A DNA stretch of 34,664 nucleotides, taken from the NCBI GenBank assembly GCA_963844965.1, contig CAWJQC010000003.1, positions 1 through 34,664 of the forward strand. The letters are read 5' to 3'. Below the pieces are notes generated by a model that ran no database searches, was not told the DNA's origin, and saw only the letters and a list, made by a program, of their open reading frames with translations. The number at the start of each line of letters is the position of its first letter. Positions within the stretch are counted from its first letter, which is position 1. Shown piece by piece: positions 1 through 34,664 of this stretch. The position numbers and the translations under genes were made by a program. This DNA comes from an uncultured bacterium (GTDB lineage Bacteria; Patescibacteriota; Minisyncoccia; UBA6257; 2-01-FULL-56-20).

Positions 1-3000
1 CAACCTCAACGGCCAACGTTTACCGTCTGCGCATTGAGGTTACGAACACCCGCGCCACAACGACCCAGCCCAAACTCCAGCTTCAGTACCAATACAACGC
101 GACTTCCGGTTCCTGGACACTGGTCCCCACAACCTCCACTTTTTCCAGCCAACTTTTCCTTATCGCCTCCTCAACGAATTTTACGGATGGCGCTTCCACG
201 ACCGCCCAGCTTACCGCGGACGCCAATGCTTCCACTTCCGGCCAAATAAAGCAGTCCTCAAGCACGACGGGACTCGTCAATATAGGTTTTTCCTACAGCA
301 GTCCGACCTCTACCTGGACGGAAGTGGAATACGCCATCCGCGCTGGTCCGCAGGATGTCTACGGTAACAACGGAACCTACTACTTCCGGCTTCAGGAGGC
401 AACGAGCGCGAGCTTTGTTGCGTTTGACTCTTACAACGTCTACCCCGCGCTTTCGCTTTCCCTGCCGCAGCCGCGGCGGCCGATACTGAATTTTCCGGTG
501 GCCGCGACGACGACAGTTGACACCGCTTCCACGACATTCAAAATGACGGCGACTTTGACATCAACCTCTAACCAGTACGTGCAGTACAAGTGGGTTCTCT
601 ACCAGAACGAGGCGTGTACGGATGTTGTAACTTCAAGCACCGAGCCCTCAAGCCAGACCAACTGGAGCGGGCAGAACGCTTCCTCCGGTTCCAGTAACAG
701 CACGGCCTATTCCGCCACTTCGGCGACGGGAACAAGCGGCATTTTTCAGTACACCTTGACAGCCGGCACATACTGGTGGGGCGCGCAGGCCTATGACCCC
801 GACAACTCGGGCCTATATGGCTCAAGCACCCTCACGCGCGTGGACAACACGTGGGCGACGAACGCGGCCTCCCGTGCCCGCAACTGCGGCTCTTTACGGG
901 CATTCCGCGGTCGTCTACAACGGCTACATCTACACGACGGGAGGAGCCACATCAACCACCGGCGCTCCCGCCACAACTCCGGCTACTTCCTCCGTTTTCT
1001 ATGCACAGATAAGTTCCAACGGCGCGGTGGGAGCGTGGTCTACGAACTCCAATAAACTTCTGAGCGGTATCGCCAACCATTCCGCGGTCGCCTATAACGG
1101 ATACATCTATACGATTGGCGGCGCCACGACCACGGCCGCCAACGTTCCTGCCACCACTTCCGTTTTCTTCGCCAAGATAAATCAGGACGGGCACGCGTGG
1201 GAACGTGGACCCTGAATTCCAGTTCCTTGTCTAGCCCTCTTAACGAACTTTCCGCTGTCGCCTATAACGGTTATCTTTTATGCGATCGGCGCGTGCCACG
1301 AACACGGCCGCCGGCGCTCCCGCCACCACCTCTGTTTTCTACGCCCAAATAAACTCGAGCGGCACCGTAGGAAACGTGGACAATCGTATTCAAATTCCTT
1401 GCCGAGCCCGCTTATGTTCCATTCCGCCGTCGCCTATAACGGATACAGCTGCTACCACTGGCGTAATGATTACCACTTCCGGCGTCCCCACCACTTCCGT
1501 TTTCTTCGCCAAGATAAATCAGAGCGGCACGGTGGGAACATGGAGCTTGAACTCCAATTCCTTGCCGAGCCCGCTTATGCTGCACTCCGCGGTCGCCTAT
1601 AACGGATACATCTACACGGTGGGAGGAAGCAGCACAATTTCCAGCGCTATCTCCTAGAATTTTTTCTTATGCCCCGCTTCAGGCGAGTGGCACGGTCGGC
1701 TCCTGGAGCACCGCCGCCACCGCTCTTCCGAGCCCACTTGACGAACTCTCCGCGGTTGTCTCCAATGGTTATATATACACGACCGGAGGAAACCAGACCG
1801 ATAAGCGTCGCCACGACCACAGTTTTTACTCCCAGATAAACCAGCAGGGTATGACCGCCGCCGAGGGCTGGGTGACCCAGGGAGCGGTTTCAACCTCCAT
1901 TTCCCTGAACCAGGCCGTCTTCTCCAACAACTATCTTTATTCCATAGGCGGAACATCGGACGGTACGAACGGCACGACGACAGTGAGTTACTTCTCGGTC
2001 GGCTCAAACGGGACAACTACCGGCTCAGGGAAGACGACCGCGCTTCCCTCCGCCAGCGTCCAGCACCAGGCCTTCGCTTACACGAACTCCGGCGGCACTA
2101 CCATAATGTACGTCGTGGGCGGCGGAACTACGGTAAGCGCGGCGAGCACGCAGGTCGCGCAGTCAACCATCGCCTCAAACGGCACTCTCGGCTCCTGGAG
2201 CACGAGCGTCTCCGCCCAGCTTCCCGCAAACCGCAACAACGCTTTCGCGGGAGTTAACCCTAATACCGGCTATGTCTATGTCGTAGGCGGCGATGACACG
2301 AGCAATGCCACAACTTCCGTTCTCTACGGTCTCATAAGTTCCACGGGAACCATAGCCAACTGGAGCTCAACCCAGGTCTTCCGGCTGCCATGACAAAACA
2401 GAACGGAACCATCCTCAATAACGTCATCTATAACATAGGAGGCAGCACCGGCACCTCGCTTTCCTCCATCACGACCACCGTGAACATGGCCTATCTCAAC
2501 TCCGACGGCTCGGTCGCTTCCTGGACGACCGCCACGGCACTTCCCGCCCCCATCATCCAGCCGGACGTTGAGGGCTACAACAACTTCATTTACGTTACCG
2601 GCGGTTCGTCAACCGCCGCCTACGGAGGGGTGACCACGACCGTTCTCTATGCCCAACAATTAACTACTCCCACGGGCACGTACTGGTATCAGGGCACGGG
2701 CACTCTCTCAAGCTGGCTCACCGCCTCGTCAACGCCTCTTCCTCTCTACCACAGGGTTCCGCTATCGCGAACGGTTATCTCTACATGGTCGGCGGCAAGA
2801 GCACCGGAGGCACTGCTACTTCAACCGTAGAGGACATCGGACTATATACTTCATGCATCGCGTTGAATGTTTACCACAATTACACACCGACTATCTCCGC
2901 TGTGAAACTTAACAACAACAGCAATCTGAACTTGACCGTGAACGCCACGACGACCTTCACGATAAACTACACAGTGCAGGACCTGAACGGCTGCACGGAC

Positions 3001-4627
3001 ATTTATCACGTTACTTCCACCGCTTTCCGCACCGGCGCTTCTTCCACTTGTGAAACAGCCAATCCCACGACCGACAACCGCTGGTGCTACCTCGGAGTCG
3101 TCTCTTCCACTGGTTCCTGTGTGAGCGGCACGAATTACAACGAAACCGATACCGTTGCACTTTACTACTTCGCCGATTCCACGGGCAGCCAATCGCCGAC
3201 CTCAAGTTATCCCACGCAGGATTGGGTGGCTTACGCCGTGGCGGTGGACAAGGAGGGTGCGACATCCAGTGTCACTAACTCAACTTCCTCCAACGTGGAC
3301 GTTGTCGTCCTCACGGGCTTTAACGTTTCGCCCGCGTCCTCAACCTACGGCACGCTCCTCGTCGGCCAGAACACCAGCTCCACGAACCAAATCCACTATG
3401 TGAGCAACGCCGGCAATTCCTCAACAACCCTCGCCATATCCGGTACCGCCTTCAGGTGACGGTTTGGGACATTTCCTGGCAACGAGTTCCCAGCATTACG
3501 CGACTTCTTCCTTCACATTCGGCGGAGCGGAACAGCAGTTGAGTGATTCCTCGGCGACCGTGAGCGGTTTCAATACGATTCCGTCGCACATCAACGCGTC
3601 GCCAATCGTGCAGGCGTGGCAGACGAACCCAAATTCGCTGCCCGTTGCGCTTAATCATTACTCCGCCGTCGTTTACAACGGATATATTTATACGTTAGGT
3701 GGGGGTACCAATAATGTTTACTATGCTCCGATAAACTCCAATGGCACCATAGGCGTGTGGAAAACGAATCCGAACAATATGCCCGCTTCACTTATCTATA
3801 ACACGGCTGCCGTTGCCTATAACGGATACATATATTCAATCGGAGGCGAGGATAATGGAGTCGGCGTTAACACCTCCAGTGTTTTCTATGCTCAGATAAA
3901 CGCTTCAAGCACCGGCACGTGGTATAAAAATCCCAATTCCCTGCCTACGGCGCTGGAGTACAACTCGGCTGTCGTCTGGAATGGCTATATCTACAATCTC
4001 GGCGGCACCGCAAATACAGGCAACGGTAACGGAGGCACCACTACGGTTCTCTATGCCCAAATCAACACCTCCAGCACCGGCGCGTGGACGACAAATCCGA
4101 ATTCACTGCCGAGCGGACTGGCAGCTTTTGCTGCCGCCGCCTATAACGGCTATGTGTATGTTATCGGGGGATATGTTAATGGCAGCGGTCTCGCCTCCAC
4201 CGTCTATTATGCTCCGATAAACTCCGACCACACGCTTGGCGCCTTTCAGACGAACTCCAACTCTCTGCCGAGCGCACTTGATTTCCTCTCAGCCATCGCC
4301 TATAACGGATACCTCTATGTGATAGGAGGAGAAACCGGTTCCGGCGCTACCTCCTCGGTTTTCTACGCCGCGATAAATTCCACGGGGTCGGTCGGAGTAT
4401 GGCAAAATGCCGCCTCTCTTCCGGACTCAAACGAACAAAGCTTTGCCGTTGTCTCAAACGGCTATGCCTATCTCGTGGGCGGCAGTAACGGGACGAACAA
4501 CACCTCCAGCGTCTTCTATGTATCTCTGGACAACCGCCCGATCTACTGGGGCGCGACCGCCCCCTTGCGTTCCGCCGCCGGCAACTACCAGAGCACCGTA
4601 ACCTACACGGCGGTGTGGAGCCAATAA
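1..4627 (+). pseudogene. Kelch-like beta-propeller surface protein paralogue. It is 5'-truncated by the window edge and broken by at least 6 frameshifts. Its 3' part is rearranged, with a Kelch block inserted into the shared C-terminal domain.
   Basis: Frame 3 is open from nt 3 to 1055. ORFs then alternate frames (793-1215, 1280-1657, 1851-2393, 2390-2830, 2785-3459, 3464-4627). Each resembles consecutive segments of the paralogue at 5735-8999. Repeated 'SAVAYNGYIYTIGG...SVFYAQIN...GxW' units look like Kelch repeats. The segment 3464-4627 is intact and about 90% identical at nucleotide level to 6240-7140. Confidence 0.6.
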
Positions 4628-4630
4628 AAA

Positions 4631-4662
4631 AATTAACGACATCGCAAGTCGTTAATTTTTTT
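4631..4662 (+). terminator. Rho-independent terminator hairpin (aattaacgac / atcgcaa / gtcgttaatt) followed by a T7 run. It belongs to the TTAACGACATCGYAAGTCGTTAA palindrome family.
   Basis: Perfect 10-bp stem plus T-run directly after the TAA at 4625-4627. Confidence 0.6.
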
Positions 4663-4716
4663 ATAAGACCTATAGGTCCTATACGACTTATACGACCTAT
4701 AGGTCTTATAGGTCTT
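4663..4716. repeat. Tandem 8-9 bp units TATAGGTC / TATACGAC / TATAAGAC (array 1 of 5 around the 4HB gene).
   Basis: Direct reading: ataagacc tataggtcc tatacgac ttatacgac ctataggtc ttataggtc. Confidence 0.8.
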
Positions 4717-5479
4717 GTTTCTTTTTCTTCTCCCTCGCTTCTTTCAGAATTTTTTCTATCATCTCGTCGGTTTCTTTCTCAGCTTCTTTTTCTTTCGTCA
4801 AAATTTTCCTCAGCTTCTGTTCCCGCGGTTCGAAAATCGCGCCGTTTGCTTCATGCTCCGCTCTCACTGCTCTTATCTGCATGTCCAGAAGATAATTGGT
4901 TTGGTTGATAAGACAGATAAGGCAGTTTGCCGCCTCTTCGGGATTTTCAAGATAGGTCTTATAGGTCGTATAGGACTTATCAATCCTATCAATCCTATCA
5001 GTCCTATCAGTCCTATCAATCCTATCAGTCCTATCAGTCCTATCCGTCCTATCCGTCCTATCCGTCTTATAAACCAATTGCCGAACCGCAAGCGCCCTCG
5101 GGTTGTCCTTCTTCCAGATTTGGAAATTCCGCTGGCGCAGAAAATCGGAGTAATCTTCCAGCAGTTCTTCAAAGGAAGCCCGCGCGACGCCGAGAAGAAA
5201 AATTTCGGTTTTCGGCGAGTTCTTTCCGGCGGCTGCGCCCTCTACGATGTTTTGTTTTCCTGAACGTGCCGCCTGCATCATCTGGTCGCTTTGGCGCGTA
5301 AAATGATAAGTCGTATAGGTCTTATATGTCCTATCCGACCTATCCGTCTCATCGGTCTTATCCGACTTATCGAACCCGGACCCGCGGGGTTCAACGTACC
5401 GGCGGCAAAACTCCGCGGTCATGTCGCAAATTACGGTTGCCTGTTCGTAGGATTTCAAATTTTTGTAAGTGGGCGGCAT
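4706..5479 (-). CDS. Four-helix-bundle protein (PF05635-like, '23S rRNA intervening sequence protein' family) carrying two in-frame tandem-repeat insertions.
   Basis: The core reads 'QMMQAARSGKQNIVEGAAAGKNSPKTEIFLLGVARASFEELLEDY' and matches the 4HB motif 'QL.RS..S...NI.EG..R.S..EF..FL.IA.GS..E'. A 9-bp repeat GTCCTATCA x10 is translated in frame as TDRTDRTDR. Start is placed at Met33 (5479) because upstream codons lie inside a repeat array. Confidence 0.5.
   Translation of the reverse strand: MPPTYKNLKSYEQATVICDMTAEFCRRYVEPRGSGFDKSDKTDETDRSDRTYKTYTTYHFTRQSDQMMQAARSGKQNIVEGAAAGKNSPKTEIFLLGVARASFEELLEDYSDFLRQRNFQIWKKDNPRALAVRQLVYKTDRTDRTDRTDRTDRIDRTDRTDRIDRIDKSYTTYKTYLENPEEAANCLICLINQTNYLLDMQIRAVRAEHEANGAIFEPREQKLRKILTKEKEAEKETDEMIEKILKEAREKKKKQDL
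4953..5073. repeat. Tandem array of about 13 units of 9 bp (GTCCTATCA / GTCCTATCC / ATCCTATCA) plus TATAGGTC units, inside the 4HB ORF.
   Basis: Seen directly. Period 9, so the reading frame is preserved. Confidence 0.85.
5306..5376. repeat. Tandem 8-9 bp units (TATAGGTC / CTATCCGAC family), array 3, inside the 4HB ORF.
   Basis: Seen directly. Confidence 0.75.
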
Positions 5480-5500
5480 CGTTTCGGTTTTGGTTTTTTT

Positions 5501-5561
5501 ATGCGTCCCATGCGTCTTATAGGTCCTATAAGACCTATACGTCTTATAAGTCGTATAGTAG
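5501..5561. repeat. Tandem 8-9 bp units (ATGCGTCC / TATAGGTC / TATAAGAC), array 4.
   Basis: Seen directly. Confidence 0.75.
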
Positions 5562-5606
5562 ACCCGCCGGTACAACTTATCAACATCTCCAAAAACAACG
5601 GAGCAG

Positions 5607-5615
5607 TGTTAGAAT
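5607..5615 (+). promoter_or_regulatory. TGTTAGAAT extended -10-like element (one of 4 identical copies in the window).
   Basis: Exact 9-mer TGnTAnAAT upstream of the 5735 gene. The same 9-mer occurs at 9270, 9568 and 27544, each upstream of a + strand gene. Confidence 0.35.
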
Positions 5616-5654
5616 TAGAGAAAGCGGGCATCGCGGCCCGAGGTTTTTGGTATT

Positions 5655-5720
5655 AAGTCCTATGCGTCCTATAAGTTCTATTGGCCTTATAAGTCCTATG
5701 CGTCCTATAAGACCTATAAA
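5655..5720. repeat. Tandem 8-9 bp units (TCCTATGCG / TCCTATAAG), array 5.
   Basis: Seen directly. Confidence 0.75.
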
Positions 5721-5734
5721 AAACCGTTCGCATT

Positions 5735-8700
5735 ATGAATAAGCACTTTGCCCTTGCGCTCATAATCATTGCCTCCGCGATAGTCGTTGCCGGCGGCGTT
5801 GTCGGCGTCGTTTTGGGCGACAGCACGTCGCAGATGAACCTCGGGGTTTTGAACATAACGCCGCGGCGGCCGATACTGAATTATCCTGCGCCGAACTCAA
5901 CTATTTCGTACGCGGGCAGCACTTTTCAGATAACGGCGACGAAGCCCACGGGCGGCGGCAGTTACGTGCAGTACAAACAAGTGATTTATCAGAACGAGGC
6001 CTGCACGCAGGTCGTGCAGACAAACGACGAAACGGCGTCGCAAACCGGCTGGAGCGGCGAGAACGCTTCTGCGAGCGAGGCCTATGCCGCCGGAAACGCA
6101 ACCGGTTCTGCCGGTACCTTCACTTTACAGACGAACTTGGCGACCAATACCACTTACTGGTGGGGCGCGCAGGCCTACGACCCCGACACTGCGGGAAGCT
6201 GGGGCACGAGCACGCTCACGCGAGTGGACAACGCGTGGACTACGAACGCGAATTCCCTGCCGACCACACTTTCAATGTTCTATGCCGTTACTTACAATGG
6301 ATATATTTATGCGTTAGGAGGGTGCGCTAGCACTGTTTATTACGCTCCGATAAATTCCGGCGGCACTGTGGGTATATGGACGACGAATCCGAACAATATG
6401 CCTGCTTCACTTGGCAGTGACGTAGCCGCTGTCGCCTATAACGGATATATATATACAATCGGAGGGGGAGTTTGTGGCCCCAGTGTCAACACCACTACCA
6501 TTTTCTATGCCCAGATTAACGGCTCAAGCACTGGCCCGTGGCTCACAAACCCCAATCCGCTGCCCACAGCGCTTGAGCACAACTCAGCTGTCGTCTGGAA
6601 TGGCTATATCTACAATCTTGGTGGAAGCACATCAGTCGGTAACTGTGCCAATGGCACCACCACCGTCCTCTACGCCCAAATCAACGGCTCCAGCACCGGG
6701 GCGTGGCAGACAAATCCGAATTCGTTGCCCACCACCGTAACGTGCGCAGCCGCTGCCGTCTATAATGGCTACATATATGTGATTGGGGATGATGCCATAT
6801 ATTATTCTACTTCCAGTGTCTTCTACGCCCCGATAAACTCCGACCACACGGTTGGCGCCTTTCAGACAAACCCCAATTCCCTGCCGAGTGCGATTGGGGA
6901 CAACTTCGCCGTCGCCTATAACGGCTATATATATTTGATTGGGGGGGAGAATGCCGCTAGTGTTGCTACCTCCACCGTCCTCTACGCCGCGATAAATTCC
7001 ACAGGGTCGGTCGGTGTATGGCAAAATGCCGCCTCTCTTCCGAGCTTAAACAGATACGGCTCTGCCGTTGTCTCAAACGGCTATGCCTATCTTATGGGCG
7101 GCAATGACGGGACGAATGACACTTCCACTGTTCTCTATTCCCAAATCAACCAGCTCGGTTCCACCGCCGCCGAGGGCTGGATAAACAACTCCGCTCTCGC
7201 AAGTTCAATCTATCTGAACGATGCCCTTGCCTATAACGGCTACATTTACTCAACAGGAGGAACATCGGACGGCACGAACGGAACAACAACCGTGAATTAC
7301 GCCATGCTGAACTCCAACGGCACCCTGGGCAACTGGCAAACGACGGCAGCTCTTCCCGCGAACACCGTCCAGCACGGAGCATTCGCCTATACGAACTCAG
7401 GCGGCACGACCCTCCTCTATACAATAGGCGGCGGCACCACGGTAGGAGCTGCAGGAAACAAGGTGAACCAGGCGACGGTCAACACGAACGGCACCTTGGG
7501 AACCTGGAGCGCTGCCGTTTCGGCAAACCTTCCGGCAAACTACGAGAACAGCTTCACGGGAGCGGCGAACGGCTACGCCTATCTCGTGGGAGGGGATAAC
7601 GGCACGAATGCCACAAGCGCCGTCCTCTACGGCCTCATAAGCTCCACGGGTACTATCAAGAACTGGTCTTCAACGAACCCTCTTCCCGCTGCCGTAACGA
7701 ATCAGGGAGGCATAATCCTGAACAACGTCATTTACGACATCGGCGGCAGCACGGATATCGCGGCTGCGAACATCACGACTACCGTTAACTACGCTCCCAT
7801 CAATTCCAACGGTTCTGTCGCGAGCTGGACAGTGAGCACATCTCTGCCTGCTCCCATCATCCAGCCGGACGTTGAGACCTGGAACAACTTCATCTATGTC
7901 ATCGGCGGCTCGTCAACCGTGGCCTACGGAGGAGCGACGACAACGGTTCTCTACGCCGTTCCAGCCGGCAACCAAAGTAGCTCCGGCTTCATAGTCCAGT
8001 CCAGCGGCACCTTGTCGTCATGGCTTGCCGCCACCCCTCTTCCTTCTCCTCTTTACGAGGAGGGTTCGGCTGTAGCAGACGGCTATCTCTATACCGTGGG
8101 AGGCAAGAACTCTTCGGGAGCCACTACGACCGTTCAAAACACCGGACTTTATACTTCCTGCATAGCGTTCAATTCGGTGACGAACTACGCGCCGTCGGTT
8201 TCCGCGGTTTCCTTGAACGGCGGCAACGCGCTTACCCTGACGGCCAACGCCACGACGAGCTTCAGCATAAATTATTCCGTGACCGACCCGAACGGCTGTT
8301 CCAATATCGCGAGCGTAACCTCCACCGCCTTCCGCACGGGAGTCGCCGGTGCTTGCGCCACGGCGAATCCCGCGACCGACAACCGAAATTGCTACCTGAG
8401 TGTCGTCAACTCCACGAGTTCCTGCGCGGGCACGAACTACAACGAAACCGATACTGTCGCTCTTTATTATTTCGCCGATTCAACGGGTATCACTACCTCA
8501 AGTTACCCAACCCAGCACTGGGAGGCCTACGCCACGGTCTTGAGCAATTCGGGCTTGACCGCGAGCGCCACTTCTTCCAACGTGGACGTGAACGTCCTCT
8601 CCGCCATAAACGTGACGGAGCCACTTCCAGTGTCATTAATTATGGTGCTTTATCGCAAAACGCGAATACCGGTTTGTGAATCAGACAACGACGGTGCAGA

Positions 8701-8999
8701 ACGCCGGAAATTCTTCCACGACACTTCAGATTTATGCGTCGCAGGTTTTGACTTCCGGCACGAGCACAATACCGGCGGCCTACCAGCACTATGCGACTTC
8801 TTCCTTCACCTTTGGCGGCAACGAGCAGCAGCTTACGACAAGCACGAACCCCGCCTTCGTTCCCGGATTTGTACTCACCGTTCCCACGAGCACGGCTTCG
8901 GTCCAAAAATTGACATACTGGGGCGCTGGCACGCCGGCCGGCCAGGCGGGCGGCAGTTATCAGGGCACGACTATGTTCGCGGCAGGGTTTTCACAATAG
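5735..8999 (+). CDS. Large secreted surface protein. It has an N-terminal signal anchor, an Ig/FN-like module, about 20 Kelch-like propeller repeats and the shared roughly 240-aa C-terminal domain. It needs two -1 frame changes near 8617 and 8677.
   Basis: ORF 5735-9058 runs into out-of-frame low-complexity text after 'SAINVT'. The conserved C-terminal sequence continues in the other two frames as 'GATSSVINYGALSQNANTGL' and then in ORF 8676-8999 as 'NQTTTVQNAGNSSTTLQIY...WGAGTPAGQAGGSYQGTTMFAAGFSQ*'. These match the C-termini of the 12570 and 16027 genes. Confidence 0.65.
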
Positions 9000-9002
9000 T
9001 TA

Positions 9003-9236
9003 CAAAGTCAAAATTCAAAAGGCAAAAGTCAAAAGTTAAAGTAAAAAATCAAAAATGAAATACTTTTTACATTTGACATGCAATTTTGACCTTTGAGTTT
9101 TAACTTTTGACATTATCTGAGCTGACTTTTGATTTTTGCCTTTTGACCCCGAGCCCTGCGTACTGAAACAAGAACGCGACGACTTTTGACATTTGACCTA
9201 TACTTTTGACTTTTGAATTTTGCCTTTTGACCTTAA
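9003..9236. repeat. Inverted arrays of the 8-mer GTCAAAAG / CTTTTGAC. There are about 6 units on the + arm (9003-9060) and about 10 on the - arm (9066-9236).
   Basis: Seen directly. A large imperfect palindrome centred near 9062, with no gene inside. Confidence 0.75.
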
Positions 9237-9361
9237 TTACCCTTGTGTATAAAAAAAACAGGTGAGTGGTGTTAGAATTATAAAAAGGGGAGGGCGTTCC
9301 CTCGGTTTTTGTTAGAAAGAGTTCGGCGGTTCCATGTTCTATGTTACATGCTTCATGTTAT

Positions 9362-9466
9362 ATGAATAAGAGAATTACATTCAGTTTGCTGATTTTTGCG
9401 GTAATTATGATTGGCGGTTTTTTGTTCGCGCCGAAGGCGCAGGCGGCGATTTCATTCGTGATATAA
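9362..9466 (+). CDS. Possible 34-aa peptide that is essentially a signal peptide (MNKRITFSLLIFAVIMIGGFLFAPKAQAAISFVI).
   Basis: ATG followed by a hydrophobic core and an AQA motif. It could be an N-terminal remnant of a surface-protein gene. Confidence 0.2.
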   Translation: MNKRITFSLLIFAVIMIGGFLFAPKAQAAISFVI

Positions 9467-9567
9467 TAGGGTTTAGGTGCGGATATTTGGCTATGTGAAG
9501 TTTCGTAATTCAAGGTATGATAAGTTAAGTCCAACGCGCCCCCATGCGTCTTCTGTTATGTCTTATG

Positions 9568-9576
9568 TGTTAGAAT
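9568..9576 (+). promoter_or_regulatory. TGTTAGAAT extended -10-like element, 99 nt upstream of the DGR target gene. It is followed by an imperfect 18-bp inverted repeat at 9583-9621.
   Basis: Exact copy of the 9-mer. The hairpin is gtcaaccctgttagaaac / gtttctaacagggtcaac. Confidence 0.35.
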
Positions 9577-9674
9577 AATTAGGTCAACCCTGTTAGAAAC
9601 TACGTTTCTAACAGGGTCAACGAGAATAATGATAAACTTAAAGGTCAAAAATAAATAATTAATTCAATACAATT

Positions 9675-10349
9675 GTGAACAAAACAACGGGCAGAATAAA
9701 AGAAATTGCGCGGAACAAAAAGGCAAAAATCGGGCTCTTAATCTGCGCCGTGATTGCGGCAATATTATCCGGCTACCTCATAGTCAAAGCTCTCTCGTTT
9801 GTTGATAATTTCACCACCACCAATTACGTGTCAAGCGTGTGGCACACGCAAGTGGCGACTTCTTCGGGCGTTGCCGAATTGCAGGCGAAAACTTGCAATA
9901 CTATTTCCACCTCAACCTGGTTTTGCTCCGCCACTTCCACCTCCATATGTTTGAACGACCTTGGCGACGGCGACTACATTATAGTTGCCCAAGCCGATAG
10001 CGGCCACCTGGCGTGGAAAAATGACGATACTGCCTGCTCTCGGCCGCAATGCGAGCAAGACGGCCCAGTGGACGGAAACAATCTGGTTGCCGACAACACG
10101 GTAAATTTCAGCGATTACGCGGCGCGGGCTGCCTGCCAAGCGATTGGCGGCCGTTTGCCGACGCGAAACGAATTGGGGTGCTTGTACAACAACTCATCAA
10201 CGTTCGGCGGTAACTTTGCTGCGGACTTCTACTGGTCTTCTGCCGAGGACGATGCCGCGGACGCCTACTACGTGTATTTCGCGAATGGCGGCGTGAGCAG
10301 CTACGGCAAGACCTACGCCTACTACGTCCGCTGCGTCCAAGGGTGGTAA
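9675..10349 (+). CDS. DGR target protein. It has an N-terminal membrane anchor, a Cys-rich region and a C-terminal DUF1566/FGE-like (C-type-lectin fold) domain that carries the variable repeat.
   Basis: GTG start. The C-terminus reads '...LPTRNELGCLYNN...FAADFYWSSAEDDAADAYYVYFANGGVSSYGKTYAYYVRCVQGW*', the classic DUF1566-type ending. Its last 128 nt align to the TR with A-only mismatches. Confidence 0.8.
   Translation: MNKTTGRIKEIARNKKAKIGLLICAVIAAILSGYLIVKALSFVDNFTTTNYVSSVWHTQVATSSGVAELQAKTCNTISTSTWFCSATSTSICLNDLGDGDYIIVAQADSGHLAWKNDDTACSRPQCEQDGPVDGNNLVADNTVNFSDYAARAACQAIGGRLPTRNELGCLYNNSSTFGGNFAADFYWSSAEDDAADAYYVYFANGGVSSYGKTYAYYVRCVQGW
10215..10342 (+). other. DGR variable repeat (VR).
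   Basis: 128 nt, colinear with the TR at 11061-11188 with no indels. There are 14 mismatches, all at positions where the TR has A (TR AAC codons read as TTC, GAC, TAC, AGC or GGC in the VR). A shared GC-rich 3' end 'cgtccgctgcgtccaagg' could be the IMH (initiation of mutagenic homing) element. Confidence 0.85.
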
Positions 10350-10392
10350 GATTTGGAATTTGGGCATTTGAGGATTTGTGGATTGGGTTGTA

Positions 10393-10460
10393 GTTGGTAG
10401 CTTGTAGCTGGTAGGTAGTAGGGAATTCCTACAAGCTAAAAAGCTACAAGCTAAAAAGCT
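10393..10460. repeat. Hairpin-forming repeat (GTAGCTTGTAGCTGGTAGG ... CTACAAGCTAAAAAGCTACAAGCTAAAAAG) on the left flank of the 4HB gene.
   Basis: 'agcttgtag' and 'ctacaagct' are reverse complements around gaattc. A similar copy sits on the right flank. Confidence 0.7.
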
Positions 10461-10462
10461 GA

Positions 10463-10825
10463 ATGAAAATAAATTCATATACAGACCTGATTGTTTGGCA
10501 AAAAGCAGTTGATTTAGTTGTGGAAGTTTATAATCTGACTGAGAAATTTTCCAAAAGCGAACTTTTTGGTCTAACTTCACAAATGAGACGGGCAGCAGTT
10601 TCTATTCCGTCTAATATTGCCGAGGGCAGGAGGAGAGGAACAAGAAAAGATTTTTGCCATTTTTTGGTTATCGCTTTTGGTTCAGGAGGAGAATTGGAAA
10701 CCCAAATAATAATTGCCAAGAAACTAAACTTTATAAAAATAGGCGAGTATTCAAAGGTCGATTTGTTATTAGACGAGGTTATGCGCATATTGAACGTCAT
10801 GATTCATAACCTGCAGGTTCATTAG
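10463..10825 (+). CDS. Four-helix-bundle protein (PF05635 / '23S rRNA IVS protein' family).
   Basis: 'DLIVWQKAVDLVVEVYNLTEKFSKSELFGLTSQMRRAAVSIPSNIAEG...ELETQIIIAKKL' is a near-consensus member. Confidence 0.8.
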   Translation: MKINSYTDLIVWQKAVDLVVEVYNLTEKFSKSELFGLTSQMRRAAVSIPSNIAEGRRRGTRKDFCHFLVIAFGSGGELETQIIIAKKLNFIKIGEYSKVDLLLDEVMRILNVMIHNLQVH

Positions 10826-10885
10826 CTGGTAGGTCGTAGCCTGTAGGAATTTACAAGCTAAAAAGCTACTAGCTACAAACTAATT
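10826..10885. repeat. Right-flank copy of the GGTAGG...CTACAAGCTAAAAAGCTAC hairpin repeat.
   Basis: ctggtaggtcgtagcctgtaggaatttacaagctaaaaagctactagctacaaac. Confidence 0.7.
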
Positions 10886-11060
10886 CGGCCGGAGTCTTTA
10901 ATCACGCAGCGGCTCAAGCCGCGCGGGTTAAAGAGAGTTTGCTGATATAAACCACGATTTCGCCGCCCCGTTAGGGAGCTGTGAATGTTGGGCTAAACTA
11001 ACAGGGCATTGTTGGCAAGCAGCTGTTTTACGGCTGCTGAGACAGTCCAGCGCGAAATAT

Positions 11061-11188
11061 TTTGCTGCGGACAACTACTGGTCTTCTGCCGAGAACGATG
11101 CCGCGAACGCCTACAACGTGAATTTCACGAATGGCGGCGTGAACAACAACAACAAGACCAACGCCAACTACGTCCGCTGCGTCCAAGG
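11061..11188 (+). other. DGR template repeat (TR).
   Basis: AAC-rich (reads as AADNYWSSAENDAANAYNVNFTNGGVNNNNKTNANYVRCVQG*). Every difference from the VR is at a TR adenine. Confidence 0.85.
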
Positions 11189-11227
11189 TTGATTTATAAA
11201 AGCGAAAATCGCCGATATTTCAAAAAA

Positions 11228-11584
11228 ATGCGCAACACCGAGCGATTGCCTCTTTATCACAAGACATACGGACTAATCAAGCATTTATACGGCGTGATCA
11301 GGAGCTTTCCCAAGGAATATAAATATTCTATGGGGAGCGAAATCATGAATCTTTCGTGGAAATGCCTTGACCTTATTATTGAAGCGAACGCCTACCCCAA
11401 TGCTCAAAAGAGCGTGAAAGTCGCCGAATTAAGCGCGGCATACGATAAATTAAAAATGCGGCTGCGGATGAGCCAGGAAATCAACCTGACATCAGCCGGC
11501 CAATTCGCTCATCTTGAAGAAAATTACATGCTGGAAATAGGGAAAATGATTGGCGGCTGGAAAAAATGGGCGGGGGCAGAATAA
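11228..11584 (+). CDS. avd: Avd (DGR accessory variability determinant).
   Basis: About 118 aa, placed between TR and RT. It matches the bAvd pattern (Y..L..L..V.R.FPK.YKY..G..I....W.CLDLII.A...K.......LS...D.L...LR......I......H.E...LEIGKMIGGWKK) and has the C-terminal GGW motif. Confidence 0.7.
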   Translation: MRNTERLPLYHKTYGLIKHLYGVIRSFPKEYKYSMGSEIMNLSWKCLDLIIEANAYPNAQKSVKVAELSAAYDKLKMRLRMSQEINLTSAGQFAHLEENYMLEIGKMIGGWKKWAGAE

Positions 11585-11620
11585 ATTTCTAATTTCTAAT
11601 TGACCTAATTGATTTAAATA
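11584..11620. repeat. Left inverted-repeat arm (aatttctaatttctaattgacctaatt...) of a MITE-like element.
   Basis: Its reverse complement recurs at 11863-11900. The same family, without cargo, is at 28797-28887. Confidence 0.65.
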
Positions 11621-11833
11621 ATGTTCAATTCCAAAATCCCAAACAAAGATAAATATGATTTGGAAGAAAGAACCGCAAAATTCGGCGAAGAAGTTATCAG
11701 ATTTTGCCAAGAATTGCCCCAAAATGAAATAACCAGACCGATAATAAATCAGCTGATAAAATGCGCAAAATTATGGGTTGAAGCCAAAGAGTTAAATCTG
11801 ATTTTCAACGCAATCAACAATAAATTGAAATGA
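11621..11833 (+). CDS. Truncated 4HB-family gene fragment (N-terminal two-thirds only).
   Basis: 'YDLEERTAKFGEEVIRFCQELPQNEITRPIINQLI' matches the 'FDLEERL..FA..II.L...LPK......I..QL.RS' N-terminus of 4HB proteins. It lacks the C-terminal helices. Confidence 0.4.
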   Translation: MFNSKIPNKDKYDLEERTAKFGEEVIRFCQELPQNEITRPIINQLIKCAKLWVEAKELNLIFNAINNKLK

Positions 11834-11862
11834 CGCTTTTGGTTATTGGGATTTAGGATTTA

Positions 11863-11900
11863 TTTAGGTCAATTAGAGCAATTAGAATAATTAGAAATTA
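11863..11900. repeat. Right inverted-repeat arm (tttaggtcaattagagcaattagaataattagaaatta).
   Basis: Its reverse complement matches the left arm at 11584-11620. Confidence 0.65.
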
Positions 11901-11903
11901 CCC

Positions 11904-13040
11904 ATGGCCATCTTCACCTATGAAAACCTGTATCGCGCGTATCTTGACTGCCGGCGCAATAAAAGAAAAACGATTAACGCGCTGAAATTTGAGATTGATT
12001 TAGAAAAGAATTTGTCTTTACTGCTTGAAGAATTAACGAGCCGTCGATACCAGCCAGGCCGCTCGATTTGTTCGTGGTCAAATATCCCCAGCCGCGGGAA
12101 ATATTCGCGGCTGATTTCCGCGACAGGATAGTGCACCATCTGCTGGTCGGCCAAATTCTGGCCGAAAGCGAAAAAAGCTTTTTTTACAACAGTTTCGCTT
12201 GCCGCAAAGGAAAAGGTACGCACAAGGCGGTCGGACTTTTGAGAAGATACCTGAAAAGCGCTTCCAGAAGCGGAAAAGAGAAAATATTTTACCTGCAATT
12301 GGATATCGGAAGTTTTTTCGTGTCAATCCGGCACCGCGTTTTATTTTCCATTTTCAGCGAATTTGTCGGCAAATTGAACCGGACCGAAGAATGGAAACAA
12401 GAAATTTTATGGCTGGCTGAAAAAATCATTTTTTACGAACCAGCCAAAAATTGCGAAATAAGAGGCGATAAGAGCTTGCTCGCGCTGATACCGCCGCACA
12501 AGTCGCTTTTTAACGCGCCGCCAGAACGGACTGCCGATTGGCAATTACACCTCGCAATTTTTCGCCAATATGTATCTGAACCGATTGGATTATTTCACCA
12601 AGCAGACGCTTAAGGAAAAATTTTATATCAGATATGTTGACGACATTGTGATTTTAGGAAAAAGCGCCGGCGCGCTTAAAGGTCTGATTCCCGAAATTAA
12701 CAGGTTTTTGAAAAAAGAATTGGAGATTGAACTGAATCTTGACAAGATCAAGTTCAAAAACGTTTCGGCGGGCATAGATTTTCTGGGCTATTTTGTGAAG
12801 CCGGATTACACGCTTGTCCGCCGCCGGGTGGTTAAGAATTGCAAGGAAAAAATCCGCCCTGCCCCCGAAGTTTCGAAAAAATTGGTCTCGCAAGCCAATT
12901 CTTATCTGGGGCATTTTATCCACGCCGCGAGCTACGGATTGAGAAAAATGATTTCAGAGAGGTTAATCAAAGCGGACAATTCTATACATTTTAGCAATGG
13001 CTATAAATCGATATTCGCAATAATTGGCGGGCAAAGAAAA
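11904..13040 (+). CDS. DGR-type reverse transcriptase. It is frameshifted (frame 0, then +2 near 12065, then back to 0 near 12520) and read through in frame into the downstream surface-protein gene.
   Basis: It carries these DGR-RT motifs:
- 'YQPGRSI / FVVKYPQPREIFAADFRDRIVHHLL'
- 'SFACRKGKGTHKAV'
- 'IFYLQLDIGSFF'
- 'GLPIGNYTSQFFANMYLNRLDYF' (found in frame 0)
- 'YIRYVDDIVILG' (the YxDD box)
- C-terminal 'SQANSYLGHFIHAASYGLRKMI'. Confidence 0.8.
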
Positions 13041-14975
13041 ATAATCAAAACGGCGGTTGCCGCGGCAGTTCTGCTCGCGGGCTTTTCGTTTGCTCATTCC
13101 GCCTCCGCCGCTTATTTCAAGACCGGCTCTTTGGTTTCCGCTAACCTCTTGGACGGCTTGACCAACGTCGGCGCGATTACCCAATTTAACGCCACAACTT
13201 CCATCGCGGCGGGCACTTCGGTAAGCGTCCAATTTTCCCGCAATAAACTTACCTGGTACAGCGCCTCCGGCACGGCGTTCGCCACAAGTTCGCTTTCGGA
13301 CGGCGCGAACAGCATTGACTTGTCGGCGTTGGGGTGGACCGGCCCGATTTTTTATTACAAGCTGCAATTCGCGACGAATGATTCAAGCATCACTCCGACT
13401 GTATCGGGCGTGGCCGTGAATTACAATTACAGCTCCGGACCGACGTACGAGTATTTCGGGCAAGGGTCTTTGGTTTCCGCCAATGTGCTTGACGGTCATA
13501 CGGACGTCGGCGCAATTACCGGATTTTCCGCTTCAACTACCGTGCCGGCCAGCACGACAATAACAGTCCAGTTTTCGCGCGACAAATTGGTTTGGTACAA
13601 CCATTCCGGCGTGGCGTACGCCGAAGACAGCTTGTCCAACGGCTCCAATGTCGTTAATTTGTCCGCTTTGAATTGGACCGGTCCGCTGATTTATTATAAA
13701 TTGCATTTTACCACAAGCGATGTCGGCCAGACGGCGGCTATTTCATCGGCCGAGATTGATTATTCAGCCGGTTCCGGCTCGGTATATTTCAAGCAAGGAA
13801 CATTGGTTTCAACAAATCTTTTGGCTGGCGGAGGGACGCTTAGCGGAAACGAATTGTTCGGCTATAACATTTCTTCTTTGCCTTCTGGAACAACGGTTCA
13901 GGTCCAATTCAGCACCAGTAGCGCCAATTGGTTCAGTTCCACTGGCACCGCTTGGGCGTGGGACACCTTGTCCAGCGGCAGCCACCTTACCGCTTCAACC
14001 GCGATTAACTTGTCCGCGCTTGGCTGGACCGGCGCCAGTTTTTATTACAAATTAGAATTCACAACGACTGATGCCGGCACAACTCCGACAGTCGCTCAAA
14101 TATCGCTCTTTACGCCGGGAGCGCTGCCCATCGTTACGGTTCTGATGACGGTCGTCTCAAGCAGCGCTCCCATCGTATCCGCCGTATCGGTGAACGGCGG
14201 CAATTCCATCACGCTCACGCCCGCGACAACGACCCCGATCAGCGTCAATTTCACGGTTACGGATTATTCCGGCTGTTCAAACGTTTTCACGAGCGGCAAC
14301 GTTACGACCACGCTTTACCGCATGGGCGTCGGGAGTTCGTGCGTGGCGGACAACCGCAACTGCTACAGGACTTCCTCGCAAACCAACAATTGCTCGGGCA
14401 GCGGTGCCAACGCCACGGCAACTTTGAATCTTTACTATTTCGCCGATTCCACCGGCAGCCAATCGCCGACCTCAAGTTATCCATCCGACCACTGGCAGGC
14501 CTATGTGCAGGCGCTGGACGGGACGGCGAACGCCACGGGCACCGCCACGTCAACCGTGAACGACGTTAATGTCTTGACGGCCATCACCGTTACAACTTCT
14601 TCCATCAACTACGGCACGATGTCGCCGAATGCGACGACCTCGGCCGCGAGCGACCAGCTCGCGACCGTGCAGAACGTCGGCAATTCGTCCACGACTTTGA
14701 AAATTTCCGGCACGGCGCTCGTAATGTCCTCGCCTTACGACGCGTTCGCAACGTCCAGCCAGCATTACGCCACATCCACTTTCCAGTGGAACGCCAGCGG
14801 CCCGGAGCAGCAACTTCAGCAAACACAAACAACGGTTCCGGGATTTTCTCTGACTACCCCCACCTCCACGAGTGCCGTGAGCGGTAACACTTATCGGGGC
14901 GTGCAAATTCCCGGCAGCGCGCAAAGCGGCGTGCACGTGGGGATGATAACGTTCAGCTCAAATTGGAGCCAATAA
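13041..14975 (+). CDS. Secreted surface protein with three tandem repeats of about 100 aa and the shared C-terminal domain. The start is uncertain because there is no canonical in-frame start codon.
   Basis: A signal-peptide-like 'KIIKTAVAAAVLLAGFSFAHSASA' is followed by three units of 'YFKxGSLVSxNLLDG...VQFS..KL.WY..SG.A.....LS.GSN...LSAL.WTGP..YYKL.FTT.D'. The tail is 'VSAVSVNGGN...DNRNCY...LYYFADSTGSQSPTSSYP...TVQNVGNSSTTL...QHYATSTF...WSQ*'. Confidence 0.55.
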   Translation: MIKTAVAAAVLLAGFSFAHSASAAYFKTGSLVSANLLDGLTNVGAITQFNATTSIAAGTSVSVQFSRNKLTWYSASGTAFATSSLSDGANSIDLSALGWTGPIFYYKLQFATNDSSITPTVSGVAVNYNYSSGPTYEYFGQGSLVSANVLDGHTDVGAITGFSASTTVPASTTITVQFSRDKLVWYNHSGVAYAEDSLSNGSNVVNLSALNWTGPLIYYKLHFTTSDVGQTAAISSAEIDYSAGSGSVYFKQGTLVSTNLLAGGGTLSGNELFGYNISSLPSGTTVQVQFSTSSANWFSSTGTAWAWDTLSSGSHLTASTAINLSALGWTGASFYYKLEFTTTDAGTTPTVAQISLFTPGALPIVTVLMTVVSSSAPIVSAVSVNGGNSITLTPATTTPISVNFTVTDYSGCSNVFTSGNVTTTLYRMGVGSSCVADNRNCYRTSSQTNNCSGSGANATATLNLYYFADSTGSQSPTSSYPSDHWQAYVQALDGTANATGTATSTVNDVNVLTAITVTTSSINYGTMSPNATTSAASDQLATVQNVGNSSTTLKISGTALVMSSPYDAFATSSQHYATSTFQWNASGPEQQLQQTQTTVPGFSLTTPTSTSAVSGNTYRGVQIPGSAQSGVHVGMITFSSNWSQ

Positions 14976-14983
14976 TCTTAAAA

Positions 14984-15036
14984 TTAACGACATCGTAAGT
15001 CATTAATTAATAATTAACGATGTCGTAAGTCGTTAA
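14984..15036. repeat. Two REP-like palindromes (TTAACGACATCGTAAGTCATTAA and TTAACGATGTCGTAAGTCGTTAA) between convergent genes.
   Basis: Seen directly. They are the same family as the hairpin at 4631-4657 and the palindrome at 15752-15774. Confidence 0.75.
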
Positions 15037-15722
15037 TCGAGCGAAACGTTTTTGACCTCTTCTATTTCAATATCCTTAAGCCACTGTTTTATATTTTTTT
15101 CGTATTCCGCGGGGCCGCCGAAAAATTTCATAAGAAATTCTCTATTAGTAACCGACGGAAAATTTTTCTTGCCGAGATAATCAAGGTGGCTTGACCAGCG
15201 GTAATTATCCAAGAATTTCATCGCTTCTCTATGGTTCTTGATCTCGCGTTCGCGCCATTCCGGCGCCGCGAGGTCCAGCGGGTTCACGTGTATGTAATAG
15301 GGGATATGGTTGAAATGCGATTCGTTCTTTATCACCATGGATTTGTACCTGCCTTCAAATAACGTCCCCTTCCTTTCGTATTTCTGATTGAAATATTTTG
15401 CGTATCCCACGTTGATTTTTTTCATAAACGCCGTGATAGCTCCATCCGTGCGCGGGGAAAGAAGGAGATGATAGTGGTTGGGCATTAGACAAAACGCGTA
15501 TATATCAACCAAGAGTTTTCTTGGTTCTCTTGGCTTTGATTTGCCGCCAATATAACGACTTGCGACATCGTTAGATTGGTTGAATCTATAAAAAGCGTTA
15601 TTTACCCTGTTTTGGTCGTTAAATTCAAAAAGATCGTGGATAAACCTCAAATAATCCTGTTTATCAAGGAAGATTTTGCGTTTATCCACGCCCCTGTTCA
15701 GTGTGTGGTAGACATCAGCCAT
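15033..15722 (-). CDS. REP-associated tyrosine transposase (RAYT), a Y1 HUH transposase of the IS200 type.
   Basis: HuH motif 'CLMPNHYHLLL', then 'GAITAFMKKINVGYAKYFNQKYERKGTLFEGRYKS', then 'YYIHVNPL'. REP-like palindromes flank it on both sides. Confidence 0.7.
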   Translation of the reverse strand: MADVYHTLNRGVDKRKIFLDKQDYLRFIHDLFEFNDQNRVNNAFYRFNQSNDVASRYIGGKSKPREPRKLLVDIYAFCLMPNHYHLLLSPRTDGAITAFMKKINVGYAKYFNQKYERKGTLFEGRYKSMVIKNESHFNHIPYYIHVNPLDLAAPEWREREIKNHREAMKFLDNYRWSSHLDYLGKKNFPSVTNREFLMKFFGGPAEYEKNIKQWLKDIEIEEVKNVSLD

Positions 15723-15751
15723 GCTTTTGCCTATAGGTTATAGCACGCCCA

Positions 15752-15774
15752 CTAACGATGTCGCAAGTCGTTAA
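15752..15774. repeat. REP-like palindrome CTAACGATGTCGCAAGTCGTTAA upstream of the RAYT gene.
   Basis: Seen directly. Confidence 0.7.
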
Positions 15775-15868
15775 TAATTTTGACGCTGGTCCTGGCGGAA
15801 CAAAAACCGGAGCGGAGTTGTGCACAGCAACCTTTTCGTCCGATTTACTATAATGAATAGGTAGGGAA

Positions 15869-16956
15869 ATGAACAAAAGCAACTCAGGTCTGACTCAAAT
15901 CGGCAAGGTTTTGCTCGTAGGGGTCGTCATCCTCGGGGTTTTTGGCTTTTTCTCAACTTTTCTCGGAGGCATCGGCGGTTTTCCGAGCAGGCAATCGGGT
16001 TCACCGGGGGAAACTGGATTCTCGGTTTGGGTTTCTTCGGCATTAATGTGGCTAACGCCACGGACACAACCAATACTCCCACAAGCACGGTCACCGTCGG
16101 AAACTCCGCCCCGACAGTTAGCGGCATAAAACTGAACAACAACAGCGATATCATTCTCACCGTCAACGCCACGACGGCGGTCGTCCTGAACTACACCGTA
16201 GCCGACAACAACGGCTGCTCCGACATCAACACGAACGCAATGACCTCCACATTGTTCGTGGCGAGCTCCTCGCCGTTCGTCGTTTGTAATTCCACATATC
16301 CGACGACAAGCAGCGTCTATTGCTACCTGTACTCTTCGCGAACAACGAGCAGCTGCAGCGGAAGTTCCTACAACGTCTCCGACACTTTCTGGCTTTATTA
16401 TTACGCCGCCGGCACGGGCAACGCCTCGGCGACCGACGGGTCATCCAGCTTTTGGGACGCCCACATAGTTGCGGTTGACAAGTCCTTAGCAACAGGCGAT
16501 GGGACCTCTTCCAACCAAAACGTCACCACTCTCATCGGGCTCACCGTCACGACCTCCACCATCAACTATGGCACCATGGCGGGCGGCGCCACCTCAAGCG
16601 TCGCGAACATCCTGACCCAAATCGCCACCACGACCAACGCCGGCAACGCGACGACATCCCTCAAACTTTCATCGCTGATAGATCTGTACAGCAGCGGCAC
16701 CGGCCAAGTCATCTCTTCAACCTACCAGCACTACTCCACATCGTCCTTCACTTACGGCGGCAACGAGCAGCAGCTTCAGGGGTCGTCAACGCCGCAGCTC
16801 GTCACCGGCTTAACGCTTTGGGTTGTGACGAGCACCGCGAGCGGCGCTTCAAGCAGCAAGGCGACCTGGTGGGGACTTCAGGCTCCCAGCGTGGCAACCG
16901 GCACTTACAACGGCCTCGTTACTTTCTCGTCGGTATGGACGGGAACGCAACAATAA
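15869..16956 (+). CDS. Small secreted protein with a long signal anchor and the shared C-terminal domain. It has one frameshift in a G5 homopolymer at 16006-16010.
   Basis: ORF 15869-16129 and ORF 16027-16956 join cleanly if one G is added: '...SGSPGGNWILGLGFFGINVANA|TDTTNTPTSTVTVGNSAPTVSGIKLNNNSD...'. The tail is 'QHYSTSSFTYGGNEQQL...VTFSSVWTGTQQ*'. Confidence 0.6.
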
Positions 16957-17003
16957 CAAAAAATCAGTTAACCATCTTGACAAAAAATCAGTTAACCATC
17001 TTG
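16957..17003 (+). repeat. Direct repeat of 2 x 24 bp (CAAAAAATCAGTTAACCATCTTGA).
   Basis: Seen directly, immediately after the stop at 16954-16956. Confidence 0.7.
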
Positions 17004-17023
17004 AGGAGTTAACAAACTGTGAA

Positions 17024-17051
17024 CAGGGGGCCCTTTGCCCCCTTTGTTTTT
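17024..17051 (+). terminator. Rho-independent terminator (aggggg-ccctttg-ccccc + TTTGTTTTT).
   Basis: GC stem plus T-run. Confidence 0.6.
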
Positions 17052-17130
17052 ATGGTACGATATGTTATGCTCTATCACATATGCGCGTGACGGTGTTGGA
17101 CGGCGCGCCACCTTCTGAAGAGGCGCGGTA

Positions 17131-17139
17131 TGGTATAAT
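17131..17139 (+). promoter_or_regulatory. TGGTATAAT extended -10.
   Basis: Perfect TGnTATAAT, 100 nt upstream of the 17243 gene. Confidence 0.4.
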
Positions 17140-17242
17140 AAAAAGCACGGAATTTGTTCATTAACTGATTAGCGAATTGCGGATTAAAGGTCAATTTTAA
17201 TTTATTAATACGTTAATCCGTTAGTTTATCCGTTAACCGATA

Positions 17243-18146
17243 ATGAAGAGGAAGTTTTTATACATTCTTTTGCTTGGGGGTACGCTTGCCGTCACTTTGC
17301 CGAGCTTTGCTTCGGCGGCTTTCGGCGTTTCACCGCCGTTCGTCAATGCCACGCACCTAATGCCGGGCGTAACGTATTCCCAGGTTGTTTACCTCGTTCA
17401 AGACAAGCCGGATGAGGATTTGGGCATTCACGTCGCGCTAGATATTGCGGACCGTGTCCGTTCGTGGATTTCCATAGATAAGGGTTTTGACTTTGTCATT
17501 CCAAAAGGGACGCGGCAATTTCCCATTAATGTGATAGTGACCGTTCCCAAGAACGCCGAGCGCGTGTCGTATGGGGGCAATCTGATAGTAACAAGCGAGC
17601 CGTCCGCAAAGGGGCAGGTAACCATCGCCTTGGGCGCGAATATTTCCATAAATCTGACTGTCGGCAACGATATTTACGAAAAGTACAGCGTGCCGCTCAT
17701 AAACTTTTTGGATATTGAGGAAGGATGGAATCCGAAAATAGACATCAGGTTCGTGAACGACGGCAACGTGCCTGAAAGCCTGGGCGGCGCGACTTTTGAA
17801 GTCTACGACCGTTTTGACTCCGTGCGTCTCGCTTTTATCCAGAAGACAAGCGGTTTTCCGGAGGTAGAACCTTTTACCACGGACGAATATACCATTGAGT
17901 TTCCTCTGGATTTGCATCTTGGACAAGGGCAGTATTGGGGGAGTGCCGTGCTTTATGACAAAGGCAACGCGATTTTAGCCACCCAAAGGACTGTTTTCAA
18001 CGTCCTCCCGCCCGGCGCTATCGGGGGGGACAAACGCGAAGATCATGACCTACCTGAAGGCCAACTGGATGTTTTACGCTATCGGCGCAGCCGTGCTTAT
18101 CATCTCGGGTTTCGTTCTCTGGAGGAAGAAAAAGCGCGTCGTGTAA
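17243..18146 (+). CDS. Secreted protein with a C-terminal membrane anchor. It has a frameshift in a G7 homopolymer at 18023-18029.
   Basis: Signal peptide 'MKRKFLYILLLGGTLAVTLPSFASA'. After the G7 run the other frame gives a textbook C-terminal anchor 'WMFYAIGAAVLIISGFVLWRKKKRVV*', ending at 18146. Confidence 0.6.
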
Positions 18147-18167
18147 TTTGTTAGTTTTTTGTTTTTT

Positions 18168-18237
18168 ATTAACGAGTTAACGAGTTAACGGGTTTTTTGT
18201 TATTTTTATAACTCGTTAACCCTTTAACTCGTTAACT
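18168..18237. repeat. GTTAAC-based palindromic repeats (TTAACGAGTTAACGAGTTAACGGG ... AACTCGTTAACCCTTTAACTCGTTAAC).
   Basis: Inverted copies that could form a terminator-like hairpin. The family recurs at 20720-20888, 21541-21612, 23915-23975 and 27419-27500. Confidence 0.7.
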
Positions 18238-18355
18238 GACTAATAAAATAATTTTTTAAGTAAAGTTAACTCCCTAACTCGTATTTTTAATTAGCGTATA
18301 AAGGAGCACGGATTGGTGGTAAAATTAGGAAAAATATCTCAAAGAACGTAACGGA

Positions 18356-19330
18356 ATGAAATTGCGAAATAAAACTTTTTTGCCGTCGCTCGTCGCATTT
18401 GCGCCAGCTTTTTCTATTTTCTATTTTCTATTTTCTATTTTCTACCCGGTATACGCGGACAATAGCGTCAACGTCAGCACGACATTTGTTTTGGCTCCGA
18501 CAACGATCGTTCTCACCCAAAACTCGTACAGATGGTATGACAATATAGATGCCCTGACCCCCAGTAATCCGCTTACCGCTGGGGAAAGTTCTCCGACCTC
18601 AACGCCGGCAGGCGGGACAGTCCTGCGTTTGCGGATGAACATAGTGGACAGCGGCCTTGGCATTGGCGCCGGAGCAACCTTCAAGCTTCAATACGCGAAT
18701 TCCACATCTGGAAGCTGGACCGATATCAGCACGTCCACCGCTTGGGTTCTTTACGATAATCCCTCGGTTGCCGATGGGCAGGTAATAGTCACGACAGTTT
18801 TGGCTAGTTCTAACATGGGGGAAAGTTACTGTGAGTCAAATCCGACTGCGGCAATGCCAAGCCCGATACTCCAGGGGCAAAGCGGGGAGTGGGATTGGGT
18901 GGTCGCCAATAATTACGCCGACACGGCGAGCAACTGGTTTTTCCGGATGGTCTATTCTTCAAGCACGGAGCTTGATAACTATTCTGGCTATCCGGAATTA
19001 ACCGCGGTGGTGCCTCCATCCCCGCCGACGCCGCCCGCTCCGTCCGGCGGAGGGGGCGGGGGAGTAGTGGGCGTGGGGGCTGGTCAAACATTGTTGCCAA
19101 GCCAGCCCGCGACCACGACGCCGTACCTGCCGATTCCGCCGCCCTTCGTCCCGCCCGCAATGCAGTGCATTGACTATAACGGCGACAACCGCGTTGACAT
19201 GATTGACCTATCCATTCTGCTCTATCATTACGGCGAAACCGGCCCGGATATCGGCTGTTTTGATTTGAATCACGACGGCATTGTGGATTTCCCGGATATT
19301 TCCATTCTGATGTATTATTGGACTTCGTAA
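18356..19330 (+). CDS. Secreted protein with a jelly-roll-like central domain, a Pro/Gly-rich linker and a C-terminal dockerin-like domain of 2 EF-hand-like repeats.
   Basis: Signal peptide. Dockerin pattern 'CIDYNGDNRVDMIDLSILLYHYG...CFDLNHDGIVDFPDISILMYYW'. The central domain (RLRMNIV...FKLQYANSTSGSW...NWFFRMV) is homologous to the protein encoded at 3-480 of this window. Confidence 0.55.
   Translation: MKLRNKTFLPSLVAFAPAFSIFYFLFSIFYPVYADNSVNVSTTFVLAPTTIVLTQNSYRWYDNIDALTPSNPLTAGESSPTSTPAGGTVLRLRMNIVDSGLGIGAGATFKLQYANSTSGSWTDISTSTAWVLYDNPSVADGQVIVTTVLASSNMGESYCESNPTAAMPSPILQGQSGEWDWVVANNYADTASNWFFRMVYSSSTELDNYSGYPELTAVVPPSPPTPPAPSGGGGGGVVGVGAGQTLLPSQPATTTPYLPIPPPFVPPAMQCIDYNGDNRVDMIDLSILLYHYGETGPDIGCFDLNHDGIVDFPDISILMYYWTS
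18410..18444 (+). repeat. Heptanucleotide repeat TTTTCTA x5 inside the signal-peptide coding region.
   Basis: Seen directly. It encodes FSIFYFLFSIFY. A 7-bp unit is not a multiple of 3. Confidence 0.85.
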
Positions 19331-19332
19331 TA

Positions 19333-19393
19333 ATCCGCTAATCAACGCTAACAAACATAATCCGCTAATAGACGCTAATCATAAGACGCTAAT
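19333..19393. repeat. About 5 units of CGCTAAT(C/A)A immediately upstream of the GxxExxY gene.
   Basis: Seen directly. Confidence 0.65.
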
Positions 19394-19807
19394 ATGAAAA
19401 AAATTATAGAAGATCTAATTTATAAAGATTTGTCTTTCAAAATACATGGCGCGGCTATTGAAGTGCGTAGGGATTTTGGAGCAGGGCATAAAGAGAAGTT
19501 ATACCAACAGGCTCTTGCCGCAGAATTAGACAGGCGCGGTATAAAATTTGAAAGAGAGAAAGCCATCAAAATTTATTCGCCAAAAGATGGCAAGTTTGTC
19601 GGCCTCTATCGGCCAGATTTTGTCGTGGAAAACAAGATAATTGTTGAAACAAAAGTAGAAACATTTGTGAGACAGGATGAAATAAAAAGAATATATGATT
19701 ATTTGAGGAATAGTGAGTACGAGCTTGCTTATCTGGTCAATTTTGCTTCGCCGCAACTATACGTAAGAAGGATAGTTTATACAAATAAATATAAATCAAA
19801 AATCGGT
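19394..19807 (+). CDS. GxxExxY protein (PD-(D/E)XK nuclease superfamily). It has no stop codon of its own and runs in frame into the next gene.
   Basis: 'DLIYKDLSFKIHGAAIEVRRDFGAGHKEKLYQQAL...YRPDFVVENKIIVETKV...YLVNF' contains G-HK-E-KL-Y, the family signature. It is related to the ORF at 24870-25313. Confidence 0.6.
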
Positions 19808-20695
19808 ATGAAAATTGCAATACTATTCTTGGCGTCTATTGGCTTATTATTAGCGGATATTAGCGGCGTACGGGCCGCTTCGCAGTCGCTTTATTTCTCG
19901 GCGCCTTCGGGAACCATCGCCGTCGGAAGCGAATTTCCGGTCAAAATACTGATCGATTCCGACCAGCCGCTTAACGCCTATGTCGTGACTTTTTCCTACG
20001 ATCCGGGCGTGCTCACGATTGTGGGTTTTGACAACGGCAAGTCAATCATAGATGTTTGGCAGGGGCAGCCGGCCGTTTCCGAAAACGGTTCCGTCGGCTT
20101 GCGCGGCGGCAGCGTCACCCCGTTCAGCGGGAAAGGCGGTAACATCATTACCGTCAATTTCCGGGCGGTGGGAGAAGGAGAGCCGATGCTCGCGTTCGGC
20201 AACTCATCGTTTTATATGGCGAACGGCAAAGGCACGAAAGTTGTTCCGCAAACCGCCGATCTGAAGTTTCAAATTCTTTCGGCCGGCGCCGTCACTTCAA
20301 CACTTCCGGTTTACGAGGAGGCATCGGATATCGCGCCGCCGACCATAAAATATCTGTCTCTCGTCCAGGATCCGTTCAACAGCGGGCAAAAACTTCTGAG
20401 CTTTATGGTTTCGGATCCCGACTCCGGTATCAGGGAGACTCTGGTGCGTACGCGTTCACTCCTCCTCTGGAGCGACTGGATTCCGGCGCAAAACCCGACC
20501 GCGATTCCATTATCCGCCTGGTCCATCGGCTTCAGAGCCATTGATAACAGAGGAAATATTTCGGAAAGAACGCTTTACAACTTTTCGGCGTTTTTGCGTC
20601 CCGAAGCGTTGGGCGTCGCGGCGCTCTTCATTATATTTTTAGTTATCATCGGCTTTATTATAGTAAAGATTAAAAAAGGTCGTTCCGTATCATAG
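19808..20695 (+). CDS. Secreted protein with a cohesin-like N-terminal domain and a C-terminal TM anchor.
   Basis: ATG at 19808 is followed by the signal peptide 'MKIAILFLASIGLLLADISGVRA'. The motif 'AYVVTFSYDPGVLTIVGF' resembles the cohesin 'F.YDP.VL' core. The C-terminus 'LGVAALFIIFLVIIGFIIVKIKK' is a membrane anchor. Confidence 0.45.
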   Translation: MKIAILFLASIGLLLADISGVRAASQSLYFSAPSGTIAVGSEFPVKILIDSDQPLNAYVVTFSYDPGVLTIVGFDNGKSIIDVWQGQPAVSENGSVGLRGGSVTPFSGKGGNIITVNFRAVGEGEPMLAFGNSSFYMANGKGTKVVPQTADLKFQILSAGAVTSTLPVYEEASDIAPPTIKYLSLVQDPFNSGQKLLSFMVSDPDSGIRETLVRTRSLLLWSDWIPAQNPTAIPLSAWSIGFRAIDNRGNISERTLYNFSAFLRPEALGVAALFIIFLVIIGFIIVKIKKGRSVS

Positions 20696-20719
20696 TTATT
20701 GGTTATTATCGGTTGCTCG

Positions 20720-20888
20720 GTTAACGAGTTAACTTCTTTTCTTAACCGGTTGGTCGGTTATTGCGGTTAACGAGTTCGCGAGTTAACGAGTTAAAATCCA
20801 AACCCGTTAACTCGTTAACACGTTAACTCGCCAACTACATAACTGTTTGTTCGATAAATTAAACTCGTTAACACGTTAACTCGTTAAT
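20720..20888. repeat. Cluster of GTTAACGAGTTAAC-type palindromic repeats, about 10 units in both orientations.
   Basis: Seen directly. Fills the whole intergenic region upstream of sodA. Confidence 0.75.
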
Positions 20889-20914
20889 AAGTAATTATCA
20901 AGTTAATAAAAATC

Positions 20915-21538
20915 ATGAAATTCGAATTACCAAAGTTGCCGTACGCATATGACGCGCTTGAGCCATTTATAGATGCGCGAACAATGGAGCTGCACCATGC
21001 CAAACATCATCAGACCTATGTTACCAAGCTAAACGAAGCCATGGCGAAGCATCCCGAACTGGAAACGCCGAGTTTGGAAAAATTGCTTCAGTCGCTGGAT
21101 AGCGTTCCCGCAGATATTCGCACTGCCGTGCGGAATCACGGTGGCGGCCACTATAACCACTCGTTTTTCTGGAGGGTGATGGCGCCGCATTCCGAAAAAA
21201 GCGATAAGCCGCAAAACGGCGGACTTGCCGAAAAAATCGAAAAAACATTCGGCAGCTTCGCAAAATTCAAAGAAACTTTCAGTTCGGCAGCCGCCGGCGT
21301 TTTCGGCAGCGGCTGGGCGTGGCTCGTTTCCGATCCATCGGGTAAATTATCTATCACGACAACGCTGAATCAAGATAGCCCGATCGTGAGCGGCCTCAAG
21401 CCATTGCTTTGTCTTGACGTCTGGGAACACGCCTATTACCTGAAATATCAAAACCGCAGGTCCGAGTACATTGAAGCGTGGTGGAGTGTCGTGAACTGGG
21501 AACAGGTTAATAAGAACCTTAACGAATTAATCGATTAA
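20915..21538 (+). CDS. sodA: Fe/Mn superoxide dismutase.
   Basis: '[29 protein letters not shown]', 'GSGWAWL' and '[15 protein letters not shown]...VVNW' are hallmark SOD motifs. Confidence 0.9.
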
Positions 21539-21540
21539 AG

Positions 21541-21612
21541 AGTTAACGAGTTCACGAGTTAACGGGTTAAAATATCAAACAACTCGTTAACACGTTAATA
21601 AACAACCCGTTA
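21541..21612. repeat. GTTAACGAG palindromic repeats downstream of sodA.
   Basis: agttaacgagttcacgagttaacgggtt ... aactcgttaacacgttaat ... cccgttaattcattaacg. Confidence 0.7.
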
Positions 21613-21683
21613 ATTCATTAACGTGGCCACTTGTTTGGATTGGACAGATTATGGCTTGTTCACAGCAAGAGCGGCGCCCTTAG

Positions 21684-21692
21684 TGCTATAAT
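21684..21692 (+). promoter_or_regulatory. TGCTATAAT extended -10. It lies 8 nt before the ATG at 21700, so the transcript may be leaderless.
   Basis: Perfect TGnTATAAT. There is no room for a Shine-Dalgarno sequence. Confidence 0.4.
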
Positions 21693-21699
21693 ATAAGGG

Positions 21700-23898
21700 A
21701 TGTCTAAGCCGCGTAAGATCGGTCGTTTGGCGGTGTTTGCCGTAGGTTGCGCGACCTTGTTTTTGTTCGCAACGGCGTCGCGAGCCGAGGCGGCCGCTTC
21801 GCTTTACCTAGCGCCTCCGTCGGGAACCTTTATAGTAGGCAACACGTTCACCGTTTCCGTATACGTGAACACCGGCGGCCAGTCGATCAACGCCGTCAGG
21901 GCGGATTTGAGTTTCCCTCCGGATAAATTACAGATAGTGTCGCCTACGACCGGCAAATCGTTCATACAGATCTGGGTTAGCCAGCCGACATATTCCAACG
22001 AAGATGGGACGATGACATTTCAGGGAACGATTCCCACGCCGGGCATCATGACCGACGCCGGCCTGATTTCCACGGTGACTTTCCGTGTGAAAGCGCCGGG
22101 AACGGCTGCGGTGAGAATTTTGGATACTTCACAGGTGCTCCTAAACGACGGCAGGGGGACGAACATTTTAGGGCAAACTACCGACGGTATATACTATCTG
22201 ACCTTGCCGCCGCCGGAGGGACCGATCGTGACTTCGCGCACCAACCCCGACCAGGAAAAATGGTATGCCGTGAAAACCGTAACTTTTGAGTGGACATCCC
22301 CGACAGACATCCAGGGTTACAGTTACACTTTGGACCAGGACCCCGCCGGCGAACCGGATGATGTTTCGGAGGGTACGAACACAGAAGTTGCATATAACAA
22401 CCTTGCGGACGGTGTTTATTATTTCCATATAAAATCCTTGAGACAGGGAGCCTGGGGCGGGATAACGGATTATGTGGTGCACATTGATAATACGCCGCCG
22501 GCCGTGTTCACCATAAACATTTCTCCTTCCGATTACACTTCCAACCAGCGGCCGATCATTGATTTCGGGACAACCGACCAGACATCCGGCATGGACCATT
22601 ACGAACTGAAGATCGTGGCGCTTAACGTTCCGGCGGCGCTTACCACGCAGGATTCAACGCCATTTTTCATAGAAGTTTCTCCTCCGTATTCCATGCAGCT
22701 GGCGGAGGGAAGTTATAACATTATTGCCAGGGCATATGACGAGGCCGGGAATTATTACCAGGCAGAACAAAAACTTTCCGTCGTAAAGCCGGTCTTTGAG
22801 ATCATTGCCGCCGACGGTTTGCGGATAGGCGGGGTCTACACAATGCCCTGGCCATATGTCGGCATCATCGGAGCGATCCTCTTGGCGATTCTCCTGTACT
22901 TCGGGCGTTTGGCTTGGATTTGGCATCGTGAGGTAGAGCGTATGCTGGAGAAAGGAGCGCTTGCCCATCCCGCTATTGCTCCGAAGCTGGAAGAGCTCAG
23001 AACCAAACAGAAGGAGTATGGTTCGCCCCGCTCCGGCCCCGGCGAAGCTGGCCCGCCGCGTCCTCCCAGAGTTGCCTCGCTGGATGATAAAACCGATCCG
23101 CCCCACAACGGGAGAAGCAATGGCGGCGAAGTTTTGCCGGTACTCTTTTTGTTCTTCGCTTTGGCGTTCGGCATCTTCGCCGCGCATTCCGTATTTGCAA
23201 CCGGCGTCACGAGCAGCGGGCTCATGGCGCCGGAGAACGTGCCGCTTGAACCGCCGGTCATTACCATGTTCCCGAGATCCATATCCAACGATGAAATTTT
23301 ATACATCGGCGGACGAGCAGGCGCGCCGGACGCCACGGTTCTGATATACATACAGGAAAAAGCGACCGGCGAGTCATTTACGGAAACAGCCATGAGCGAC
23401 GAGAACGGTTCCTGGTTCTACTCTCTGCCGCAATTTTTGAACGCCGGCGACTACATGGTTTGGACCCAGCTTAAAGTGGCTGACGAGTTGAGCGCGCCGA
23501 GTTCAAGAATGGATTTGACAGTGGCGCCAACTGCTATACAGATCGGCGGAAACCGTCTGAGCTACGAAAATCTTTATCTGATTTTGTTCATTGTATTCCT
23601 TCTTGCGCTCCTCATCCTCATAATTTTCTTTTCCTATCATACTTATCACTTCCGCGCCAAAAACCGCCGCTTGGCCTTTGTGGTAAGGGAAGCCGAGGAA
23701 TCCATACGGCGCGGGTTCTCTATCTTGCATCACGATATAGAATCGGAACTGGGTCTGATACACAAGGCGAAACTCAGCAAGGAACTGTCGGTGGAGGAGA
23801 AACTGCGGGAGGAGAAATTACTCAAGGATTTGGATACGATCTCCTCCTACATCGGCAAAGAAGTTTGGAAGGTTGAGGAGGCCGAAAAGGAATTGTAA
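21700..23898 (+). CDS. Large surface/membrane protein with a signal peptide, a cohesin-like N-terminal domain, Ig-like modules, 3 TM helices and a C-terminal coiled coil.
   Basis: The start 'AASLYLAPPSGTFIVGNTFTVSVYVN...' is similar to the start of the 19808 protein. TM segments are at 'IIGAILLAILLYF', 'VLPVLFLFFALAFGIFAA' and 'LYLILFIVFLLALLILIIFF'. Confidence 0.5.
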   Translation: MSKPRKIGRLAVFAVGCATLFLFATASRAEAAASLYLAPPSGTFIVGNTFTVSVYVNTGGQSINAVRADLSFPPDKLQIVSPTTGKSFIQIWVSQPTYSNEDGTMTFQGTIPTPGIMTDAGLISTVTFRVKAPGTAAVRILDTSQVLLNDGRGTNILGQTTDGIYYLTLPPPEGPIVTSRTNPDQEKWYAVKTVTFEWTSPTDIQGYSYTLDQDPAGEPDDVSEGTNTEVAYNNLADGVYYFHIKSLRQGAWGGITDYVVHIDNTPPAVFTINISPSDYTSNQRPIIDFGTTDQTSGMDHYELKIVALNVPAALTTQDSTPFFIEVSPPYSMQLAEGSYNIIARAYDEAGNYYQAEQKLSVVKPVFEIIAADGLRIGGVYTMPWPYVGIIGAILLAILLYFGRLAWIWHREVERMLEKGALAHPAIAPKLEELRTKQKEYGSPRSGPGEAGPPRPPRVASLDDKTDPPHNGRSNGGEVLPVLFLFFALAFGIFAAHSVFATGVTSSGLMAPENVPLEPPVITMFPRSISNDEILYIGGRAGAPDATVLIYIQEKATGESFTETAMSDENGSWFYSLPQFLNAGDYMVWTQLKVADELSAPSSRMDLTVAPTAIQIGGNRLSYENLYLILFIVFLLALLILIIFFSYHTYHFRAKNRRLAFVVREAEESIRRGFSILHHDIESELGLIHKAKLSKELSVEEKLREEKLLKDLDTISSYIGKEVWKVEEAEKEL

Positions 23899-23914
23899 CC
23901 GAACTAATTAAAGG

Positions 23915-23975
23915 ATTAACGGATTAACGCATTAACGGATAATAATTCGTTAATTCGCAATTCGTTAATAAGAAA
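23915..23975. repeat. ATTAACGGATTAACGCATTAACGG / TTCGTTAATTCGCAATTCGTTAAT inverted repeats.
   Basis: Seen directly between convergent genes. Confidence 0.65.
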
Positions 23976-23994
23976 TTAGTCAATCCGTGCTGGC

Positions 23995-24855
23995 TTAAAG
24001 TGATTTTGGGCGTCCGCCTTCCTCTTGTATTATTTTGAGCGCAAGTTTACCGTTTTGGATTTCAGCTTCCAGAAGCTTGATTCGTTTCCCGTTTTTCATT
24101 GTCCAAACGCCGGGCTCAGGGTTCAGCGCCCGGATCCTCCTTTCAATTGCCGCAACTTTTTCCGAACTCGCGCCATTCACGGCCTCGTTGAGGTCGCTTT
24201 CGGCGACGAAGGCGTCGGCTGTCGCAAATTTTTTCGTGTATGTCGCTTCCGCCTCATTCTGTGGTCGTGGCTTGATCTCTCCCGCCAGGAATTTTGGCAG
24301 TGTTTCAACCAGCAGGTTGCCACCCAATTCTGCCAGTTTTTCAAGGAGAGTTGGAAATTGGAAATTGGAAATTGGAAATTCCAATTCTCGCTGCGCGAGA
24401 ATTGGCCCATGGTCAACTTTTTCGTCCAAAATATACAACGTGACGCCGGTTTCTTTATCGCCCTCCAGTATGGCGGTTTGGATAGGGGATGAACCGCGGT
24501 GTTTGGGAAGGAGCGACGGATGGACGCCCACCACGCTGCGCGGAAAAGCGGCGATTATTTCCGCGGGGATTATCTTGGCGTAGGCGGCGACAACCGCGAA
24601 GTCCGGTTTGGAAATTGGTAATTGGTAATTGGAAATTGACAAAACTTCCGGCTGCAATATCGGAATGTTATATTTTTGCGCCAAAAGTTTCGTGGGTGGC
24701 GGCGTTATGATTTCCTTCCTCCCGACTGGTCGGTCGGGATTGCAAACCACGGCCGCAGGCGGCATTCCGGCGTCAGTCAGCTTTTGCAAAATTATAGCGG
24801 CAAATTCGGGTGTGCCGAAGAATACGAAATTGGGCTTACGAAAATACGAAATCAT
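23995..24855 (-). CDS. fmt: Methionyl-tRNA formyltransferase.
   Basis: 'FFGTPEFA', 'VVCNPDRPVGRK', 'HPSLLPKHRGSSPIQTAILEGDKETGVTLY' and 'KLAELGGNLL'. The N-terminal 9 aa and two internal 7-aa stretches are encoded by tandem 7-mer arrays. Confidence 0.85.
   Translation of the reverse strand: MISYFRKPNFVFFGTPEFAAIILQKLTDAGMPPAAVVCNPDRPVGRKEIITPPPTKLLAQKYNIPILQPEVLSISNYQLPISKPDFAVVAAYAKIIPAEIIAAFPRSVVGVHPSLLPKHRGSSPIQTAILEGDKETGVTLYILDEKVDHGPILAQRELEFPISNFQFPTLLEKLAELGGNLLVETLPKFLAGEIKPRPQNEAEATYTKKFATADAFVAESDLNEAVNGASSEKVAAIERRIRALNPEPGVWTMKNGKRIKLLEAEIQNGKLALKIIQEEGGRPKSL
24353..24380. repeat. GGAAATT x4 inside fmt.
   Basis: Seen directly. Translated as 'PISNFQFP' on the - strand. Confidence 0.85.
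24610..24637. repeat. GGAAATT-GGTAATT-GGTAATT-GGAAATT inside fmt.
   Basis: Seen directly. Translated as 'SISNYQLPIS'. Confidence 0.85.
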
Positions 24856-24871
24856 ACGAAAGTACGAAACT
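24821..24871. repeat. TACGAAA(A/T/G) x5 array spanning the fmt start and the GxxExxY stop.
   Basis: Seen directly. Confidence 0.8.
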
Positions 24872-25313
24872 AGCGAATGTTGATAATTCTTTTGTATTTC
24901 ACGCCCGACCTCGTGAATCTTGCCAAAATTCCCAATTTTAAACCAGTAGCCTTTAGATAGTTATACAGTTGATCGATGTCACGCTTGTTAAATGTATTGC
25001 CCTGCTTTATTTCCAAAACAATCTTTCCGTCAATCAAAAAATCTAAATAATTTGTGGCGATAAATTTATCGCGATAGCATATTTTTACAGGCAATTCTCG
25101 CTTAAAATTCAGACCCACGCCCTTAAAAGCAACTTCGATTGCTCTTTGATATTGGTTTTCTCTGTAGCCGTAGCCGAGTTGCAAGAAAATATCAAAAAGA
25201 ACCCCAACGATTTGGTAACTTAATTCAGGATATATTAAGTCTGGCTTGTAGACCCTACCCCTTTTCGTATTTTCGTACATTTTCGTATTTTCGTATGTTG
25301 CTTGCTTTGTCAA
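24870..25313 (-). CDS. GxxExxY protein (PD-(D/E)XK superfamily) inserted between def and fmt.
   Basis: 'LSYQIVGVLFDIFLQLGYGYRENQYQRAIEVAF...KIVLEIKQG' contains G-YR-E-NQ-Y. The ORF opens with TTG at 25313, and the first ATG (about 25280) lies inside the TTTCGTA repeat array. Confidence 0.6.
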   Translation of the reverse strand: MTKQATYENTKMYENTKRGRVYKPDLIYPELSYQIVGVLFDIFLQLGYGYRENQYQRAIEVAFKGVGLNFKRELPVKICYRDKFIATNYLDFLIDGKIVLEIKQGNTFNKRDIDQLYNYLKATGLKLGILARFTRSGVKYKRIINIR

Positions 25314-25764
25314 TGAACAGCACTCCGTTCAGATGGTCCATTTCATGCTGAAAAACCCTGGCCAGAAGTCCCCAGGCCTTGATTTTGAGGCGCTTGCCGT
25401 TTTTATCGTAGCCGGAGAGGGTCACCCGCCCGGGGCGCTCAACCGCGCCGTAAGTCAAAGGAACGCTGAAGCACCCTTCTTCCAGCGGCACCTTTTCGCC
25501 GCTTGTTTTTTCTATCGCGGGGTTGAAAATGGCGTAGAACTTATTGCTGCCGTCGCGGTCAGGCACTTCGGCTACAAAAAATCTGAGATCAAGGCCGATC
25601 TGGTTCGCCGAAAGCCCGACGCCGCTTGCCGCGCGCATTTCTTTTTTCATGCGAGCAATAAGTTCGTTGATCTCTTTCTTTGTAAATTTATTGAAATCAA
25701 AATTTTCCGTCGCGCGTCTCAAGATTTTTTCGTCCTTTTTATTGTCGGTCCTCAAAATATTCAT
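25255..25764 (-). CDS. def: Peptide deformylase.
   Basis: 'GVGLSANQIG', 'EGCFSVP' and 'QHEMDHLNGVLFIDK'. The last ~15 aa (SNIRKYENVRKYEKG) are repeat-derived. Confidence 0.85.
   Translation of the reverse strand: MNILRTDNKKDEKILRRATENFDFNKFTKKEINELIARMKKEMRAASGVGLSANQIGLDLRFFVAEVPDRDGSNKFYAIFNPAIEKTSGEKVPLEEGCFSVPLTYGAVERPGRVTLSGYDKNGKRLKIKAWGLLARVFQHEMDHLNGVLFIDKASNIRKYENVRKYEKG
25260..25297. repeat. TTTTCGTA x4-5 array (the reverse complement of the TACGAAAA array).
   Basis: Seen directly. It overlaps the def 3' end and the GxxExxY 5' end. Confidence 0.8.
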
Positions 25765-26096
25765 AATAAACGGTTTTTGGCGCGATTTCCGCGCTTTTGT
25801 TTTTTGGTTGGCTTTCGTTTCAGCCAGGCCTTAGCCTCTTTTTCGGTTTTGAGAAGCGCGGCCATGAAATATGCGCCCTTATTTTTTATGTTCTCACGGG
25901 AGGCGACATCGGCAGCGAGCCACTCCAACTTTGCCGGGTTGCCTTCCTTCGCCAGTTTCATGTAGAGCCCCTTGTGTTTTCTGTCGTTCAATTCCTCGCC
26001 GATCCGCAAACCAGTGAGCTGGTGCTTCTTGTACACGTGCGACTTTTTCGCCCGTTCTTTGAGTTTTTTCAGGTATGCGTCTCGCACCGTGGTCAT
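25761..26096 (-). CDS. Hypothetical basic protein. Its TGA stop overlaps the def start as ATGA.
   Basis: ORF only, Lys/Arg-rich. The 4-bp overlap suggests an operon with def. Confidence 0.35.
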   Translation of the reverse strand: MTTVRDAYLKKLKERAKKSHVYKKHQLTGLRIGEELNDRKHKGLYMKLAKEGNPAKLEWLAADVASRENIKNKGAYFMAALLKTEKEAKAWLKRKPTKKQKRGNRAKNRLL

Positions 26097-26193
26097 AGAG
26101 CAATTCTAACCTATGGCTAGATAAATTCCCAGCCTTCATACATATAAAAACGGGCGCGCATTTGCGTCGCCCGTGATTGCGAATGCGAGCCGC

Positions 26194-26655
26194 TTATCTG
26201 GTAATTACTAAGGCTAGCTCGGTTTTCTGAAGAGATTCCGCACGAGTTTTGTTACGGTCTATGGGCGCTTGCAATTCCTGCCCCCTTTCGGCAAATACAA
26301 TCTGAGCTCCTTTTTTTAGCACCTCTTCCCACGTGCGCTCAGCTGGCACGCGTTTTTTCTTCCACGAGTCATCCCATGGCCCACTTTCTACGCTACCAAG
26401 GATGCGTTTTTTGGGGTCATTCCCAAAAACTCCGAACTCAAACGTAGCCATTGGTTTTCCTTCCAGCCAAAAAGAACACTCAGCGGTGTCTCCGTGCTTC
26501 TCAAATCTCAAACTCAATCCGTCGCCAATGATTTTTGCGAGCTTTGCGGCCCACGCTACGCACTTGTTGTAGAAATCAGCCTCGCCGCTTTCAAATCGGA
26601 GATTGGGTATCGATCGCAATGCTGAACTTAGATTCCGCCATGTACCCTCCTTCAT
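26194..26655 (-). CDS. Hypothetical protein.
   Basis: ORF with plausible composition. No family recognised. Confidence 0.35.
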   Translation of the reverse strand: MKEGTWRNLSSALRSIPNLRFESGEADFYNKCVAWAAKLAKIIGDGLSLRFEKHGDTAECSFWLEGKPMATFEFGVFGNDPKKRILGSVESGPWDDSWKKKRVPAERTWEEVLKKGAQIVFAERGQELQAPIDRNKTRAESLQKTELALVITR

Positions 26656-26765
26656 GCCGCTCGGTTTTATCCTGCGGCTTTGAAAGAACGGCTCTTAACC
26701 GGACAATCCAAAACCGCAACGCGAATTTTCTCGGTGAGCCGAATAGATGATAGATCGGCTGGAAT

Positions 26766-27410
26766 TTGAAGTCAAGGAACGCTTGGCTTACAATGAATTG
26801 GATGCGGAAGCGAGTTTTCGTCGCCTTGAATCTTGAAAAAAGTGCGCTCGACGCGATCGAGCGCCTTGTTGACGAGCTCCGGCCGAAATTCGGCGGCGTT
26901 CGGTTTGTCTCGCGCGAGAACTGGCACCTCACTGTTTCGTTCCTGGGTTATCAGGAGGAGGCCGATATTCCGTGCATTGTTGAGGCGATGAAGCAGGCCG
27001 CGAAGGATTTTGGCGGGCAGGAGATTGCGTTCAGGAAATTGCTTTACGGACCTCCGGGCCGCACGCCGCGTATGATTTGGCTTCTGGCGGACAGCGGTAT
27101 CTCGCGCAAACTTTCCGAGATGAAGACGGCGCTGGAAGATAATTTAGAGGAAGCGGGCATTCACTTTGGGCGGGAAGCCCGGCAGTTTACGGCCCACTTA
27201 ACCCTTGCCCGCCTAAATTTTCAAAATGAAAACTTTGGCGGGCGAGCCAGATTCGGCGATTTCGGCAGTGCCACGCCGCTACCGCCAATAGCGGGCGATG
27301 TAGACATCCGCTCCGTTGCCGACACGCTGGATCTGATGGAATCGGAATTAAAGCGTGGAGGGGCGGAATACATTGTTTTGCAGAGAATACCATTTACTGG
27401 GCGGTTGTAG
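26766..27410 (+). CDS. thpR: RNA 2',3'-cyclic phosphodiesterase (2H phosphoesterase, LigT/ThpR family).
   Basis: Two H-x-T-x motifs, 'WHLTVSFLG' and 'AHLTLARL'. The start is probably an internal Met near 26793. Confidence 0.7.
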   Translation: MKSRNAWLTMNWMRKRVFVALNLEKSALDAIERLVDELRPKFGGVRFVSRENWHLTVSFLGYQEEADIPCIVEAMKQAAKDFGGQEIAFRKLLYGPPGRTPRMIWLLADSGISRKLSEMKTALEDNLEEAGIHFGREARQFTAHLTLARLNFQNENFGGRARFGDFGSATPLPPIAGDVDIRSVADTLDLMESELKRGGAEYIVLQRIPFTGRL

Positions 27411-27418
27411 GTTGGTTA

Positions 27419-27500
27419 GCGGGTTAACGCGTTTAAAGAGTTAACGAGTTTAGAAATTCACAACCCGTTAACGCATTAACTCGTTAACTATATAATCGGT
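27419..27500. repeat. GGTTAACGCG ... GTTAACGAG ... CCCGTTAACGCATTAACTCGTTAAC palindromic repeats.
   Basis: Seen directly. Confidence 0.7.
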
Positions 27501-27543
27501 TAATAATTAACAAGGTGCGGGGGACTTCATTAAATCTACAAAA

Positions 27544-27552
27544 CTGTTAGAA
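27544..27552 (+). promoter_or_regulatory. TGTTAGAAT extended -10-like element about 20 nt upstream of the ctpA ATG.
   Basis: Exact 9-mer copy. Confidence 0.4.
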
Positions 27553-27571
27553 TATTAGTAATATCAATACC

Positions 27572-28792
27572 ATGAAAAAACGCATCCTTACGGTTGTGCT
27601 GGTCATAATTACTGTCGCCGCATTGCTTACGAGCGGGTTTATGCTGGGCTACAAACAGGGCAAGAAATTTCCCGAAACCATAGTGGTCAAAGGCGCGAGC
27701 GATCTGAATGGGGGGCAGCCGGGGGACGTGGACTTCGGAATTTTTTGGCAGGCATGGCAAACGATCAACGATTATTACCTGAACAGTAGCAGTACCTCAA
27801 GCGCGGACAAACTGCAGGGTTCCATCAACGGCCTGGTTAACTCTTTGGGCGATCCCTATTCGGAATATTTCGCTCCCAGCGAAAACCAAAAGTTCCAGCA
27901 GGATATTGAAGGCAACTTTGGCGGCATTGGCGCGGAACTCGGGATGAAAAACGACCAGCTCGTCGTTATCGCGCCCCTGAAAGACACTCCGGCGAGTGAG
28001 GCCGGTCTTCAGCCGAACGACCAAATTTTGGCGATAAATTCCTCATCCACCGAGGGTATCATCATTGACAGCGCCGTCAACTTAATCCGCGGTCCTGTAG
28101 GCACAAGCGTTACTTTGACGATAATGCGCGAGGGGTGGGATAAGCCGAAAGATTTCAAGATGACGAGGGCGAATATCACGGTACCGACACTTGACCTGGA
28201 AACGGTCGGCGGCGATATCGCGCACATATCGCTTCACCAGTTCAACGGCAATGCCGACGAGCAATTTTATGAGGCAGCGGCTAAAGCTCTCTCGCAGGGG
28301 GACAAAGGAATGATTCTGGACTTGCGGGACGACCCCGGCGGTTATTTGGAGGTGGCCGTTGACTTGGCCGGCTGGTTTCTTCCGCAAGGAACTTCTGTAG
28401 TAACCGAAGAGGGCAGAAGCATTCCCACGCAGAATTTTCGCGCCGAGGGCAACGCCGCCCTGAAGGACATGCCGGTGGTGGTCATTATAAACGGCGGTTC
28501 GGCCTCCGCTTCGGAGATTTTAGCCGGCGCGCTTCGCGACGAACGGCACATTGAGCTTGTCGGCGAAACAAGCTTCGGCAAAGGCACGGTTCAGCAGCTG
28601 GAAAATTTAAACGACGGCTCTTCCATAAAACTGACCGTGGCTCATTGGGTATTGCCATCCGGAAAAATATTGGAAAACGGCGGCCTGAAACCGGACGTTG
28701 AGGTTAAAATTACGGACGATGACATCGCCGCGAAGCGCGACCCACAGCTTCAAAAGGCGATAGAGGTTTTGCAATCGGAGATTGCGAAATAA
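27572..28792 (+). CDS. ctpA: Carboxyl-terminal processing protease (S41 peptidase) with an N-terminal TM anchor and a PDZ domain.
   Basis: 'FGGIGAELG', PDZ motif 'LQPNDQILAIN', 'DLRDDPGGYL' and 'NGGSASASEILAGALRD...GETSFGKGTVQ'. Confidence 0.85.
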   Translation: MKKRILTVVLVIITVAALLTSGFMLGYKQGKKFPETIVVKGASDLNGGQPGDVDFGIFWQAWQTINDYYLNSSSTSSADKLQGSINGLVNSLGDPYSEYFAPSENQKFQQDIEGNFGGIGAELGMKNDQLVVIAPLKDTPASEAGLQPNDQILAINSSSTEGIIIDSAVNLIRGPVGTSVTLTIMREGWDKPKDFKMTRANITVPTLDLETVGGDIAHISLHQFNGNADEQFYEAAAKALSQGDKGMILDLRDDPGGYLEVAVDLAGWFLPQGTSVVTEEGRSIPTQNFRAEGNAALKDMPVVVIINGGSASASEILAGALRDERHIELVGETSFGKGTVQQLENLNDGSSIKLTVAHWVLPSGKILENGGLKPDVEVKITDDDIAAKRDPQLQKAIEVLQSEIAK

Positions 28793-28796
28793 ATGA

Positions 28797-28887
28797 CTAA
28801 TTTCTAATTGACCTAATTACTCTAATGTTTTTAGAGATTTTGAGGTTGGGATTTATTTGGAAATTAGATATTAGAAATTAGGAATTT
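28797..28887. repeat. Cargo-less copy of the MITE-like inverted-repeat element (ctaatttctaattgacctaatt ... ggaaattagatattagaaattagg).
   Basis: Same arms as at 11584-11620 and 11863-11900. It fills the ctpA-rplI intergenic region. Confidence 0.6.
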
Positions 28888-28892
28888 AAACA

Positions 28893-29339
28893 ATGAAAGT
28901 CATCTTTCTCCAAGACGTTAAAAGTGTCGCGAAGCGTTATGACGTGAAGGACGTCGCCTCGGGCTACGCGCGCAACTTTTTGCTTCCGAAGAAACTTGCC
29001 GAGCAGGCAACGCCCGCGGCGCTCAAGGAGCTCGCCGCGCTTCGGGAAAAAGCCGCCGCAGAGGCCCATGAATTTGAGAAGCGCGTTGAAGAGTTAAAAA
29101 GAAAGATAGGCGGACAAGCGCTTGAGTTTTATCTCAAGGCCGACGAGAGCGGTTCTGTGTTCGGTTCGGTCAATAAAGAAGCGATTTTGAGCGCCTTGCG
29201 GGATTCCGGCTTGATCACCAAAGAGCGGGTAGAAATAAAACTTGAACGCCCGATCAAGGAGTTGGGCGAGTATAAAATTACGGTGCGCTTCAAAAACGGC
29301 GGCGAAGCCGAACTCAGAATTATCGTACGGCCCCAGTAG
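28893..29339 (+). CDS. rplI: Ribosomal protein L9.
   Basis: '[40 protein letters not shown]'. Confidence 0.9.
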
Positions 29340-29353
29340 CAGAGCGAAGCACG

Positions 29354-29626
29354 CTACTGGACGCGCACAAGAGTAGCTTTCCTGCGATTGCCGTCAAAGT
29401 GAGTTCTGGTTTTCGTGAAGAACTTCACTACGCCGTTTTTCATGGCGTAGAGCGTGTCGTCGCCGGCGCGTTTCACATTCTGGCCGGGGACGTATTTTGT
29501 GCCACGCTGGCGGATGATAATTTCGCCGACCGATACCCTCTCACCGTCCTGAACTTTGACGCCGAGGCGCTTGGAAACCGAATCGCGTCCCAGCTTTGTT
29601 GAACCCAATGCTTTTGTATGTGCCAT
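29354..29626 (-). CDS. rpmA: Ribosomal protein L27.
   Basis: '[24 protein letters not shown]...[16 protein letters not shown]'. Confidence 0.9.
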
Positions 29627-29747
29627 TTTTGCCCAAGAGCGAAGCGATTGGCTGCAAAAATGAGCATCCCGCCGGAGCTTTTAGCGGAGGCGGGGAGCCA
29701 TTCCTTCGCGTATTTATTTCTATCAATTTTATGCTAAGATATGTGTA

Positions 29748-30467
29748 ATGTCAAATCCACAGAAACTTGTTATAGATATTGAGACCGTCGGCGAGGATTT
29801 TGATGCCCTTGACCGCGCAACGCAGGAGGTTTTGACGCGCTGGATAAAGAAGGAATCGGAAAACGAGGAAGAATTCAGGGTCGCGCTTGAGGAATTGAAA
29901 AACGGGCTCGGTTTCTCGCCGCTGACCGGCGAAGTCGTGGCGATCGGCGTTATGGATTATTACAAGAACGAGGGTGTCGTTTATTTCCAGGCGCCGGGTG
30001 AGAAAATCAAGGAGTCGTCGGAGGAGGGGATTACATTCAAGCCGATGGGCGAAAAAGAAATGCTTCAAAAATTCTGGGACGGCGCGACACATTATCAGCA
30101 TTTCATTACTTTCAACGGCCGCGGCTTTGATATCCCGTTCTTGATGGTCCGCTCGGCCATCCACGATATCCGGCCGACCAAAGACCTGATGCGCGGCCGT
30201 TATGTCTATCAGCACAATGCCGATGCGATTCATATAGACCTTTTGGACCAGCTTACTTTCTACGGAGCTGTCCGCCGGAAAGGCGGTTTGCACCTCTGGA
30301 GCCGCGCGTTCGGCATAGAAAGTCCCAAAGCCGGAGGCGTGACCGGCGACGATGTCGGGCGGTTGTTCAGGGAGAAAAAATATCTGGATATCGCTAAGTA
30401 CAACGTTGGCGATCTCCGTGCGACAAAAGCGCTTTACGAGAGGTGGGAAAAGTATTTGAATTTCTAA
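29748..30467 (+). CDS. Predicted 3'-5' exonuclease of the RNase-H-like / DnaQ superfamily (PolB-exonuclease-like).
   Basis: 'LVIDIETVG', 'FNGRGFDIPFL', 'HIDLLD' and a downstream 'Y...D' look like DEDD-type motifs. Confidence 0.5.
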   Translation: MSNPQKLVIDIETVGEDFDALDRATQEVLTRWIKKESENEEEFRVALEELKNGLGFSPLTGEVVAIGVMDYYKNEGVVYFQAPGEKIKESSEEGITFKPMGEKEMLQKFWDGATHYQHFITFNGRGFDIPFLMVRSAIHDIRPTKDLMRGRYVYQHNADAIHIDLLDQLTFYGAVRRKGGLHLWSRAFGIESPKAGGVTGDDVGRLFREKKYLDIAKYNVGDLRATKALYERWEKYLNF

Positions 30468-30498
30468 TTAATAATTTTTAATAGGCCTAATCAACGTG

Positions 30499-30639
30499 AT
30501 GGATTGGATTTTGAATCATAAAAAGGAAATCGTCTTTGCCATGATCATATTTTTAGTGGCGGTCTTAAGTTTCGGTTTGGGATATTTAGCGAACCGCGAA
30601 TACAATCATGCGCCGATAATCATTGAGCAGCGCCAATGA
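30499..30639 (+). CDS. Possible 46-aa small membrane protein.
   Basis: 'MDWILNHKKEIVFAMIIFLVAVLSFGLGYLANREYNHAPIIIEQRQ' has one TM segment. It ends just before a strong hairpin. Confidence 0.3.
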   Translation: MDWILNHKKEIVFAMIIFLVAVLSFGLGYLANREYNHAPIIIEQRQ

Positions 30640-30666
30640 AATTCCGGTCCGGCGCTACAAGCTGTG

Positions 30667-30703
30667 AAAACCGAAAGCCCGCCTTTAGGCGGGCTTTCGG
30701 TTT
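30667..30703. terminator. Bidirectional terminator hairpin (aaaaccgaaagcccgcc-ttta-ggcgggctttcggttt).
   Basis: 13-bp GC-rich stem flanked by A and T runs. The stop codon of the - strand gene sits in the loop. Confidence 0.65.
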
Positions 30704-31743
30704 AATGTCGCGTTGGGGTTCTGGTTTTTCTTTCCGTCATGTTCTTTTTGGGGATGCTGGTGGACGGCTGGTGGGTGAACGGCTGGTCTTTGTGTCGCGG
30801 CCGATTTTTCAGTCAGGAATACCGGTTTATACGCCGGAGTGACGGGAGCGTCCGCAGAGGGAACGGGACTGGTCGTCGCGCTCCCTGCTGGAGTCACGAC
30901 CGACCTGAGCGGCGAATAAACGGCTGGCGGCGGGGTTTGCGTCGGAAAAAGCGATTCCGCAGGCAACTCCACCGGTTCAAATGAAGGTTCGGGTTCGTCA
31001 ATAAGATGAGTGGCACCGGAAGATGTCGCTGCGCTCACCGCGGGCTCCTTCTCGTCTTTTCTCCAGAACGACAGTGTGATTATCGCGGCTCCGACGACGA
31101 GTATAACGATTGGCCAAGTGAGTTTATGATAGTCAAAACCTGCAGATGCTTGCGCGGTCTCTGGGGCGGCCCCGTTTTCGGCGGTCGGCTCGGCGGAGAT
31201 GGAGAGCGGTGTTCCTTCGGGATTTTCATTCATGGCGGTTGTCGGAGTTTCGTTTTGGCTGGCTGCTGGAATGGATTTTTCCGGCTGGCTGGCGATCGCG
31301 GGCGGCAGAGGCGCGGGATTTTGGACGACGGCCGCTCCTTCTTGCAGGGCGGCAAGTGTTCCGTTTATGAAGGTGAGGTTTGTTTTGATGACGTCCAGTG
31401 TCGCGCTGACCAAGGTCTTATCCCAGGGCAACGTTCCGGCGGCTAAGCTTTGCTTTATCTCGGTGAGCAGTCCCTGAAGCGCGTTGAGCGCGCTCGCCAA
31501 AGTCGCTGCGTCTTTCGGGTCTATTGGATTAAGTTGCCCTTCTTTCGCCGCAACCTGCTGCATTTCCAAAAGGACAGCGGTGAGGCTGTTAAGTTCTTCG
31601 TTCAGAATTGCTTTCTGCGCCGGGTCAATGGCCTGCACGTTTTGAGTCGCATCAGCGTGTGTAAGCGGCACCCTCGCGACAAAGTTAAAAACAATAATAA
31701 GCGTGATGACGCCAAAGAGAATTTTTTTCATAGTTTTAATCAA
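30685..31743 (-). CDS. Secreted/membrane protein with a signal peptide, a helical domain, a Pro/Thr-rich region and one TM.
   Basis: 'MKKILFGVITLIIVFNFVA' and the TM 'LTWPIVILVVGAAIITLSFW'. Confidence 0.45.
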   Translation of the reverse strand: MIKTMKKILFGVITLIIVFNFVARVPLTHADATQNVQAIDPAQKAILNEELNSLTAVLLEMQQVAAKEGQLNPIDPKDAATLASALNALQGLLTEIKQSLAAGTLPWDKTLVSATLDVIKTNLTFINGTLAALQEGAAVVQNPAPLPPAIASQPEKSIPAASQNETPTTAMNENPEGTPLSISAEPTAENGAAPETAQASAGFDYHKLTWPIVILVVGAAIITLSFWRKDEKEPAVSAATSSGATHLIDEPEPSFEPVELPAESLFPTQTPPPAVYSPLRSVVTPAGSATTSPVPSADAPVTPAYKPVFLTEKSAATQRPAVHPPAVHQHPQKEHDGKKNQNPNATLNRKPA

Positions 31744-31934
31744 TCAAACGGACTGACCTTTAATTGCCTTCTGTTCAGATATTCAAAGAGCTTGCCCCTG
31801 CAGCCGATTTTGATCGGTTTTCTGCGGGGCGTTCGGTTTTCAAATCAGCCGTCTCAATTATAGATGCAAGGCGTCTATAAATACAAGCGTGGCGGCGGTT
31901 ATCGGCCAACTGCCGTAAAATTCTCCATTTTCGG

Positions 31935-32276
31935 TCAGAAGGAGAGCTGATTCAGGGTGCCCAGCGATTCGTTCACGGAATCTAACATGATTTTCGCGGT
32001 CCAAATCGTTATGGCGAGCGAAATAATGGTCAGGACGAGCGCCGCAACGCCGATCTCTTTGGATTTTTTATCCGGCTGCCGCAGATACTTCCAAACGTAC
32101 CAGAGCCCTAACGGCGGCAGAAGCAAGCTCACGCCGTAAACAGTTATCTGTTTCAGTATTGAGATTGAAGGGGGATTATTCTTGAGAGCCATGCCGCATT
32201 TTGGGCAAAAGTTCGCCTCCGGCGGCAAAACCGTGAAGCACGACGGGCAAAATTTTTTAATTGGATTCTCCGGCAT
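31935..32276 (-). CDS. Zinc-ribbon domain membrane protein.
   Basis: 'CPSCFTVLPPEANFCPKCG' followed by two TM helices. Confidence 0.5.
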   Translation of the reverse strand: MPENPIKKFCPSCFTVLPPEANFCPKCGMALKNNPPSISILKQITVYGVSLLLPPLGLWYVWKYLRQPDKKSKEIGVAALVLTIISLAITIWTAKIMLDSVNESLGTLNQLSF

Positions 32277-32281
32277 ATTAG

Positions 32282-32833
32282 TTAGTTTTCTCTCTGTTGC
32301 GGCCAGTGCGAAGCCGTGTAGGAAGCGATCTCACTAAGCTTGAGCGGCGTCGTGACGTTGCCGGTGCGCACGTAAAAATGTTCGTTGTCGTCCATCTTGA
32401 GATAGACCGGTCGCGCGCTCGGCGCGACGTCAACCACGCAAATGTCCTGCCCTCCTACCGCGTTGAACCACAGCCGGACATGATGCCGCGCCTCCGGCCC
32501 GATCATTTTGTTGAAAACCTGGGTGAAGTGATTTTCAAATCCGTCGCTGTTTTGGCGGGGGAACGTCCGGTAATCGCATTCCAGGCCAAGCGGTTTCCGG
32601 TTGTTGTCCACGCCGAGCACGAGACGCCCGCCTTTTGAATTCAAAAAGGCGGCGACGGTCTTCATGGCCGCTTTCTCAATATTGGCGTTTACGTTATCGG
32701 TGTTGTAATCAAACCTCAATGACGATTTGAATTCCAGCTGTTCGTGCTCGTCTTCCGTGAGGAGGCGCGACAAGTCAGGTCTCTTGTCGGAGAAGGGGAG
32801 ATGGTGTTTCGTGATCCTGACGAATCTCCTCAT
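32282..32833 (-). CDS. AlbA_2 (Schlafen-like) domain protein. The start is taken as the internal Met, because the longer ORF to 32911 overlaps its neighbour.
   Basis: 'EQLEFKSSL', 'NIEKAAMKTVAAFLNSKGGRLVLGVDNNRKPLGL' and 'VDVAPSARPVYLKMDDNEHFYVRTGNVTTPL' match AlbA_2. Confidence 0.55.
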   Translation of the reverse strand: MRRFVRITKHHLPFSDKRPDLSRLLTEDEHEQLEFKSSLRFDYNTDNVNANIEKAAMKTVAAFLNSKGGRLVLGVDNNRKPLGLECDYRTFPRQNSDGFENHFTQVFNKMIGPEARHHVRLWFNAVGGQDICVVDVAPSARPVYLKMDDNEHFYVRTGNVTTPLKLSEIASYTASHWPQQREN

Positions 32834-33284
32834 AATGTTTCTTCGGGTAAGAAACGTCGGAGAGCGCGAGCGAGTTTTCCTTCCCGCCGTTGCCGATCGT
32901 GACCGTTCCATAATGGAGGAATTTTCCGAGCGGGCCCACGGAGAGCGTTACGGAGAGCGTTTCCCGCGGTATCACACCTTTTTCTTTCTTGAAAAACACG
33001 CCCCACTTGTGTGTGATCGCTTCCGGCTGGATAACATACGTTTCATAGTACCAGTGGAAGAATGCATAGATGGTTATGATAAGTTGGGCGCCGGAAAGAA
33101 AGAGAAATTTGGCGACCTGATAAGAGATCAAGGACGAAAAAATTGGCAGGTGTGTGTAGAGTTCGTATTTATAATATCCGAGTGTCGCGAGAAGAAAATA
33201 ACCAACGAACCCCAGGAATTCAATGATAATGAACGTGCGGATGAGCACTCTCGGGCTCCGCCTTATGGTTGTCGTACCGTCCAT
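32775..33284 (-). CDS. Membrane protein with 2 TM helices followed by a bacterial PH-like (bPH_2 / YdbT-like) domain.
   Basis: 'FIIIEFLGFVGYFLLATLGYY' and 'LIITIYAFFHWYY', then 'RETLSVTLSVGPLGKFLHYGTVTIGNGG'. Confidence 0.4.
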   Translation of the reverse strand: MDGTTTIRRSPRVLIRTFIIIEFLGFVGYFLLATLGYYKYELYTHLPIFSSLISYQVAKFLFLSGAQLIITIYAFFHWYYETYVIQPEAITHKWGVFFKKEKGVIPRETLSVTLSVGPLGKFLHYGTVTIGNGGKENSLALSDVSYPKKHYEEIRQDHETPSPLLRQET

Positions 33285-33573
33285 GCTTGATATGATTCAG
33301 TTTAAAGCAAACCCATTTTTTTGGCAAAATTGGCTGTGTGAACAAAAACCGGCTCAGATGGAAGCCGGTCAAATTTTCACGTAGATTTTCTTTTTGTCCA
33401 AGATCCAAGCCACAAAAAGGCAGGGGAAGACAACGCCGTTATTGCAACGGCCCAGCCGATGGCGAGAGACGGTGAAAAAACATTTTCAATGAGAAACGAT
33501 TCAAGCCCGCCTACCGATGTAAAGGATAGGTTTCTTTAGACAGTGATTCGACGGCTTTTTGCCGTTTTTTTCG

Positions 33574-34352
33574 TTAAGCCGCAATCTTCTCGGCAAACAC
33601 GGACGGCGGCATCTTGAGGGCGGAGTGGATCCGCGTGTGGTTGTACTGCCACAAGGTGCTGTAGATCTCCGCCACGAGCTCGCCGAAGGTCCCGAACCGG
33701 TTGGGATCACCGAGGTCAATCTTGAACTTGTCATAGAACGATTCCTGGTAGCCGTTTTCCCATCGGGCACCGGGCCGCGACCGCGAGATCGTGATGCCAC
33801 AGTCCCCCAGTGTATCGGTGAACGCTCGTGCCTTGTACTCGCTGCCGTTGTCCGAATGGAAGATGACCGGATGCGGATGGTGGAAAAGCGCGTTGGCCAG
33901 GGTCTGTATCGTGAGGGGCGATCCTTTCCGCAACGCCACATGGACGCCCATCAATCGTCTCGTGAAAAGATCGAGTATCGTGGACACGTACACTTTCTTG
34001 CCGCGATACAGGATCCGTGAAATCGGTTGCCCAGACGTGGTTCGCGTACGAGGGCATGATGGCAAGTAAGAGGTTCGGAAAGGCCCGCGATGCCTTTGAT
34101 TTCCGGTATTTCCTGCCTCGCCTCCGGTACGGCCTTATGCCGAAGATTCGCATGACGCGCTGCGCTCGCGGACGGCTCACGCCCAGAGCTTGTCCCAACG
34201 CCGGGAACCGTATGCCGGATGGCGCTGCAATTCTTCTTCGTTGCGGACCCTGAGCGCCCAATCTTTCTTGTCCTGCCGTGATACGTAGTAGAGCGATGCC
34301 CGCGGACGCCCATGGCCCGCGCCATGGCGGACTTGTTCCGCTTTTCCGTCAA
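33574..34352 (-). pseudogene. IS3-family transposase OrfB (DDE integrase core). Beyond the programmed -1 site it is split across three frames by two extra frameshifts.
   Basis: The 33951 frame reads 'AMARAMGVRGHRSTTYHGRTRK'. The 33731 frame reads 'LGVSRPRAQRVMRIFGIRPYRRRGRKYRKSK...PNLL...NHVWATDFT'. The 33574 frame reads 'YVSTILDLFTRR...HSDNGSEYKARAF...GITISRSRPGARWENGYQESFY...YNHTRIHSAL'. Confidence 0.65.
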
Positions 34353-34612
34353 TTCTTTTTTTGGGCCTGGGAGAGCTTCACGGTGAGCTCGCCCACCACT
34401 TCAAACAGCTCCCTGTTCTGCTTCTGGAGACGGCTGAACTCGCCCCAGGAAGGGATGCCGATGCTCCTGCGCCTAGCCAATTGTAGATGGTGGACTCGTG
34501 CAAACCGTGGTCCTTCACCGCCTGCGCTACGGGGACTCCTTCTTCCTTCACCCCGGCGGAGGATGTCCGCCTTCACTTCCTTCGCAATCCGATGCCCTTT
34601 TTTGTTGCTCAT
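34349..34612 (-). CDS. IS3-family transposase OrfA (HTH / leucine zipper).
   Basis: '...SWGEFSRLQKQNRELFEVVGELTVKLSQAQKKN', followed by the AAAAAAG frameshift site. Confidence 0.7.
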   Translation of the reverse strand: MSNKKGHRIAKEVKADILRRGEGRRSPRSAGGEGPRFARVHHLQLARRRSIGIPSWGEFSRLQKQNRELFEVVGELTVKLSQAQKKN

Positions 34613-34664
34613 GACACAATGGTAGTTTGTTTCGACCTTTGTGTCTAAATTATCCTATCCGGGT

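Follow-up and report, generated by a model that had tools for sequence, protein, structure and literature searches.

S23p, IVS and four-helix-bundle proteins are among the most abundant small bacterial proteins to which no function has been assigned. The intervening sequence (IVS) in the 23S rRNA of Coxiella burnetii contains an S23p open reading frame and has a 28-bp terminal stem that is cut by RNase III; a tandem heptamer, GACAGAT, is repeated two to three times before the start codon, and the number of repeats varies by strain (PMC4990558). The homologous protein Avd binds an RNA stem-loop (bioRxiv 10.1101/2023.10.23.563531), and among the newly listed associations of CRISPR adaptation modules is a "23S rRNA IVP" (PMC10910872). 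The Coxiella IVS is the closest precedent for the locus described here, which lies in a window of 34,664 nucleotides, the whole stretch of DNA that was analysed. The locus comprises a four-helix-bundle gene and five arrays of a 9-bp unit between positions 4664 and 5716, and the rest of the window is free of such arrays. The features are as follows.

4706–5479, minus strand: gene of the four helix bundle 'suffix' family, 257 amino acids, ATG at 5479, TAA at 4706–4708
5480–5575, minus strand: in-frame upstream extension of the maximal open reading frame (TTG start) from the list of reading frames; homologs begin at M33
4664–4717, minus strand: array A1, six nonamer units, across the stop codon
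4953–5069, minus strand: array A2, 13 units, in frame, in the loop between the helices of residues 127–137 and 168–178
5307–5369, minus strand: array A3, seven units, in frame, in the loop between helices 1 and 2
5505–5558, minus strand: array A4, six units, 25 nucleotides 5' of the start codon
5654–5716, strand unassigned: array A5, seven units, 3' of the promoter-like TGTTAGAAT (5607) and 5' of the start of a plus-strand gene at 5735
4679–4712: left arm of an inverted repeat, pairing with 5525–5558; 34 nucleotides, 94% complementary, arms 812 nucleotides apart
5525–5558: right arm of the inverted repeat, pairing with 4679–4712, from a repeat search and duplex energy
10219–10345, 11066–11192 (both approximate), 11228–11584 and from 12068: VR, TR, Avd and RT of the diversity-generating element (DGR) of the window

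The locus shares with the Coxiella IVS an open reading frame of the homologous four-helix-bundle (S23p / PF05635) family, short tandem repeats directly 5' of the start codon and terminal inverted repeats that bracket the reading frame (4679–4712 and 5525–5558, in place of the 28-bp stem of Coxiella). Both kinds of element are regarded as putatively selfish cassettes that spread horizontally. By contrast, the locus is flanked by protein genes instead of being situated within an rRNA gene, and about 60% of its relatives from outside the CPR are situated inside CRISPR type I-C or restriction-modification operons. Placement in helix 25 or 45 of 23S rRNA was rejected, given the protein genes on either side and an Rfam search over 4400–5900, which returned no rRNA and no meaningful family. 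Furthermore, the arms of the inverted repeat are built of tandem nonamers, and the same unit is also present in the coding sequence and across the stop codon. RNase III cuts the stem of the Coxiella IVS; for the present locus, such cleavage is a prediction.

Like Avd, which works with a structured RNA encoded beside its own gene, the protein is a four-helix-bundle homolog. It differs from Avd in that it matches neither NF033474 nor PF22296, whereas the Avd at 11228–11584 does match NF033474; its gene adjoins neither a reverse transcriptase nor a template repeat, and an RNA ligand of the suffix protein is a candidate. A link to the neighboring DGR was rejected, as this element is 5.5 kb away, has an Avd of its own, and the gene lies outside the VR–TR–Avd–RT unit.

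Similarities to three other kinds of repeat are partial. In type III toxin–antitoxin systems (ToxIN), ToxI units of about 36 nucleotides are positioned upstream only, the repeat RNA is the partner of the protein, and ToxN is an endoribonuclease of a different fold. The locus resembles ToxIN in having a tandem direct-repeat array directly 5' of a small protein gene and in its occurrence in defence contexts; however, it is not a ToxIN-like system, because PADLOC and PHROGs gave zero matches for the protein and for its basal relatives, the protein is a helical bundle, and the 9-nucleotide unit is also internal and downstream. REP/BIME and Correia-type elements are repeats between genes that are self-complementary; in transcripts they give hairpins that influence the processing or stability of the RNA. 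The nonamer is likewise self-complementary, but it goes with a single gene family and extends into that family's coding sequence, whereas those elements are dispersed genome-wide independently of gene family. Borg elements of Methanoperedens, the subject of a study by Schoelmerich et al. in PLoS Biol in 2023, reportedly carry in-frame tandem repeats that create disordered regions. As in Borgs, the unit is divisible by three, arises by slippage and is translated as polar, low-complexity, disordered segments. Unlike Borg repeats, which are said to be locus-specific and near-perfect, it is one degenerate, dyad-symmetric unit that recurs family-wide in many phyla and extends to non-coding flanks.

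The first-pass annotation placed the gene at 4706–5575. This frame exists (289 amino acids, TTG start); however, the aligned homologs set the start at ATG 5479 (MPPTYKNLKSY...), as 34 of them begin with M-x-Y-x-x-L-K-S-Y. Judging from these sequences, 5480–5575 is probably a 5' leader, so that A4, which is read in the polar frame within the upstream extension of the maximal reading frame, would be leader and not coding sequence. The 257-residue protein keeps all 36 of the 36 invariant family columns. The homolog search identified 5,681 homologs (best E 2e-72), and most of the best 120 of them have a precomputed PF05635 match. The protein itself scores 21.2 bits against PF05635, below the gathering score of 33.8. 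The suffix domain TIGR04258 matches residues 180–214, directly after A2, at 35 bits (cut-off 40, E 1e-8), and all 35 aligned homologs match it (best E 1.3e-22). TIGR02436 scores 24.1 bits for the 257-residue protein and 23.8 for the 289-residue reading frame, with a cut-off of 24, and is matched at E <= 0.001 by 34 of the 35 aligned homologs. Excision of the arrays did not raise the scores; the protein is simply a divergent member.

AlphaFold predicts an all-helical structure with a mean pLDDT of 81 and core helices above 90. The protein has the up-down four-helix-bundle fold and the helix-2 motif Q-x-x-R-[AS]-x-x-S-x-x-x-N-I-x-E-G. The best Foldseek match in the PDB is chain E of 2RLD, from the S23 family (TM 0.61, rmsd 2.7 over 112 columns, probability 0.90), with E-values that are not significant. 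Alignment by hhalign with the classical four-helix-bundle protein encoded at 10463–10825 has a probability of 79% (E 2e-5) and pairs QMMQAARSGKQNIVEG with QMRRAAVSIPSNIAEG, with A3 appearing as an insertion. The first-pass annotation had made its interpretation depend on a significant PF05635 hit; membership in the four-helix-bundle family stands instead on the more than 5,600 homologs, most of which carry PF05635, and on the confident helical model. The locus is, as far as its sequence tells, an intact 'four helix bundle suffix' member, belonging to a branch of the S23p / 23S-rRNA-IVS / Avd-like proteins.

Five tandem arrays in and around the gene had been noted before, and all five were found in place; their period, given earlier as 8–9 bp, is 9 (or 18) everywhere, and the 8-mers noted earlier form the cores of these nonamers. 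The coding-strand form of the unit is [T/G]ATA-[A/G]G-[A/T]C-N in the window and NAT-MNG-WCN family-wide. It is dyad-symmetric, and its pattern matches both strands equally. The three-unit IUPAC pattern ATMNGWCNNATMNGWCNNATMNGWC, searched with at most one mismatch, has 48 matches, all in 4663–5718, against a shuffle expectation of 0.00, which excludes a chance origin of the arrays. Outside the gene region, the 34.6-kb window contains no double nonamer unit. Tandem Repeats Finder (TRF) describes A2 as 4978–5070, with period 9, 10.3 copies and 94% matches. Other 7–9-bp arrays are abundant in the source genome, some of them inside housekeeping genes such as fmt. A5 is probably in the 5' UTR of the plus-strand gene that starts at 5735. 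It also forms the outer arm of the element, but may instead be part of the neighbor's 5' UTR and not of the element.

Both internal arrays traverse the reading frame without breaking it, as had been proposed. A2 is translated as KTD(RTD)4 RID (RTD)2 RID RID KSY TTY KTY, and the earlier translation of the 9-bp array, YKTDRTDRTDRTDRTDRIDRTDRTDRIDRID, is exact. A3 is translated as DKS DKT DET DRS DRT YKT YTT. In A1, the stop-containing frame of the unit (GAC CTA TAA) closes the reading frame as ...QDL*, so that the unit itself supplies the stop codon; the homologs P0024, P0028 and P0030 have the same 'DL*' ending. Whether the insertions fall in inter-helix loops had been posed as a question, and in the AlphaFold model both arrays are in such loops, predicted to be disordered: pLDDT is below 50 at residues 34–36, 49–55 and 139–166, and residues 30–61 around A3 are non-helical with pLDDT of about 50–55. 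Wherever copies are in frame, translation uses the one frame that is harmless, [K/R]-[T/S]-[D/Y], and they form linkers that are disordered according to the prediction.

The first-pass annotation offered, as one possible explanation, a small selfish gene that is a substrate for repeat expansion, and named homologs with ordinary, non-repetitive sequence in place of the arrays as a refutation. This refutation fails, since the homologs show the same repeat. The expansion is not private to one gene: the unit characterizes the whole 'four helix bundle suffix' family in different phyla, with non-coding copies at the gene ends. The selfish nature of the gene is conjectural. In 160 related loci from many phyla, 80 from genomes and an independent 80 from metagenomes, the unit recurs at fixed places, namely 5' of the start codon, in the helix 3–4 loop, and across the stop codon. 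A member of the family with arrays is also present in a culturable bacterium, Geomobilimonas luticola JCM 17780. CPR relatives have it additionally in the loop between helices 1 and 2, at the position of A3, in about half of the CPR-type homologs. All 35 aligned homologs have x-[TS]-[DY] triplets in the helix 3–4 loop, with at least YKTDxTYxTYxxY at the position of A2. In the genome loci, the density of arrays with a period of 9, 18 or 27 is about nine times as high up to 400 bp from the gene as farther away; in the metagenome loci there are 151 runs in 65 kb near the gene and 8 in 222 kb away from it, a 64-fold difference, and shuffled loci contain 5 runs in 287 kb. The loop array is present in 65 of 80 loci. 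An upstream array within 150 bp was found in 28 of 77 metagenome loci and about 30 of 80 genome loci, and a downstream array in 24 of 73 metagenome loci. Of the metagenome loci, 15 of 73 have an array that overlaps the stop codon, as do many of the genome loci. Many basal relatives have the internal loop array alone, and the flanking partner is absent. In PVC-type relatives, one more array is followed by a C-terminal topoisomerase-type zinc ribbon.

Positions A2, T3, G6 and C8 of the unit are invariant even in degenerate arrays, while the other positions vary freely. The core is GATC in the zinc-finger type of the protein and TATA or AATA in the basal type, with overlapping GC contents; it tracks protein subtype and not GC content. 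Dam (GATC) or AvaII (GGWCC) sites were set aside as the purpose of the unit, since most lineages have TATA, AATA or GATA as the core. Gene and element are inherited together across phyla, and, because the same word marks relatives in many phyla, the element is probably a functional, conserved component of the gene and not a local accident. Literature searches returned no published description of the repeat.

The synonymous positions inside the unit are conserved. With the loop delimited by protein anchors alone, TAT and TAC codons occur in a ratio of 151:33 in the loop and 245:277 in the gene outside it (p 2e-17, kinship ignored); the replicate set gives 166:17 and 231:218 (p 5e-23, kinship ignored). 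A like skew is present for AAT, GAT, AAG, AGG/CGG and TCN in both sets of loci. When basal genes were compared in 2,248 pairs, kinship again ignored, the codons of identical residues agreed in 64% of loop columns compared to 41% elsewhere; the shares are 0.89 versus 0.51 for tyrosine and 0.64 versus 0.26 for arginine. The period of 9 bp had been taken as a sign of selection for translatability. The frame is indeed kept; however, constraint is not at the protein level only, and the conserved synonymous positions indicate that it is partly on the nucleic acid.

The element makes the nucleic acid self-complementary. In 87% of 152 loci, the RNA of the helix 3–4 loop has a better fold than synonymous recodings of the same peptide (mean z −1.9, p 1.5e-22, kinship ignored), a signal that partly reflects the descent of units by duplication; the recoding z of control stretches of equal length from the same genes is −0.09. 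The fold signal is stronger in the sense than in the antisense strand (z −1.9 versus −0.9, p 4e-14, kinship ignored), an asymmetry that could arise from the energy parameters. The RNA duplex of the two arms around the reading frame has an energy of −50.9 kcal/mol (z −7.5 relative to shuffles), and 31 of 33 positions are paired, which is matched by just 4 of 500 column-permuted arrays. A wider inverted repeat, formed by A1 and A5, has 56-nucleotide arms at 4657–4712 and 5668–5723 that are 79% complementary. Two other small IVS-family genes in the window are bracketed by complementary arrays of different units. For 28 pairs of arrays from other loci, the flank pairing has a mean z of +1.1. Polarity of the flanking arrays shows a weak 2:1 bias, and they are essentially symmetric. 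Within arrays, compensatory covariation was not detected: K1–M4 and n5–n9 pair no more often than permuted columns, and M4–K1 of the next unit is the sole enriched pair (z 5.2). Two average units are about 65% complementary because of this lack of compensation at variable positions. A fixed motif with degenerate positions resembles a binding site as much as a helix, and the negative result for most position pairs lowers the confidence in a pure structure model.

The explanation that we favor, with slightly less than even confidence, is that the nonamer is inherited together with the gene as a conserved, structure-forming repeat that acts in cis, the in-frame copies of which serve as a polar linker and which has been expanded by slippage in CPR lineages. 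The arrays would act by pairing in the transcript, or possibly in single-stranded DNA, with the flanking arrays forming a stem around the reading frame to which local hairpins are added. The model for this would be the terminal inverted repeats of 23S rRNA intervening sequences around homologous S23p reading frames, where RNase III cuts the stem. Pairing may insulate, process or stabilize a small gene that is usually inside other transcription units, and the hairpins are perhaps bound by the four-helix-bundle protein too. The long arrays in the CPR genome, above all the near-identical (TDR)n run, would be recent slippage expansions of the ancestral element.

A conserved dyad-symmetric nonamer, found with one branch of the family in many phyla and constraining synonymous sites within the gene, provides a concrete handle on the function of the family, and predicts a nucleic-acid partner or an RNA-processing step. 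It links the classical rRNA intervening sequences to stem-bracketed cassettes in ordinary operons, of which the window contains three different examples, and it shows a route by which a cis element can come to be encoded in a protein, where it is a disordered linker. It also explains, for annotation, the sub-cut-off HMM scores and the unstable starts, stops and lengths of these genes.

It is possible, but unlikely, that the arrays are instead operator- or iteron-like putative binding sites, in DNA or RNA, that are bound cooperatively by the four-helix-bundle protein or a partner and regulate or package the locus. The four invariant positions beside free ones without covariation are typical of a recognition motif, and the dyad symmetry of the unit, the abutment of arrays on start and stop codons, the co-variation of the unit core with protein subtype and the zinc ribbon that follows a further array in PVC-type relatives all fit such sites. 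Avd touches its RNA stem-loop with all five protomers (bioRxiv 10.1101/2023.10.23.563531). However, an operator in the middle of a coding sequence that is kept in nearly all members would be unusual, 9-bp phasing does not hold sites on a single face of B-DNA, the fold signal is stronger on the sense strand, and the suffix subfamily is without a known case of nucleic-acid binding. A more specific proposal, which we consider doubtful, is that the suffix protein has the nonamer array as its putative cognate nucleic-acid ligand. Protein and repeat RNA (or DNA) would then make up a self-encoded module that acts in defence loci, for example type I restriction-modification operons and the adaptation modules of CRISPR type I-C. 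The protein's own coding sequence would contain part of this ligand, in a logic analogous to Avd and its stem-loop or ToxN and ToxI but of a new kind.

Selection on the polar, disordered [K/R]-[T/S]-[D/Y] linker alone, with the DNA regularity and the flanks as by-products of unit duplication and of start and stop drift in once-coding tails, is improbable. It would account for the coding arrays always being in the polar frame, for the peptide pattern being kept where the DNA core shifts from TATA to GATC, and for the flanking arrays that are translated as N- or C-terminal tails in some homologs (P0004, P0010, P0018 and P0033). Upstream arrays also avoid the hydrophobic frame, with frame counts of about 31:11:22 in a hand tally. 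By contrast, the short, ancient loops of three units have fixed synonymous codons across phyla, as seen in two independent sets of loci and in pairwise comparisons, and the natural sequence exceeds recodings of its peptide in self-complementarity. Moreover, non-coding arrays are found in all three frames and fill whole intergenic regions.

Less probable again is a neutral mutational by-product, in which a slippage-prone, quasi-palindromic microsatellite is tolerated in loops, nine being a multiple of three, and spreads with a mobile or horizontally transferred gene. The 94% identity of the (TDR)n units points to recent expansion, copy number differs among near-identical homologs, and the source genome has its many other arrays, including that in fmt. 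Neutral slippage is, however, at odds with the same three or four positions being occupied across phyla by arrays that keep A2, T3, G6 and C8 even when degenerate, with the stability of arrays within populations, and with the restriction of the nonamer, within the window, to the four-helix-bundle suffix gene.

Protein length tracks copy number, as had been anticipated: relatives span 170 to 302 amino acids, and a difference of one unit (P0035 and P0162) or six units (P0096 and P0147) can separate homologs with over 90% identity. The arrays are nevertheless not hypervariable. Most 90% clusters are length-invariant, among them one with 17 members and another with 5, and three independent assemblies of one locus, from three samples, have identical arrays with no copy-number heterogeneity. 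A phase-variation switch, in which gain or loss of repeats turns the gene on or off, could make use of repeats at the start codon, inside the reading frame and at the stop codon and of the existing variation in copy number; it is very improbable, because gain or loss of 9 bp never shifts the frame and because of the invariant clusters and assemblies, and the simple-sequence contingency locus was rejected on the same grounds. Although assembly is difficult where tandem repeats are short, an artefact or chimera is scarcely credible as the source of the arrays, given that the frame and the family homology continue on either side of both internal arrays, that more than 160 independently assembled loci have the same architecture, and that the longest array (117 bp) is below the typical read length.

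A search with the (TDR)n peptide against 1.8 billion representatives retrieved for the most part generic low-complexity proteins of the xDR/xDK sort, from organisms of every kind, and is uninformative on specificity. A KsgA-like protein found in this search (P0177, with an annotation that does not derive from the search) has like inserts.

Five tandem arrays of a single nonamer unit, A1 to A5, were identified by reading positions 4300–6100 and setting them in a 9-base register. The unit is TA-nn-G-w-C-y-TA on the plus strand and [T/G/C/A]AT-[A/C]nG-[A/T]Cn on the minus strand, which is the coding strand.

Nonamer arrays and the open reading frame at the locus
4664–4717: A1, 6 units
4953–5069: A2, 13 units
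5307–5369: A3, 7 units
5505–5558: A4, 6 units
5654–5716: A5, 7 units
4706–5575, minus strand: maximal open reading frame, 289 residues, TTG start

Tandem Repeats Finder assigns all five arrays a period of 9 or 18, the cleanest being A2, with 10.3 copies and 94% matches. The five arrays described in the first-pass annotation are real, but their period is always 9 rather than 8–9 bp. A degenerate three-unit pattern has 48 matches on both strands, all within 4663–5718, where shuffled sequences are expected to give none; no double unit was found outside the array region in the 34.6-kb window.

Alignment with homologs places the gene start at the ATG at 5479, which gives a 257-residue protein with the N-terminus MPPTYKNLKSY. 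Its matches to curated models are only marginal (PF05635, 21 bits against a cut-off of 33.8; TIGR04258, 35 against 40; TIGR02436, 24.1 against 24), and the scores do not increase when the arrays are removed. The PF05635 match to which the first-pass annotation tied its interpretation is below the cut-off, but family membership is supported by homologs and the predicted helical model. Among 8,000 scored candidates, 5,681 are homologous at E ≤ 0.001 (best E 2e-72), the majority carrying a PF05635 annotation or the name 'four helix bundle (suffix)', and TIGR04258 is matched by 35 of 35 aligned members. In a profile comparison, helices 1–3 align with the classical four-helix-bundle gene at 10463–10825, with A3 as an insertion. 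AlphaFold predicts a confident helical structure (mean pLDDT 81), the top solved-structure match of which is the S23-family four-helix bundle 2RLD, with weak Foldseek E-values. Both in-frame arrays are predicted to lie in low-confidence, non-helical segments (residues 30–61 and 138–167), as anticipated for insertions in inter-helix loops. The homologs, TIGR04258 matches, profile alignment and helical model argue that the gene is an intact, divergent member of the suffix subfamily.

The arrays are not a local accident, as homologs from many phyla carry an x-[T/S]-[D/Y] tripeptide repeat, rather than ordinary sequence, at the same two loops as the window protein. The suggestion that protein length varies with copy number holds among homologs, whose extremes are 170-residue proteins with YKTDKTYETYRTY (about 4 units) and a 302-residue protein (over 30 units); several have extra arrays translated as N- or C-terminal tails. 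The comparison covered 80 loci from species-representative genomes and 80 from metagenomes, from Patescibacteria, Nitrospirota, Planctomycetota, Verrucomicrobiota, Desulfobacterota, Acidobacteriota, Chloroflexota and others, with one contig labeled Bathyarchaeia. In the genome set, the density of arrays of period 9, 18 or 27 is about ninefold higher up to 400 bp from the gene than farther away, and a motif-run detector gave 64-fold enrichment near the gene in the metagenome set and hardly any runs in shuffled loci. Of 80 loci, 65 have an array in the loop between helices 3 and 4, and this array is invariably read in the polar frame. About one-third of loci have an upstream array, which includes the start codon or stops tens of bases short of it, and about one-third have a downstream array starting at the stop codon. 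The unit has three frames: polar (K-T-Y / R-T-D), hydrophobic (I-G-L / P-I-R) and stop-containing (GAC CTA TAG), the last of which terminates the window ORF (...QDL*) and those of several homologs. In CPR loci, arrays fill the entire intergenic space on both sides of the gene, and the next gene at one locus has a hydrophobic N-terminus encoded by an array. In the window, a conserved nonamer element of the four-helix-bundle suffix family takes its expanded, CPR-style form. No earlier description of the repeat was found in the searchable literature.

The array before the start codon and the array across the stop codon form a 34-nt inverted repeat (4679–4712 and 5525–5558) that is 94% complementary, with an RNA duplex energy of −50.9 kcal/mol; only 4 of 500 column-permuted arrays match this pairing. 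A1 and A5, the outermost arrays, pair over 56 nt with 79% complementarity. At other loci, complementarity between upstream and downstream arrays modestly exceeds that of permuted ones (mean z 1.1, n = 28 array pairs). Two further small genes of IVS-associated families in the window are bracketed likewise, by arrays of other units.

Bracketed genes of IVS-associated families
10463–10825: classical four-helix-bundle gene, PF05635 132 bits
10384–10462 and 10826–10885: two copies of a hairpin-forming repeat block bracketing it; duplex −54.9 kcal/mol, z −6.9
24870–25313, minus strand: GxxExxY / PD-(D/E)XK gene inserted between def and fmt
24837–24869 and 25262–25296: inverted octamer arrays (TACGAAAA)n and (TTTTCGTA)n bracketing it; duplex −36.2 kcal/mol, z −6.7

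The tentatively preferred reading is that the nonamer element forms a stem and hairpins in the transcript, in the manner of the termini of 23S rRNA intervening sequences (IVS). The transcript arrays would pair as stem and hairpins, and in-frame copies would be tolerated as linkers. The nearest described precedent is the Coxiella 23S rRNA IVS, which combines an S23p ORF with an RNase III-cut terminal stem of 28 bp and, just before the start codon, two to three tandem heptamers, their number strain-dependent (PMC4990558). In the homolog Avd, an RNA stem-loop is bound by all five protomers (bioRxiv 10.1101/2023.10.23.563531).

Codons were counted with the loop delimited by protein anchors alone. 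Ignoring kinship, TAT:TAC for tyrosine is 151:33 in the loop versus 245:277 outside it in the same genes, and 166:17 versus 231:218 in a replicate set; the loop also favors AAT, GAT, AAG, AGG/CGG and TCN codons. In 2,248 pairs of basal-type genes with 45–85% protein identity, identical residues share a codon in 64% of loop columns versus 41% elsewhere (kinship ignored). Unit positions 2 (A) and 8 (C) are dictated by amino acids; their complements at positions 3 (T) and 6 (G) reflect synonymous choice. Therefore, the unit is dyad-symmetric, with a TATA or GATC core plus G-W-C, and the same pattern matches both strands. The core tracks protein subtype rather than GC content: at equal GC, zinc-finger-type genes have GATC and basal-type genes TATA/AATA. 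With kinship ignored, RNA of the loop has a more stable fold than synonymous recodings of its peptide at 87% of 152 loci (mean z −1.9; control stretch of the same genes, −0.09), and the sense strand shows roughly twice the effect of the antisense strand. Variable positions within arrays show no covariation (kinship ignored), which counts against a simple helix. The constraint acts on nucleic acid as well as peptide. A binding-site role for the arrays is less likely than the stem reading, and a purely protein-level role is slightly less likely again.

The arrays change, but slowly: length is invariant in most 90%-identity clusters, and at one locus the arrays are identical in three assemblies; among homologs, a single unit separates P0035 from P0162, and six separate P0096 from P0147. 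Neutral slippage is slightly less likely than a purely protein-level role. A contingency switch was rejected because of the length-invariant clusters and the locus identical in three assemblies.

The window gene is flanked by two Kelch-repeat surface-protein genes and runs on the opposite strand to them, and A5 follows a promoter-like TGTTAGAAT belonging to the downstream gene. This sequence occurs on the plus strand at 5607, 9270, 9568 and 27545 (four copies versus 0.18 expected), each upstream of a plus-strand gene, and resembles an extended −10 promoter. Downstream of the 5607 and 9270 copies come, in order, a hairpin carrying a T-run, a short tandem array and a start codon.

Among 46 same-strand downstream neighbors of non-CPR relatives, 8 are Cas1, and subunits of type I or IIG restriction-modification systems or RhuM account for about 20. 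Inspected Cas loci contain a Cas7-like gene (identified by reading its translation), the suffix gene, a Cas4-like ORF, and cas1 about 650 bp downstream of the suffix gene. Closely similar cas1 genes have this spacing in seven loci from different phyla (L013, L017, L018, L019, L024, L033 and L045). A Cas4-like ORF directly follows the suffix gene in five (L013, L017, L018, L019 and L033), four of which have a three-unit nonamer array between the stop codon and this ORF; the ORF upstream of the suffix gene looks Cas7-like in L013 and L019. The entire CRISPR locus appears to travel with the suffix gene. '23S rRNA IVP' is a newly listed association of CRISPR adaptation modules (PMC10910872). A PVC-group subfamily (L010, L011, L021, L028, L030 and others) has a C-terminal topoisomerase-type zinc ribbon, CPxCG...FWGCSGYPxCKG, preceded by a further GATC-type nonamer array; the homolog P0022 is annotated at source as a topoisomerase zinc-finger protein.

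Other elements and repeats in the window
9675–14975: complete diversity-generating retroelement (DGR)
~10219–10345: DGR variable repeat, 3′ end of gene 9675–10349
~11066–11192: DGR template repeat
11228–11584: Avd
12068–12613 and 12570–14975: DGR reverse transcriptase, two overlapping ORFs
15033–15722: Y1_Tnp gene (REP-associated-tyrosine-transposase-like), adjoining a doubled hairpin
4630–4652, 14978–15037, 18169–18237, 20766–20887, 21519–21570, 23907–23969 and 27462–27489: sites listed with the Y1_Tnp hairpin and octamer arrays
9004–9231: dense heptamer block without ORF, (AAAGTCA)n, (TTTTGAC)n and (GACTTTT)n in opposite orientations

Every difference between the DGR variable and template repeats is at a template adenine, and the classical four-helix-bundle gene is located between them. 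The split reverse transcriptase suggests a frameshift or fusion to a long surface-protein tail. The octamer array beside the GxxExxY gene contributes residues to the Def C-terminus and to the N-terminal end of the inserted ORF. In ORF 19394–20695, a second GxxExxY domain (residues 13–128) is fused to a 300-residue C-terminal part with a weak cohesin-like match; the fusion may have arisen in gene calling, across the boundary of a cassette. The housekeeping gene fmt contains two (TTGGAAA)x4.3 arrays (24351–24380 and 24608–24638) that leave the reading frame intact and encode SISNYQLPIS and FPISNFQFP; the KsgA-like P0177 of another organism has LISNFQFPIV and two (KTD/RTD/KSY)n runs. Therefore, similar short repeat peptides occur in different conserved genes of different genomes. 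The doubled hairpin beside the Y1_Tnp gene is TTAACGACATCG(C/T)AAGTC(G/A)TTAA, the gene at 4627 ends in the same hairpin, and related inverted octamer arrays, (TTAACGAG)n / (CTCGTTAA)n, follow several genes; these may be REP-like terminators. The heptamer block lies directly 3′ of a 1107-residue gene, the C-terminal residues of which, KSKFKRQKSKVKVKNQK, are array-encoded.

Follow-up and report, generated by a model that had tools for sequence, protein, structure and literature searches.

Described systems closest to the locus

Diversity-generating retroelements (DGRs) of CPR/Patescibacteria were reportedly described by Paul et al. in 2017. They correspond to the 'CPR set' of Wu et al. 2018 (PMC5758913) and to 'clade 2' of Roux et al. 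2021 (PMC8144416). These elements resemble the one analysed here in being cellular and chromosomal, in having a Patescibacteria-like context, an avd gene and a single adjacent target with a C-terminal VR, and in sometimes holding unrelated genes between the DGR genes. In their predominant architecture, B3, avd points the other way (Wu et al. 2018, PMC5758913), whereas all parts of our element lie on one strand in the order target-TR-avd-RT. CPR targets usually come without recognisable domains (Roux et al. 2021, PMC8144416), but in ours a membrane anchor and a DUF1566 domain can both be recognised. The element also differs from CPR DGRs in that its reverse transcriptase (RT) ORF is disrupted in the assembly and two four-helix-bundle (4HB) cassettes lie inside it.

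Category 'd' (CLec2) of Wu et al., with VRs over DUF1566/DUF823/Fib_succ_major (PMC5758913), leads to a second comparison, the Legionella pneumophila DGR with its target LdtA. As in our element, the VR lies in the DUF1566-type, C-type-lectin-like C-terminus of a surface-anchored protein and avd is present, but the two elements differ in gene order and their RTs are distant relatives. Where LdtA is a lipoprotein, the target here has an N-terminal transmembrane anchor, and the GC-rich hairpin that follows the Legionella IMH is replaced here by an ATTTGG tandem array. The third comparison is the DGR of Bordetella phage BPP-1 (mtd-VR, avd, TR, brt), a phage tropism system, whereas ours concerns a cellular surface protein. 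Both have adenine-specific mismatches, a GC-rich VR 3' end and an Avd that is a four-helix-bundle protein. In BPP-1, however, the order is avd-TR-brt with a 140-nt spacer after the TR, whereas here the TR precedes avd; and its IMH and IMH* differ, with a cruciform after the IMH, whereas our candidates are identical and the tandem array comes next.

The element lies in a 34,664-nt stretch of DNA, hereafter the window, and consists of the following features:

9675-10349, + strand: target gene, 224 aa, with an N-terminal membrane anchor, a Cys-rich middle and a predicted DUF1566/Lcl_C C-terminus
10215-10342, + strand: VR, codons 181-223 of the target, 128 nt, colinear with the TR
10321-10347, + strand: candidate IMH, the GC-rich invariant VR 3' end (ACTACGTCCGCTGCGTCCAAGG) plus the first diverging bases, assigned by position only
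10350-10392, + strand: tandem array of 7-8-nt units (GATTTGGA ATTTGGGC ATTTGAGG ATTTGTGG ATTGGG), candidate acceptor-site marker
10382-10885, + strand: passenger cassette 1, with a 4HB gene (10463-10825, 120 aa) and long inverted repeats of tandem heptamers
10886-11060, + strand: pre-TR leader, starting GGCCGGAGTCTTTAA...AAAGAGAG, its sequence semi-conserved ahead of the TR in relatives
11061-11188, + strand: TR, with 36 A and 12 AAY codons
11228-11584, + strand: avd, 118 aa, PF22296 bAvd
11585-11903, + strand: passenger cassette 2, with an internally deleted 4HB ORF (11621-11833, 70 aa) and inverted arms of about 55 nt
11904-13040, + strand: DGR RT, about 380 aa when stitched from three frame segments, with no stop codon as assembled

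The order given in the earlier note, target(VR) - 4HB - TR - avd - 4HB fragment - RT, is thus present as claimed.

Adenine-specific repeats, avd and the reverse transcriptase

The recount that the earlier note had asked for bore out its claim of colinear, equally long repeats that differ only at adenines. An ungapped alignment of 10215-10342 against 11061-11188 contained 14 mismatches in 128 columns, every one at a TR adenine (VR positions 10227, 10228, 10248, 10260, 10269, 10275, 10281, 10297, 10300, 10302, 10305, 10306, 10314 and 10320), seven of them changed to T and seven to G. There was no non-A difference in the 128 columns. With 36 adenines among 128 nt, the probability that 14 random sites would all fall on A is 2.2e-9. 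All but one of the 36 TR adenines occupy codon position 1 or 2, all 14 VR changes are non-synonymous, and the theoretical repertoire is about 5e20 proteins. An A-masked scan of both strands found no second VR in the window. The TR itself is identical (100%) to a 989-nt contig that spans all of it in an independent Logan assembly (ERR10755942).

The C-terminus of the target is predicted to be a DUF1566/Lcl_C C-type-lectin-like domain, and on this the profile and the model agree with the DUF1566-type target first proposed. Pfam matched it to PF07603 Lcl_C (E 7e-10, 39.7 bits against a cutoff of 34.9), as it did all 52 homologues of about 215 aa. The AF2 model has an overall pLDDT of 82.6, rising above 90 at residues 100-224, with a helix at 15-40. 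Its best Foldseek match is the C-terminal domain of Legionella Lcl (8q4e, E 5e-5); C-type lectin domains and EgtB come next.

The small gene after the TR, earlier called bAvd-like, matched PF22296 bAvd (E 2e-16, 60.6 bits against a cutoff of 40) and, under the 80-bit cutoff, NF033474 DivGenRetAVD (NCBIfam; E 1e-18, 67 bits). Its orthologues adjoin the RT in nearly all related loci. The best solved-structure match of the RT is 8ub7_A, a 328-aa chain that we take to be Bordetella bRT (E 5.6e-35), while retron and group II RTs score about 1e-12; the RT motif pattern is also that of BPP-1. It is 45-75% identical to thousands of MAG-derived RTs, and the stitched protein aligns end to end with Patescibacteria RTs of 385-395 aa, the best of them at 75%. 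All 115 columns invariant across the window and six relatives are retained, with the IGxxxSQ and YVDD motifs present. The RT is a member of a large Patescibacteria/DPANN clade, and 65 of the 81 related genome loci contain an A-biased TR/VR pair.

Could the TR instead be a decayed partial duplicate of the target 3' end, beside an unrelated retron, group II or defence RT? Pfam does see only a generic RVT_1 domain in the RT, and NCBIfam has no DGR RT model. Against this stand the exclusive placement of mismatches on adenines, the AAY codon design, the adjoining avd, the RT's proximity to 8ub7_A with a common IGxxxSQ motif, its failure to reach any NCBIfam cutoff for group II, retron or Drt families, and the TR/VR cassettes around its relatives. 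We consider such an origin extremely improbable; adenine specificity and family context effectively refute it. The RT is of DGR type, as the earlier note had it, and the element is a genuine DGR, an identification that holds on every testable point.

Flanking sequences and stem-bounded cassettes

Identity between VR and TR ends at 10342/11188, and the first diverging bases are GTGGT after the VR and TTGAT after the TR. The GC-rich VR 3' end is, judged by its position, a plausible candidate IMH. Since the IMH and IMH* candidates are identical, the distinction between donor and acceptor must lie in the flanks, further downstream. The direction of transfer could then be set by the ATTTGG tandem array after the VR, as against TTGATTTAT...hairpin and then avd after the TR. 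The array (period 8, 4.6 copies by TRF) lies directly 3' of the target stop codon. Of 59 related loci, 28 have an ATTTG(G/A) array after the VR and none has one after the TR, compared to 12 of 545 other ORF ends (Fisher p 1e-22); in distant viral DGRs, an ATTTGG array follows the VR in 1 of 107. This array, directly 3' of the VR and absent after the TR, may be a new feature.

Upstream of the TR, the leader contains motifs common to the corresponding sequences of relatives, GGCCGGAUCU and AAAGAGAG(C)GGUUAAAAUCUAUUGCGC, and the region from the leader onward (10889-11400) folds with a z of -4.3. BPP-1 requires upstream RNA, and by this analogy the leader would be part of the template RNA. Just 3' of the TR, the stem-loop has 4 bp, compared to 9-13 bp in about half of the relatives; this weak stem was counted against the favoured explanation of the element.

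Both 4HB inserts named in the earlier note are real. The gene of cassette 1 matched PF05635 (Pfam, E 9e-39) and TIGR02436 (NCBIfam, E 5e-37), and its inverted repeats form a closing stem (fold z -3.8). The ORF of cassette 2 aligns at both ends with a 122-aa PF05635 protein (L045:9429-9794) across a 52-residue internal gap, and its arms (11590-11643 and 11838-11900) form a closing stem with a fold z of -4.3. The closest known counterparts are the 4HB proteins of 23S rRNA intervening sequences (PF05635 / TIGR02436), which are of the same family and likewise stem-enclosed, and GxxExxY small-ORF cassettes (PF13366 / TIGR04256). Unlike the intervening sequences, our inserts lie in intergenic regions of DGR protein genes, their arms are built from tandem 7-9-nt units and one ORF is internally deleted.

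We read both cassettes as passengers because the same type occurs outside the DGR (three more in the window, one 4HB and two PDDEXK_3, plus a solo stem), because PDDEXK_3, Bro-N or 4HB genes occupy the same DGR junctions in relatives, and because unexplained genes sandwiched inside CPR DGRs have a precedent (Wu et al. 2018, PMC5758913). Selfish or neutral, they would have inserted in the linker between VR and TR and at the avd-RT junction, leaving conserved DGR sequence untouched. Alternatively, they might be working parts, with RNase III cutting the stems to release a leader-TR-avd RNA, or with Avd-like 4HB proteins assisting the RT. The long stems do resemble rRNA intervening sequences and bracket exactly the leader-TR-avd module (10886-11584), PF05635 is a sister family of Avd, and relatives repeatedly have inserts at the same places. 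Inserts fill two of the three gaps between the DGR genes, but a rough estimate puts the probability of this arising by chance at about 0.07, too high to be compelling. Furthermore, most of the 81 loci lack an insert, the inserts that relatives do have contain genes of unrelated type (Bro-N and the PDDEXK_3 nuclease family), the cassette 2 ORF is internally deleted and identical designs are also found in parts of the window that have no DGR. Neither insert is present in L002, the closest relative with synteny, whose target (224 aa) is followed by the TR, avd, an RT that is intact at 394 aa and the same surface protein: a mere 19-nt AT linker separates its array from the GGCCGGA element, and its avd and RT overlap with nothing between. 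A functional role is therefore improbable, and we retain the passenger reading.

The reading frame of the reverse transcriptase

The earlier note had called the DGR complete, which is not supported for the RT as assembled: it is not one ORF, lacks a stop of its own and is fused to the downstream surface-protein ORF. It runs in frame a over 11904-12071, in frame b over 12071-12526 and in frame a again from 12528. The RT motifs quoted in that note are all there, but spread over two reading frames, FRDRIVHHLL and SFACRKGKGTHKAV lying in a different frame from the start codon and from GLPIGNYTSQ/YVDD. Three sites are involved:

12069-12073, + strand: frameshift site 1, TGTTC where relatives encode Cys-Phe (TGT TTC), one T missing
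12521-12527, + strand: frameshift site 2, CCAGAAC (7 nt) where relatives have three codons
13011-13045, + strand: expected RT end and start of the next gene, with no in-frame stop

Site 1 lacks one nucleotide at 12071, the base on which one tblastn segment ends and the next one starts. Site 2 is a 2-nt loss or a 1-nt gain; it has no obvious homopolymer, which was counted against assembly error. No stop codon was found at or near 13040, and the frame remains open as far as 14975. At 13021-13026, a TAA-TTG pair is in another frame than the RT and adjoins an A5 run; the RT of L002 ends in a stop that overlaps the ATG start codon of the homologous surface-protein gene (ATGA).

We favour indel errors in the assembly consensus, which probably account for the lesions, over recent inactivation because the RT damage is indel-only and every conserved residue is kept. 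Neighbouring kelch-repeat genes have the same indel-only pattern (a gapless chain of seven ORFs over 324-4627 and one shift at 8617-8679), and in L083, a related contig named in the style of long-read assemblies, the target, the RT and even lepA are frameshifted; both observations were counted in favour of assembly error. On the other side was counted that the RT as deposited cannot be translated as a single protein. The only near-identical RT protein on record is this contig's own fragment, and no independent assembly spans the RT.

The other possible, though rather doubtful, history is that of a fossil, in which the frameshifts and the lost stop are real, the VR is frozen in its last state and the cassettes are part of the decay. 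The RT is broken in the sole available assembly, two foreign cassettes have invaded the element and neighbouring surface-protein paralogues are broken too. The frameshifts are also uneven: the first 13 kb contains at least 10, yet target, avd and 4HB gene have no detected shift, and neither do the housekeeping genes from 13 to 33 kb, so the pattern does not come from purely random error. However, none of the three RT segments contains an in-frame stop codon and none of the 115 invariant columns is changed, whereas by a rough estimate three to four indels with the usual substitution excess should have hit several invariant residues. Moreover, VR and TR have no non-A differences, the net frame is regained past the second shift, and intact relatives tolerate inserts at the same junctions.

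If the element is a DGR whose RT sequence was probably damaged in assembly, its mode of action would follow that of BPP-1. An RT-Avd complex would bind an RNA that extends from the pre-TR leader through the TR into the start of avd, and reverse transcription would misincorporate at random opposite the 36 template adenines. The cDNA would then replace the VR, the 43 codons at the end of a disulfide-rich surface protein with a membrane anchor, re-randomising about 13 residues on its C-type-lectin-like (DUF1566/Lcl_C) domain.

Taken together, this DGR is a new member of a kind already common in the ultra-small CPR/Patescibacteria bacteria. We hold with moderate confidence to the reading as a whole, a chromosomal DGR of the Patescibacteria (CPR) clade whose RT lesions are most likely assembly errors. 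If they are, the element would be active now, or would have been until very recently.

Adenine-specific repeats and their target gene

Ungapped alignment of the variable repeat (VR, 10215-10342) with the template repeat (TR, 11061-11188) of the diversity-generating retroelement (DGR) gave 128 columns with 14 mismatches. All 14 lie at TR adenines, seven of which are changed to T and seven to G, and there are no differences at any other base. With 36 adenines among the 128 nt of the TR, the chance that 14 random sites would all fall on A is 2.2e-9. The recount thus confirms the adenine-only repeat pair described in the earlier note, and the pattern is far beyond chance. Similarity between the two repeats stops at 10342/11188, and a scan of both strands of the window, in which TR adenines were ignored, found no further VR. 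Read in the frame of the target gene, 35 of the 36 TR adenines occupy codon positions 1 or 2, the TR contains 12 AAY codons, and every one of the 14 differences alters an amino acid, giving the VR a theoretical repertoire of ~5e20 proteins. Between the end of the TR and the start of the reverse transcriptase (RT), 716 nt downstream, lie avd and a 319-nt insert.

Target, variable repeat and avd
9675-10349, target ORF of 224 aa, Pfam PF07603 Lcl_C (formerly DUF1566), above the gathering score
10215-10342, VR, codons 181-223 of the 224-codon target ORF
11228-11584, avd, PF22296 bAvd with 60.6 bits against a 40-bit cutoff

The target had been proposed to be a DUF1566 protein with a C-type-lectin-like fold, and both the domain search and the predicted structure support this. 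In addition to the PF07603 match of the target itself, all 52 of its homologues (~215 aa) carry the domain, and one of the few with a source name is labelled a Patescibacteria DUF1566 protein. An AlphaFold (AF2) model built on these 52 homologues has a pLDDT of 82.6 overall and above 90 for residues 100-224, which include the C-terminal domain. In a Foldseek search of the PDB, the model comes closest to 8q4e, the C-terminal domain of Legionella Lcl (E 5e-5); animal C-type lectin domains and EgtB, a protein with an FGE-sulfatase-like fold, rank next. The variable codons are located in the last four strands and loops, and the modeled N-terminal helix (residues 15-40) would fit a membrane anchor. 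Upstream of the gene there is a near-perfect 18-bp hairpin (9583-9621, GTTGACCCTGTTAGAAAC...GTTTCTAACAGGGTTGAC), and similar hairpins (AACCCCGTTAGAAA...TTTCTAACGGGGTT) directly follow the VR in some relatives (L007, positions 1033-1075; L056, just 3' of the VR).

Lineage and reading frame of the reverse transcriptase

The gene previously called bAvd-like matches its Pfam family above cutoff, as listed, and aligns over its full length to NCBIfam NF033474 (DivGenRetAVD) with 67 bits, which is under the 80-bit cutoff of that model. The RT contains GLPIGNYTSQ, corresponding to the IGxxxSQ of motif 4, and the YxDD motif as YVDD. A search with the stitched segments yields 6,903 relatives of the RT (E-value no higher than 1e-10), most of them ~385 aa long and the best 75% identical; the named sources among them are MAGs of Paceibacterota, Staskawiczbacteria, Nealsonbacteria and other Patescibacteria. 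Its best match among solved structures is 8ub7_A (E 5.6e-35), a 328-aa chain that we take from its sequence and length to be the Bordetella phage bRT, and retron-type and group II RTs match at ~1e-12 or weaker. We considered retron, group II and defence-associated (Drt, Abi) RTs and rejected them, as the protein is below all of the family cutoffs (NCBIfam group II, 90 bits against 300; retron, 53 against 235; Drt, below cutoff) and its PADLOC matches are generic RT similarity only. Rfam gave no match to a group II intron or any other RNA family across the whole window at gathering thresholds, nor any match within 9300-13200 at E up to 1. Furthermore, 65 of 81 related loci, taken from species-representative genomes, have an A-biased repeat pair (at least 80% of mismatches at A). 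By its sequence, the RT is assigned to the DGR lineage and not to the retron or group II RTs. Roux et al. 2021 described the RT clade as cellular and restricted to Patescibacteria (PMC8144416).

The earlier note had called this DGR complete, a description that the RT as assembled, which is not a single ORF, does not support. All of the RT motifs quoted at the time are present, but FRDRIVHHLL and SFACRKGKGTHKAV are read in a different frame from the start codon and YVDD.

Segments of the RT reading frame
11904-12071, frame 1, start codon and first 56 codons
12071-12526, frame 2, FRDRIVHHLL and SFACRKGKGTHKAV
from 12528, first frame again, GLPIGNYTSQFFANMYLN and YVDD

At the first frameshift (12071) one T is missing, and the window reads TGTTC where every relative encodes Cys-Phe. 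At the second (12521-12527), the 7 nt CCAGAAC stand in place of three codons in the relatives. The RT also has no stop codon: its frame stays open for 650 more codons, running via a signal-peptide-like KIIKTAVAAAVLLAGFSFAHSASA into a large surface protein, and the read-through product is part of an 801-aa ORF (12570-14975). In L002, a syntenic DGR locus from another genome, the RT does end in a stop, which shares bases with the ATG of the homologous gene downstream. The window has a TAA-TTG pair at 13021-13026 that is in the wrong frame and adjoins an A5 run, implying at least one further indel. Read-through of the same kind, from a small gene into a surface protein, is seen at 19394-20695, where a GxxExxY/PDDEXK_3 ORF is open in frame into a secreted cohesin-domain protein; the latter starts with an ATG of its own and a signal peptide at 19809, and a +1-frame TGA overlaps that ATG. 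We rejected programmed frameshifting in the RT: slippery heptamers and +1 contexts are absent from both sites, and two programmed frameshifts in succession would be, to our knowledge, unprecedented.

The evidence leans toward assembly error as the source of the RT lesions, for instance in unpolished strain-variable or paralogous regions. The damage consists of indels only, with no stop codon inside any of the three segments, and all 115 columns that are invariant in an alignment of the window with six relatives are kept. Likewise, the VR/TR pair is free of non-A differences, and the neighboring kelch-repeat surface-protein genes show the same indel-only pattern. A genuine and very recent inactivation of the RT is a serious but less probable explanation. 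It is favored by the crowding of frameshifts into the first 13 kb of the window and by the intact appearance of the target, avd and housekeeping genes (sodA-like, def, fmt, S41 peptidase and L9).

The first of the giant kelch-repeat paralogues (324-4627) is split into seven abutting ORFs in alternating frames, with at least six frameshifts and no nonsense codons. The second (5735-9058, with 8676-8999) has one frameshift near 8617-8679, ahead of a C-terminal domain that is common to the 801-aa ORF and 16027-16956. Frameshifts also occur in the target, the RT and even lepA of a related locus, L083 (7600-11300 and 14244-16033 of ena:ERZ25039512 contig_71664, a long-read-style name), so indel-rich assemblies of this lineage exist in the public record, a further point in favor of assembly error. 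L083 has the same S41-L9 synteny as the window, and its DGR carries a Bro-N gene between VR and TR.

We looked for a second assembly covering the RT by exact look-ups of the RT N-terminal ORF, the four-helix bundle (4HB) protein, the target and SOD, by a cluster look-up, and by searching for homologues of the stretch that contains both frameshifts; none was found. The window is itself an entire contig of 34,664 bp, present at NCBI and ENA, and the sole near-identical RT-segment protein on record is a 179-aa fragment from this same contig. At 90% identity, each of the nine window proteins that exact look-up recovered is a singleton in a set of 15 billion sequences. Three of these nine only (avd, the ORF of the avd-RT insert, and L9) occur in Logan run ERR10755942. 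An independent contig from that run (L001, 989 nt) spans the TR, avd and the insert and ends at 11885, with the VR outside it.

Hairpin-bounded cassettes and intergenic repeats

The closest syntenic locus, L002, has an intact RT of 394 aa that is 65% identical to that of the window and overlapped by avd. Its target is 224 aa long, its TR lies 218 nt past the VR, and its downstream protein is the same as that of the window. Compared with this locus, the window contains two insertions, and small ORFs in inverted repeats are also present outside the DGR.

Cassettes and related structures
~10382-10885, cassette 1, 120-aa 4HB gene, closed by a long stem
11585-11903, cassette 2, fills the avd-RT junction, ~55-nt arms fold into a closing stem
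4649-5723, minus strand, cassette outside the DGR, small ORF in inverted repeats
24837-25296, minus strand, cassette outside the DGR, small ORF in inverted repeats
28795-28890, solo stem, no ORF

The suggestion that both inserts within the DGR derive from 4HB genes is well supported. The gene in cassette 1 matches PF05635, the 23S rRNA intervening-sequence protein family (E 9e-39, 132 bits), and TIGR02436 (126 bits), in both cases above the curated cutoff. This cassette stands where L002 has a 19-nt AT linker, which runs from the array behind the VR to a conserved GGCCGGA... element. The 70-aa ORF of cassette 2 has no direct Pfam match; it aligns to a 122-aa PF05635 protein (E 7e-17) with ~52 internal residues gone. 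Extra genes occupy the same DGR junctions in related loci: besides the Bro-N gene of L083, a PDDEXK_3 gene lies between VR and TR in L007 (1104-1659) and between avd and RT in L013 (1978-2427), and 4HB genes adjoin avd in L070, L071 and L080.

Cassettes in the window and in L007/L013 carry either 4HB (PF05635/TIGR02436) or GxxExxY/PDDEXK_3 (PF13366/TIGR04256) ORFs, and their arms are 25-64-nt inverted repeats made of tandem 7-9-nt units. Outside the DGR, such arms were seen for the window's other 4HB cassette and for one of its two PDDEXK_3/GxxExxY cassettes; the second PDDEXK_3 ORF (19394) has a 10-nt tandem array just upstream. The cassettes look like an rRNA-IVS-like or MITE-like family dispersed between the genes of this genome and related ones, and we read them as passengers. 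An alternative in which their stems are RNase III sites that free a leader-TR-avd RNA has little support. Wu et al. (PMC5758913) remarked on unexplained genes lodged within CPR DGRs, and we suspect that these are this cassette family under the old name "S23 ribosomal protein".

Other mobile and repetitive sequences are present in the window. An IS200/Y1-type transposase gene (15033-15722, minus strand) is flanked by 30-nt direct repeats at 14978-15037 and weakly matches the REP-associated tyrosine transposase model NF047646 (43 bits, under cutoff); it may have a bearing on the hairpin-bounded cassettes. At the contig end (33500-34350, minus strand), overlapping frames encode an IS3-like integrase (rve). 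Many intergenic regions are made up of octamer arrays of TTAACGAG and its complement CTCGTTAA, which reach 11 copies and frequently form neighboring inverted blocks (18169-18237, 20766-20887, 21519-21570, 23907-23977 and 27462-27489), and heptamer arrays (AAAGTCA/TGACTTT) are found between the kelch gene and the DGR (9004-9231). These intergenic arrays may be a terminator or REP-like element. Oddly for a housekeeping gene, fmt (methionyl-tRNA formyltransferase, 23995-24855, minus strand) has two TTGGAAA arrays of ~4.3 copies each inside its coding region, one perfect (24351-24380) and one 91% matching (24608-24638). They encode FPISNFQFP and LSISNYQLPIS, and their unit resembles that of the array behind the VR.

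A tandem array behind the variable repeat

By homology to BPP-1 (Handa et al., PMC6182149; bioRxiv 10.1101/2023.10.23.563531), an RT-Avd complex would bind an RNA made up of the TR and the sequences upstream and downstream of it, and would copy the TR with misincorporation at adenines; the cDNA would then replace the VR. The GC-rich 22-nt 3' ends of the VR and TR, the candidate IMH and IMH*, are identical (ACTACGTCCGCTGCGTCCAAGG), so the candidate IMH alone cannot tell donor from acceptor. In DGRs with identical IMH and IMH*, recognition must extend downstream (Wu et al., PMC5758913), and here the two flanks diverge from 10343/11189 on. The TR is followed by TTGATTTATAAAAGC... in the window and by (T/G)GATTTTTA(G/A)CC in relatives, often with a hairpin thereafter; this hairpin is good in about half of the relatives and only 4 bp in the window. 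Single-sequence folding, and RNAduplex comparison of upstream and downstream TR flanks, in 21 relatives gave scores no higher than those of shuffled sequences for a conserved duplex or Avd-binding stem-loop (cf. Handa et al. 2024).

Straight after the stop codon that follows the VR, at 10350-10392, is a tandem array of 7-8-nt ATTTG(G/A) units: GATTTGGA ATTTGGGC ATTTGAGG ATTTGTGG ATTGGG. Counting two TTTG[GA] motifs separated by 2-4 nt within 80 nt as an array, we found one 3' of the VR in 28 of 59 related loci and 3' of the TR in none of the 59. Arrays also follow 12 of 545 other ORFs of at least 150 aa, and several of those 12 are further VRs (Fisher p 1e-22 for enrichment after VRs). The TTTG-to-TTTG spacing is 7 or 8 nt in 72 of 110 cases. 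Loci with an array at the equivalent site include L002, L004, L019, L023, L033, L058, L061 and L063, among others, and the RTs of the array-bearing clade are only 45-65% identical. In distant viral DGRs (RT ~30% identical), the array follows 1 of 107 VRs, and we rejected it as a universal DGR feature. The array is also found behind some remote second VRs that have no downstream DGR gene (L051, L063 and L081), which argues against a mere promoter role, and a function as promoter of the TR or avd is accordingly disfavored. A scan for a promoter or terminator after the target gene gave nothing above shuffle expectation.

Only 34% of DGRs have GC-rich inverted repeats, the known post-IMH element (Wu et al., PMC5758913). 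The distribution of the array hints, tentatively and with the odds against it, at a cis element labelling the site of cDNA integration (the acceptor) in a Patescibacteria/DPANN clade of DGRs. If so, it would stand in for the GC-rich cruciform known from Bordetella and Legionella and would explain one-way transfer in DGRs whose IMH and IMH* are identical. We found no earlier description of such an array in the DGR literature searched, which did not extend to Paul et al. 2017.

In every testable respect but one, an intact RT ORF in the assembly, the element belongs to the DGR family. Among named systems, it is closest to the CPR DGRs of Paul 2017, Wu 2018 and Roux 2021, and its target type is like the Legionella LdtA class, category d (DUF1566/CLec2) of Wu et al. 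(PMC5758913). Although its proteins form singletons at 90% identity, the system itself is textbook; with DGRs already known to abound in CPR bacteria, a further example contributes little on its own. It does illustrate how a DGR can be called "complete" on motifs alone while its RT is frameshifted, and that in indel-prone MAG assemblies live DGRs may look dead and dead ones alive. Insertions of small-ORF cassettes bounded by hairpins are tolerated in both the VR-TR linker and the avd-RT junction, which constrains the start and end of the functional DGR RNA. Finally, how the acceptor is recognized in DGRs that lack a cruciform or a distinct IMH* is a long-standing question, for which the ATTTGG array offers a testable candidate.

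Follow-up and report, generated by a model that had tools for sequence, protein, structure and literature searches.

A probable IVS-type cassette with a four-helix-bundle gene between the variable and template repeats of a DGR

S23p-encoding intervening sequences (IVSs) of the 23S rRNA were reportedly described by Ralph and McClelland in 1993 from Coxiella burnetii and Leptospira. In the Coxiella element the S23p ORF occupies the loop of a stem within which RNase III cuts, tandem GACAGAT heptamers precede the start codon, and the ORF is subject to decay; the element was acquired horizontally and then kept vertically, and S23p-encoding IVSs have long been suspected of being mobile (PMC4990558). 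IVP genes, which belong to the same family, are already known inside cas operons (PMC3936711) and in rRNA insertions of CPR bacteria (bioRxiv 10.1101/2024.02.27.582315). There too they are apparent intruders within an operon or an rRNA, and the portions of these two sources considered here make no mention of flanking complementary arrays or of empty sites. Homology between IVP proteins and Avd, the four-helix-bundle (4HB) accessory protein of DGRs, is likewise established (PMC10053308). Here we describe a 4HB gene that lies between the variable repeat (VR) and the template repeat (TR) of a DGR on a contig of 34,664 nt from a Patescibacteria (CPR) bacterium, referred to in its whole length as the window. 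We consider it probable that this gene and its flanks form an IVS-type cassette outside rRNA, that is, an S23p / 23S_rRNA_IVP 4HB cargo gene between complementary arms of tandem repeats of about 7 nt.

The DGR spans positions 9675-13000 (Table 1). Every difference between VR and TR that was read falls on a TR adenine. The reverse transcriptase (RT) was recognized from RVT_1 matches in two ORFs and from tblastn searches with the RTs of two related DGRs, L083 and L089 (L numbers denote comparison loci), which ran through frames 3, 2 and 3. The product of the resident avd scores 67.3 bits on a second Avd model, NF033474 (DivGenRetAVD), under that model's cut-off of 80, and orthologues of this avd adjoin the RT in L083-L090. 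An array of the ATTTGRN kind is present in all related DGRs, and in L083, L084, L086 and L089 it was likewise located 3' of the VR; in the window this array marks the left edge of the insertion site discussed below. The leader, which has a consensus fold with compensatory pairs across four sequences, marks the right edge. Rfam and tRNA scans of the window returned no rRNA, no other Rfam family and no tRNA.

Table 1. Positions of the parts of the DGR locus and of further cassettes and hairpins in the window.
Feature	Position	Strand	Evidence or remarks
4HB gene with 'suffix domain' cassette	4662..5581	-	TIGR04258 and TIGR02436 matches; PF05635 weak; duplex z -9.0
DGR target gene, Lcl_C / C-type-lectin-like C-terminus	9675..10349	+	Pfam Lcl_C E 7e-10
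VR	10215-10345	+	within target gene; direct repeat with TR, 131 nt, 89% identical
G/T-rich ATTTGRN array	10350..10388	+	directly after target stop codon; TRF period 8
Upstream flank	10386..10462	+	TRF period 7; own hairpin; pairs with downstream flank
Cargo gene, intact four-helix-bundle protein, S23p / 23S rRNA-intervening-sequence family	10463..10825	+	120 aa
Downstream flank	10819..10885	+	direct copy of upstream flank, 81% identical; overlaps stop codon
DGR leader, 5' of TR	10884..11060	+	GGCCAGA and ACCACGAT boxes, conserved in related DGRs (MAFFT)
TR	11061..11191	+	131 nt, 89% identical to VR
avd, genuine DGR accessory four-helix-bundle gene	11228..11584	+	bAvd 60.6 bits, cut-off 40
Second cassette, between avd and RT	11585..11903	+	arms 45-50 nt, TCTAATTGACCTAATT type; fold z -5.07; duplex z -6.8
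DGR reverse transcriptase	11904..12959	+	three frame-shifted pieces, running into next ORF
GxxExxY PD-(D/E)XK nuclease cassette	19336..19877	+	TIGR04256 E 6.6e-29; duplex z -6.6
GxxExxY nuclease cassette, between fmt and def	24837..25296	-	PF13366 E 3e-26; TIGR04256; duplex z -5.9
Cargo-less hairpin, between S41 peptidase gene and rplI	28793..28890	+	arms common with second cassette

The initial annotation of this DNA held that a second 4HB gene, distinct from Avd, sits between VR and TR, and profile searches bear this out. The cargo product matches PF05635 (23S_rRNA_IVP) over the full length of the model (positions 2-105 of 106; E 8.8e-39, 132 bits) as well as TIGR02436 (four helix bundle protein; E 4.8e-37), and it remains under both Avd cut-offs, with 24.5 against 40 bits on bAvd (PF22296) and 24.1 against 80 bits on NF033474. 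A BLASTP comparison of the cargo protein with the resident Avd found no significant similarity (E 0.24). Its nearest solved structure is XCC0516 (2GSC, E 7e-22), which was deposited as five chains and has been called a homopentamer (PMC4990558). An exact-sequence look-up of the protein returned no record, and its protein cluster comprises only this contig; homologues that are 70-80% identical to it are found in non-DGR contexts. The cargo protein resembles Avd in its 4HB fold, its superfamily, its length of about 120 aa and its place in a DGR locus. Unlike avd, its gene is absent from related DGRs and has repeat arms of its own; the protein is not Avd.

Both flanks of the gene had been described as direct copies of a hairpin-forming repeat, and this holds. 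The two copies (10394-10462 and 10819-10885) have a mean column identity of 81% over about 66 aligned nt and have in common an exact 18-mer, TACAAGCTAAAAAGCTAC, which at up to 3 mismatches has 3 matches in the window against 0.02 expected. Because each copy consists of a G/T-rich arm of 7-nt GTAGCTN units followed by its own complement, CTACAAGCTAAAAAG, each folds alone: the upstream copy at -32.0 kcal/mol (z -4.65, with none of 200 shuffles as good) and the downstream copy at -22.4 kcal/mol (z -2.98, with 1 of 200 as good). In the upstream flank the heptamer arm reads GTAGTTG GTAGCTT GTAGCTG GTAGGTA (about 10389-10421) and the complement arm contains CTACAAGCTAAAAAG twice (about 10427-10460); TRF reports period-7 stretches at 10386-10422 and 10429-10453. 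The complementary words 'agcttgtag' and 'ctacaagct' had been attributed to each copy. For 'agcttgtag' this is correct upstream, while the downstream copy has 'agcctgtag'.

Since each copy is palindromic, the two flanks form inverted as well as direct repeats. In the MFE fold of 10350-10900 the 5' flank is paired along its full length with the full 3' flank around a loop formed by the ORF; this goes beyond the two hairpins originally described. This inter-flank duplex reaches -80.5 kcal/mol, compared with -51.2 +/- 5.0 for shuffles (z -5.9; 0/200), and the stem closes 2 nt 5' of the ATG and at the stop codon. Whole-flank pairing, rather than two separate hairpins, is the more general property. 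No promoter-like or terminator-like site was detected in either flank, and one weak promoter-like match (9 of 12) lies inside the ORF at 10713-10740. We considered the flank hairpins as terminators and rejected this reading because the flanks contain no intrinsic-terminator-like site. As regards the traits of a MITE or insertion sequence, inverted arms are present, no target duplication is recognizable at 10386 or 10885, and the cassette occurs as one copy in the window.

Related DGR loci, retrieved through Avd homologues of 62-68% identity, represent four lineages. Five of them, from three lineages (L083, L086-88 and L089-90; Avd 63-68% identical), do not contain the 4HB gene. In these loci the distance from target gene to avd is 449-528 nt, versus 879 nt in the window, and avd abuts or overlaps the RT in relatives, versus 320 nt between the two in the window. 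In a MAFFT alignment of the spacers the additional DNA falls between the post-VR G/T-rich array and the leader block GGCCAGA ... ACCACGAT, and the parts on either side are collinear. These empty sites show that the spacer from target gene to TR leader gained about 500 bp (roughly 10386-10885) by insertion once this DGR lineage had diverged from its relatives. The initial annotation's reading of gene and flanks as a discrete inserted module, and not as part of the DGR, is sustained by these empty sites, for which it had proposed to look. In L084 (Moraniibacteriota, Avd 62% identical) a 4HB gene of another subtype is inserted at the same spot; it is pseudogenised, and its own arms are built of a different unit. 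Because subtype and arms both differ, the inter-unit spacer has been invaded at least twice independently.

These comparisons bear directly on whether the 4HB gene could instead be a second functional DGR accessory factor, an Avd paralogue acting with the RT, with the hairpins as DGR cis elements such as a post-VR cruciform. The location between VR and TR, the 4HB gene at that location in L084, and the distant homology of Avd and IVP proteins, visible as weak cross-matches (PMC10053308), are what such a role might lead one to expect. However, the gene is missing from the five related loci in three lineages, its product scores far below the Avd cut-offs and has no significant BLASTP similarity to the resident Avd, and its closest relatives (70-80% identity) reside in housekeeping operons such as rpiB-rpe and mreB-GT4; the L084 copy, moreover, is of the different, pseudogenised subtype. 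We therefore regard an accessory role as extremely improbable and return to the inserted cassette.

Complementary flanks are a general architecture of this gene family. We assembled 80 loci with relatives of the cargo protein (47-65% identity) from one scan of representative genomes, covering CPR, Bacteroidota, Gammaproteobacteria, Clostridia, Acidobacteriota, Planctomycetota and other groups, and compared the best pairing of two 120-nt stretches, one ahead of the start codon and one beyond the stop codon, with that of dinucleotide-shuffled sequence. With a threshold of z < -3, the inter-flank test was positive at 39 of the 80 4HB loci (49%; median z -2.8) versus 6 of 148 control ORFs taken from these loci (4%; median z +0.1). 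The arms are tandem arrays, with upstream units such as GTAGCCA, GGTAATTA, CAGTGGG and GTTGTTGAA and their complements downstream, and 7 is the best period in 33 of the 39 upstream arms. Neither flank is self-folding in 34 of these 39 loci, and hairpins on both sides occur in 0/80 homologous loci, so the double-hairpin layout is peculiar to the window copy. Sixty of the 80 genes point in the same direction as the genes on either side, and the junctions are often very short: in L082, 16 nt separate the gene from rpiB on one side and from rpe on the other. Stem mismatches comprise 30 G:T versus 45 A:C (p = 0.1), together with 89 transversions. G:U-compatible changes are thus not in excess on the sense strand (30 vs 45), so these mismatches give no sign of RNA-level selection on the stems, which may have a role as hairpins in DNA or may just be of recent origin.

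The arms are a property of the cassette and not of its surroundings: their sequence changes along with that of the cargo protein, and arms of the same kind are found around that protein's nearest homologues elsewhere. In the five closest members examined, arms of the TAGCTTN / CTACAAGCT type are found in five unrelated neighbourhoods: those of the window copy and of L081, L082, L221 and L212, whose proteins are respectively 80%, 70%, 71% and 70% identical to the window cargo protein. Over all pairs of loci, the count of 7-mers shared in the strictly non-coding upstream 80 nt increases with protein identity, from 0.53 below 45% and 0.67 at 45-55% to 1.52 at 55-65% and 4.73 at 65% or above, and 7-mer sharing between downstream flanks rises likewise. 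Together with the family-wide excess of complementary flanks (49% vs 4%), this co-divergence and the recurrence of the same arms in unrelated neighbourhoods support the initial suggestion that 4HB genes are small cargo elements.

Searching for the flank repeat elsewhere, as had also been proposed, gave a divided result: in the window the TAGCTTG-type arm occurs only at this cassette, and metagenomes contain copies that mostly have no gene of this 4HB subfamily beside them. A metagenome scan for CTACAAGCT-N(4-12)-CTACAAGCT yielded 120 loci with 202 matches, of which 3 adjoin a gene of this 4HB subfamily. A complementary arm at a distance of 250-900 nt was found for none of these metagenome matches, 17 of them are cargo-less hairpins, and reading the translations of the ORFs that end at the metagenome arrays revealed nothing in common. 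Because it is common in metagenomes without an adjacent subfamily gene, the TAGCTTG-type repeat is not exclusive to 4HB cassettes, and we rejected the spaced-repeat pattern as a tracer of the cassette on account of its low specificity.

The contig itself contains four more array-bracketed cassettes, two with 4HB and two with GxxExxY nuclease genes, and the inter-flank test is strongly positive for all five of its small 4HB or GxxExxY genes. Within the second cassette lies a 4HB gene with an internal deletion (ORF 11621-11833), which has kept the first and last helices; over 40 aa its product aligns at 63% identity with the N-terminus of a PF05635 protein of 118 aa from L056. In the cassette at 4662-5581, arrays of 9-nt units occur within the ORF as well as on both sides of it. 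The two examples on this contig suggest GxxExxY nucleases as a second cargo type; no GxxExxY homologues outside the window were found in the fetched loci or in viral contigs. The hairpin at 28793-28890 has an exact 22-nt match to the left arm of the second cassette, where 0 would be expected, and right-arm segments are recognizable in it as well. Among them is the inner segment of the right arm, which in the cassette has its partner within the 5' end of the ORF, and because this segment has been kept, the hairpin reads as a deletion derivative at a second locus. Cargo-less array hairpins are present in many other spacers of the contig; the TTAACGAG octamer family, with 24 matches against 0.26 expected, is in five of the cargo-less hairpins. 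Roughly a dozen spacers of the contig hold cassettes or remnants.

Cyanobacterial STRR sequences are intergenic heptamer repeats. Intergenic direct repeats of the TAACTGA heptamer have been reported from Beggiatoaceae, cyanobacteria and Bacteroidetes (PMC4679880). Like the arrays studied here, both are tandem 7-nt units in spacers, often end at a start codon and are patchily distributed among phyla; they are described, however, as direct arrays, and neither a complementary partner nor a link to 4HB or GxxExxY genes has been reported for them. The flanks might be ordinary intergenic REP-like hairpins of heptamer or octamer arrays, two of which enclose a 4HB gene by coincidence, with no cassette at all. 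The heptamer repeats known in other phyla, the abundance of cargo-less array hairpins on this contig, and the metagenome TAGCTTG arrays, mostly without an adjacent 4HB gene of the subfamily and in 17 cases cargo-less hairpins, are all in keeping with that view. What makes it unlikely is the difference in complementary flanks between 4HB genes and controls, the same arm type around the closest homologues in four other genomes and contexts, the agreement of arm similarity with protein identity, and the bracketing of every one of the five small 4HB/GxxExxY genes on the contig. We thus retain the cassette as the unit that has to be explained.

Comparative evidence for movement of the cassette comes from empty sites, from independent insertions at one site, from the same arms elsewhere and from a cargo-less relative, all of which suggest mobility. 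Identical proteins encoded on dozens of contigs always have the same neighbours (10/10 and 6/6 places). Because identical proteins keep one locus in this way, movement is rare, and no direct sign of a recent event was found. One conceivable route is that a circle with the gene and one hairpin recombined into a resident hairpin, in an integron attC-like or Campbell-type reaction. Such a reaction could account for the hairpin-gene-hairpin order of the window copy, with its direct copies 81% identical, and cargo-less hairpins of the same arm type do occur in metagenomes. However, the 30 ORFs scanned outside the DGR contain no integrase or tyrosine recombinase domain, and none of the 80 homologous loci has hairpins on both sides, so hairpin-site recombination cannot be the usual mode; for the window copy we hold it to be very unlikely. 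No GTTRRRY core of the integron kind was readable at the hairpin ends.

Transposition in trans offers another possible route, in which the modules would be moved, as REPINs are, by a hairpin-recognizing Y1 (REP-associated, IS200-like) transposase. Like REP / REPIN sequences and MITEs, the elements described here are short intergenic hairpin repeats with dispersed cargo-less copies, and the contig does contain a RAYT-like gene (15033-15722; Y1_Tnp E 8.6e-11; NF047646 E 4e-11, below cut-off). This gene is flanked by REP-like palindromes, TTAACGAC-N7-GTCGTTAA, and the dispersed TTAACGAG octamer hairpins have the same core as those palindromes. By contrast, the TAGCTTG-type arms are unrelated to the RAYT palindromes and are found nowhere else in the window, and the array unit is not the same in different cassettes, a diversity that a single site-specific transposase would leave unexplained; unlike REP / REPIN sequences and MITEs, moreover, the cassettes have non-transposase cargo. 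There is, in our estimation, hardly any likelihood that a Y1 transposase moved this module.

We favor the IVS-type reading because every sequence-level feature of the Coxiella IVS, except its location in rRNA, recurs at this locus. Like S23p IVSs, the cassette has a PF05635 cargo, an ORF in the loop of a flank-flank stem and heptamers next to the start codon; it is sense-oriented in the host transcript, it is patchy among relatives, and the ORF of such cassettes is prone to decay, as the second cassette illustrates. Unlike S23p IVSs, it is located between the VR and the TR leader of a DGR instead of in 23S rRNA helix 25 or 45, and the window copy has a complete hairpin on each side.

From this likeness a mode of existence can be proposed. 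The cassette, lacking a promoter and a terminator of its own, would ride on host transcription, and in the transcript its flanks would anneal to form a duplex of about 70 bp ending exactly at the start and stop codons. The duplex would be a substrate for RNase III, and the cut would free the host RNA of the insert and so limit its cost; excision by RNase III has been demonstrated for rRNA IVSs and is extended to the DGR cassette by analogy. An rnc gene was not found on this contig. The 4HB protein would be no working part of this DGR. With regard to spread, the data fit rare copying at the DNA level, long vertical inheritance and decay into cargo-less hairpins. The module principle is not new, as the anatomy is that of the S23p-encoding 23S rRNA IVS, a selfish cassette of the same kind. 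Two points seem to be novel: the location inside a DGR instead of in rRNA, and the co-divergence, across the family, of complementary heptamer arrays with the cargo gene; in the literature, which was covered here in part, we came across no account of IVP cassettes bracketed by repeats other than those in rRNA.

The initial annotation had also offered, as one plausible route, that DGRs recruited Avd from a pool of 4HB cassettes, and this proposal is unsupported. Avd and IVP proteins gave weak profile cross-matches only, and in L083 and L084, the relatives that were checked, avd and the RT are not flanked by vestigial arms. We also asked whether the G/T array after the VR could be what remains of the left arm of a former avd cassette, and dropped this idea because L083 and L084 have no complementary CCAAAT-type array downstream of the RT. 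Two independent landings of 4HB cassettes in this DGR family indicate that DGR loci are exposed to them. Landing in a DGR may nevertheless be incidental, and DGRs need not be preferred targets, because cassettes or their remnants are also spread over so many spacers of this contig.

A much broader reading can be entertained, one that we find possible but doubtful. Heptamer-array cassettes with 4HB (S23p) or GxxExxY cargo might constitute a widespread, undescribed class of mobile elements in bacteria, of which the rRNA IVS is a special case. Such elements might spread by structure- or homology-guided copying into array hairpins, with the PD-(D/E)XK nuclease cargo, which is junction-resolvase-like, cutting and the arms giving homology, and repeated landing in DGRs might have led to the domestication of Avd.

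S23p-type 4HB genes number in the thousands in public data (8000 of 8000 candidates scored in one search passed), and their function is a puzzle: they have been found inside rRNA, in cas operons and now in DGRs. The rRNA-IVS anatomy extends to ordinary intergenic sites and the arms co-diverge with the gene, so that these genes become part of a defined, searchable element that can be dated by empty sites. For the annotation of DGRs, it follows that a second 4HB gene in a cassette is not necessarily Avd, and that a long spacer between VR and TR may be an insertion. The origin of Avd, finally, becomes concretely testable, as the nesting of Avd within cassette-borne 4HB genes in a phylogeny.

In addition to the four-helix-bundle (4HB) cassette between VR and TR, the DGR carries a second cassette of the IVS type, a small gene enclosed by complementary repeat arms, in which inverted arms of 45-50 nt surround an ORF (11621-11833) that is a 4HB gene with an internal deletion. 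This cassette separates the accessory gene avd from the reverse transcriptase (RT) gene; the two genes adjoin or overlap each other in related DGRs. An exact 22-mer, as well as segments of the right arm, are shared with a cargo-less hairpin beside rplI, and both structures begin directly at the TAA that ends the preceding gene and have AATAAAT in common. Among the related loci, a Moraniibacteriota DGR (L084) has an independent insertion between its VR and TR (5100-5640), with arms that are C/A-rich upstream and G/T-rich downstream and a pseudogenised 4HB gene of a different subtype from that in the window as cargo.

Array-bracketed genes and cargo-less structures in the window, with the conserved TR leader and the RAYT-like gene (z, energy of the inter-flank or inter-arm duplex against shuffled sequence)
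Feature	Position	Strand	z	Remarks
4HB gene with 'four helix bundle suffix domain'	4662-5581	minus	-9.0
AAAAGTC-type arrays and complement, cargo-less	9004-9234		-2.0	just upstream of DGR
Conserved leader upstream of TR	10884-10970			invariant boxes GGCCAGA and ACCACGAT
Second IVS-type cassette	11585-11903			between avd and RT
RAYT-like Y1 (IS200-type) transposase gene	15033-15722	minus
TTAACGAG octamer hairpins	18154-18237, 20721-20887, 21535-21621, 23907-23977, 27416-27487
GxxExxY nuclease gene (TIGR04256, PDDEXK_3) in complementary arrays	19336-19877		-6.6
GxxExxY nuclease gene (TIGR04256, PDDEXK_3) in complementary arrays	24837-25296		-5.9	between fmt and def
Cargo-less hairpin	28793-28890			between S41 peptidase gene and rplI

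Array bracketing extends to other genes on the contig. Both GxxExxY nuclease genes are bracketed by arrays in just the way that 4HB genes are; no homologues of them were found outside the window among the fetched loci. The first has a downstream arm overlapping the following gene in its signal-peptide region, and no in-frame stop separates these two genes. In the minus-strand 4HB cassette, 9-nt arrays (TATAGGTCT, TATCAGTCC) occupy both flanks and also occur in frame inside the ORF.

Arrays of the TTAACGAG octamer with their complement form a dispersed family of cargo-less hairpins in 5 intergenic spacers, with 24 matches against 0.26 expected. The octamer unit is similar to the core of a REP-like palindrome, TTAACGAC-N7-GTCGTTAA, that lies on either side of the RAYT-like gene (14984-15036 and 15752-15774), with an additional copy after the Kelch gene (4633-4655). 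The first arm of the weakly pairing AAAAGTC-type structure is the translated C-terminal tail of a 1107-aa Kelch-repeat ORF. Tandem repeats also occur in a region of Kelch-like ORFs at the contig's left end (1080-1618, a 172-nt unit x3.2, 73% matches), near the start of ORF 18356-19330 ((TTTTCTA)x5, 18410-18444, 100% matches), and twice within the fmt coding region ((TTGGAAA)x4, 24351-24380 and 24608-24638, with 100% and 91% matches).

Directly after the target stop codon lies a G/T-rich array of ATTTGRN units (10350-10388), and an array of this type stands just past the target stop codon in all related DGRs examined (L083, L084, L086 and L089). A complementary partner array was looked for downstream of RT in L083 and L084 and was not found. 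In the TR leader, which has no match in Rfam, a predicted stem between the two invariant boxes stays paired across four related DGRs by compensatory changes (10 of 15 predicted pairs).

The RT itself (11904-12959) is split into three pieces, in frames 3, 2 and 3; with its stop codon lost, reading continues into an 801-aa ORF. The broken gene reflects either a decaying DGR or assembly errors. The adenine specificity of the differences between VR and TR shows that this DGR has been active at some earlier time.

Follow-up and report, generated by a model that had tools for sequence, protein, structure and literature searches.

The closest known system to the elements described here is the intervening sequence with an S23p ORF that resides in the 23S rRNA of Leptospira and Coxiella burnetii. 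Intervening sequences of this type have been known since the early 1990s, and the questions of where they arose, whether they move and what the encoded protein does are not settled yet (PMC4990558). The Coxiella intervening sequence measures 428-444 nt, has a 28-bp terminal stem and contains a decaying S23p ORF; RNase III cuts it inside the stem (PMC4990558). Genes annotated as 23S_rRNA_IVP have also been found wedged within cas operons (PMC3936711).

A second point of comparison is provided by the Correia/nemis elements of Neisseria and the ERIC elements of enterobacteria which, like many of the copies discussed below, are small, gene-less, bounded by inverted repeats, located in transcribed spacers and present in many copies. 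Both fold into hairpins in mRNA, and the nemis hairpins are substrates of RNase III. Their terminal repeats are well defined, at 26 bp, and flanked by a duplicated TA, and each is confined to one genus or family.

The window analysed here, that is, the whole 34.7-kb stretch of DNA, holds two copies of a hairpin-ended element. Copy 1 separates the avd and reverse transcriptase (RT) genes of a diversity-generating retroelement (DGR) and copy 2 occupies the spacer between ctpA and rplI. Both are AT-rich, with a G+C content of 30% (copy 1) and 24% (copy 2) against 51% for the whole window. We consider it probable (roughly 0.7) that both sites belong to a single family of selfish cassettes, of the intervening-sequence type but resident outside rRNA, at operon junctions. 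The features on which the argument rests are the following, in window coordinates.

9675-10349: target gene of the DGR, with the variable repeat at 10215-10345
11061-11191: template repeat of the DGR; 14 of 15 mismatches lie at template adenines
11246-11584, plus strand: avd of the DGR, a flanking gene outside the element; its TAA is shared with the unit TAAATTTC
11585-11903, plus strand: copy 1 of the element, an AT-rich insertion of 319 nt that parts the stop codon of avd from the start codon of RT
11584-11621, plus strand: left arm of copy 1; units TAAATTTC, TAATTTC, TAATTGACC and TAATTGATT, then an inner arm running into the ATG
11621-11833, plus strand: 4HB (four-helix-bundle) gene remnant of 70 aa (TIGR02436 / 23S_rRNA_IVP), with an in-frame deletion of 52 residues that include the SxxxNxxE signature region
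11838-11900, plus strand: right arm of copy 1; an inner ATTGGG/ATTTAGG part, then AATTAG-type units GGTCAATTAG, AGCAATTAG and AATAATTAG, and AAATT
11904-12970, plus strand: reverse transcriptase of the DGR, a flanking gene outside the element; two frameshifts, lacking its own stop codon
27572-28792, plus strand: ctpA (S41 C-terminal processing peptidase), a flanking gene
28793-28892, plus strand: copy 2 of the element, a gene-less hairpin of 100 nt that fills the whole ctpA-rplI spacer
28793-28826, plus strand: left arm of copy 2; ATGAC, TAATTTC, TAATTGACC, TAATTACTC and TAATG, the left inner arm being absent
28836-28857, plus strand: what is left of the right inner arm in copy 2 (TTTTGAGGTTGGGATTTATTTGG); its homologue in copy 1 is 11840-11868, and a left-side partner is missing
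28851-28887, plus strand: right arm of copy 2; GGAAATTAG, ATATTAG and AAATTAGGAATT
28893-29339, plus strand: rplI (ribosomal protein L9), a flanking gene

The likeness of these elements to the rRNA intervening sequences covers the gene family (PF05635 / TIGR02436), the size (428-444 nt in Coxiella versus 440-490 nt for full-length elements here), the termini, whose complementarity gives a long stem enclosing the ORF, and the AT-richness relative to the host. In both cases the ORF is often decaying, ORF-less versions exist and the distribution is sporadic. The location is different, since the copies described here lie between protein-coding genes whereas the intervening sequences interrupt an rRNA helix. 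The arms also differ: here each is a series of units, 7 or 9 nt long and invariant in their core, unlike the simple 28-bp inverted repeat of the intervening sequence. There is no rRNA anywhere in the window, and among six family loci with conserved flanks no copy was found inside an rRNA gene, only tRNAs being encountered.

The two sites of the window are closely related to each other. They share the 22-mer CTAATTTCTAATTGACCTAATT letter for letter (11589-11610 and 28797-28818), where the chance expectation is 0.00. Alignment of the left halves of copies 1 and 2 scores 58 (shuffles, 21.8 +/- 4.1) and that of the right halves 53 (shuffles, 27.4 +/- 4.9). Chained CTAATT units yield 6 matches in the window against 0.01 expected, and these are found only at the two copies. 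Both sites are reproduced base for base in independent Logan assemblies, L212 (over 989 nt) and L120, which probably derive from the same sample. Contig L212 stops inside the arm. One might suppose that the resemblance is a matter of chance between AT-rich, low-complexity sequences, or an assembly artefact, given that the arms are built of short AT-rich repeats that break assemblies, as the end of L212 within an arm illustrates. The probability of this is negligible: besides the exact 22-nt match, the arm alignments exceed the shuffles by 5-9 standard deviations, a second assembler returned the identical sequence and hundreds of homologous elements are present in unrelated data sets.

The arms of each copy can pair with one another. 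An inverted-repeat search in copy 1 detected 50-nt arms, 11594-11643 and 11838-11887, with a complementarity of 72%. The RNA fold of 11575-11910 (336 nt) has a computed energy of -79.9 kcal/mol (z = -5.1), none of 100 shuffled sequences folding as well, and pairs 11584-11621 with about 11860-11899. The 70-aa ORF at 11621-11833 is enclosed by these arms. The hairpin of copy 2 is computed at -24.1 kcal/mol (z = -3.2). Its right inner arm is kept while the left inner arm and the ORF are gone, so that copy 2 looks like a deletion derivative of a longer element. The initial annotation, which had described arms around the truncated 4HB ORF and their recurrence in the ctpA-rplI spacer, is thus borne out by the 22-mer identity, the alignment scores and the folds. 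Its proviso that the arm similarity might prove too weak on proper alignment can be set aside in view of scores far above those of shuffles, and the other one, that unrelated genes simply have an AT-rich leader or promoter in common, is very improbable, as no promoter-like site was detected and the hairpin is missing from the corresponding spacers of relatives.

The status of both copies as insertions follows from a comparison with related loci. In five related DGR loci (L127-L131), avd and RT either overlap by 4 nt or abut as TAA-ATG, and nothing lies between them; the corresponding gap in the window is 319 nt. Because it is absent from the same position in these related DGRs, copy 1 is an intruder in the DGR and not one of its components. 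At the other site, the ctpA-rplI synteny is kept in relatives with a spacer of only 3 nt in L125 and L126, and of 38 nt in L123. The spacer of L122 (46 nt) contains ATTTCTAATTTCTAAT, a possible remnant of the element. In L121, the closest relative, the spacer is 210 nt long and holds a hairpin of a different unit family, and therefore the ctpA-rplI junction has received different hairpin elements on separate occasions. In the window, this spacer is delimited by the ctpA stop codon at 28792 and the rplI ATG at 28893. Judged against relatives, then, both window copies are insertions.

A role as a host regulatory hairpin, be it in termination, in the processing or stabilisation of mRNA, or as an AT-rich leader or promoter common to unrelated genes, would be in line with the position of both copies in transcribed spacers of co-directional genes and with folds significantly better than those of shuffled sequences. 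An AGGA in the right arm of copy 2, 10 nt upstream of the rplI ATG, is moreover well placed to serve as the ribosome-binding site of rplI. This explanation is nevertheless very improbable. Promoter and terminator scans detected no site in either window copy, nor is there a U tract, and Rfam returned nothing relevant, either for the whole window at gathering thresholds or for the two sites at E values up to 1. In addition, relatives have no such hairpin in the corresponding spacers, their genes overlapping or lying 3 nt apart there, and copy 1 has a decayed protein gene inside it.

The host DGR is itself damaged. Its RT has two frameshifts and its own stop codon is missing. Copy 1 may have contributed to this decay by uncoupling the RT from avd. 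The DGR holds two 4HB cassettes, and further ones adjoin related DGRs.

The product encoded within copy 1 cannot be assigned directly. The 70-aa fragment alone matched no Pfam or NCBIfam model and hence falls under the curated cut-off of TIGR02436; it matches neither the bAvd nor the DivGenRetAVD model. Intact proteins of the same subfamily, recovered beside the same arm in other genomes, are 68-69% identical among themselves, and the fragment shares 65% identity with the intact copy taken as reference (L039). These intact relatives carry PF05635, match PDB 2RLD and score 65 (L039) and 58 bits on TIGR02436, for which the cut-off is 24. At the DNA level, copy 1 and the intact element of L190 are 77-79% identical and collinear, a single in-frame deletion of 156 nt being the only exception. 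The ORF at 11621-11833 is clearly the remnant of a four-helix-bundle gene, recognisable only through alignment to intact members. In full-length elements (440-490 bp), a four-helix-bundle protein of about 120 aa is the sole product. The relationship to Avd is more distant. The two share the same four-helix-bundle fold family, and the true Avd of this DGR (11246-11584) is encoded directly upstream of copy 1. However, the fragment belongs to another subfamily (YDLEERTAKFGE...) and, unlike Avd, is missing from related DGRs.

The arms are built on a simple plan. Each consists of three to four units of 7 or 9 nt in which the core is invariant: TAATT is followed by a linker whose final base is C. 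The period is 7 in 105 cases, 9 in 169 and 8 in just 4. Linkers are drawn from a small vocabulary (TC, AACC, GACC, ATTC, GATC and a few others) common to both arms, and their order is not mirrored between the left and the right arm. Across the family, the termini are of the form AAATT...AATTT. Pairing between specific bases does not appear to be what is maintained. The duplex formed by an arm with its own partner averages -32.8 kcal/mol, versus -33.4 kcal/mol with a foreign partner, and hence there is no covariation of arms within elements. Folding likewise shows no preference for the sense over the antisense strand (24 versus 25 elements, p = 0.94). By these two results, the conserved feature is the core sequence in inverted arrays and not specific base pairs, and they give no sign of selection for an RNA stem.

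Cassette ends lie within a few nucleotides of the stop and start codons of the neighbouring genes. In both window copies, the terminal unit opens with the TAA of the host gene (that of avd in the case of TAAATTTC), and the left arm provides stop codons in all three frames, as it does in 36 of 51 metagenome elements. No consistent direct repeat was found at 36-37 aligned ends; about half of the flanks have TA, and a duplication of AATT would be indistinguishable from the unit core. In the same 51 metagenome elements, for which boundaries and neighbours were analysed by simple rules applied to short flanks, the upstream gene has the orientation of the 4HB gene in 36 instances and the opposite one in 3; the respective numbers for the downstream gene are 34 and 9.

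The same arm architecture, with other cores, is found around other genes of the window. GTAG units border an intact 4HB gene (10463-10825), TATAGGTCC units a 4HB-plus-suffix gene (4706-5575) and TACGAAA units a GxxExxY gene (24870-25313). At other loci as well, 4HB and GxxExxY genes have unit families of their own, and related proteins go with related cores. This correspondence hints that a protein, possibly the one encoded, recognises the units by their sequence.

The family is widespread. An exact 21-mer of the arm is present at no fewer than 119 loci (the figure being a lower bound) among GTDB species representatives. Most of the loci listed have the partner arm within about 130 nt and are thus gene-less hairpins. 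Eight of those listed have a 4HB ORF beside the arm, which in 8/8 cases belongs to one subfamily; about half of these eight ORFs are decayed, that is, frameshifted or truncated. Conversely, a metagenome scan with an alignment of the subfamily detected more than 546 relatives, a set picked by protein similarity in which intact genes are over-represented. By inspection, TAATT-type arrays upstream and AATTA-type arrays downstream were recognised in 80 of the 80 metagenome loci kept. A strict chaining rule (at least two units on each side) was passed by 51 of the 64 metagenome loci with enough flanking sequence, typically with three units per arm; the 13 that failed have variant cores or nested inserts. 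Since the linkage holds from arm to gene as well as from gene to arm, the arms and the 4HB gene are inherited together as one element. The 4HB gene is thus the element's own gene and not cargo, and the gene-less copies are most simply explained as deletion derivatives. The two copies of the window are ordinary decayed members of this cassette family.

The protein clusters of the subfamily (90% identity) number at least 7,982, and all clusters with an informative organism name come from the candidate phyla radiation. The family as a whole ranges over many candidate phyla and some Bacteroidota, a distribution to be read with the reservation that the phylum labels of some MAGs are unreliable (L018 and L083 have identical flanks under different phylum labels). 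Occurrence outside the candidate phyla is documented mainly by L101, a contig with an RND pump on it, and by several Bacteroidota MAGs. One Saccharibacteria MAG has diverged copies, all gene-less, on five contigs and in different surroundings. P0193 and P0222, two intact copies that are abundant, each keep to a single conserved location in many samples; for neither was an identical gene-carrying copy seen at a second site, so that there is no sign of recent movement there. A search for a phage vector in IMG/VR returned neither a relative of the 4HB protein nor an exact arm, and no transposase, recombinase or RT linked to the family was found.

How far do these observations fit a classical MITE, in which the arms would be terminal inverted repeats served by a transposase in trans and the 4HB gene a passenger? 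Several properties are those of a MITE: the inverted arms, the small size, the excess of gene-less over gene-carrying copies, the occurrence at several sites per genome and the presence or absence at orthologous sites. An invariant core without covariation is also what transposase binding sites would look like, and nine contigs in one Bacteroidota MAG end in the same truncated cassette. In the latter case, however, the repeated unit runs 50-58 nt past the arm, so that the cassette is carried along there within a larger repeat. The linkage data argue more generally against a passenger gene, as the arms accompany the 4HB gene in all 80 kept loci and every arm-adjacent 4HB gene is of one subfamily. 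That each 4HB or GxxExxY subfamily has arms of its own is not expected of captured cargo either. Furthermore, there is neither a clear target-site duplication nor a transposase at or near the copies. We thus consider a MITE unlikely. The initial annotation had proposed a MITE-like, non-autonomous element existing both empty and loaded with 4HB cargo. What stands of this proposal is a single inverted-repeat family with and without a 4HB ORF, the gene-less form being the commoner among the 21-mer loci listed. The small size, the inverted ends and the several copies at unrelated sites agree with the MITE label; the want of a transposase-encoding parent does not, and no clear duplication was seen. 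The direction of the change has to be reversed, since the gene-less form is most simply read as the derived one, and the idea of cargo loaded into an empty element is contradicted by the 8/8 and 80/80 linkage.

The only transposase-like gene in the window is a RAYT-like gene (REP-associated tyrosine transposase) at 15033-15722. It is flanked by a palindrome, TTAACGAC-N7-GTCGTTAA, of which there are 4 copies, and which differs from the arms discussed here. REP/BIME sequences resemble the CTAATT elements in being short palindromes scattered over many intergenic spacers. The CTAATT elements differ from them in length (100-490 bp), in having a 4HB gene or descending from a form that had one, and in not being restricted to one species. 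Identity with REP/RAYT was rejected, the palindrome of the RAYT-like gene being unrelated to the CTAATT arms. The differences from Correia/nemis and ERIC are of a similar kind: here the parent encodes a 4HB protein and no transposase, there is no clear duplication, and the range extends over many candidate phyla and some Bacteroidota. Integron attC cassettes would also seem to be out of the question because there is no integrase and the elements are single and located between housekeeping genes.

The strong orientation bias deserves a separate comment since it would be expected of an element that moves through a read-through RNA intermediate. One could imagine a hairpin-ended transcript copied by an RT with the help of an Avd-like 4HB cofactor, the cDNA being inserted into operon junctions. 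The homology of the 4HB proteins to Avd, which is the RT cofactor of DGRs, is in keeping with such a retro-mobile element, as are the bias of 36 versus 3 and the presence of two 4HB cassettes in this DGR and of others beside related DGRs. But most copies do not adjoin any RT, the RT of the window's DGR is itself broken, and nothing resembling a poly-A, a primer-binding site or a template repeat was found. The orientation bias is explained equally well if selection favours expression or disfavours antisense effects. A retro-mobile origin is accordingly a long shot.

This brings us back to a selfish cassette of the intervening-sequence type, for which the following model can be drawn. Copy 1 entered the DGR between the translationally coupled avd and RT and afterwards lost 156 nt of its gene. 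Copy 2, inserted between ctpA and rplI, is a gene-less derivative. Position and orientation suggest that the cassettes are transcribed by read-through from the host operon, the left arm often supplying stop codons in the three frames. In the transcript, the arms are predicted to pair into a long stem, with a computed energy of about -49 kcal/mol for copy 1, -22 kcal/mol for copy 2 and -33 kcal/mol on average for intact elements. By analogy with the rRNA intervening sequences, this stem may be cut by RNase III, which would make the cassette tolerable at operon junctions. The core of the units, as distinct from their pairing, might be recognised by a protein. It is conceivable that intact copies supply this protein in trans, in the form of their 4HB product, in which case the gene-less copies would depend on it; we put forward these last two steps very tentatively.

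A broader and more speculative proposal, to which we assign rather low odds, is that 4HB (Avd-like) and GxxExxY proteins are the sequence-specific end-binding factors of a class of mobile cassettes not described before. The ends of such cassettes would be the subfamily-specific arrays of 7-9-nt units, the rRNA intervening sequences would represent an rRNA-resident minority, and the gene-less spacer hairpins would be non-autonomous derivatives moved in trans. If true, this would provide the first function for S23p/4HB proteins.

Independently of that proposal, the family is large and, outside rRNA, apparently undescribed; a literature search of incomplete coverage yielded no account of hairpin-ended 4HB cassettes outside rRNA or of arms made of unit arrays. 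The 23S_rRNA_IVP genes located between cas genes (PMC3936711) look like instances of the same junction-wedging behaviour. There are practical consequences for annotation, as these cassettes split operons, interrupt DGRs and were taken for functional partners of cas genes; their arms, in addition, break metagenome assemblies. As to the biology of the family, the present observations suggest that the rRNA intervening sequences belong to a far more numerous set of hairpin-ended 4HB cassettes and gene-less derivatives of these, which occupy operon junctions in candidate-phyla and some other bacteria and whose arm sequences are particular to each protein subfamily. The old question of the intervening sequences thereby becomes testable: does the protein bind the units of its own arms, and does RNase III cut the stem in mRNA?

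The second cassette with a gene for a 4HB (four-helix-bundle) protein, at 10350-10890, is intact and lies between the target gene and the template repeat of the diversity-generating retroelement (DGR) of the window. It carries one separate hairpin per side, made of GTAG-type and CTAC-type units, which indicates that its ends are direct hairpin copies and not one enclosing stem. ATTTGG-type units also stand in this region, as an orphan array after the stop codon of the DGR target gene.

Genes and repeats of the DGR, and 4HB and GxxExxY genes
4706-5575, minus strand: 4HB protein gene with a TIGR04258 suffix domain (region 4633-5726)
9675-12970: DGR (target gene, repeats, avd, reverse transcriptase)
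10215-10345: DGR variable repeat
10463-10825: intact 4HB gene of the second cassette
11061-11191: DGR template repeat
11246-11584: avd, the DGR accessory gene
24870-25313, minus strand: GxxExxY (PD-(D/E)XK_3) gene (region 24837-25295)

The DGR target gene encodes an Lcl_C domain, and 14 of the 15 mismatches between variable and template repeats fall at template adenines. The reverse transcriptase gene has two frameshifts (at about 12050-12068 and 12508-12528) and no stop codon, continuing into an 801-aa ORF (12570-14975); the reverse transcriptases of related DGRs are intact, with 376-397 aa.

Unit arrays are also found at other genes. The 4HB gene with the suffix domain has 9-nt TATAGGTCC-type units arrayed on both sides, and two further arrays of such units lie in frame within its coding sequence, where they are translated as DKSDKTDETDRSDRTYKTY and YKTDRTDRTDRTDRTDRIDR... 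Inverted TACGAAA arrays stand on both sides of the GxxExxY gene. Another GxxExxY domain makes up the N-terminal part of a 433-aa ORF (19394-20695), which looks like the fusion of a cassette to the downstream gene. In several large ORFs between 324 and 9058, the building block is a repeat about 160 nt long; it encodes AVAYNGYIY-type motifs that resemble Kelch or beta-propeller repeats. Segments of these ORFs are 73-88% identical to one another, and their common C-terminal segment recurs at 14397 and 16360. Directly after the gene for a 1107-aa repeat protein, AAAGTCAAA-type units form inverted arrays (9004-9234). Their arms are 51 nt long and 78% complementary, and the 129 nt that separate them contain no ORF.

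A REP-like palindrome occurs on both sides of a transposase-like gene.

REP-like palindrome and associated gene
15033-15722, minus strand: gene resembling REP-associated tyrosine transposases
4633-4655, 14984-15006, 15014-15036 and 15752-15774: copies of the palindrome TTAACGAC-N7-GTCGTTAA

The four copies in the window compare with 0.01 expected. The palindrome core is shared with hairpins of GTTAACGA units, which take up the whole of six spacers in the region 17197-27504; one of these hairpins is conserved in the orthologous LigT-ctpA spacer of the relative L121.

In other genomes, the arms of CTAATT cassettes at several loci contain nested small palindromes rich in G+C, CCTGCCTGCCGGCAGGCAGG being an example. 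A conserved loop sequence, GGTGGRGATACRCGCCTGT, is common to three contigs of Uhrbacteria, as are conserved flanks, with no match to any Rfam family (loci with nested palindromes or conserved loop: L053, L020, L037, L066, L202, L206; L022, L050, L093). Identical flanking sequence under both Patescibacteria and Gammaproteobacteria labels (L018/L083 and L043/L106) implies that some third-party phylum labels of metagenome-assembled genomes (MAGs) are unreliable.

An identical truncated CTAATT cassette ends nine contigs of one Bacteroidota MAG (L009, L024, L036, L055, L075, L081, L101, L112 and L118). The flank beyond the arm is identical over 50-58 nt and the number of TAATTGACC units varies from 2 to 3, which points to a recently amplified repeat bigger than the cassette. 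In one Bacteroidales MAG, two copies (L015 and L038) have identical flanks, but the loop of one has expanded in its ACAAAAT(G) units relative to the other. This difference gives direct evidence of tandem expansion as a way in which such arrays lengthen.

Follow-up and report, generated by a model that had tools for sequence, protein, structure and literature searches.

A DGR reverse transcriptase split over three reading frames and joined to a surface-protein gene in a Patescibacteriota contig: probable consensus indels

Introduction

The prototype DGR is that of Bordetella phage BPP-1, the parts of which are Brt, Avd, TR and Mtd, and DGRs of the CPR, or Patescibacteria, have reportedly been described by Paul et al. 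in Nat Microbiol in 2017. The cassette analysed here is a standard CPR (Zambryskibacteria-like) DGR with an Lcl_C target carrying the VR, an IVP gene, the TR, bAvd and the reverse transcriptase (RT). It lies in a window that comprises a whole contig of 34,664 bp. As assembled, the RT is read in three frames and continues without punctuation into a surface-protein gene, an arrangement for which the original prediction had offered three readings without preferring any: a decaying DGR with a dead RT, sequencing indels, or a genuine fusion or translational coupling. The read-through looks like an assembly error or very recent damage and not like a new fusion protein or recoding mechanism.

Results

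The DGR cassette

The cassette upstream of the RT contains the following features:

9675–10349 (+): DGR target gene, 224 aa, with a signal/TM N-terminus and an Lcl_C / C-type-lectin-like C-terminus (Pfam PF07603 Lcl_C, E=7e-10)
10215–10345 (+): VR, 3'-terminal in the target gene, with 89% identity to the TR
10463–10825 (+): IVP gene (four-helix bundle, 23S rRNA intervening-sequence protein family), between target and TR (PF05635, E=8.8e-39)
11061–11191 (+): TR, 131 nt, partner of the VR at 10215–10345
11207–11584 (+): bAvd, accessory variability determinant (PF22296 bAvd, E=2.8e-16)
11621–11833 (+): 70-aa remnant, similar by eye from its translation to a truncated four-helix-bundle gene; no Pfam match

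The VR is formed by the final 131 nt ahead of the stop codon of the target gene, whose C-type-lectin-like fold is predicted from Pfam. All core mismatches of the 131-nt pair fall at TR adenines (14/14), the core being free of non-adenine differences, and a single T/G difference is found at the 3' edge. The target gene, the TR and bAvd are all intact, and the element has a DGR-clade RT, an adenine-only TR/VR pair, a C-terminal VR and an Avd. As assembled it fails to provide a translatable RT gene, since frame 0 reaches a stop at 12129–12131 and the N-terminal motifs are in frame 2. Because of the adenine-specific mismatches and the intact bAvd, TR and target gene, the DGR, apart from the RT indels and the junction, looks functional or active. 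When the TR was matched against the whole contig, 10215–10345 was the only match and no VR was found in the surface protein downstream of the RT, the C-terminal domain of which is, as predicted, not a VR of this TR.

The RT gene is interrupted by two small indels

The RT is divided as follows:

11904–12070 (+): RT segment 1, frame 0, from ATG 11904 and the N-terminus to ...YQPGRSIC (three-frame translation and alignment)
12069–12072 (+): indel site 1, where the codons TGY-TTY for Cys-Phe, a pair invariant in homologues, are one base short
12071–12524 (+): RT segment 2, frame 2, FVVKYPQPREIFAADFRDRIVHH ... SLFNAPP, containing by our reading the N-terminal catalytic motifs
12523–12526 (+): indel site 2, two bases missing directly ahead of the GLPIGN motif
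12525–13034 (+): RT segment 3, frame 0, NGLPIGNYTSQFFANMYL, YVDD, thumb, ...YKSIFAIIGGQ

This layout, seen in the three-frame translation and in an alignment to nine homologues, agrees with the predicted order of frames and refines its bounds to 11904–12070, 12071–12524 and 12525 onward. DNA alignment with three related loci (L001, L007 and L065) reveals a 1-nt gap after 12070, where TGY TTY has become TGTTC, as the protein alignment also indicates, and a 2-nt gap after 12524, at a position where the length is the same in 9/9 homologues. At both sites the gap is present in the window only, the three relatives being ungapped. The two losses sum to −3 nt, so frame 0 is restored, and the predicted pair of compensating frameshifts is thereby confirmed. 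The ATG at 12570 is merely an internal Met of the FFANMYL motif.

Once stitched, the RT gives one continuous match to Pfam RVT_1 (PF00078, residues 67–297, E=4.4e-22), contains no in-frame stop and, in our reading of the alignment, retains IGNYTSQFFANMYL, RYVDD and IGNYTSQFF intact. It is colinear with homologues of 345–419 aa (typically 385 aa) that are 50–74% identical to it and are neighboured by bAvd and Lcl_C genes. Among 6853 RT homologues the best 120 are all encoded in a single ORF, of 345–419 aa, and no frameshifted homologue was found in searches of 5.8 billion proteins. None of the 113 columns invariant in the nine homologues is changed in the stitched RT, the sole flagged position being a placeholder residue introduced by stitching; as a control, intact homologues left out in turn violate 2–10 invariant columns. 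The RT thus has the frameshifts of a pseudogene and not its relaxed constraint, as nonsense codons or lost invariant residues would indicate. No second, independent copy of the RT stretch was found by searching, the nearest sequences to the stitched RT being 65% identical in genome contigs and 55% in metagenome contigs, and in protein searches with the stitched RT and the frame-2 ORF the only near-identical match was the window's own gene call.

The junction with the surface-protein gene

Three features follow the conserved part of the RT:

13015–13046 (+): damaged junction between RT stop and surface-gene start, A-rich: GCAATAATTGGCGGGCAAAGAAAAATAATC
13038–13109 (+): Sec-type signal peptide without a start codon, KIIK / TAVAAAVLLAGFSF / AHSASA↓A, aligned to homologues
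13110–14975 (+): mature surface protein, three domains of ~113 aa (YFxxGxLVSxNLL...) and a C-terminal domain common to paralogues A, B and D

Homologous RTs end 4–8 residues past a (Y/F)xSI motif. In the window, frame 0 is open from 12489 to 14975, through ...YKSIFAIIGGQRK and IIKTAVAAAVLLAGFSFAHSASA↓AYFKTG, and the claim that no stop separates the RT C-terminus from the surface protein with its signal peptide therefore holds. The same is true of the missing canonical start: in the three-frame translation, ATA, ATT and ATC are the sole near-start codons in frame from the RT C-terminus to the signal peptide, an in-frame ATG is first reached upstream at 12948, within the conserved RT C-terminus, and TTG 13024 is in frame 1, out of the surface-protein frame. 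The signal peptide has n, h and c regions and an AxA cleavage site that lines up with those of homologues (...ALA↓ADYY, ...ARA↓DYY and ...AYA↓DYY), as read from the alignment; what it lacks as a Sec substrate is its own canonical start a few residues ahead of the hydrophobic core. The homologues of the surface protein, 37–52% identical over the three domains, begin with their own Met and signal peptide; repeats D4 and D10 support the domain make-up given above. In a promoter and terminator scan of 11500–15200, counts equalled the shuffle expectation and none stood out between the RT and the surface gene.

The exact form of the original junction we can only infer. Restoring CAATGAAAAT, as in L001, would yield an RT ending in ...GGQ and a stop, and a surface protein starting with MKIIKTAV.... 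In a second possible repair, the frame-1 TAA at 13021 would be followed by TTG 13024, and an extra A in the run 13037–13041 would give MAGKEKIIKTAV.... The C-terminal tail of P0001 (...RRQISPLAVGGG) was compared with the window read-through (QRKIIKTAVAAA) and the likeness was judged a coincidence; the DNA downstream in L065 contains a TR and then avd, in another gene order.

Orthologous loci

Stop and start at the same junction were found in three relatives:

L001, CAIOTC010000012, bin-2248: RT stop TGA overlapping the ATG of the surface gene (ATGA)
L007/L002, Ca. Zambryskibacteria MFD03726.bin.2.15: RT stop TAA, 6 nt, then GTG
L069, CAZKWY010000005: RT stop TAG, 7 nt, then ATG

The RTs of the orthologous loci are 53–68% identical to that of the window. 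In all three the order is avd, RT and then a secreted three-domain surface protein; an Lcl_C target is seen in L001 and L069, and in L001 an orthologous 224-aa target lies upstream of the RT. Between RT stop and surface-gene start the distance is −4 to +7 nt, and the two genes are in different frames. In contrast to the window, L001 and L069 have an undivided RT ORF of 384–385 aa that ends in its own stop, and their surface gene opens with an ATG of its own, in another frame. L007 resembles the window, with a frameshifted RT C-terminus, a frameshifted T-run in the signal peptide and a split lepA. L007 is a MAG of the Microflora Danica long-read set, in which assemblies are Nanopore-only and were given one round of Medaka to cut indel errors (PMC12313526).

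Because stop and start overlap or abut in relatives (ATGA in L001), the RT and the surface gene are probably a coupled pair whose punctuation has been damaged in the window, and the idea of translational coupling would be right in this different sense. In L001, L007, L069 and the window, a gene encoding a secreted protein of three ~113-aa domains directly follows the DGR RT, with stop and start usually overlapping or abutting, which suggests a co-expressed, DGR-linked surface protein that carries no VR itself.

Frameshifts elsewhere in the contig

Frame changes were mapped by homology-based frame chains; a minimum-frame-switch path was dropped as uninformative because GC-rich genes carry long open frames by chance. 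Four further genes are affected:

1–4627 (+): Kelch-type surface gene A, frame changed at least 7 times, C-terminus mosaic (blastx/tblastn frame chain and three-frame view)
8615–8685 (+): surface gene B (5735–9005), −1 frameshifts at two points separated by 68 nt
15869–16956 (+): surface gene D, signal/TM N-terminus read in frame 2 but its body in frame 1, probably through a frameshift near 16000
33575–34612 (−): IS3-like transposase at the contig end, broken by at least 5 unprogrammed frameshifts (three-frame view)

At least 18 frameshifts are present in the contig, at least 15 of them outside the RT and the junction, in surface paralogues and the IS3-like transposase. Their density peaks over the opening 3.5 kb and the final 1.1 kb, reaching ~2 per kb or more at the ends. 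Stitching lifts the transposase matches to HTH_23, HTH_Tnp_1 and rve in Pfam above thresholds or to full length, and no nonsense codon had to be removed to stitch the RT, gene A, gene B, gene D or the transposase. No frameshift was found in ~16 kb of housekeeping and other genes, among them SOD, Fmt, Def, CtpA, L9, LigT and an exonuclease. Two Logan contigs of run ERR10755942, the only ones that overlap the window, cover 10897–11885 and 27705–32321 (5.6 kb together) and are 100% identical to it, so the window consensus is accurate at least there; they span none of the frameshift sites. P0132 (JGI, 56 aa), a cluster-mate of gene B, was a false lead without DNA similarity to the window.

Discussion

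We infer that the RT indels and the erased junction are consensus or assembly errors, which we hold to be moderately probable; among the readings of the original prediction, sequencing indels are the best supported, given damage by indels only, at least 18 frameshifts and their concentration at both contig ends. Regions of an assembly that are low in coverage or mixed in strains may acquire small indels in the consensus that are absent from the living genome. The RT frame is broken by a base missing after 12070 and two after 12524, and the stop and start that part the RT from the surface gene are lost through one or two small changes within 20 nt of A-rich sequence (13015–13046). If these are errors, the cell would make the RT as one chain of ~378 aa, and the surface protein would be a Sec substrate in its own right, coupled in translation to the RT.

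This explanation is favoured because the damage consists of indels only, with 0/113 invariant columns changed and no in-frame stop in the RT, because the DGR looks active by its TR/VR mismatches and its intact bAvd, TR and target gene, and because with at least 15 other frame changes in the contig, densest at both ends, the RT is no special case. The frameshifts are not conserved either, homologues being single ORFs and the three aligned relatives ungapped; relatives keep the two genes separate, no fused protein was found, and L007, from a Nanopore-only, Medaka-polished set, has similar defects. Against it stand the 100% match of the ERR10755942 Logan contigs over 5.6 kb and the nature of site 2, a 2-nt loss in a non-repetitive context that is not a classic homopolymer error. 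Moreover, only dispensable genes (surface paralogues, RT, IS) carry frameshifts, exactly as purifying selection on real mutations predicts, and random error would not spare ~16 kb unless accessory regions attracted it by being low in coverage or heterogeneous in strains.

It is possible, if rather unlikely, that the indels are instead real and very recent, the RT, the surface paralogues and the IS copy lying in a dispensable variable island under inactivation; the RT would be dead and the surface gene, its start lost, silent or poorly expressed. The restriction of frameshifts to losable genes and the complete identity of the Logan contigs wherever they overlap speak for this, as do the large mosaic rearrangement in gene A, which is beyond what base-calling error can make, the four-helix-bundle-like remnant of 70 aa ahead of the RT, which suggests some real decay, and the many short RT fragments on long contigs in public MAGs. 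However, neutral decay that produced 3–4 indels in 1.15 kb should also have brought stops and substitutions at conserved sites, and none is seen; the TR/VR core has no non-adenine difference; and a density of ~2 per kb or more at both contig ends is typical of poor consensus. At least 18 frameshifts with no nonsense mutation is not what bacterial pseudogene spectra would lead one to expect. A decaying DGR with a dead RT accordingly fits poorly: the frameshifts are there, but the TR/VR signature is pristine and the invariant residues are kept.

That the sequence is right and meaningful is very improbable. It would imply programmed frameshifting at both RT sites, that is, an RT made through two recoding events, or an 801-aa chimera of RT C-terminus and surface protein (ATG 12570 to 14975), possibly membrane-anchored through its internal signal sequence, and the DGR RT would be physically or translationally tied to a surface protein. 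Such a chimera would have arisen through a T-to-A change at an ancestral ATGA overlap together with one inserted A. The restored frame (−3 nt), the conserved, tightly packed gene pair of L001, L007 and L069 and the lack of an outstanding terminator or promoter between the genes agree with these proposals. Nevertheless, neither site (TCG ATT TGT TCG and CCA GAA CGG ACT) has a slippery X XXY YYZ heptamer or a long homopolymer, neither is conserved in any homologue (L001, L007 and L065 are ungapped), the out-of-frame stretch carries essential RT motifs with a frame 0 stop at 12131, and the two genes are in different frames in relatives. With the 801-aa ORF as query, no protein spanning RT and surface domains was found in 5.8 billion sequences, the matches covering at most 58% and lying in the RT part or the surface part, never both. 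We know of no precedent for a signal peptide placed internally, after 150 aa of RT thumb. A genuine fusion is not supported: these searches yielded no fused homologue, and three relatives encode RT and surface protein separately, the frames being different.

Split RT ORFs and apparent fusions in MAG contigs call for contig-wide frameshift checks and inspection of orthologous loci before they are read biologically. The underlying element belongs to a known kind, the CPR DGR, and the pairing with an apparently co-expressed surface protein is a modest by-product.

Comparison with known systems

The IS3-like element of this contig probably has, by our reading, the usual programmed OrfA–OrfB −1 shift of the IS3 family near ...QAQKK/KEL. 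Unlike such sites, the RT sites lack a slippery sequence and conservation. With the errors of long-read or low-coverage metagenome assemblies the contig shares clusters of 1–2-nt indels, ORFs broken into parts that show perfect conservation apart from the breaks, and enrichment at the ends and in repeated or strain-variable genes; unlike in such assemblies, ~16 kb is frameshift-free and an independent Logan assembly agrees fully with 5.6 kb of it. In common with the CPR DGRs and the BPP-1 prototype, the element has an IGxxxSQ-type RT motif, a bAvd accessory gene, an adenine-only TR/VR pair of 131 nt and a VR at the 3' end of an Lcl_C target. It differs from them in the order target, IVP gene, TR, avd and RT, with the four-helix-bundle IVP gene inserted, in an RT ORF that is in three pieces as assembled, and in the non-target surface gene that follows the RT without punctuation.

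The DGR cassette

The whole window corresponds to one entire contig of 34,664 bp in NCBI and ENA, and a textbook diversity-generating retroelement (DGR) occupies 9.6–13 kb of it, upstream of and including the reverse transcriptase (RT):

9675–10349: DGR target gene, 224 aa, with an Lcl_C / C-type-lectin-like C-terminus (PF07603)
10215–10345: variable repeat (VR), the final 131 nt of the target gene, 89% identical to the template repeat (TR)
10463–10825: 23S-rRNA-IVP four-helix-bundle gene, placed between VR and TR
11061–11191: TR
11207–11584: accessory gene bAvd, 3′ of the TR
11621–11833: 70-aa remnant, between bAvd and the RT

All 14 TR/VR core mismatches lie at TR adenines, with no non-adenine core differences. 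The TR has no second match within the whole contig; the surface protein downstream of the RT is therefore not a DGR target and its C-terminal domain, as previously proposed, is not a VR of this TR. A TTGAC-rich direct repeat of 54 nt occurs twice upstream of the target gene (9062–9235; copies 81% identical, 120 nt apart), and just 5′ of that gene is a 41-aa ORF (9341–9466) composed of a signal peptide (MNKRITFSLLIFAVIMIGGFLFAPKAQA...) and little else, which may be another truncated surface-gene remnant.

Frame changes in the RT

The RT is split over three stretches, in agreement with the original observation: frame 0 from the ATG at 11904 to about 12070, frame 2 to 12524, and frame 0 from 12525, the ATG at 12570 being merely the Met of FFANMYL. 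DNA alignment with three related loci (L001, L007 and L065) places the loss of one base after 12070, where the codons of an invariant Cys-Phe (TGY TTY) now read TGTTC, and of two bases after 12524, immediately 5′ of GLPIGN. Because the gaps total −3 nt, frame 0 is regained after the second site. The RT stitched across both sites gives a single RVT_1 match spanning the two junctions (Pfam) and is colinear with homologues of 345–419 aa, the closest being 74%, 65% and 68% identical. Aligned with nine homologues, it has intact catalytic motifs, no stop codons in the frames used, and no change in the 113 columns invariant across the nine, one flagged column being a placeholder residue in the stitched sequence; intact homologues, left out singly as controls, changed 2–10 such columns. 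A gene that drifted for long enough to gain three or four indels should also carry premature stops and replacements at conserved positions, and the RT has neither. Apart from the indels, the remainder of the DGR looks alive.

The junction with the surface protein

Frame 0 does remain open after the RT C-terminus, via ...YKSIFAIIGGQRK into KIIKTAVAAAVLLAGFSFAHSASA / AYFKTGSLVSANLL... to 14975, and there is no in-frame ATG, GTG or TTG near the signal peptide, both as originally described. Four related loci (RTs 53–68% identical) have enough downstream flank for inspection, and three of them, like the window (surface gene at 13110–14975), carry a gene for a secreted three-domain protein directly after the DGR RT (−4 to +7 nt):

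L001 (CAIOTC010000012), surface gene 8727–12058: RT end ...FNSIILKPLQ, TGA; stop overlaps start (CAATGAAAATC); surface start MKIANYKLKLFLISAFFF...AYA / DYYSTGSLMSTNLL
L007 (Ca. Zambryskibacteria MFD03726.bin.2.15), surface gene 9246–10476: RT stop TAA; spacing 6 nt; surface start GTG
L069 (CAZKWY010000005), surface gene 7006–9303: RT stop TAG; spacing 7 nt; surface start ATG

This comparison of orthologous loci, which had been suggested as a check, finds RT and surface protein encoded by separate genes in all three, and shows that this, with each gene in its own frame, is the normal arrangement. At L070 and L071, a large unrelated gene takes the place of the surface gene. The L069 product aligns with the window surface protein from the signal peptide onward (37% identity over three ~113-aa domains), further homologues have their own Met and signal peptide with cleavage at the aligned AxA site, and the relatives' RT tail beyond the (Y/F)xSI motif measures 4–8 residues. 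From these junctions, starts and tail lengths, an RT stop and a surface start are expected within the A-rich stretch 13015–13046. Either of two minor repairs would bring back the usual layout. Changing CAAAGAAAAAT to CAATGAAAAT, as in L001, would give an RT ending in ...IIGGQ-TGA (378 aa), overlapping ATG-AAA-ATA-ATC (MKIIKTAV...). Alternatively, the frame-1 TAA at 13021 and the adjoining TTG at 13024, plus one A in the A5 run 13037–13041, would yield MAGKEKIIKTAV...

Frameshifts across the contig

Frameshifts are not peculiar to the RT. The contig has at least 18 in total, two of them in the RT and one or more at the junction, and none of these genes needed a nonsense codon for stitching. The others are:

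471–4531: Kelch-type surface gene A, at least 7 frame changes
about 8620 and 8680: surface gene B, 2 frame changes, −1 each, 68 nt apart
near 16000: surface gene D, 1 probable frame change
33575–34612 (last 1.1 kb), minus strand: IS3-like transposase, at least 5 unprogrammed frame changes

Density peaks at both contig ends (~2 per kb left, ~4.5 per kb right). No frameshifts were found in ~16 kb of other genes; full-length single-frame domain matches include SOD, Fmt, Def, LigT, a CtpA-type S41 protease, L9, a 3′–5′ exonuclease and cohesin-domain proteins. With an even distribution over the ~29 kb of coding sequence that could be assessed, the probability of all 18 events landing in surface, RT and IS genes (13 kb together) is ~10^-6 by our own arithmetic. 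Stitching the transposase raises its HTH_23, HTH_Tnp_1 and rve matches (Pfam) to full length or above threshold. The usual OrfA/OrfB −1 site of the IS3-like element (...QAQKK/KEL...) is apparently kept, and its DDE residues look intact by reading of the sequence.

Other irregularities were observed. The contig has a second missing-stop read-through at 19394–20695, where a small PD-(D/E)XK_3 (PF13366) gene continues with no stop codon into a following cohesin-domain protein (...RRIVYTNKYKSKIG-MKIAILFLASIGLLLA...), which carries an ATG and a signal peptide of its own. Between genes A and B, repeats with a 9-nt period (ATCAGTCCT / ATCCGTCCT and related forms) make up four clusters at 5006–5726; on the minus strand they can be read as (G-x-I)n triplets within ORF 4706–5575. 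Gene A (1–4627) has a mosaic structure: ~1 kb of Kelch-repeat sequence, 67% identical in protein to gene B residues 164–472, splits the C-terminal domain after ...ATVSGFN (~3580), and the domain resumes past it (...IYWGATAPL...WSQ, stop). This reflects a true rearrangement or else paralogues misassembled with each other.

Origin of the indels

The indels are rather likely to be errors of the consensus sequence, since the damage is indel-only, dense at the contig ends and tightly clustered, the DGR is otherwise pristine, and the Nanopore-derived relative L007 has similar defects. That locus comes from the Microflora Danica MAG set, which is Nanopore-only and Medaka-polished (PMC12313526), and its defects of the same sort include a lepA split into two ORFs on the contig of the RT. 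In L007, at 9030–9060 and 9150–9320, two in-frame TGA codons of the RT flank a perfect 9-bp hairpin (GTGTCAAAG-ATGCC-CTTTGACAC), and the frame shifts twice, once ahead of the RT C-terminus and once within a T-run of the signal peptide that follows.

A real, very recent inactivation by indels is possible, if doubtful. It would agree with the restriction of the damage to dispensable genes, with the large rearrangement in gene A, and with an independent Logan assembly (run ERR10755942) that is 100% identical to the contig over a 5.6 kb overlap. The selective pattern would be compatible with consensus error too, provided that coverage was lower or mixed in the accessory, strain-variable parts. Protein, genome-contig and metagenome-contig searches found no reads or independent assembly covering any frameshift site. 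Anything beyond these two readings, such as recoding or the genuine RT–surface fusion once entertained, is very unlikely: the shift sites have no slippery sequence, neither shift is kept among the RT homologues examined, assembled frame 0 ends at a stop at 12131, ahead of the catalytic motifs, and a search of 5.8 billion proteins returned no fused homologue. It is best to regard neither the frameshifts nor the fusion as a genuine feature.

A recurrent gene pair

The surface protein comprises three ~113-aa domains ('YYxxGxLxSxNLL') and no VR. It is a conserved DGR neighbour, probably co-translated with the RT; two further RT/surface-homologue pairs, P0019/P0148 and P0116/P0137, may each share a contig, as the lengths of their longest contigs match. 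The DGR itself belongs to an already known kind of element, and the only modestly interesting point is that, in this candidate phyla radiation (CPR) clade, DGR RT and secreted three-domain protein recur as a tightly coupled pair.

Follow-up and report, generated by a model that had tools for sequence, protein, structure and literature searches.

Is the Y1 transposase gene at 15033–15722, which has palindromes at both ends, a REP/RAYT unit together with those palindromes, and why does a further copy of the same palindrome lie inside its coding sequence? The locus bears on two open questions: by what means REP/RAYT systems are restrained, and what keeps a RAYT and its REPs matched. TnpA_REP of E. 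coli has been described as auto-inhibited and severely down-regulated, and a circuit that controls it is not known (PMC3479197). The literature searched contained no account of RAYTs or of REPs from Patescibacteria.

We consider it likely that the locus is a REP/RAYT unit (“REPtron”) from a class-2 Y1 HUH clade that, as sampled, is nearly restricted to Patescibacteria of the Parcubacteria/Paceibacteria type. Its gene would encode a domesticated transposase that cuts the hairpin. A RAYT bracketed by its cognate REPs had been proposed from the sequence, and the proposal is supported by a Y1_Tnp match and by the presence of the palindrome beyond the locus. The unit is genuine but non-canonical, as a 5' GT[AG]G foot is missing from its hairpin and its protein scores under the NCBIfam RAYT cut-off. 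The copy inside the gene is the most informative feature of the locus. In the following, “the window” is the whole stretch of DNA that was analysed, a complete contig of 34.7 kb.

The Y1 Protein and Its Relatives

The gene (15033–15722, reverse strand) encodes a 229-aa Y1 HUH endonuclease of the RAYT/TnpA_REP type, with its HUH motif at H83-Y84-H85 and a presumptive catalytic tyrosine at Y143, assigned from the motif YIHVNP. A Pfam search matched the Y1_Tnp profile PF01797 at aa 72–145 (42.5 bits, where the cut-off is 23; E 8.6e-11), and only profile positions 41–119 were matched because of a linker insertion. This profile is the one that the original prediction had named as a check on a 229-aa Y1_Tnp protein with an HYH motif, and the match above the cut-off confirms that assignment. 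In an alignment of 30 homologues, H83-Y84-H85, R125-Y126-K127, and Y143-I-H-x-N-P (Y143, I144, H145, N147, and P148) are invariant. Against the RAYT equivalog model of NCBIfam (REP_Tyr_transpos, NF047646) the protein scored 42.9 bits, under the cut-off of 80. It is a distant relative, not an equivalog, of proteobacterial RAYTs.

Sequence searches of the PDB gave only weak matches to ISDra2 TnpA around the HUH motif; a predicted structure was needed to establish kinship to RAYT. The AlphaFold model (pLDDT 84, pTM 0.84) has a beta-alpha HUH core with the expected beta-sheet/helix fold and a helical C-terminal part, and Y143 lies within predicted helix 134–146. The protein has the RAYT fold and the RAYT catalytic motifs. 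E. coli TnpA_REP/RayT (YafM; Nunvar, 2010, PMC2817692; Messing, 2012, PMC3479197; PDB 4er8) likewise combines an HUH motif with a tyrosine in Y---NP, and H83-Y84-H85 and Y143 align with its H59-M-H61 and catalytic Y115. Structure-based sequence identity between the two proteins is 13%. The window protein is longer (229 aa versus 165). It has an inserted linker of some 38 aa ahead of strand beta2, its helical C-terminus is longer, and its host belongs to the Patescibacteria, whereas the host of RayT is a proteobacterium. W94 and Q95, which contact GTAG in RayT, correspond to F122 and E123 in the window protein, whose hairpin has no GTAG foot.

In the scheme of Quentin et al. (2018, PMC6006769) the tyrosine motif Y---NP is diagnostic of class 2 (TnpA_REP), and Y---Q of IS200 transposases. 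The motif of the window protein, Y143-I-H-V-N147-P148, is Y---NP. Within class 2, subclass 2.1 (Bertels group 1, which includes TIRYTs) has a second signature of NH[YF]H, FQ, and Y[IV]HLNP with a median length of 238 aa (PMC6006769, Table 1). By motif and length resemblance alone, the window clade (NHYH, FE, YIH[LV]NP, 229 aa) is closest to this subclass. Subclass 2.1 is reported to have no nearby REP-like sequences and to carry a C-terminal HTH (DnaA_C-like) (PMC6006769), whereas the window clade has cognate hairpins; Pfam found no HTH domain in the window protein.

A database clustered at 90% identity contains 4851 homologues. The best 120 of these have 62–77% identity and 221–265 aa, and where they are named they come almost always from Patescibacteria lineages, namely Wolfebacteria, Azambacteria, Harrisonbacteria, Paceibacterota, or Minisyncoccia. 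Most of the 90%-identity clusters occur on 1–5 contigs. Low copy number, with near-identical duplicates absent, characterises RAYT genes (Bertels, 2017, 10.1101/119735). The Y1 gene occurs once in the window, and the fetched blocks of genomes represented by several blocks have one full copy, plus one fragment in MHJJ01. Two loci, L176 and L157, each hold two diverged Y1 paralogues side by side, about 1 kb apart.

Hairpin Copies in the Window

The window was searched with the pattern TTAACGAYRTCGYAAGTCRTTAA, allowing up to three mismatches, and gave five matches against 0.00 expected from shuffled sequence. The 19-nt core is exact at all five sites, and the basic hairpin has an 8-bp stem and a 7-nt loop (ATCGCAA or a close variant). 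All four palindromes listed in the original prediction are real and lie where it had placed them, with pattern matches at 4633–4655, 14984–15006, 15014–15036, and 15752–15774. The fifth copy (15552–15574, reverse strand), inside the coding sequence, was absent from that list.

Two copies on the forward strand form direct repeats at the 3' end of the gene. The distal one (14984–15006) has one stem mismatch and lies 9 nt past the stop of the convergent ORF 12570–14975, and the proximal one (15014–15036) overlaps the stop codon of the Y1 gene (15033–15035). The 5' flanking copy (15752–15774, forward strand, one mismatch) ends 29 nt upstream of the ATG. It is inverted with respect to the intragenic copy, and the two are 177 nt apart. 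The intragenic copy itself has two mismatches, is in frame, and encodes S-N-D-V-A-S-R-Y (about aa 50–57). Its extended stem (approximately 15547–15579) folds at -7.2 and -8.5 kcal/mol on the two strands. The encoded peptide falls in a disordered linker between helix 21–33 and strand 72–79, where the AlphaFold model has pLDDT below 50 at aa 46–48 and 51–61. There is no REPIN-like inverted close doublet in the window, and Rfam at gathering thresholds identified no known RNA family anywhere in it.

The remaining copy is 10 kb away from the gene, at 4624–4664 on the forward strand (core 4633–4655), and has a 17-bp stem that extends through A7/T7 runs. As DNA it folds at -14.7 kcal/mol (z = -7.2). 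It lies 6 nt past the stop of the forward-strand gene 3464–4627, and ORF 4706–5575 (reverse strand) is convergent to it. In this position between convergent genes it could be a bidirectional terminator. A simple terminator scan did not list it because the T run belongs to the stem.

The feet of the hairpins read AATTAAC.. or CCAATCTA.., and position counts from 51 copies contain no GTAG. Subclasses 2.6 and 3 also lack the GT[AG]G foot (PMC6006769).

The Intragenic Hairpin across the Family

The loci compared were the first two homologues, 80 more from metagenomes, and those loci from the genome scan (see below) that hold the gene. Family tests used 62 non-redundant loci, each with 150 nt or more of flanking sequence on either side of the gene. 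ORF calls in these loci are crude, and binning errors in metagenome-assembled genomes could mix contigs of different organisms. The first two homologues (CP129473 from Paceibacterota, 65% identical, and metagenome contigs, 77%) have the same arrangement as the window: a hairpin precedes the gene on its 5' side, a second occupies the corresponding site within the coding sequence, and one or two follow just past the stop. Most of the 62 loci likewise have hairpin copies on the flanks of the gene. The stem arms are AACGAC and GTCGTT in the window, AAGGAC and GTCCTT in L001 (CP129473), and ATGGAC and GTCCAT in L004, and the differences among the three are compensatory. In homologous loci the internal hairpin starts at gene nt 143–160, and in most loci the 5' copy ends 15–50 nt before the ATG and the 3' copy begins 0–25 nt past the stop. 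The flanking copies have no single orientation with respect to the internal one; inverted/direct, direct/inverted, and inverted/inverted arrangements occur at roughly equal frequency.

Each gene was compared with its own flanks in 60-nt segments. Gene nt 120–210 share at least 12 nt exactly with the flanks in 52–53 of the 62 loci and at least 17 nt in 40 of 62, whereas all other parts of the gene reach 12 nt in 0–3 loci and 17 nt in none. For the longest word shared by linker and flank, the median length is 19 nt when both come from one locus versus 9 nt between loci, and words of 17 nt or more were seen in 41 of 62 own-flank comparisons versus 4.9% of between-locus comparisons. The best-hairpin statistic for the linker is moderately above that of codon-shuffled controls (27 of 62 loci exceed the 95th percentile) and is selection-biased; for these reasons the shared-word tests were relied on.

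Hairpin types differ widely by lineage. Examples are ACGAC-ATCGCAA-GTCGT, AAGGAC-ATCGTAA-GTCCTT, ACGAAGT-TCA-ACTTCGT, AAGGCTGT-CGG-ACAGCCTT, GTGACAT-CCG-ATGTCAC, GTGAGGT-TGA-ACCTCAC, and GGCGTC-ATCGCAA-GACGCC, and for each of them the internal copy follows the flanking copies. The two neighbouring paralogues in L176 and in L157 each have their own hairpin type at all three positions. Across the family, the internal copy and the two flanking ones, 5' and 3', thus vary in concert between lineages.

The encoded residues follow the same pattern. Residue pairs around D-[IV]-A-S fit base pairing between codons -1 and +1 in 55 of the 56 top homologues, which are phylogenetically non-independent but still include at least five pair types (N/R = AAC/CGT, K/P = AAG/CCT, N/H = AAT/CAT, I/R = ATC/CGA, and M/P = ATG/CCA). 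Because the flanking residue pairs preserve base pairing, the amino-acid sequence yields to the DNA structure at this site.

The Upstream Hairpin as a Probable Part of the Promoter

An inverted 5' copy has, on the strand of the gene, the loop sequence TTGCGA, a -35-like hexamer (15761–15766 in the window). In the window a -10-like hexamer, TATAAC (15737–15742, reverse strand), follows TGc; 18 nt separate it from the upstream TTGCGA and 14 nt from the ATG. Thirty-two unique loci have TTGCG[AG] within 90 nt of the ATG; 27 of them carry TAnnnT at a spacer of 16–18 (exactly 17 in 21 loci), and in most the -10-like hexamer ends 5–21 nt before the ATG. Among dispersed copies of the hairpin, TAnnnT occurs at this spacer in 5 of 137. 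Because the spacing is kept in 27 of 32 gene loci versus 5 of 137 dispersed copies, it is very probable that the loop of the 5' hairpin acts as the -35 box from which the gene is transcribed and that the leader is very short. The upstream copy seems to contribute a portion of the promoter in most of the relatives that were examined.

For the window itself we infer the promoter TTGCGA-N18-TATAAC from its position, its conservation, and the analogy with the 27 loci. A consensus promoter scan of the window did not call it because the scan requires T at position 6 of the hexamer, which excludes TATAAC. At loci with a 5' copy in direct orientation, an extended -10 (TGnTATAAT) tends to be found instead, examples being L001, L201, and L194. 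An antisense promoter arising from the internal copy was also considered and was rejected, as a -10-like hexamer at a spacer of 16–18 occurs in 0 of 34 loci.

Dispersal in Related Genomes

A scan with TANNGACATCGCAAGTCNNTA, using one genome per species, gave at least 119 blocks, and among the matches listed nearly all blocks are from Patescibacteria. About a dozen of those listed are from other organisms and are at chance level; by our estimate, a pattern with 17 specified bases would match about 70 times by chance in 596 Gb. The GAC-ATCGCAA-GTC core recurs across many Patescibacteria lineages, and some lineages have switched type.

Copy number differs greatly among relatives. The metagenome-assembled genome UR.bin241 has at least 51 copies with exactly the sequence of the window in 129.5 kb of blocks. 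Its perfect and imperfect hairpin types pair as inverted doublets 3–5 nt apart, and it also has tandem arrays with a 26-bp period. Blocks from Liptonbacteria JACOXY01 and Harrisonbacteria MHJJ01 contain at least about 9–11 copies (at least 11 in JACOXY01), while the 20.7 kb of CP129473 contain only the three gene-local copies. REPIN-like inverted doublets were found in UR.bin241 and in other relatives. Among the matches listed, 103 of 138 dispersed copies (75%) are outside crude ORFs, which cover 84% of the sequence. As judged from these blocks, related genomes carry the hairpin at scattered, mostly intergenic sites, either singly, in inverted doublets, or in tandem arrays.

The suggestion that the hairpins disperse to intergenic sites therefore holds for the relatives, where copies number in the dozens; the organism of the window contributes one extra copy (4633) in its 34.6-kb contig. 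With that copy and the dozens in related Patescibacteria genomes, the palindrome is not confined to one locus. The palindrome had also been given a terminator role, which is plausible for the 4633 copy but is not general. Dispersed copies were found in 48 tandem, 13 convergent, and 11 divergent contexts, and the occurrence of copies in tandem and divergent gene pairs as well means that terminator function does not account for the hairpins in full.

The organisation of dispersed copies in the relatives is that of REPs, BIMEs, and REPINs (PMC2817692, PMC3116915, PMC6006769). In the E. coli REPtron the gene is likewise flanked by its cognate hairpin, which is dispersed extragenically as singlets, inverted doublets, and arrays. 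The inverted doublets 3–5 nt apart, which have the potential to form a long hairpin, resemble REPINs (Bertels and Rainey, 2011, PMC3116915), and the two REP subtypes in the doublets of relatives parallel Y and Z in E. coli.

Proposed Mechanism and Alternative Explanations

Under the REP/RAYT reading, the Y1 protein would recognise the hairpin on single-stranded DNA, and Y143 would nick and rejoin it. Hairpins would in this way be copied to further sites between genes, a mechanism already proposed for TnpA_REP of E. coli. Part of the promoter would come from the 5' copy, its loop TTGCGA serving as the -35 box 16–18 nt from the -10 element. Through the hairpins in its promoter, coding region, and stop codon, the protein may limit its own expression. 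Autoregulation of this kind is probable, as judged from site positions alone, because the predicted recognition site is found in the gene's own promoter, coding region, and stop codon, and a requirement for it would keep all three copies matched to the specificity of the protein. Dispersed copies such as that at 4633 might be secondarily useful as terminator-like hairpins.

Autoregulation is the most likely reason for the three matched copies, and neutral insertion is its main rival. The intragenic copy could be functionless, an old in-frame REP insertion in a permissive loop that has been homogenised by RAYT re-insertion or replacement or by gene conversion; we think this possible but somewhat doubtful. 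The linker is disordered by pLDDT, and in the 30 aligned homologues the stretch between the FEFND motif and PRKLLV is the only part of the protein that is poorly conserved and variable in length (75–111 nt), which fits turnover by insertion and deletion. Non-disruptive in-frame REP insertions with no assigned function are known in tnpA_REP and other genes (PMC6006769), and in 9–10 of the 62 loci the exact match to the flanks is shorter than 12 nt. Yet the copy occupies one fixed protein position in about 85% of loci that are only 59–77% identical to the window protein, and untargeted insertion would not hit the same codon repeatedly. Moreover, the amino acids change in such a way that pairing persists, and two paralogues in one genome have distinct internal types that match their own flanks. 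Function is favoured over neutrality because of the fixed position, the amino acids that yield to pairing, and the paralogue-specific types. The data favour a function of the intragenic copy, without proof.

One tentative form that this function could take, which we hold as a conjecture, is a self-sensing circuit made of the promoter, in-frame, and stop-codon hairpins, in which the domesticated transposase throttles itself and is forced to co-evolve with its REPs. The protein would read its own site on its own gene, either as DNA or as mRNA.

In-frame REPs inside tnpA_REP genes are already known, with a precedent in TnpA_Y1 subclass 2.4 (PMC6006769; Bertels group 4; Cyanobacteria, Bacteroidetes, and various phyla), where they likewise lie in a peripheral variable region. 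The in-gene REPs of subclass 2.4 are located between HuH and Y and have no assigned role (PMC6006769), whereas in the window clade the copy is N-terminal to HuH, is fixed in about 85% of the members examined, covaries with the flanks, and has no GTAG. The window clade also differs from the E. coli system in having a REP inside the gene and, by the promoter reading above, a 5' REP loop that would serve as a -35 box. What is new here is a fixed, in-frame, co-evolving intragenic REP and the putative use of the 5' REP loop as a -35 box. The scan further shows one hairpin core recurring across Patescibacteria and REP/REPIN-like populations in ultra-small genomes.

A second alternative is that the hairpins are host regulatory or terminator elements for another factor, that the Y1 protein is a domesticated nuclease or DNA-binding protein which has ceased to mobilise them, and that dispersal is ancient or was driven otherwise. 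The presence of a little-altered GAC-ATCGCAA-GTC core in many named candidate phyla of the Patescibacteria (Wolfebacteria, Liptonbacteria, Harrisonbacteria, and others), the unusual conservation of the protein (62–77% identity), and the terminator-like character of some copies are consistent with this idea. Nevertheless, the catalytic HUH and tyrosine residues are invariant, and copy number differs greatly between relatives (at least 51 in the blocks of UR.bin241 versus three gene-local copies in the 20.7 kb of CP129473). The tandem arrays and REPIN-like doublets indicate recent amplification. The separate hairpin type of each paralogue also speaks against this explanation, which we regard as improbable.

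It is very improbable that the locus is an autonomous IS200/IS605 insertion sequence with the flanking hairpins as its left and right ends and the 4633 copy as a solo end or MITE. The Y1_Tnp domain, the hairpins near both gene ends (with the 5' and 3' copies of the window on the same strand, like IS608 ends), and a truncated second gene copy in one genome (L107) would fit it, but the tyrosine motif is Y---NP and not the Y---Q of IS200/IS605 TnpA (IS608, ISDra2), the structure is nearer to RAYT than to IS608 TnpA, flanking-copy orientation varies freely between loci, and the dispersed elements are bare hairpins and doublets rather than copies of the gene. Transposases of IS200/IS605 subclass 1.1 are core-only proteins of about 150 aa, often with tnpB and in multiple near-identical copies, whereas the window protein has 229 aa, the six flanking ORFs scanned (approximately 9.7–19.3 kb) are DGR and surface-protein genes with no tnpB among them, no second full-length copy was seen in the window or in the fetched blocks of several-block genomes, and the 90%-identity clusters are mostly on 1–5 contigs.

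As a REP/RAYT unit, the locus and its clade offer a sequence-level handle on both the control of REP/RAYT systems and the matching of RAYT to REPs, with concrete sites at which autoregulation could act. The many switches of REP type are a natural data set for mapping the determinants of specificity. If the self-sensing circuit were true, REP/RAYT regulation would be built in, and the persistence of one core across Patescibacteria lineages would be explained.

In a stronger variant of the circuit, the protein would excise or invert, as an on/off switch, the stretch between the 5' and internal REPs, which are inverted copies about 200 bp apart and enclose the promoter together with the first 50 codons. 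This variant has no support; the N-terminal part was on the opposite strand in 0 of 93 loci. The truncated gene copy of L107 was examined as a mobile unit running from the 5' REP to the internal REP and was rejected as such, as its homology runs about 55 nt beyond the internal hairpin.

Y1 Gene Copies and Hairpins in Related Genomes

Copies of the RAYT-type Y1 gene and of its REP hairpins were seen in several arrangements in related genomes. In a Harrisonbacteria metagenome-assembled genome (MHJJ01), a second, truncated copy of the Y1 gene is present at positions 6039-6345 of the locus fetched from contig MHJJ01000002 (L107), while the full gene is on a separate contig (L047). Along with the 5' hairpin and the predicted promoter region, the truncated copy keeps codons 3-73, which include the internal hairpin; next comes a 19-bp inverted repeat similar to a tRNA 3' end. 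Adjacent pairs of diverged Y1 paralogues are found in two other fetched loci (L176, 5001-7392; L157, 93-2062), where each paralogue has its own hairpin type in the 5' flank, the linker, and the 3' flank.

Away from the Y1 gene, 138 dispersed hairpin copies were identified in related genomes, and 35 of these are within long ORFs of unrelated genes according to crude ORF calls. Examples from three fetched loci are 541-563 and 1509-1531 (L063), 4674-4696 (L091), and 3854-3876 (L099). These copies may be in-frame REP insertions akin to those already published, or they may be artefacts of the crude ORF calls.

Other Repeat Families in the Window

The window contains a second intergenic repeat family, in which the octamer GTTAACGA/GTTAACNN is repeated in arrays with an 8-bp period (18164-18252, 20720-20898, 21519-21622, 23915-23968, and 27407-27504; also 17193-17223). 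Usually three direct units are followed by three inverted units, and by their sequence the arrays between genes could fold as long hairpins. The heptamer TTAACGA, which has the same sequence as the REP lower stem, occurs 28 times in the window (6 expected). REP arms are also tandemly repeated beside the Y1 gene in two fetched loci (L137 and L147).

Several large Kelch-repeat proteins with highly similar internal modules are encoded at 324-9058 (e.g., 3464-4627 and 5735-9058), and long duplications between genes link 3665-3964 with 6284-6583 and 2377-2653 with 7681-7957. Dense repeats at 4663-5718 have a 9-bp period (TATAGGTCN/TATCAGTCC and complements) and are organized as inverted arrays; they overlap a reverse-strand ORF (4706-5575) that has only a weak match to 23S rRNA-intervening-sequence-protein. 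At 9004-9234, just past the gene for the 1107-aa Kelch protein, two arrays built from AAAGTCAAAA-like units form an inverted pair around a 130-nt spacer.

Diversity-Generating Retroelement

A diversity-generating retroelement is located at 9675-12900. Its variable region (10215-10345) closes an Lcl_C-domain gene (9675-10349) and differs from the template region (11061-11191) at 15 positions, 14 of which are template adenines. A bAvd domain is encoded within the ORF at 11009-11584. The reverse transcriptase is divided between an ORF at 12068-12613 and a second ORF that overlaps it, starting at 12570, and therefore a frameshift or an assembly error is indicated; the second ORF continues in frame as a large secreted repeat protein ending at 14975.

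Follow-up and report, generated by a model that had tools for sequence, protein, structure and literature searches.

The opa genes of Neisseria carry CTCTT pentamer repeats in their signal-peptide coding region, in tracts that are longer than the one described here, variable between paralogues and strains, and commonly out of frame. A different arrangement of repeats is known from the intervening sequences (IVS) of 23S rRNA of the Leptospira and Salmonella type, in which an IVP open reading frame (ORF) lies between inverted repeats that are processed by RNase III. Organisms of the Candidate Phyla Radiation (CPR) live attached to other cells, and their surface proteins therefore matter.

Phase variation of Opa is listed in a review (PMC11868660). 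The neuO gene of E. coli K1 carries the heptanucleotide repeat AAGACTC in its 5' coding region; over 64 genomes the tract ranges from 3 to 53 repeats and 65.6% of the genomes are OFF, and alleles of 20, 21 and 22 units were found mixed in one culture (PMC13001214). The tracts of the hmw genes comprise 13-38 units (PMC2651432). Heptamer SSR families whose function is unexplained are over-represented in bacteria, including the cyanobacterial STRR and GGGGAYT families and the GGGAATC family of Xanthomonas (PMC4692102). Furthermore, TAACTGA repeats, which have been proposed to be sites of translational regulators, occur in Beggiatoaceae, Cyanobacteria and Bacteroidetes (PMC4679880). Our literature search found no paper that links CPR with SSR phase variation.

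The Array and Its Host Gene

The window (the whole stretch of 34,664 nucleotides that was analysed) contains a gene for a secreted dockerin protein, and the signal-peptide codons of this gene include five units of TTTTCTA without a single mismatch (Table 1). The program TRF recovers this array at period 7, with 5.0 copies and 100% matches. The array begins in codon 19 and encodes FSIFYFLFSIFY. The protein itself begins with MKLRNKTFLPSLVAFAPAFSIFYFLFSIFYPVYA, followed after the predicted cleavage point by DNSVNV. Its predicted signal peptide is composed of a basic n-region (MKLRNK), a long hydrophobic core (the h-region, residues 7-30, half of which is encoded by the array) and a c-region (PVYA, with a VYA cleavage-type motif) that precedes DNS.

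The gene product has the features of a dockerin protein: a dockerin module, cohesin neighbours, and an N-terminal signal peptide recognised by its sequence features alone. The C-terminal module gives weak matches to the solved dockerin chains 2y3n_B (E 0.006), 2jnk_A and 5lxv_B. Cohesin domains are encoded in the next gene downstream and in the next-but-two gene; of the two Cohesin matches, one scores 36.1 bits for a cut-off of 24.1 and the other 23.3 bits, just below that cut-off. The protein has 88 homologues, whose source names, Liptonbacteria and Parcubacteria among them, assign the organism to Parcubacteria/Liptonbacteria; its family comprises about 80 CPR/Parcubacteria proteins. NCBIfam holds no family matching the dockerin protein or the products of its two upstream genes.

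Two further elements lie upstream of the gene. The arms of an intergenic hairpin (18164-18194 and 18218-18248) are 87% complementary to each other, and a short uORF preceded by AAGGAG ends 4 nt before the ATG at 18356. This uORF may be a coupling leader, as judged from its sequence and placement.

TRF returned 60 rows for the window, with periods mostly of 7, 8 and 9, and inverted array pairs are present in the window. In 50 shuffles of the window there were zero runs of at least 12 self-matches at any period from 3 to 12; the real window has three such runs, all of period 7. A chance origin of the array is excluded by these shuffles, and the expectation of the 21-mer search was 0.01 matches. 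The two other pure period-7 runs of the window are found only in fmt, an intact gene of a def-fmt operon.

Table 1. Coordinates of the array, its host gene and related features in the window and in genomes of relatives (L numbers).
Sequence	Feature	Position	Strand	Description and basis
Window	(TTTTCTA)x5 heptanucleotide array	18410..18444	+	codons 19-30 of dockerin gene; direct read and TRF
Window	Dockerin gene	18356..19330	+	secreted protein, 324 aa, dockerin C-terminal; ORF list, Pfam match
Window	Predicted signal peptide	18356..18457	+	34 aa; sequence features and alignment, cleavage judged by eye
Window	Dockerin_1 module	19172..19312	+	residues 273-319; 23.4 bits vs Pfam cut-off 22.9, just above
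Window	TTG, +1 frame, candidate start	18399..18401	+	reads into mature protein (MRQLFLFSIFY...PVYADNS) at 3, 6 or 9 units
Window	Intergenic hairpin	18164..18248	.	inverted TTAACGAG 8-mer arrays between upstream gene and dockerin gene; TRF and inverted-pair comparison
Window	AAGGAG and uORF	18301..18351	+	AAGGAG (18301-18306), then 12 codons (TTG 18313 to TAA 18351); direct sequence read
Window	Left arm of PDDEXK_3 bracket	19362..19385	+	CGCTAAT-type array downstream of dockerin gene; 24 nt, 88% complementary to 19843-19866
Window	Right arm of PDDEXK_3 bracket	19843..19866	+	ATTAGCG x2, in signal-peptide codons (LLADISG) of cohesin gene, ATG 19808
Window	PDDEXK_3 ORF	19394..20695	+	PDDEXK_3 in residues 12-126; in frame, stop-free, into signal peptide and cohesin protein (ATG 19808)
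Window	Array pair around IVP gene (10463-10825)	10382-10414 and 10863-10884		
Window	fmt array 1	24351..24380	-	(AATTTCC)x4.3, perfect; encodes EFPISNFQFPT; TRF
Window	fmt array 2	24608..24638	-	CCAATTW units; encodes SISNYQLPISK; TRF
L001	Cassette arms	6984-7012 and 7410-7438		units ACAAGGG and YTTGTTG; right arm in cohesin signal peptide
L001	Second pair	3049-3132 and 3550-3591		other unit
L002	Array pair	1124-1151 and 1564-1591		other unit
L058	Cassette arms	276-306 and 692-725		
L090	Cassette arms	3580-3644 and 4019-4061		
L129	Cassette arms	3608-3639 and 4062-4093		

Unit Number and Reading Frame

Alleles generated in silico from the ATG at 18356 yielded the full dockerin protein at 2, 5 or 8 units only. 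Those with 4 or 7 units ended after 61 or 68 aa, and those with 3, 6 or 9 units after 31, 38 or 45 aa. The locus has the anatomy of an SSR contingency locus: a tract without mismatches, built of a unit that three does not divide, in which a change of one unit abolishes the product. An initial annotation had described a perfect five-unit heptamer in the hydrophobic core of the signal peptide of a surface dockerin protein, at which the gain or loss of one unit would shift the frame, and had suggested checking whether only some copy numbers keep the ORF open. The direct read, TRF, the simulated alleles (31-68 aa at other unit numbers) and the Pfam matches to the protein and its adjoining cohesin genes bear out each element of this anatomical description.

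A TTG codon in the +1 frame is a candidate start that in principle would restore a shorter signal peptide at 3, 6 or 9 units. Direct inspection of the sequence upstream of this TTG revealed no Shine-Dalgarno sequence.

This anatomy is what would be expected of a true contingency locus, at which slipped-strand mispairing would be frequent and reversible, five units would be on and four or six off, and the cell surface would be diversified as it is by opa or neuO. The tract lies 18 codons past the start, the loss or gain of one unit truncates the product to 38-61 aa, and what the gene encodes is a secreted protein that mediates interactions and has genes for cohesin partners adjacent to its own. 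The signal peptides of neighbouring surface genes also contain heptamers, with YTTGTTG x4 in one relative (L001) and TTTTCTA in four others (L058, L068, L090 and L106).

Conservation among Orthologues

The array is present in only four of the approximately 80 family members, the window protein and the orthologues in L001, L002 and L003, which are 70%, 59% and 58% identical to it at protein level. Taking the five perfect units of the window as reference, L001 has two perfect and three decayed units (TTTTCTA TTTTCTA TTTTCTG CTTTCCA CTTTCTA), L002 has four perfect units and ATTTCTA, and L003 has four perfect units and AATTCTA. In all four the array occupies five unit-lengths, is in frame, and precedes the cleavage motif at an identical position. 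Note that this is a small sample of four different species, not strains, with proteins 58-70% identical.

A neighbour-joining tree placed the window, L001 and L002 in one clade, with L003 in a neighbouring clade. The first clade also holds P0003, a protein with a true signal peptide that lacks the array, which implies that the array was lost in this lineage. We considered P0003 as an N-terminally truncated OFF allele and rejected it, because its start is mis-called and there is no array. The conserved LTQ..YRWY motif is reached 4-10 residues later in array-bearing proteins than in array-free homologues, indicating that the array lengthened the h-region. The signal peptides of the remaining 84 homologues showed no 7-residue periodicity.

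Comparison of the window with L002 revealed 34 of 36 identical nucleotides in the array, against 64% in the mature region (P 2e-5), 44% at the third positions of the mature region and 54% in the preceding signal-peptide codons. Similarly, L002 and L003 share 28 of 30 nucleotides of the array, against 59% in the flanks (P 3e-5). In L001 the changes within the array are both synonymous and non-synonymous, which points to a constraint on the DNA and not on the peptide. Conservation of the array thus greatly exceeds that of its flanks, which speaks for either homogenisation or selection.

Exact-protein look-ups with the dockerin protein and those of two neighbouring genes turned up no further contig. 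When metagenome contigs were scanned for three units with a YxWY motif 70-100 nt further on, one unrelated AT-rich match emerged, from a collection that evidently contains none of the known positives. In a same-species check, a protein with a degenerate signal-peptide array (P0099) and its array-free neighbour (P0083) were each found on six contigs, with no hidden variant, the array being too far decayed to say much about switching.

Distribution of TTTTCTA Arrays

The TTTTCTA unit contains no stop codon in any sense frame and a TAG in every antisense frame, and all three sense frames of the array encode the same cyclic peptide, FSIFYFL. Consequently, coding arrays survive only in the sense orientation and only in hydrophobic segments. 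A frame-blind DNA scan for (TTTTCTA)x3 across 185,579 species genomes recovered at least 120 loci; arrays of three or more units occur in at least 120 species genomes of many phyla, including Bacteroidota, CPR and Acidobacteriota. Among the matches listed, about 28 of 126 arrays are coding. Nearly all of these lie 2-31 codons past a start or in membrane segments, so that many proteins without relation to one another carry them in a signal peptide or a membrane helix, and none of the approximately 28 among the matches listed is out of frame. Three arrays proposed as OFF alleles (L023, L112 and L114) were rejected when they proved to be intergenic or located in a 5'-UTR. A fixed module length was also rejected, array lengths being broadly spread over the 126 instances among the matches listed. 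Other arrays among these matches lie 4-11 nt before the start codons of rpsM, rlmH, a bioA-like gene and other genes, with no clear bias in orientation. Together with the many 7-9 nt arrays of the window, including intergenic inverted pairs, the presence of TTTTCTA in distant lineages places the array among the short-unit SSR families.

Arrays of this kind are also found in housekeeping genes. The fmt genes of L001 and L127 carry arrays at the same two sites as the fmt gene of the window but with different units, one of which is the reverse complement of the window's. Among other CPR genomes, the prepilin peptidase genes of two species (L013 and L118) share the site of a TTTTCTA array, and an FtsQ-like gene has one in L076. 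The array type is therefore a property of the lineage and not a mark of contingency genes; it is not restricted to dispensable, environment-facing genes, and it is implausible that fmt, the prepilin peptidase or the FtsQ-like gene would be switched off. With short-unit arrays everywhere, including essential genes, contingency loci of this lineage are poorly predicted from the anatomy of a repeat alone.

These comparisons bear directly on the contingency reading. The initial annotation had proposed a phase-variation switch, and had named uniform copy number, in deep read data and in related strains, as the observation that would refute it. At the species level copy number is uniform, and no difference in tract length was seen among the four orthologues (58-70% identical). 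The frame-blind DNA scan found the four dockerin-gene arrays and the four cohesin-gene arrays all in frame, as are the approximately 28 coding arrays listed; OFF alleles number zero of eight in the dockerin and cohesin genes, and zero among the protein homologues. In neuO, by contrast, repeat numbers vary widely and close to two thirds of genomes are OFF (PMC13001214). Five units is also short beside hmw (PMC2651432) or neuO, and the arrays of fmt, the prepilin peptidase and the FtsQ-like gene are equally pure. The purity of the tract in comparison with its diverged flanks and the homogenised variant unit of L129 (see below) nevertheless argue that units do turn over. Overall, the anatomical part of the proposal stands (a perfect, frame-shifting tract in the signal-peptide core of a dockerin protein), the comparative evidence leans against a switch function, and we regard a true contingency locus as unlikely, though by no means negligible.

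Array-Bracketed ORF Cassettes

Relatives of the window contain TTTTCTA-type arrays in a second setting. In L129, L090 and L058, a small ORF of the 23S_rRNA_IVP family lies between the dockerin and cohesin genes. A left arm of (TAGAAAA/TAGAAAG)n is located directly past the dockerin stop, and a right arm, approximately 390-430 nt downstream, falls within the signal-peptide codons of the cohesin gene, as (TTTTCTA)x4.9 or, in L129, as (CTTTCTA)x4. The closing stems predicted for such cassette arms (long-range RNA, arms of about 30 nt) gave z-scores of -3.25 and -4.33. In L127 there is no cassette, and a decayed orphan array lies in the cohesin signal peptide.

The cohesin genes provide a further view of how these arrays evolve. 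TTTTCTA arrays are present in the signal peptides of the orthologues in L058, L068, L090 and L106. Those of L090 and L058 are identical at 36 of 36 nucleotides, against 39% in the flanks (P 2e-15), in genes whose proteins are 26% identical. In L129 the unit is changed to CTTTCTA throughout all four copies, a pattern that shows concerted evolution.

Comparable pairs with other units occur in L001, in L002 and in the window (Table 1). One window pair brackets a PDDEXK_3 ORF that is continuous with the cohesin gene, and PDDEXK_3-to-cohesin fusions are also found in P0092, P0093, P0098 and P0101. The right arm of this pair, located in the cohesin signal peptide, is the analogue within the window of the situation of the dockerin-gene array.

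The dockerin-gene array itself is unpaired. No inverted TAGAAAA-type partner was found on either strand of the window, and an inverted partner approximately 390-470 nt away that encloses an IVP or PDDEXK_3 ORF, as seen for the TTTTCTA-type arrays of L058, L090 and L129 and for the array at 19843-19866, is absent here. Upstream of the dockerin gene, neither a cassette nor a left arm is present in the window, in L001 or in L003 (the upstream sequence of L002 is too short to judge). A local RNA structure involving the array was rejected, since shuffled sequences fold better than the 5' region (z +1.41), and no Rfam family matched in the window.

A rival possibility is that the array is a cis element selected for its sequence, a (UUUUCUA)n tract of the mRNA or its DNA that would be bound by a protein or would pair in trans with the left-arm (UAGAAAR)n RNAs of cassettes. 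Such an element would tune translation, mRNA processing or targeting, and the fact that it is translated into a hydrophobic core would be incidental to, though compatible with, this role. Conservation at the nucleotide level, the mixed changes in L001 and the identity of arrays in two strongly diverged cohesin genes are consistent with it, as are the predicted long-range stems, in which the A/G-variable left arms are compatible with G-U pairing. The arrays just before the starts of rpsM, rlmH, the bioA-like gene and others resemble the TAACTGA repeats (PMC4679880); however, they lack an orientation bias. The poor local folding, the missing Rfam match and the missing partner within 34.6 kb also count against a cis element, and no binding factor is known. 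We find this reading distinctly unlikely.

A dual use of signal-peptide heptamers in CPR would combine these elements. The arrays would encode the hydrophobic core and at the same time form one arm of an RNA stem with (UAGAAAR)n that brackets IVS-type ORFs, coupling the expression of cohesin and dockerin genes to the presence of the cassette and the processing of its stem; the perfect array of the dockerin gene, lacking a partner, would act as a free arm, either pairing in trans or slipping. We consider this idea very unlikely.

Because the contig is a metagenome assembly, we also considered an artefact of assembly or sequencing, or a low-complexity run arising by chance. The probability of this is vanishingly small: the array's 35 nt lie well inside read length, shuffles yield no such runs, and the reading is already refuted by orthologous arrays in the same codons of independent assemblies from other samples.

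Origin and Maintenance of the Array

The explanation we prefer, and to which we give about an even chance, is that the array belongs to the short-unit tandem arrays (7-10 nt) that fill these Parcubacteria genomes, as a member that is translated and has no partner; it is not a demonstrated phase switch. It may have descended from a cassette arm, or have arisen in the way such arms do, and would now stand alone. A cassette arm, as suggested by the relatives, gives a different origin for arrays of this type in signal peptides. Given that cassette and left arm are both missing ahead of the gene in the three genomes listed above, we infer the orphan-arm origin and do not observe it.

In the ancestor of the clade of the window, L001 and L002, the array would have added approximately 21 nt (7 residues) to the h-region. 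It would have become fixed in the signal peptide because it is translatable there. The number of units probably stays at five for two reasons: the frame is open with 2, 5 or 8 units only, and the length of the h-region is constrained. Its purity may be maintained by homogenisation of units, through slippage or conversion. In principle the array is prone to slippage. Alleles of 4 or 6 units would abolish the dockerin protein, and a low rate of their formation is probable; given that the purity of the array points to turnover of units or to selection at the nucleotide level, such knock-out alleles are likely to occur occasionally.

One feature counts against this explanation: it is not obvious why an array without a partner should remain perfect. 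Its purity implies either ongoing slippage, which would yield frameshift alleles, or selection on DNA or RNA, and so leaves room for the rival readings.

Comparison with Known Systems

Should the array slip, CPR would have in the dockerin gene its first candidate for a phase-variable surface gene, and if the dual-use reading were true, it would represent the first contingency-type switch described in this group. Small ORFs of the IVP and PDDEXK_3 type that are bracketed by inverted tandem arrays, with the right arm forming part of the translated signal peptide of the following gene, constitute an apparently undescribed architecture, and this architecture may account for the recurrence of one heptamer among signal peptides that are not related.

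The closest parallel to the cassettes is with the intervening sequences of 23S rRNA, as the relatives have a 23S_rRNA_IVP-family ORF of approximately 115-125 codons enclosed in a predicted closing stem of about 25-30 bp. However, the cassettes lie between protein-coding genes and not in rRNA, and they have tandem arrays as arms, one of which is read as signal-peptide codons. The dockerin-gene array differs further in having neither partner nor cassette.

The array shares with the opa repeats a unit that is not a multiple of three, a location in the hydrophobic part of the signal peptide of a surface protein, and a shift of frame with a change of one unit. It differs in that it has five units, the same number in four species, and none was found out of frame among them. 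With neuO it shares a heptanucleotide in the 5' coding region, in which three units correspond to seven residues and a single class of unit numbers modulo 3 gives the full-length protein. The neuO product, however, is a cytoplasmic enzyme encoded on a prophage and the repeat is not in a signal peptide; neither the length range nor the OFF alleles of neuO are seen among the orthologues of the dockerin gene.

Like the heptamer SSR families, the TTTTCTA arrays are short, are built of 7-nt units and occupy many loci per genome, often as inverted pairs or just before start codons, with one unit common to distant phyla and essential genes among the neighbours. Those families are described as mainly intergenic, whereas the TTTTCTA array is translated and recurs in hydrophobic coding segments. 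By family, the array is closest to the heptamer SSRs (PMC4692102, PMC4679880); by design, it resembles opa and neuO.

Inverted tandem arrays and IVP cassettes

In several genomes, inverted tandem arrays lying 390-470 nt apart enclose small ORFs of the 23S_rRNA_IVP family, with an array unit that differs from cassette to cassette in the window and in the loci of other genomes. The two arms form a closing stem in the predicted fold of the cassette RNA (z -3.3 and -4.3), and the right, downstream arm frequently falls among the codons for the following gene's signal peptide. These IVP cassettes look like rRNA intervening sequence (IVS)-type cassettes sited between protein-coding genes.

Other parts of the window are also rich in arrays. 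About 1 kb (4649-5723) is packed with 9-mer arrays of TATAGGTCC, TATAAGACC and TATCAGTCC in up to 10 copies, arranged as mutually inverted blocks around and within a degenerate IVP-like ORF. Inverted AAAGTCA, TTTTGAC and GACTTTT arrays begin at the 3' end of a Kelch-repeat ORF; coding tandem repeats of 172 bp (1080-1618) match the Kelch-repeat genes at the window's left end. At the end of ORF 16027-16956, 24 bp are duplicated perfectly and in direct orientation (ACAAAAAATCAGTTAACCATCTTG x2, 16956-17004). The region 9675-14975, with its C-type-lectin-like candidate target protein and a reverse transcriptase split into two overlapping ORFs (12068-12613 and 12570-14975), is likely a diversity-generating retroelement.

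Coordinates of arrays, cassettes and genes in the window and in loci of other genomes (L numbers)
Feature	Location	Coordinates	Strand	Remarks
GTTAACGAG-family hairpins	window	17205-17235; 18154-18248; 20766-20887; 21519-21621; 23907-23977; 27462-27489		
IVP cassette	window	10382-10884		
IVP cassette	L129	3608-4093		
IVP cassette	L090	3580-4061		
IVP cassette	L058	276-725		
IVP cassettes, two	L001	6984-7438; 3049-3591		
IVP cassette	L002	1124-1591		
Degenerate IVP-like ORF	window	4706-5575	-	23S_rRNA_IVP, 21 bits, below cut-off
Kelch-repeat ORF	window	5735-9058		1107 aa
Heptamer arrays	window	9004-9231; 9329-9364		AAAGTCA x7.4, TTTTGAC x9, GACTTTT x7.4, then GTTCCAT array
Lcl_C	window	9675-10349		candidate target protein
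IVP gene	window	10463-10825		within candidate retroelement
bAvd	window	11009-11584		
IS200-like Y1 transposase ORF	window	15033-15722	-	
PDDEXK_3-cohesin ORF	window	19394-20695		signal peptide; cohesin ATG 19808
fmt	window	23995-24855	-	heptamer arrays 24351-24380, 24608-24638
fmt heptamer arrays	L001	10990-11020; 11231-11262		
TTTTCTA before start codon	L006	4313-4339		
TTTTCTA before start codon	L043	4972-4992		
TTTTCTA before start codon	L066	584-610		
TTTTCTA before start codon	L112	6817-6842		
TTTTCTA in prepilin peptidase	L013	7345-7370		same site in L118
TTTTCTA in prepilin peptidase	L118	7255-7289		second species
TTTTCTA in FtsQ-like protein	L076	3830-3859		
TTTTCTA in other membrane proteins	L015; L080; L119			

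Arrays within genes

Three genomes (the window, L001 and L127) have heptamer arrays in the housekeeping gene fmt, placed at the same two positions of the protein, with different units and no net length change in the Pfam domain. At the first site the window has CCAATTW and L001 its reverse complement, AAATTGG; at the second the units are AATTTCC, GTCAAGC and AGTGTCA, respectively. The pattern, as read from these sequences, is apparently one of unit replacement while the sites stay fixed.

The dockerin/cohesin cluster

Inverted arrays (CGCTAAT/ATTAGCG, 19362-19385 and 19843-19866) also lie on either side of a PDDEXK_3 ORF, which runs in frame into the signal peptide and cohesin protein downstream without an intervening stop; four further genomes share this fusion ORF (homologues P0092, P0093, P0098 and P0101). 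Inverted arrays of a single 8-mer family (GTTAACGAG with its variants) form hairpins behind the 3' ends of nearly all genes in the cluster. These hairpins might act as terminators, or be REP-like or uptake-signal-like elements.

The stretch before the dockerin gene (18301-18351) holds a good Shine-Dalgarno sequence, AAGGAG, followed by a 12-codon uORF. This uORF stops 4 nt upstream of the dockerin-gene ATG, for which no obvious Shine-Dalgarno sequence of its own was seen upstream, and may serve translational coupling.

TTTTCTA arrays in other genomes

In CPR genomes the TTTTCTA array encodes membrane-helix segments of several membrane proteins, among them prepilin peptidase and an FtsQ-like protein. 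Between the prepilin peptidases of two species the array is identical at 34 of 39 nt, as against 66% in the flanks. Among the matches listed, (TTTTCTA)n arrays also stop 4-11 nt 5' of housekeeping-gene start codons, for example those of rpsM and rlmH. A crude count revealed no orientation bias at these places, and some of the arrays fold with TAGAAAA into a short hairpin of which they are the right arm. In this position upstream of start codons, the TTTTCTA arrays are like the TAACTGA repeats of Beggiatoaceae.
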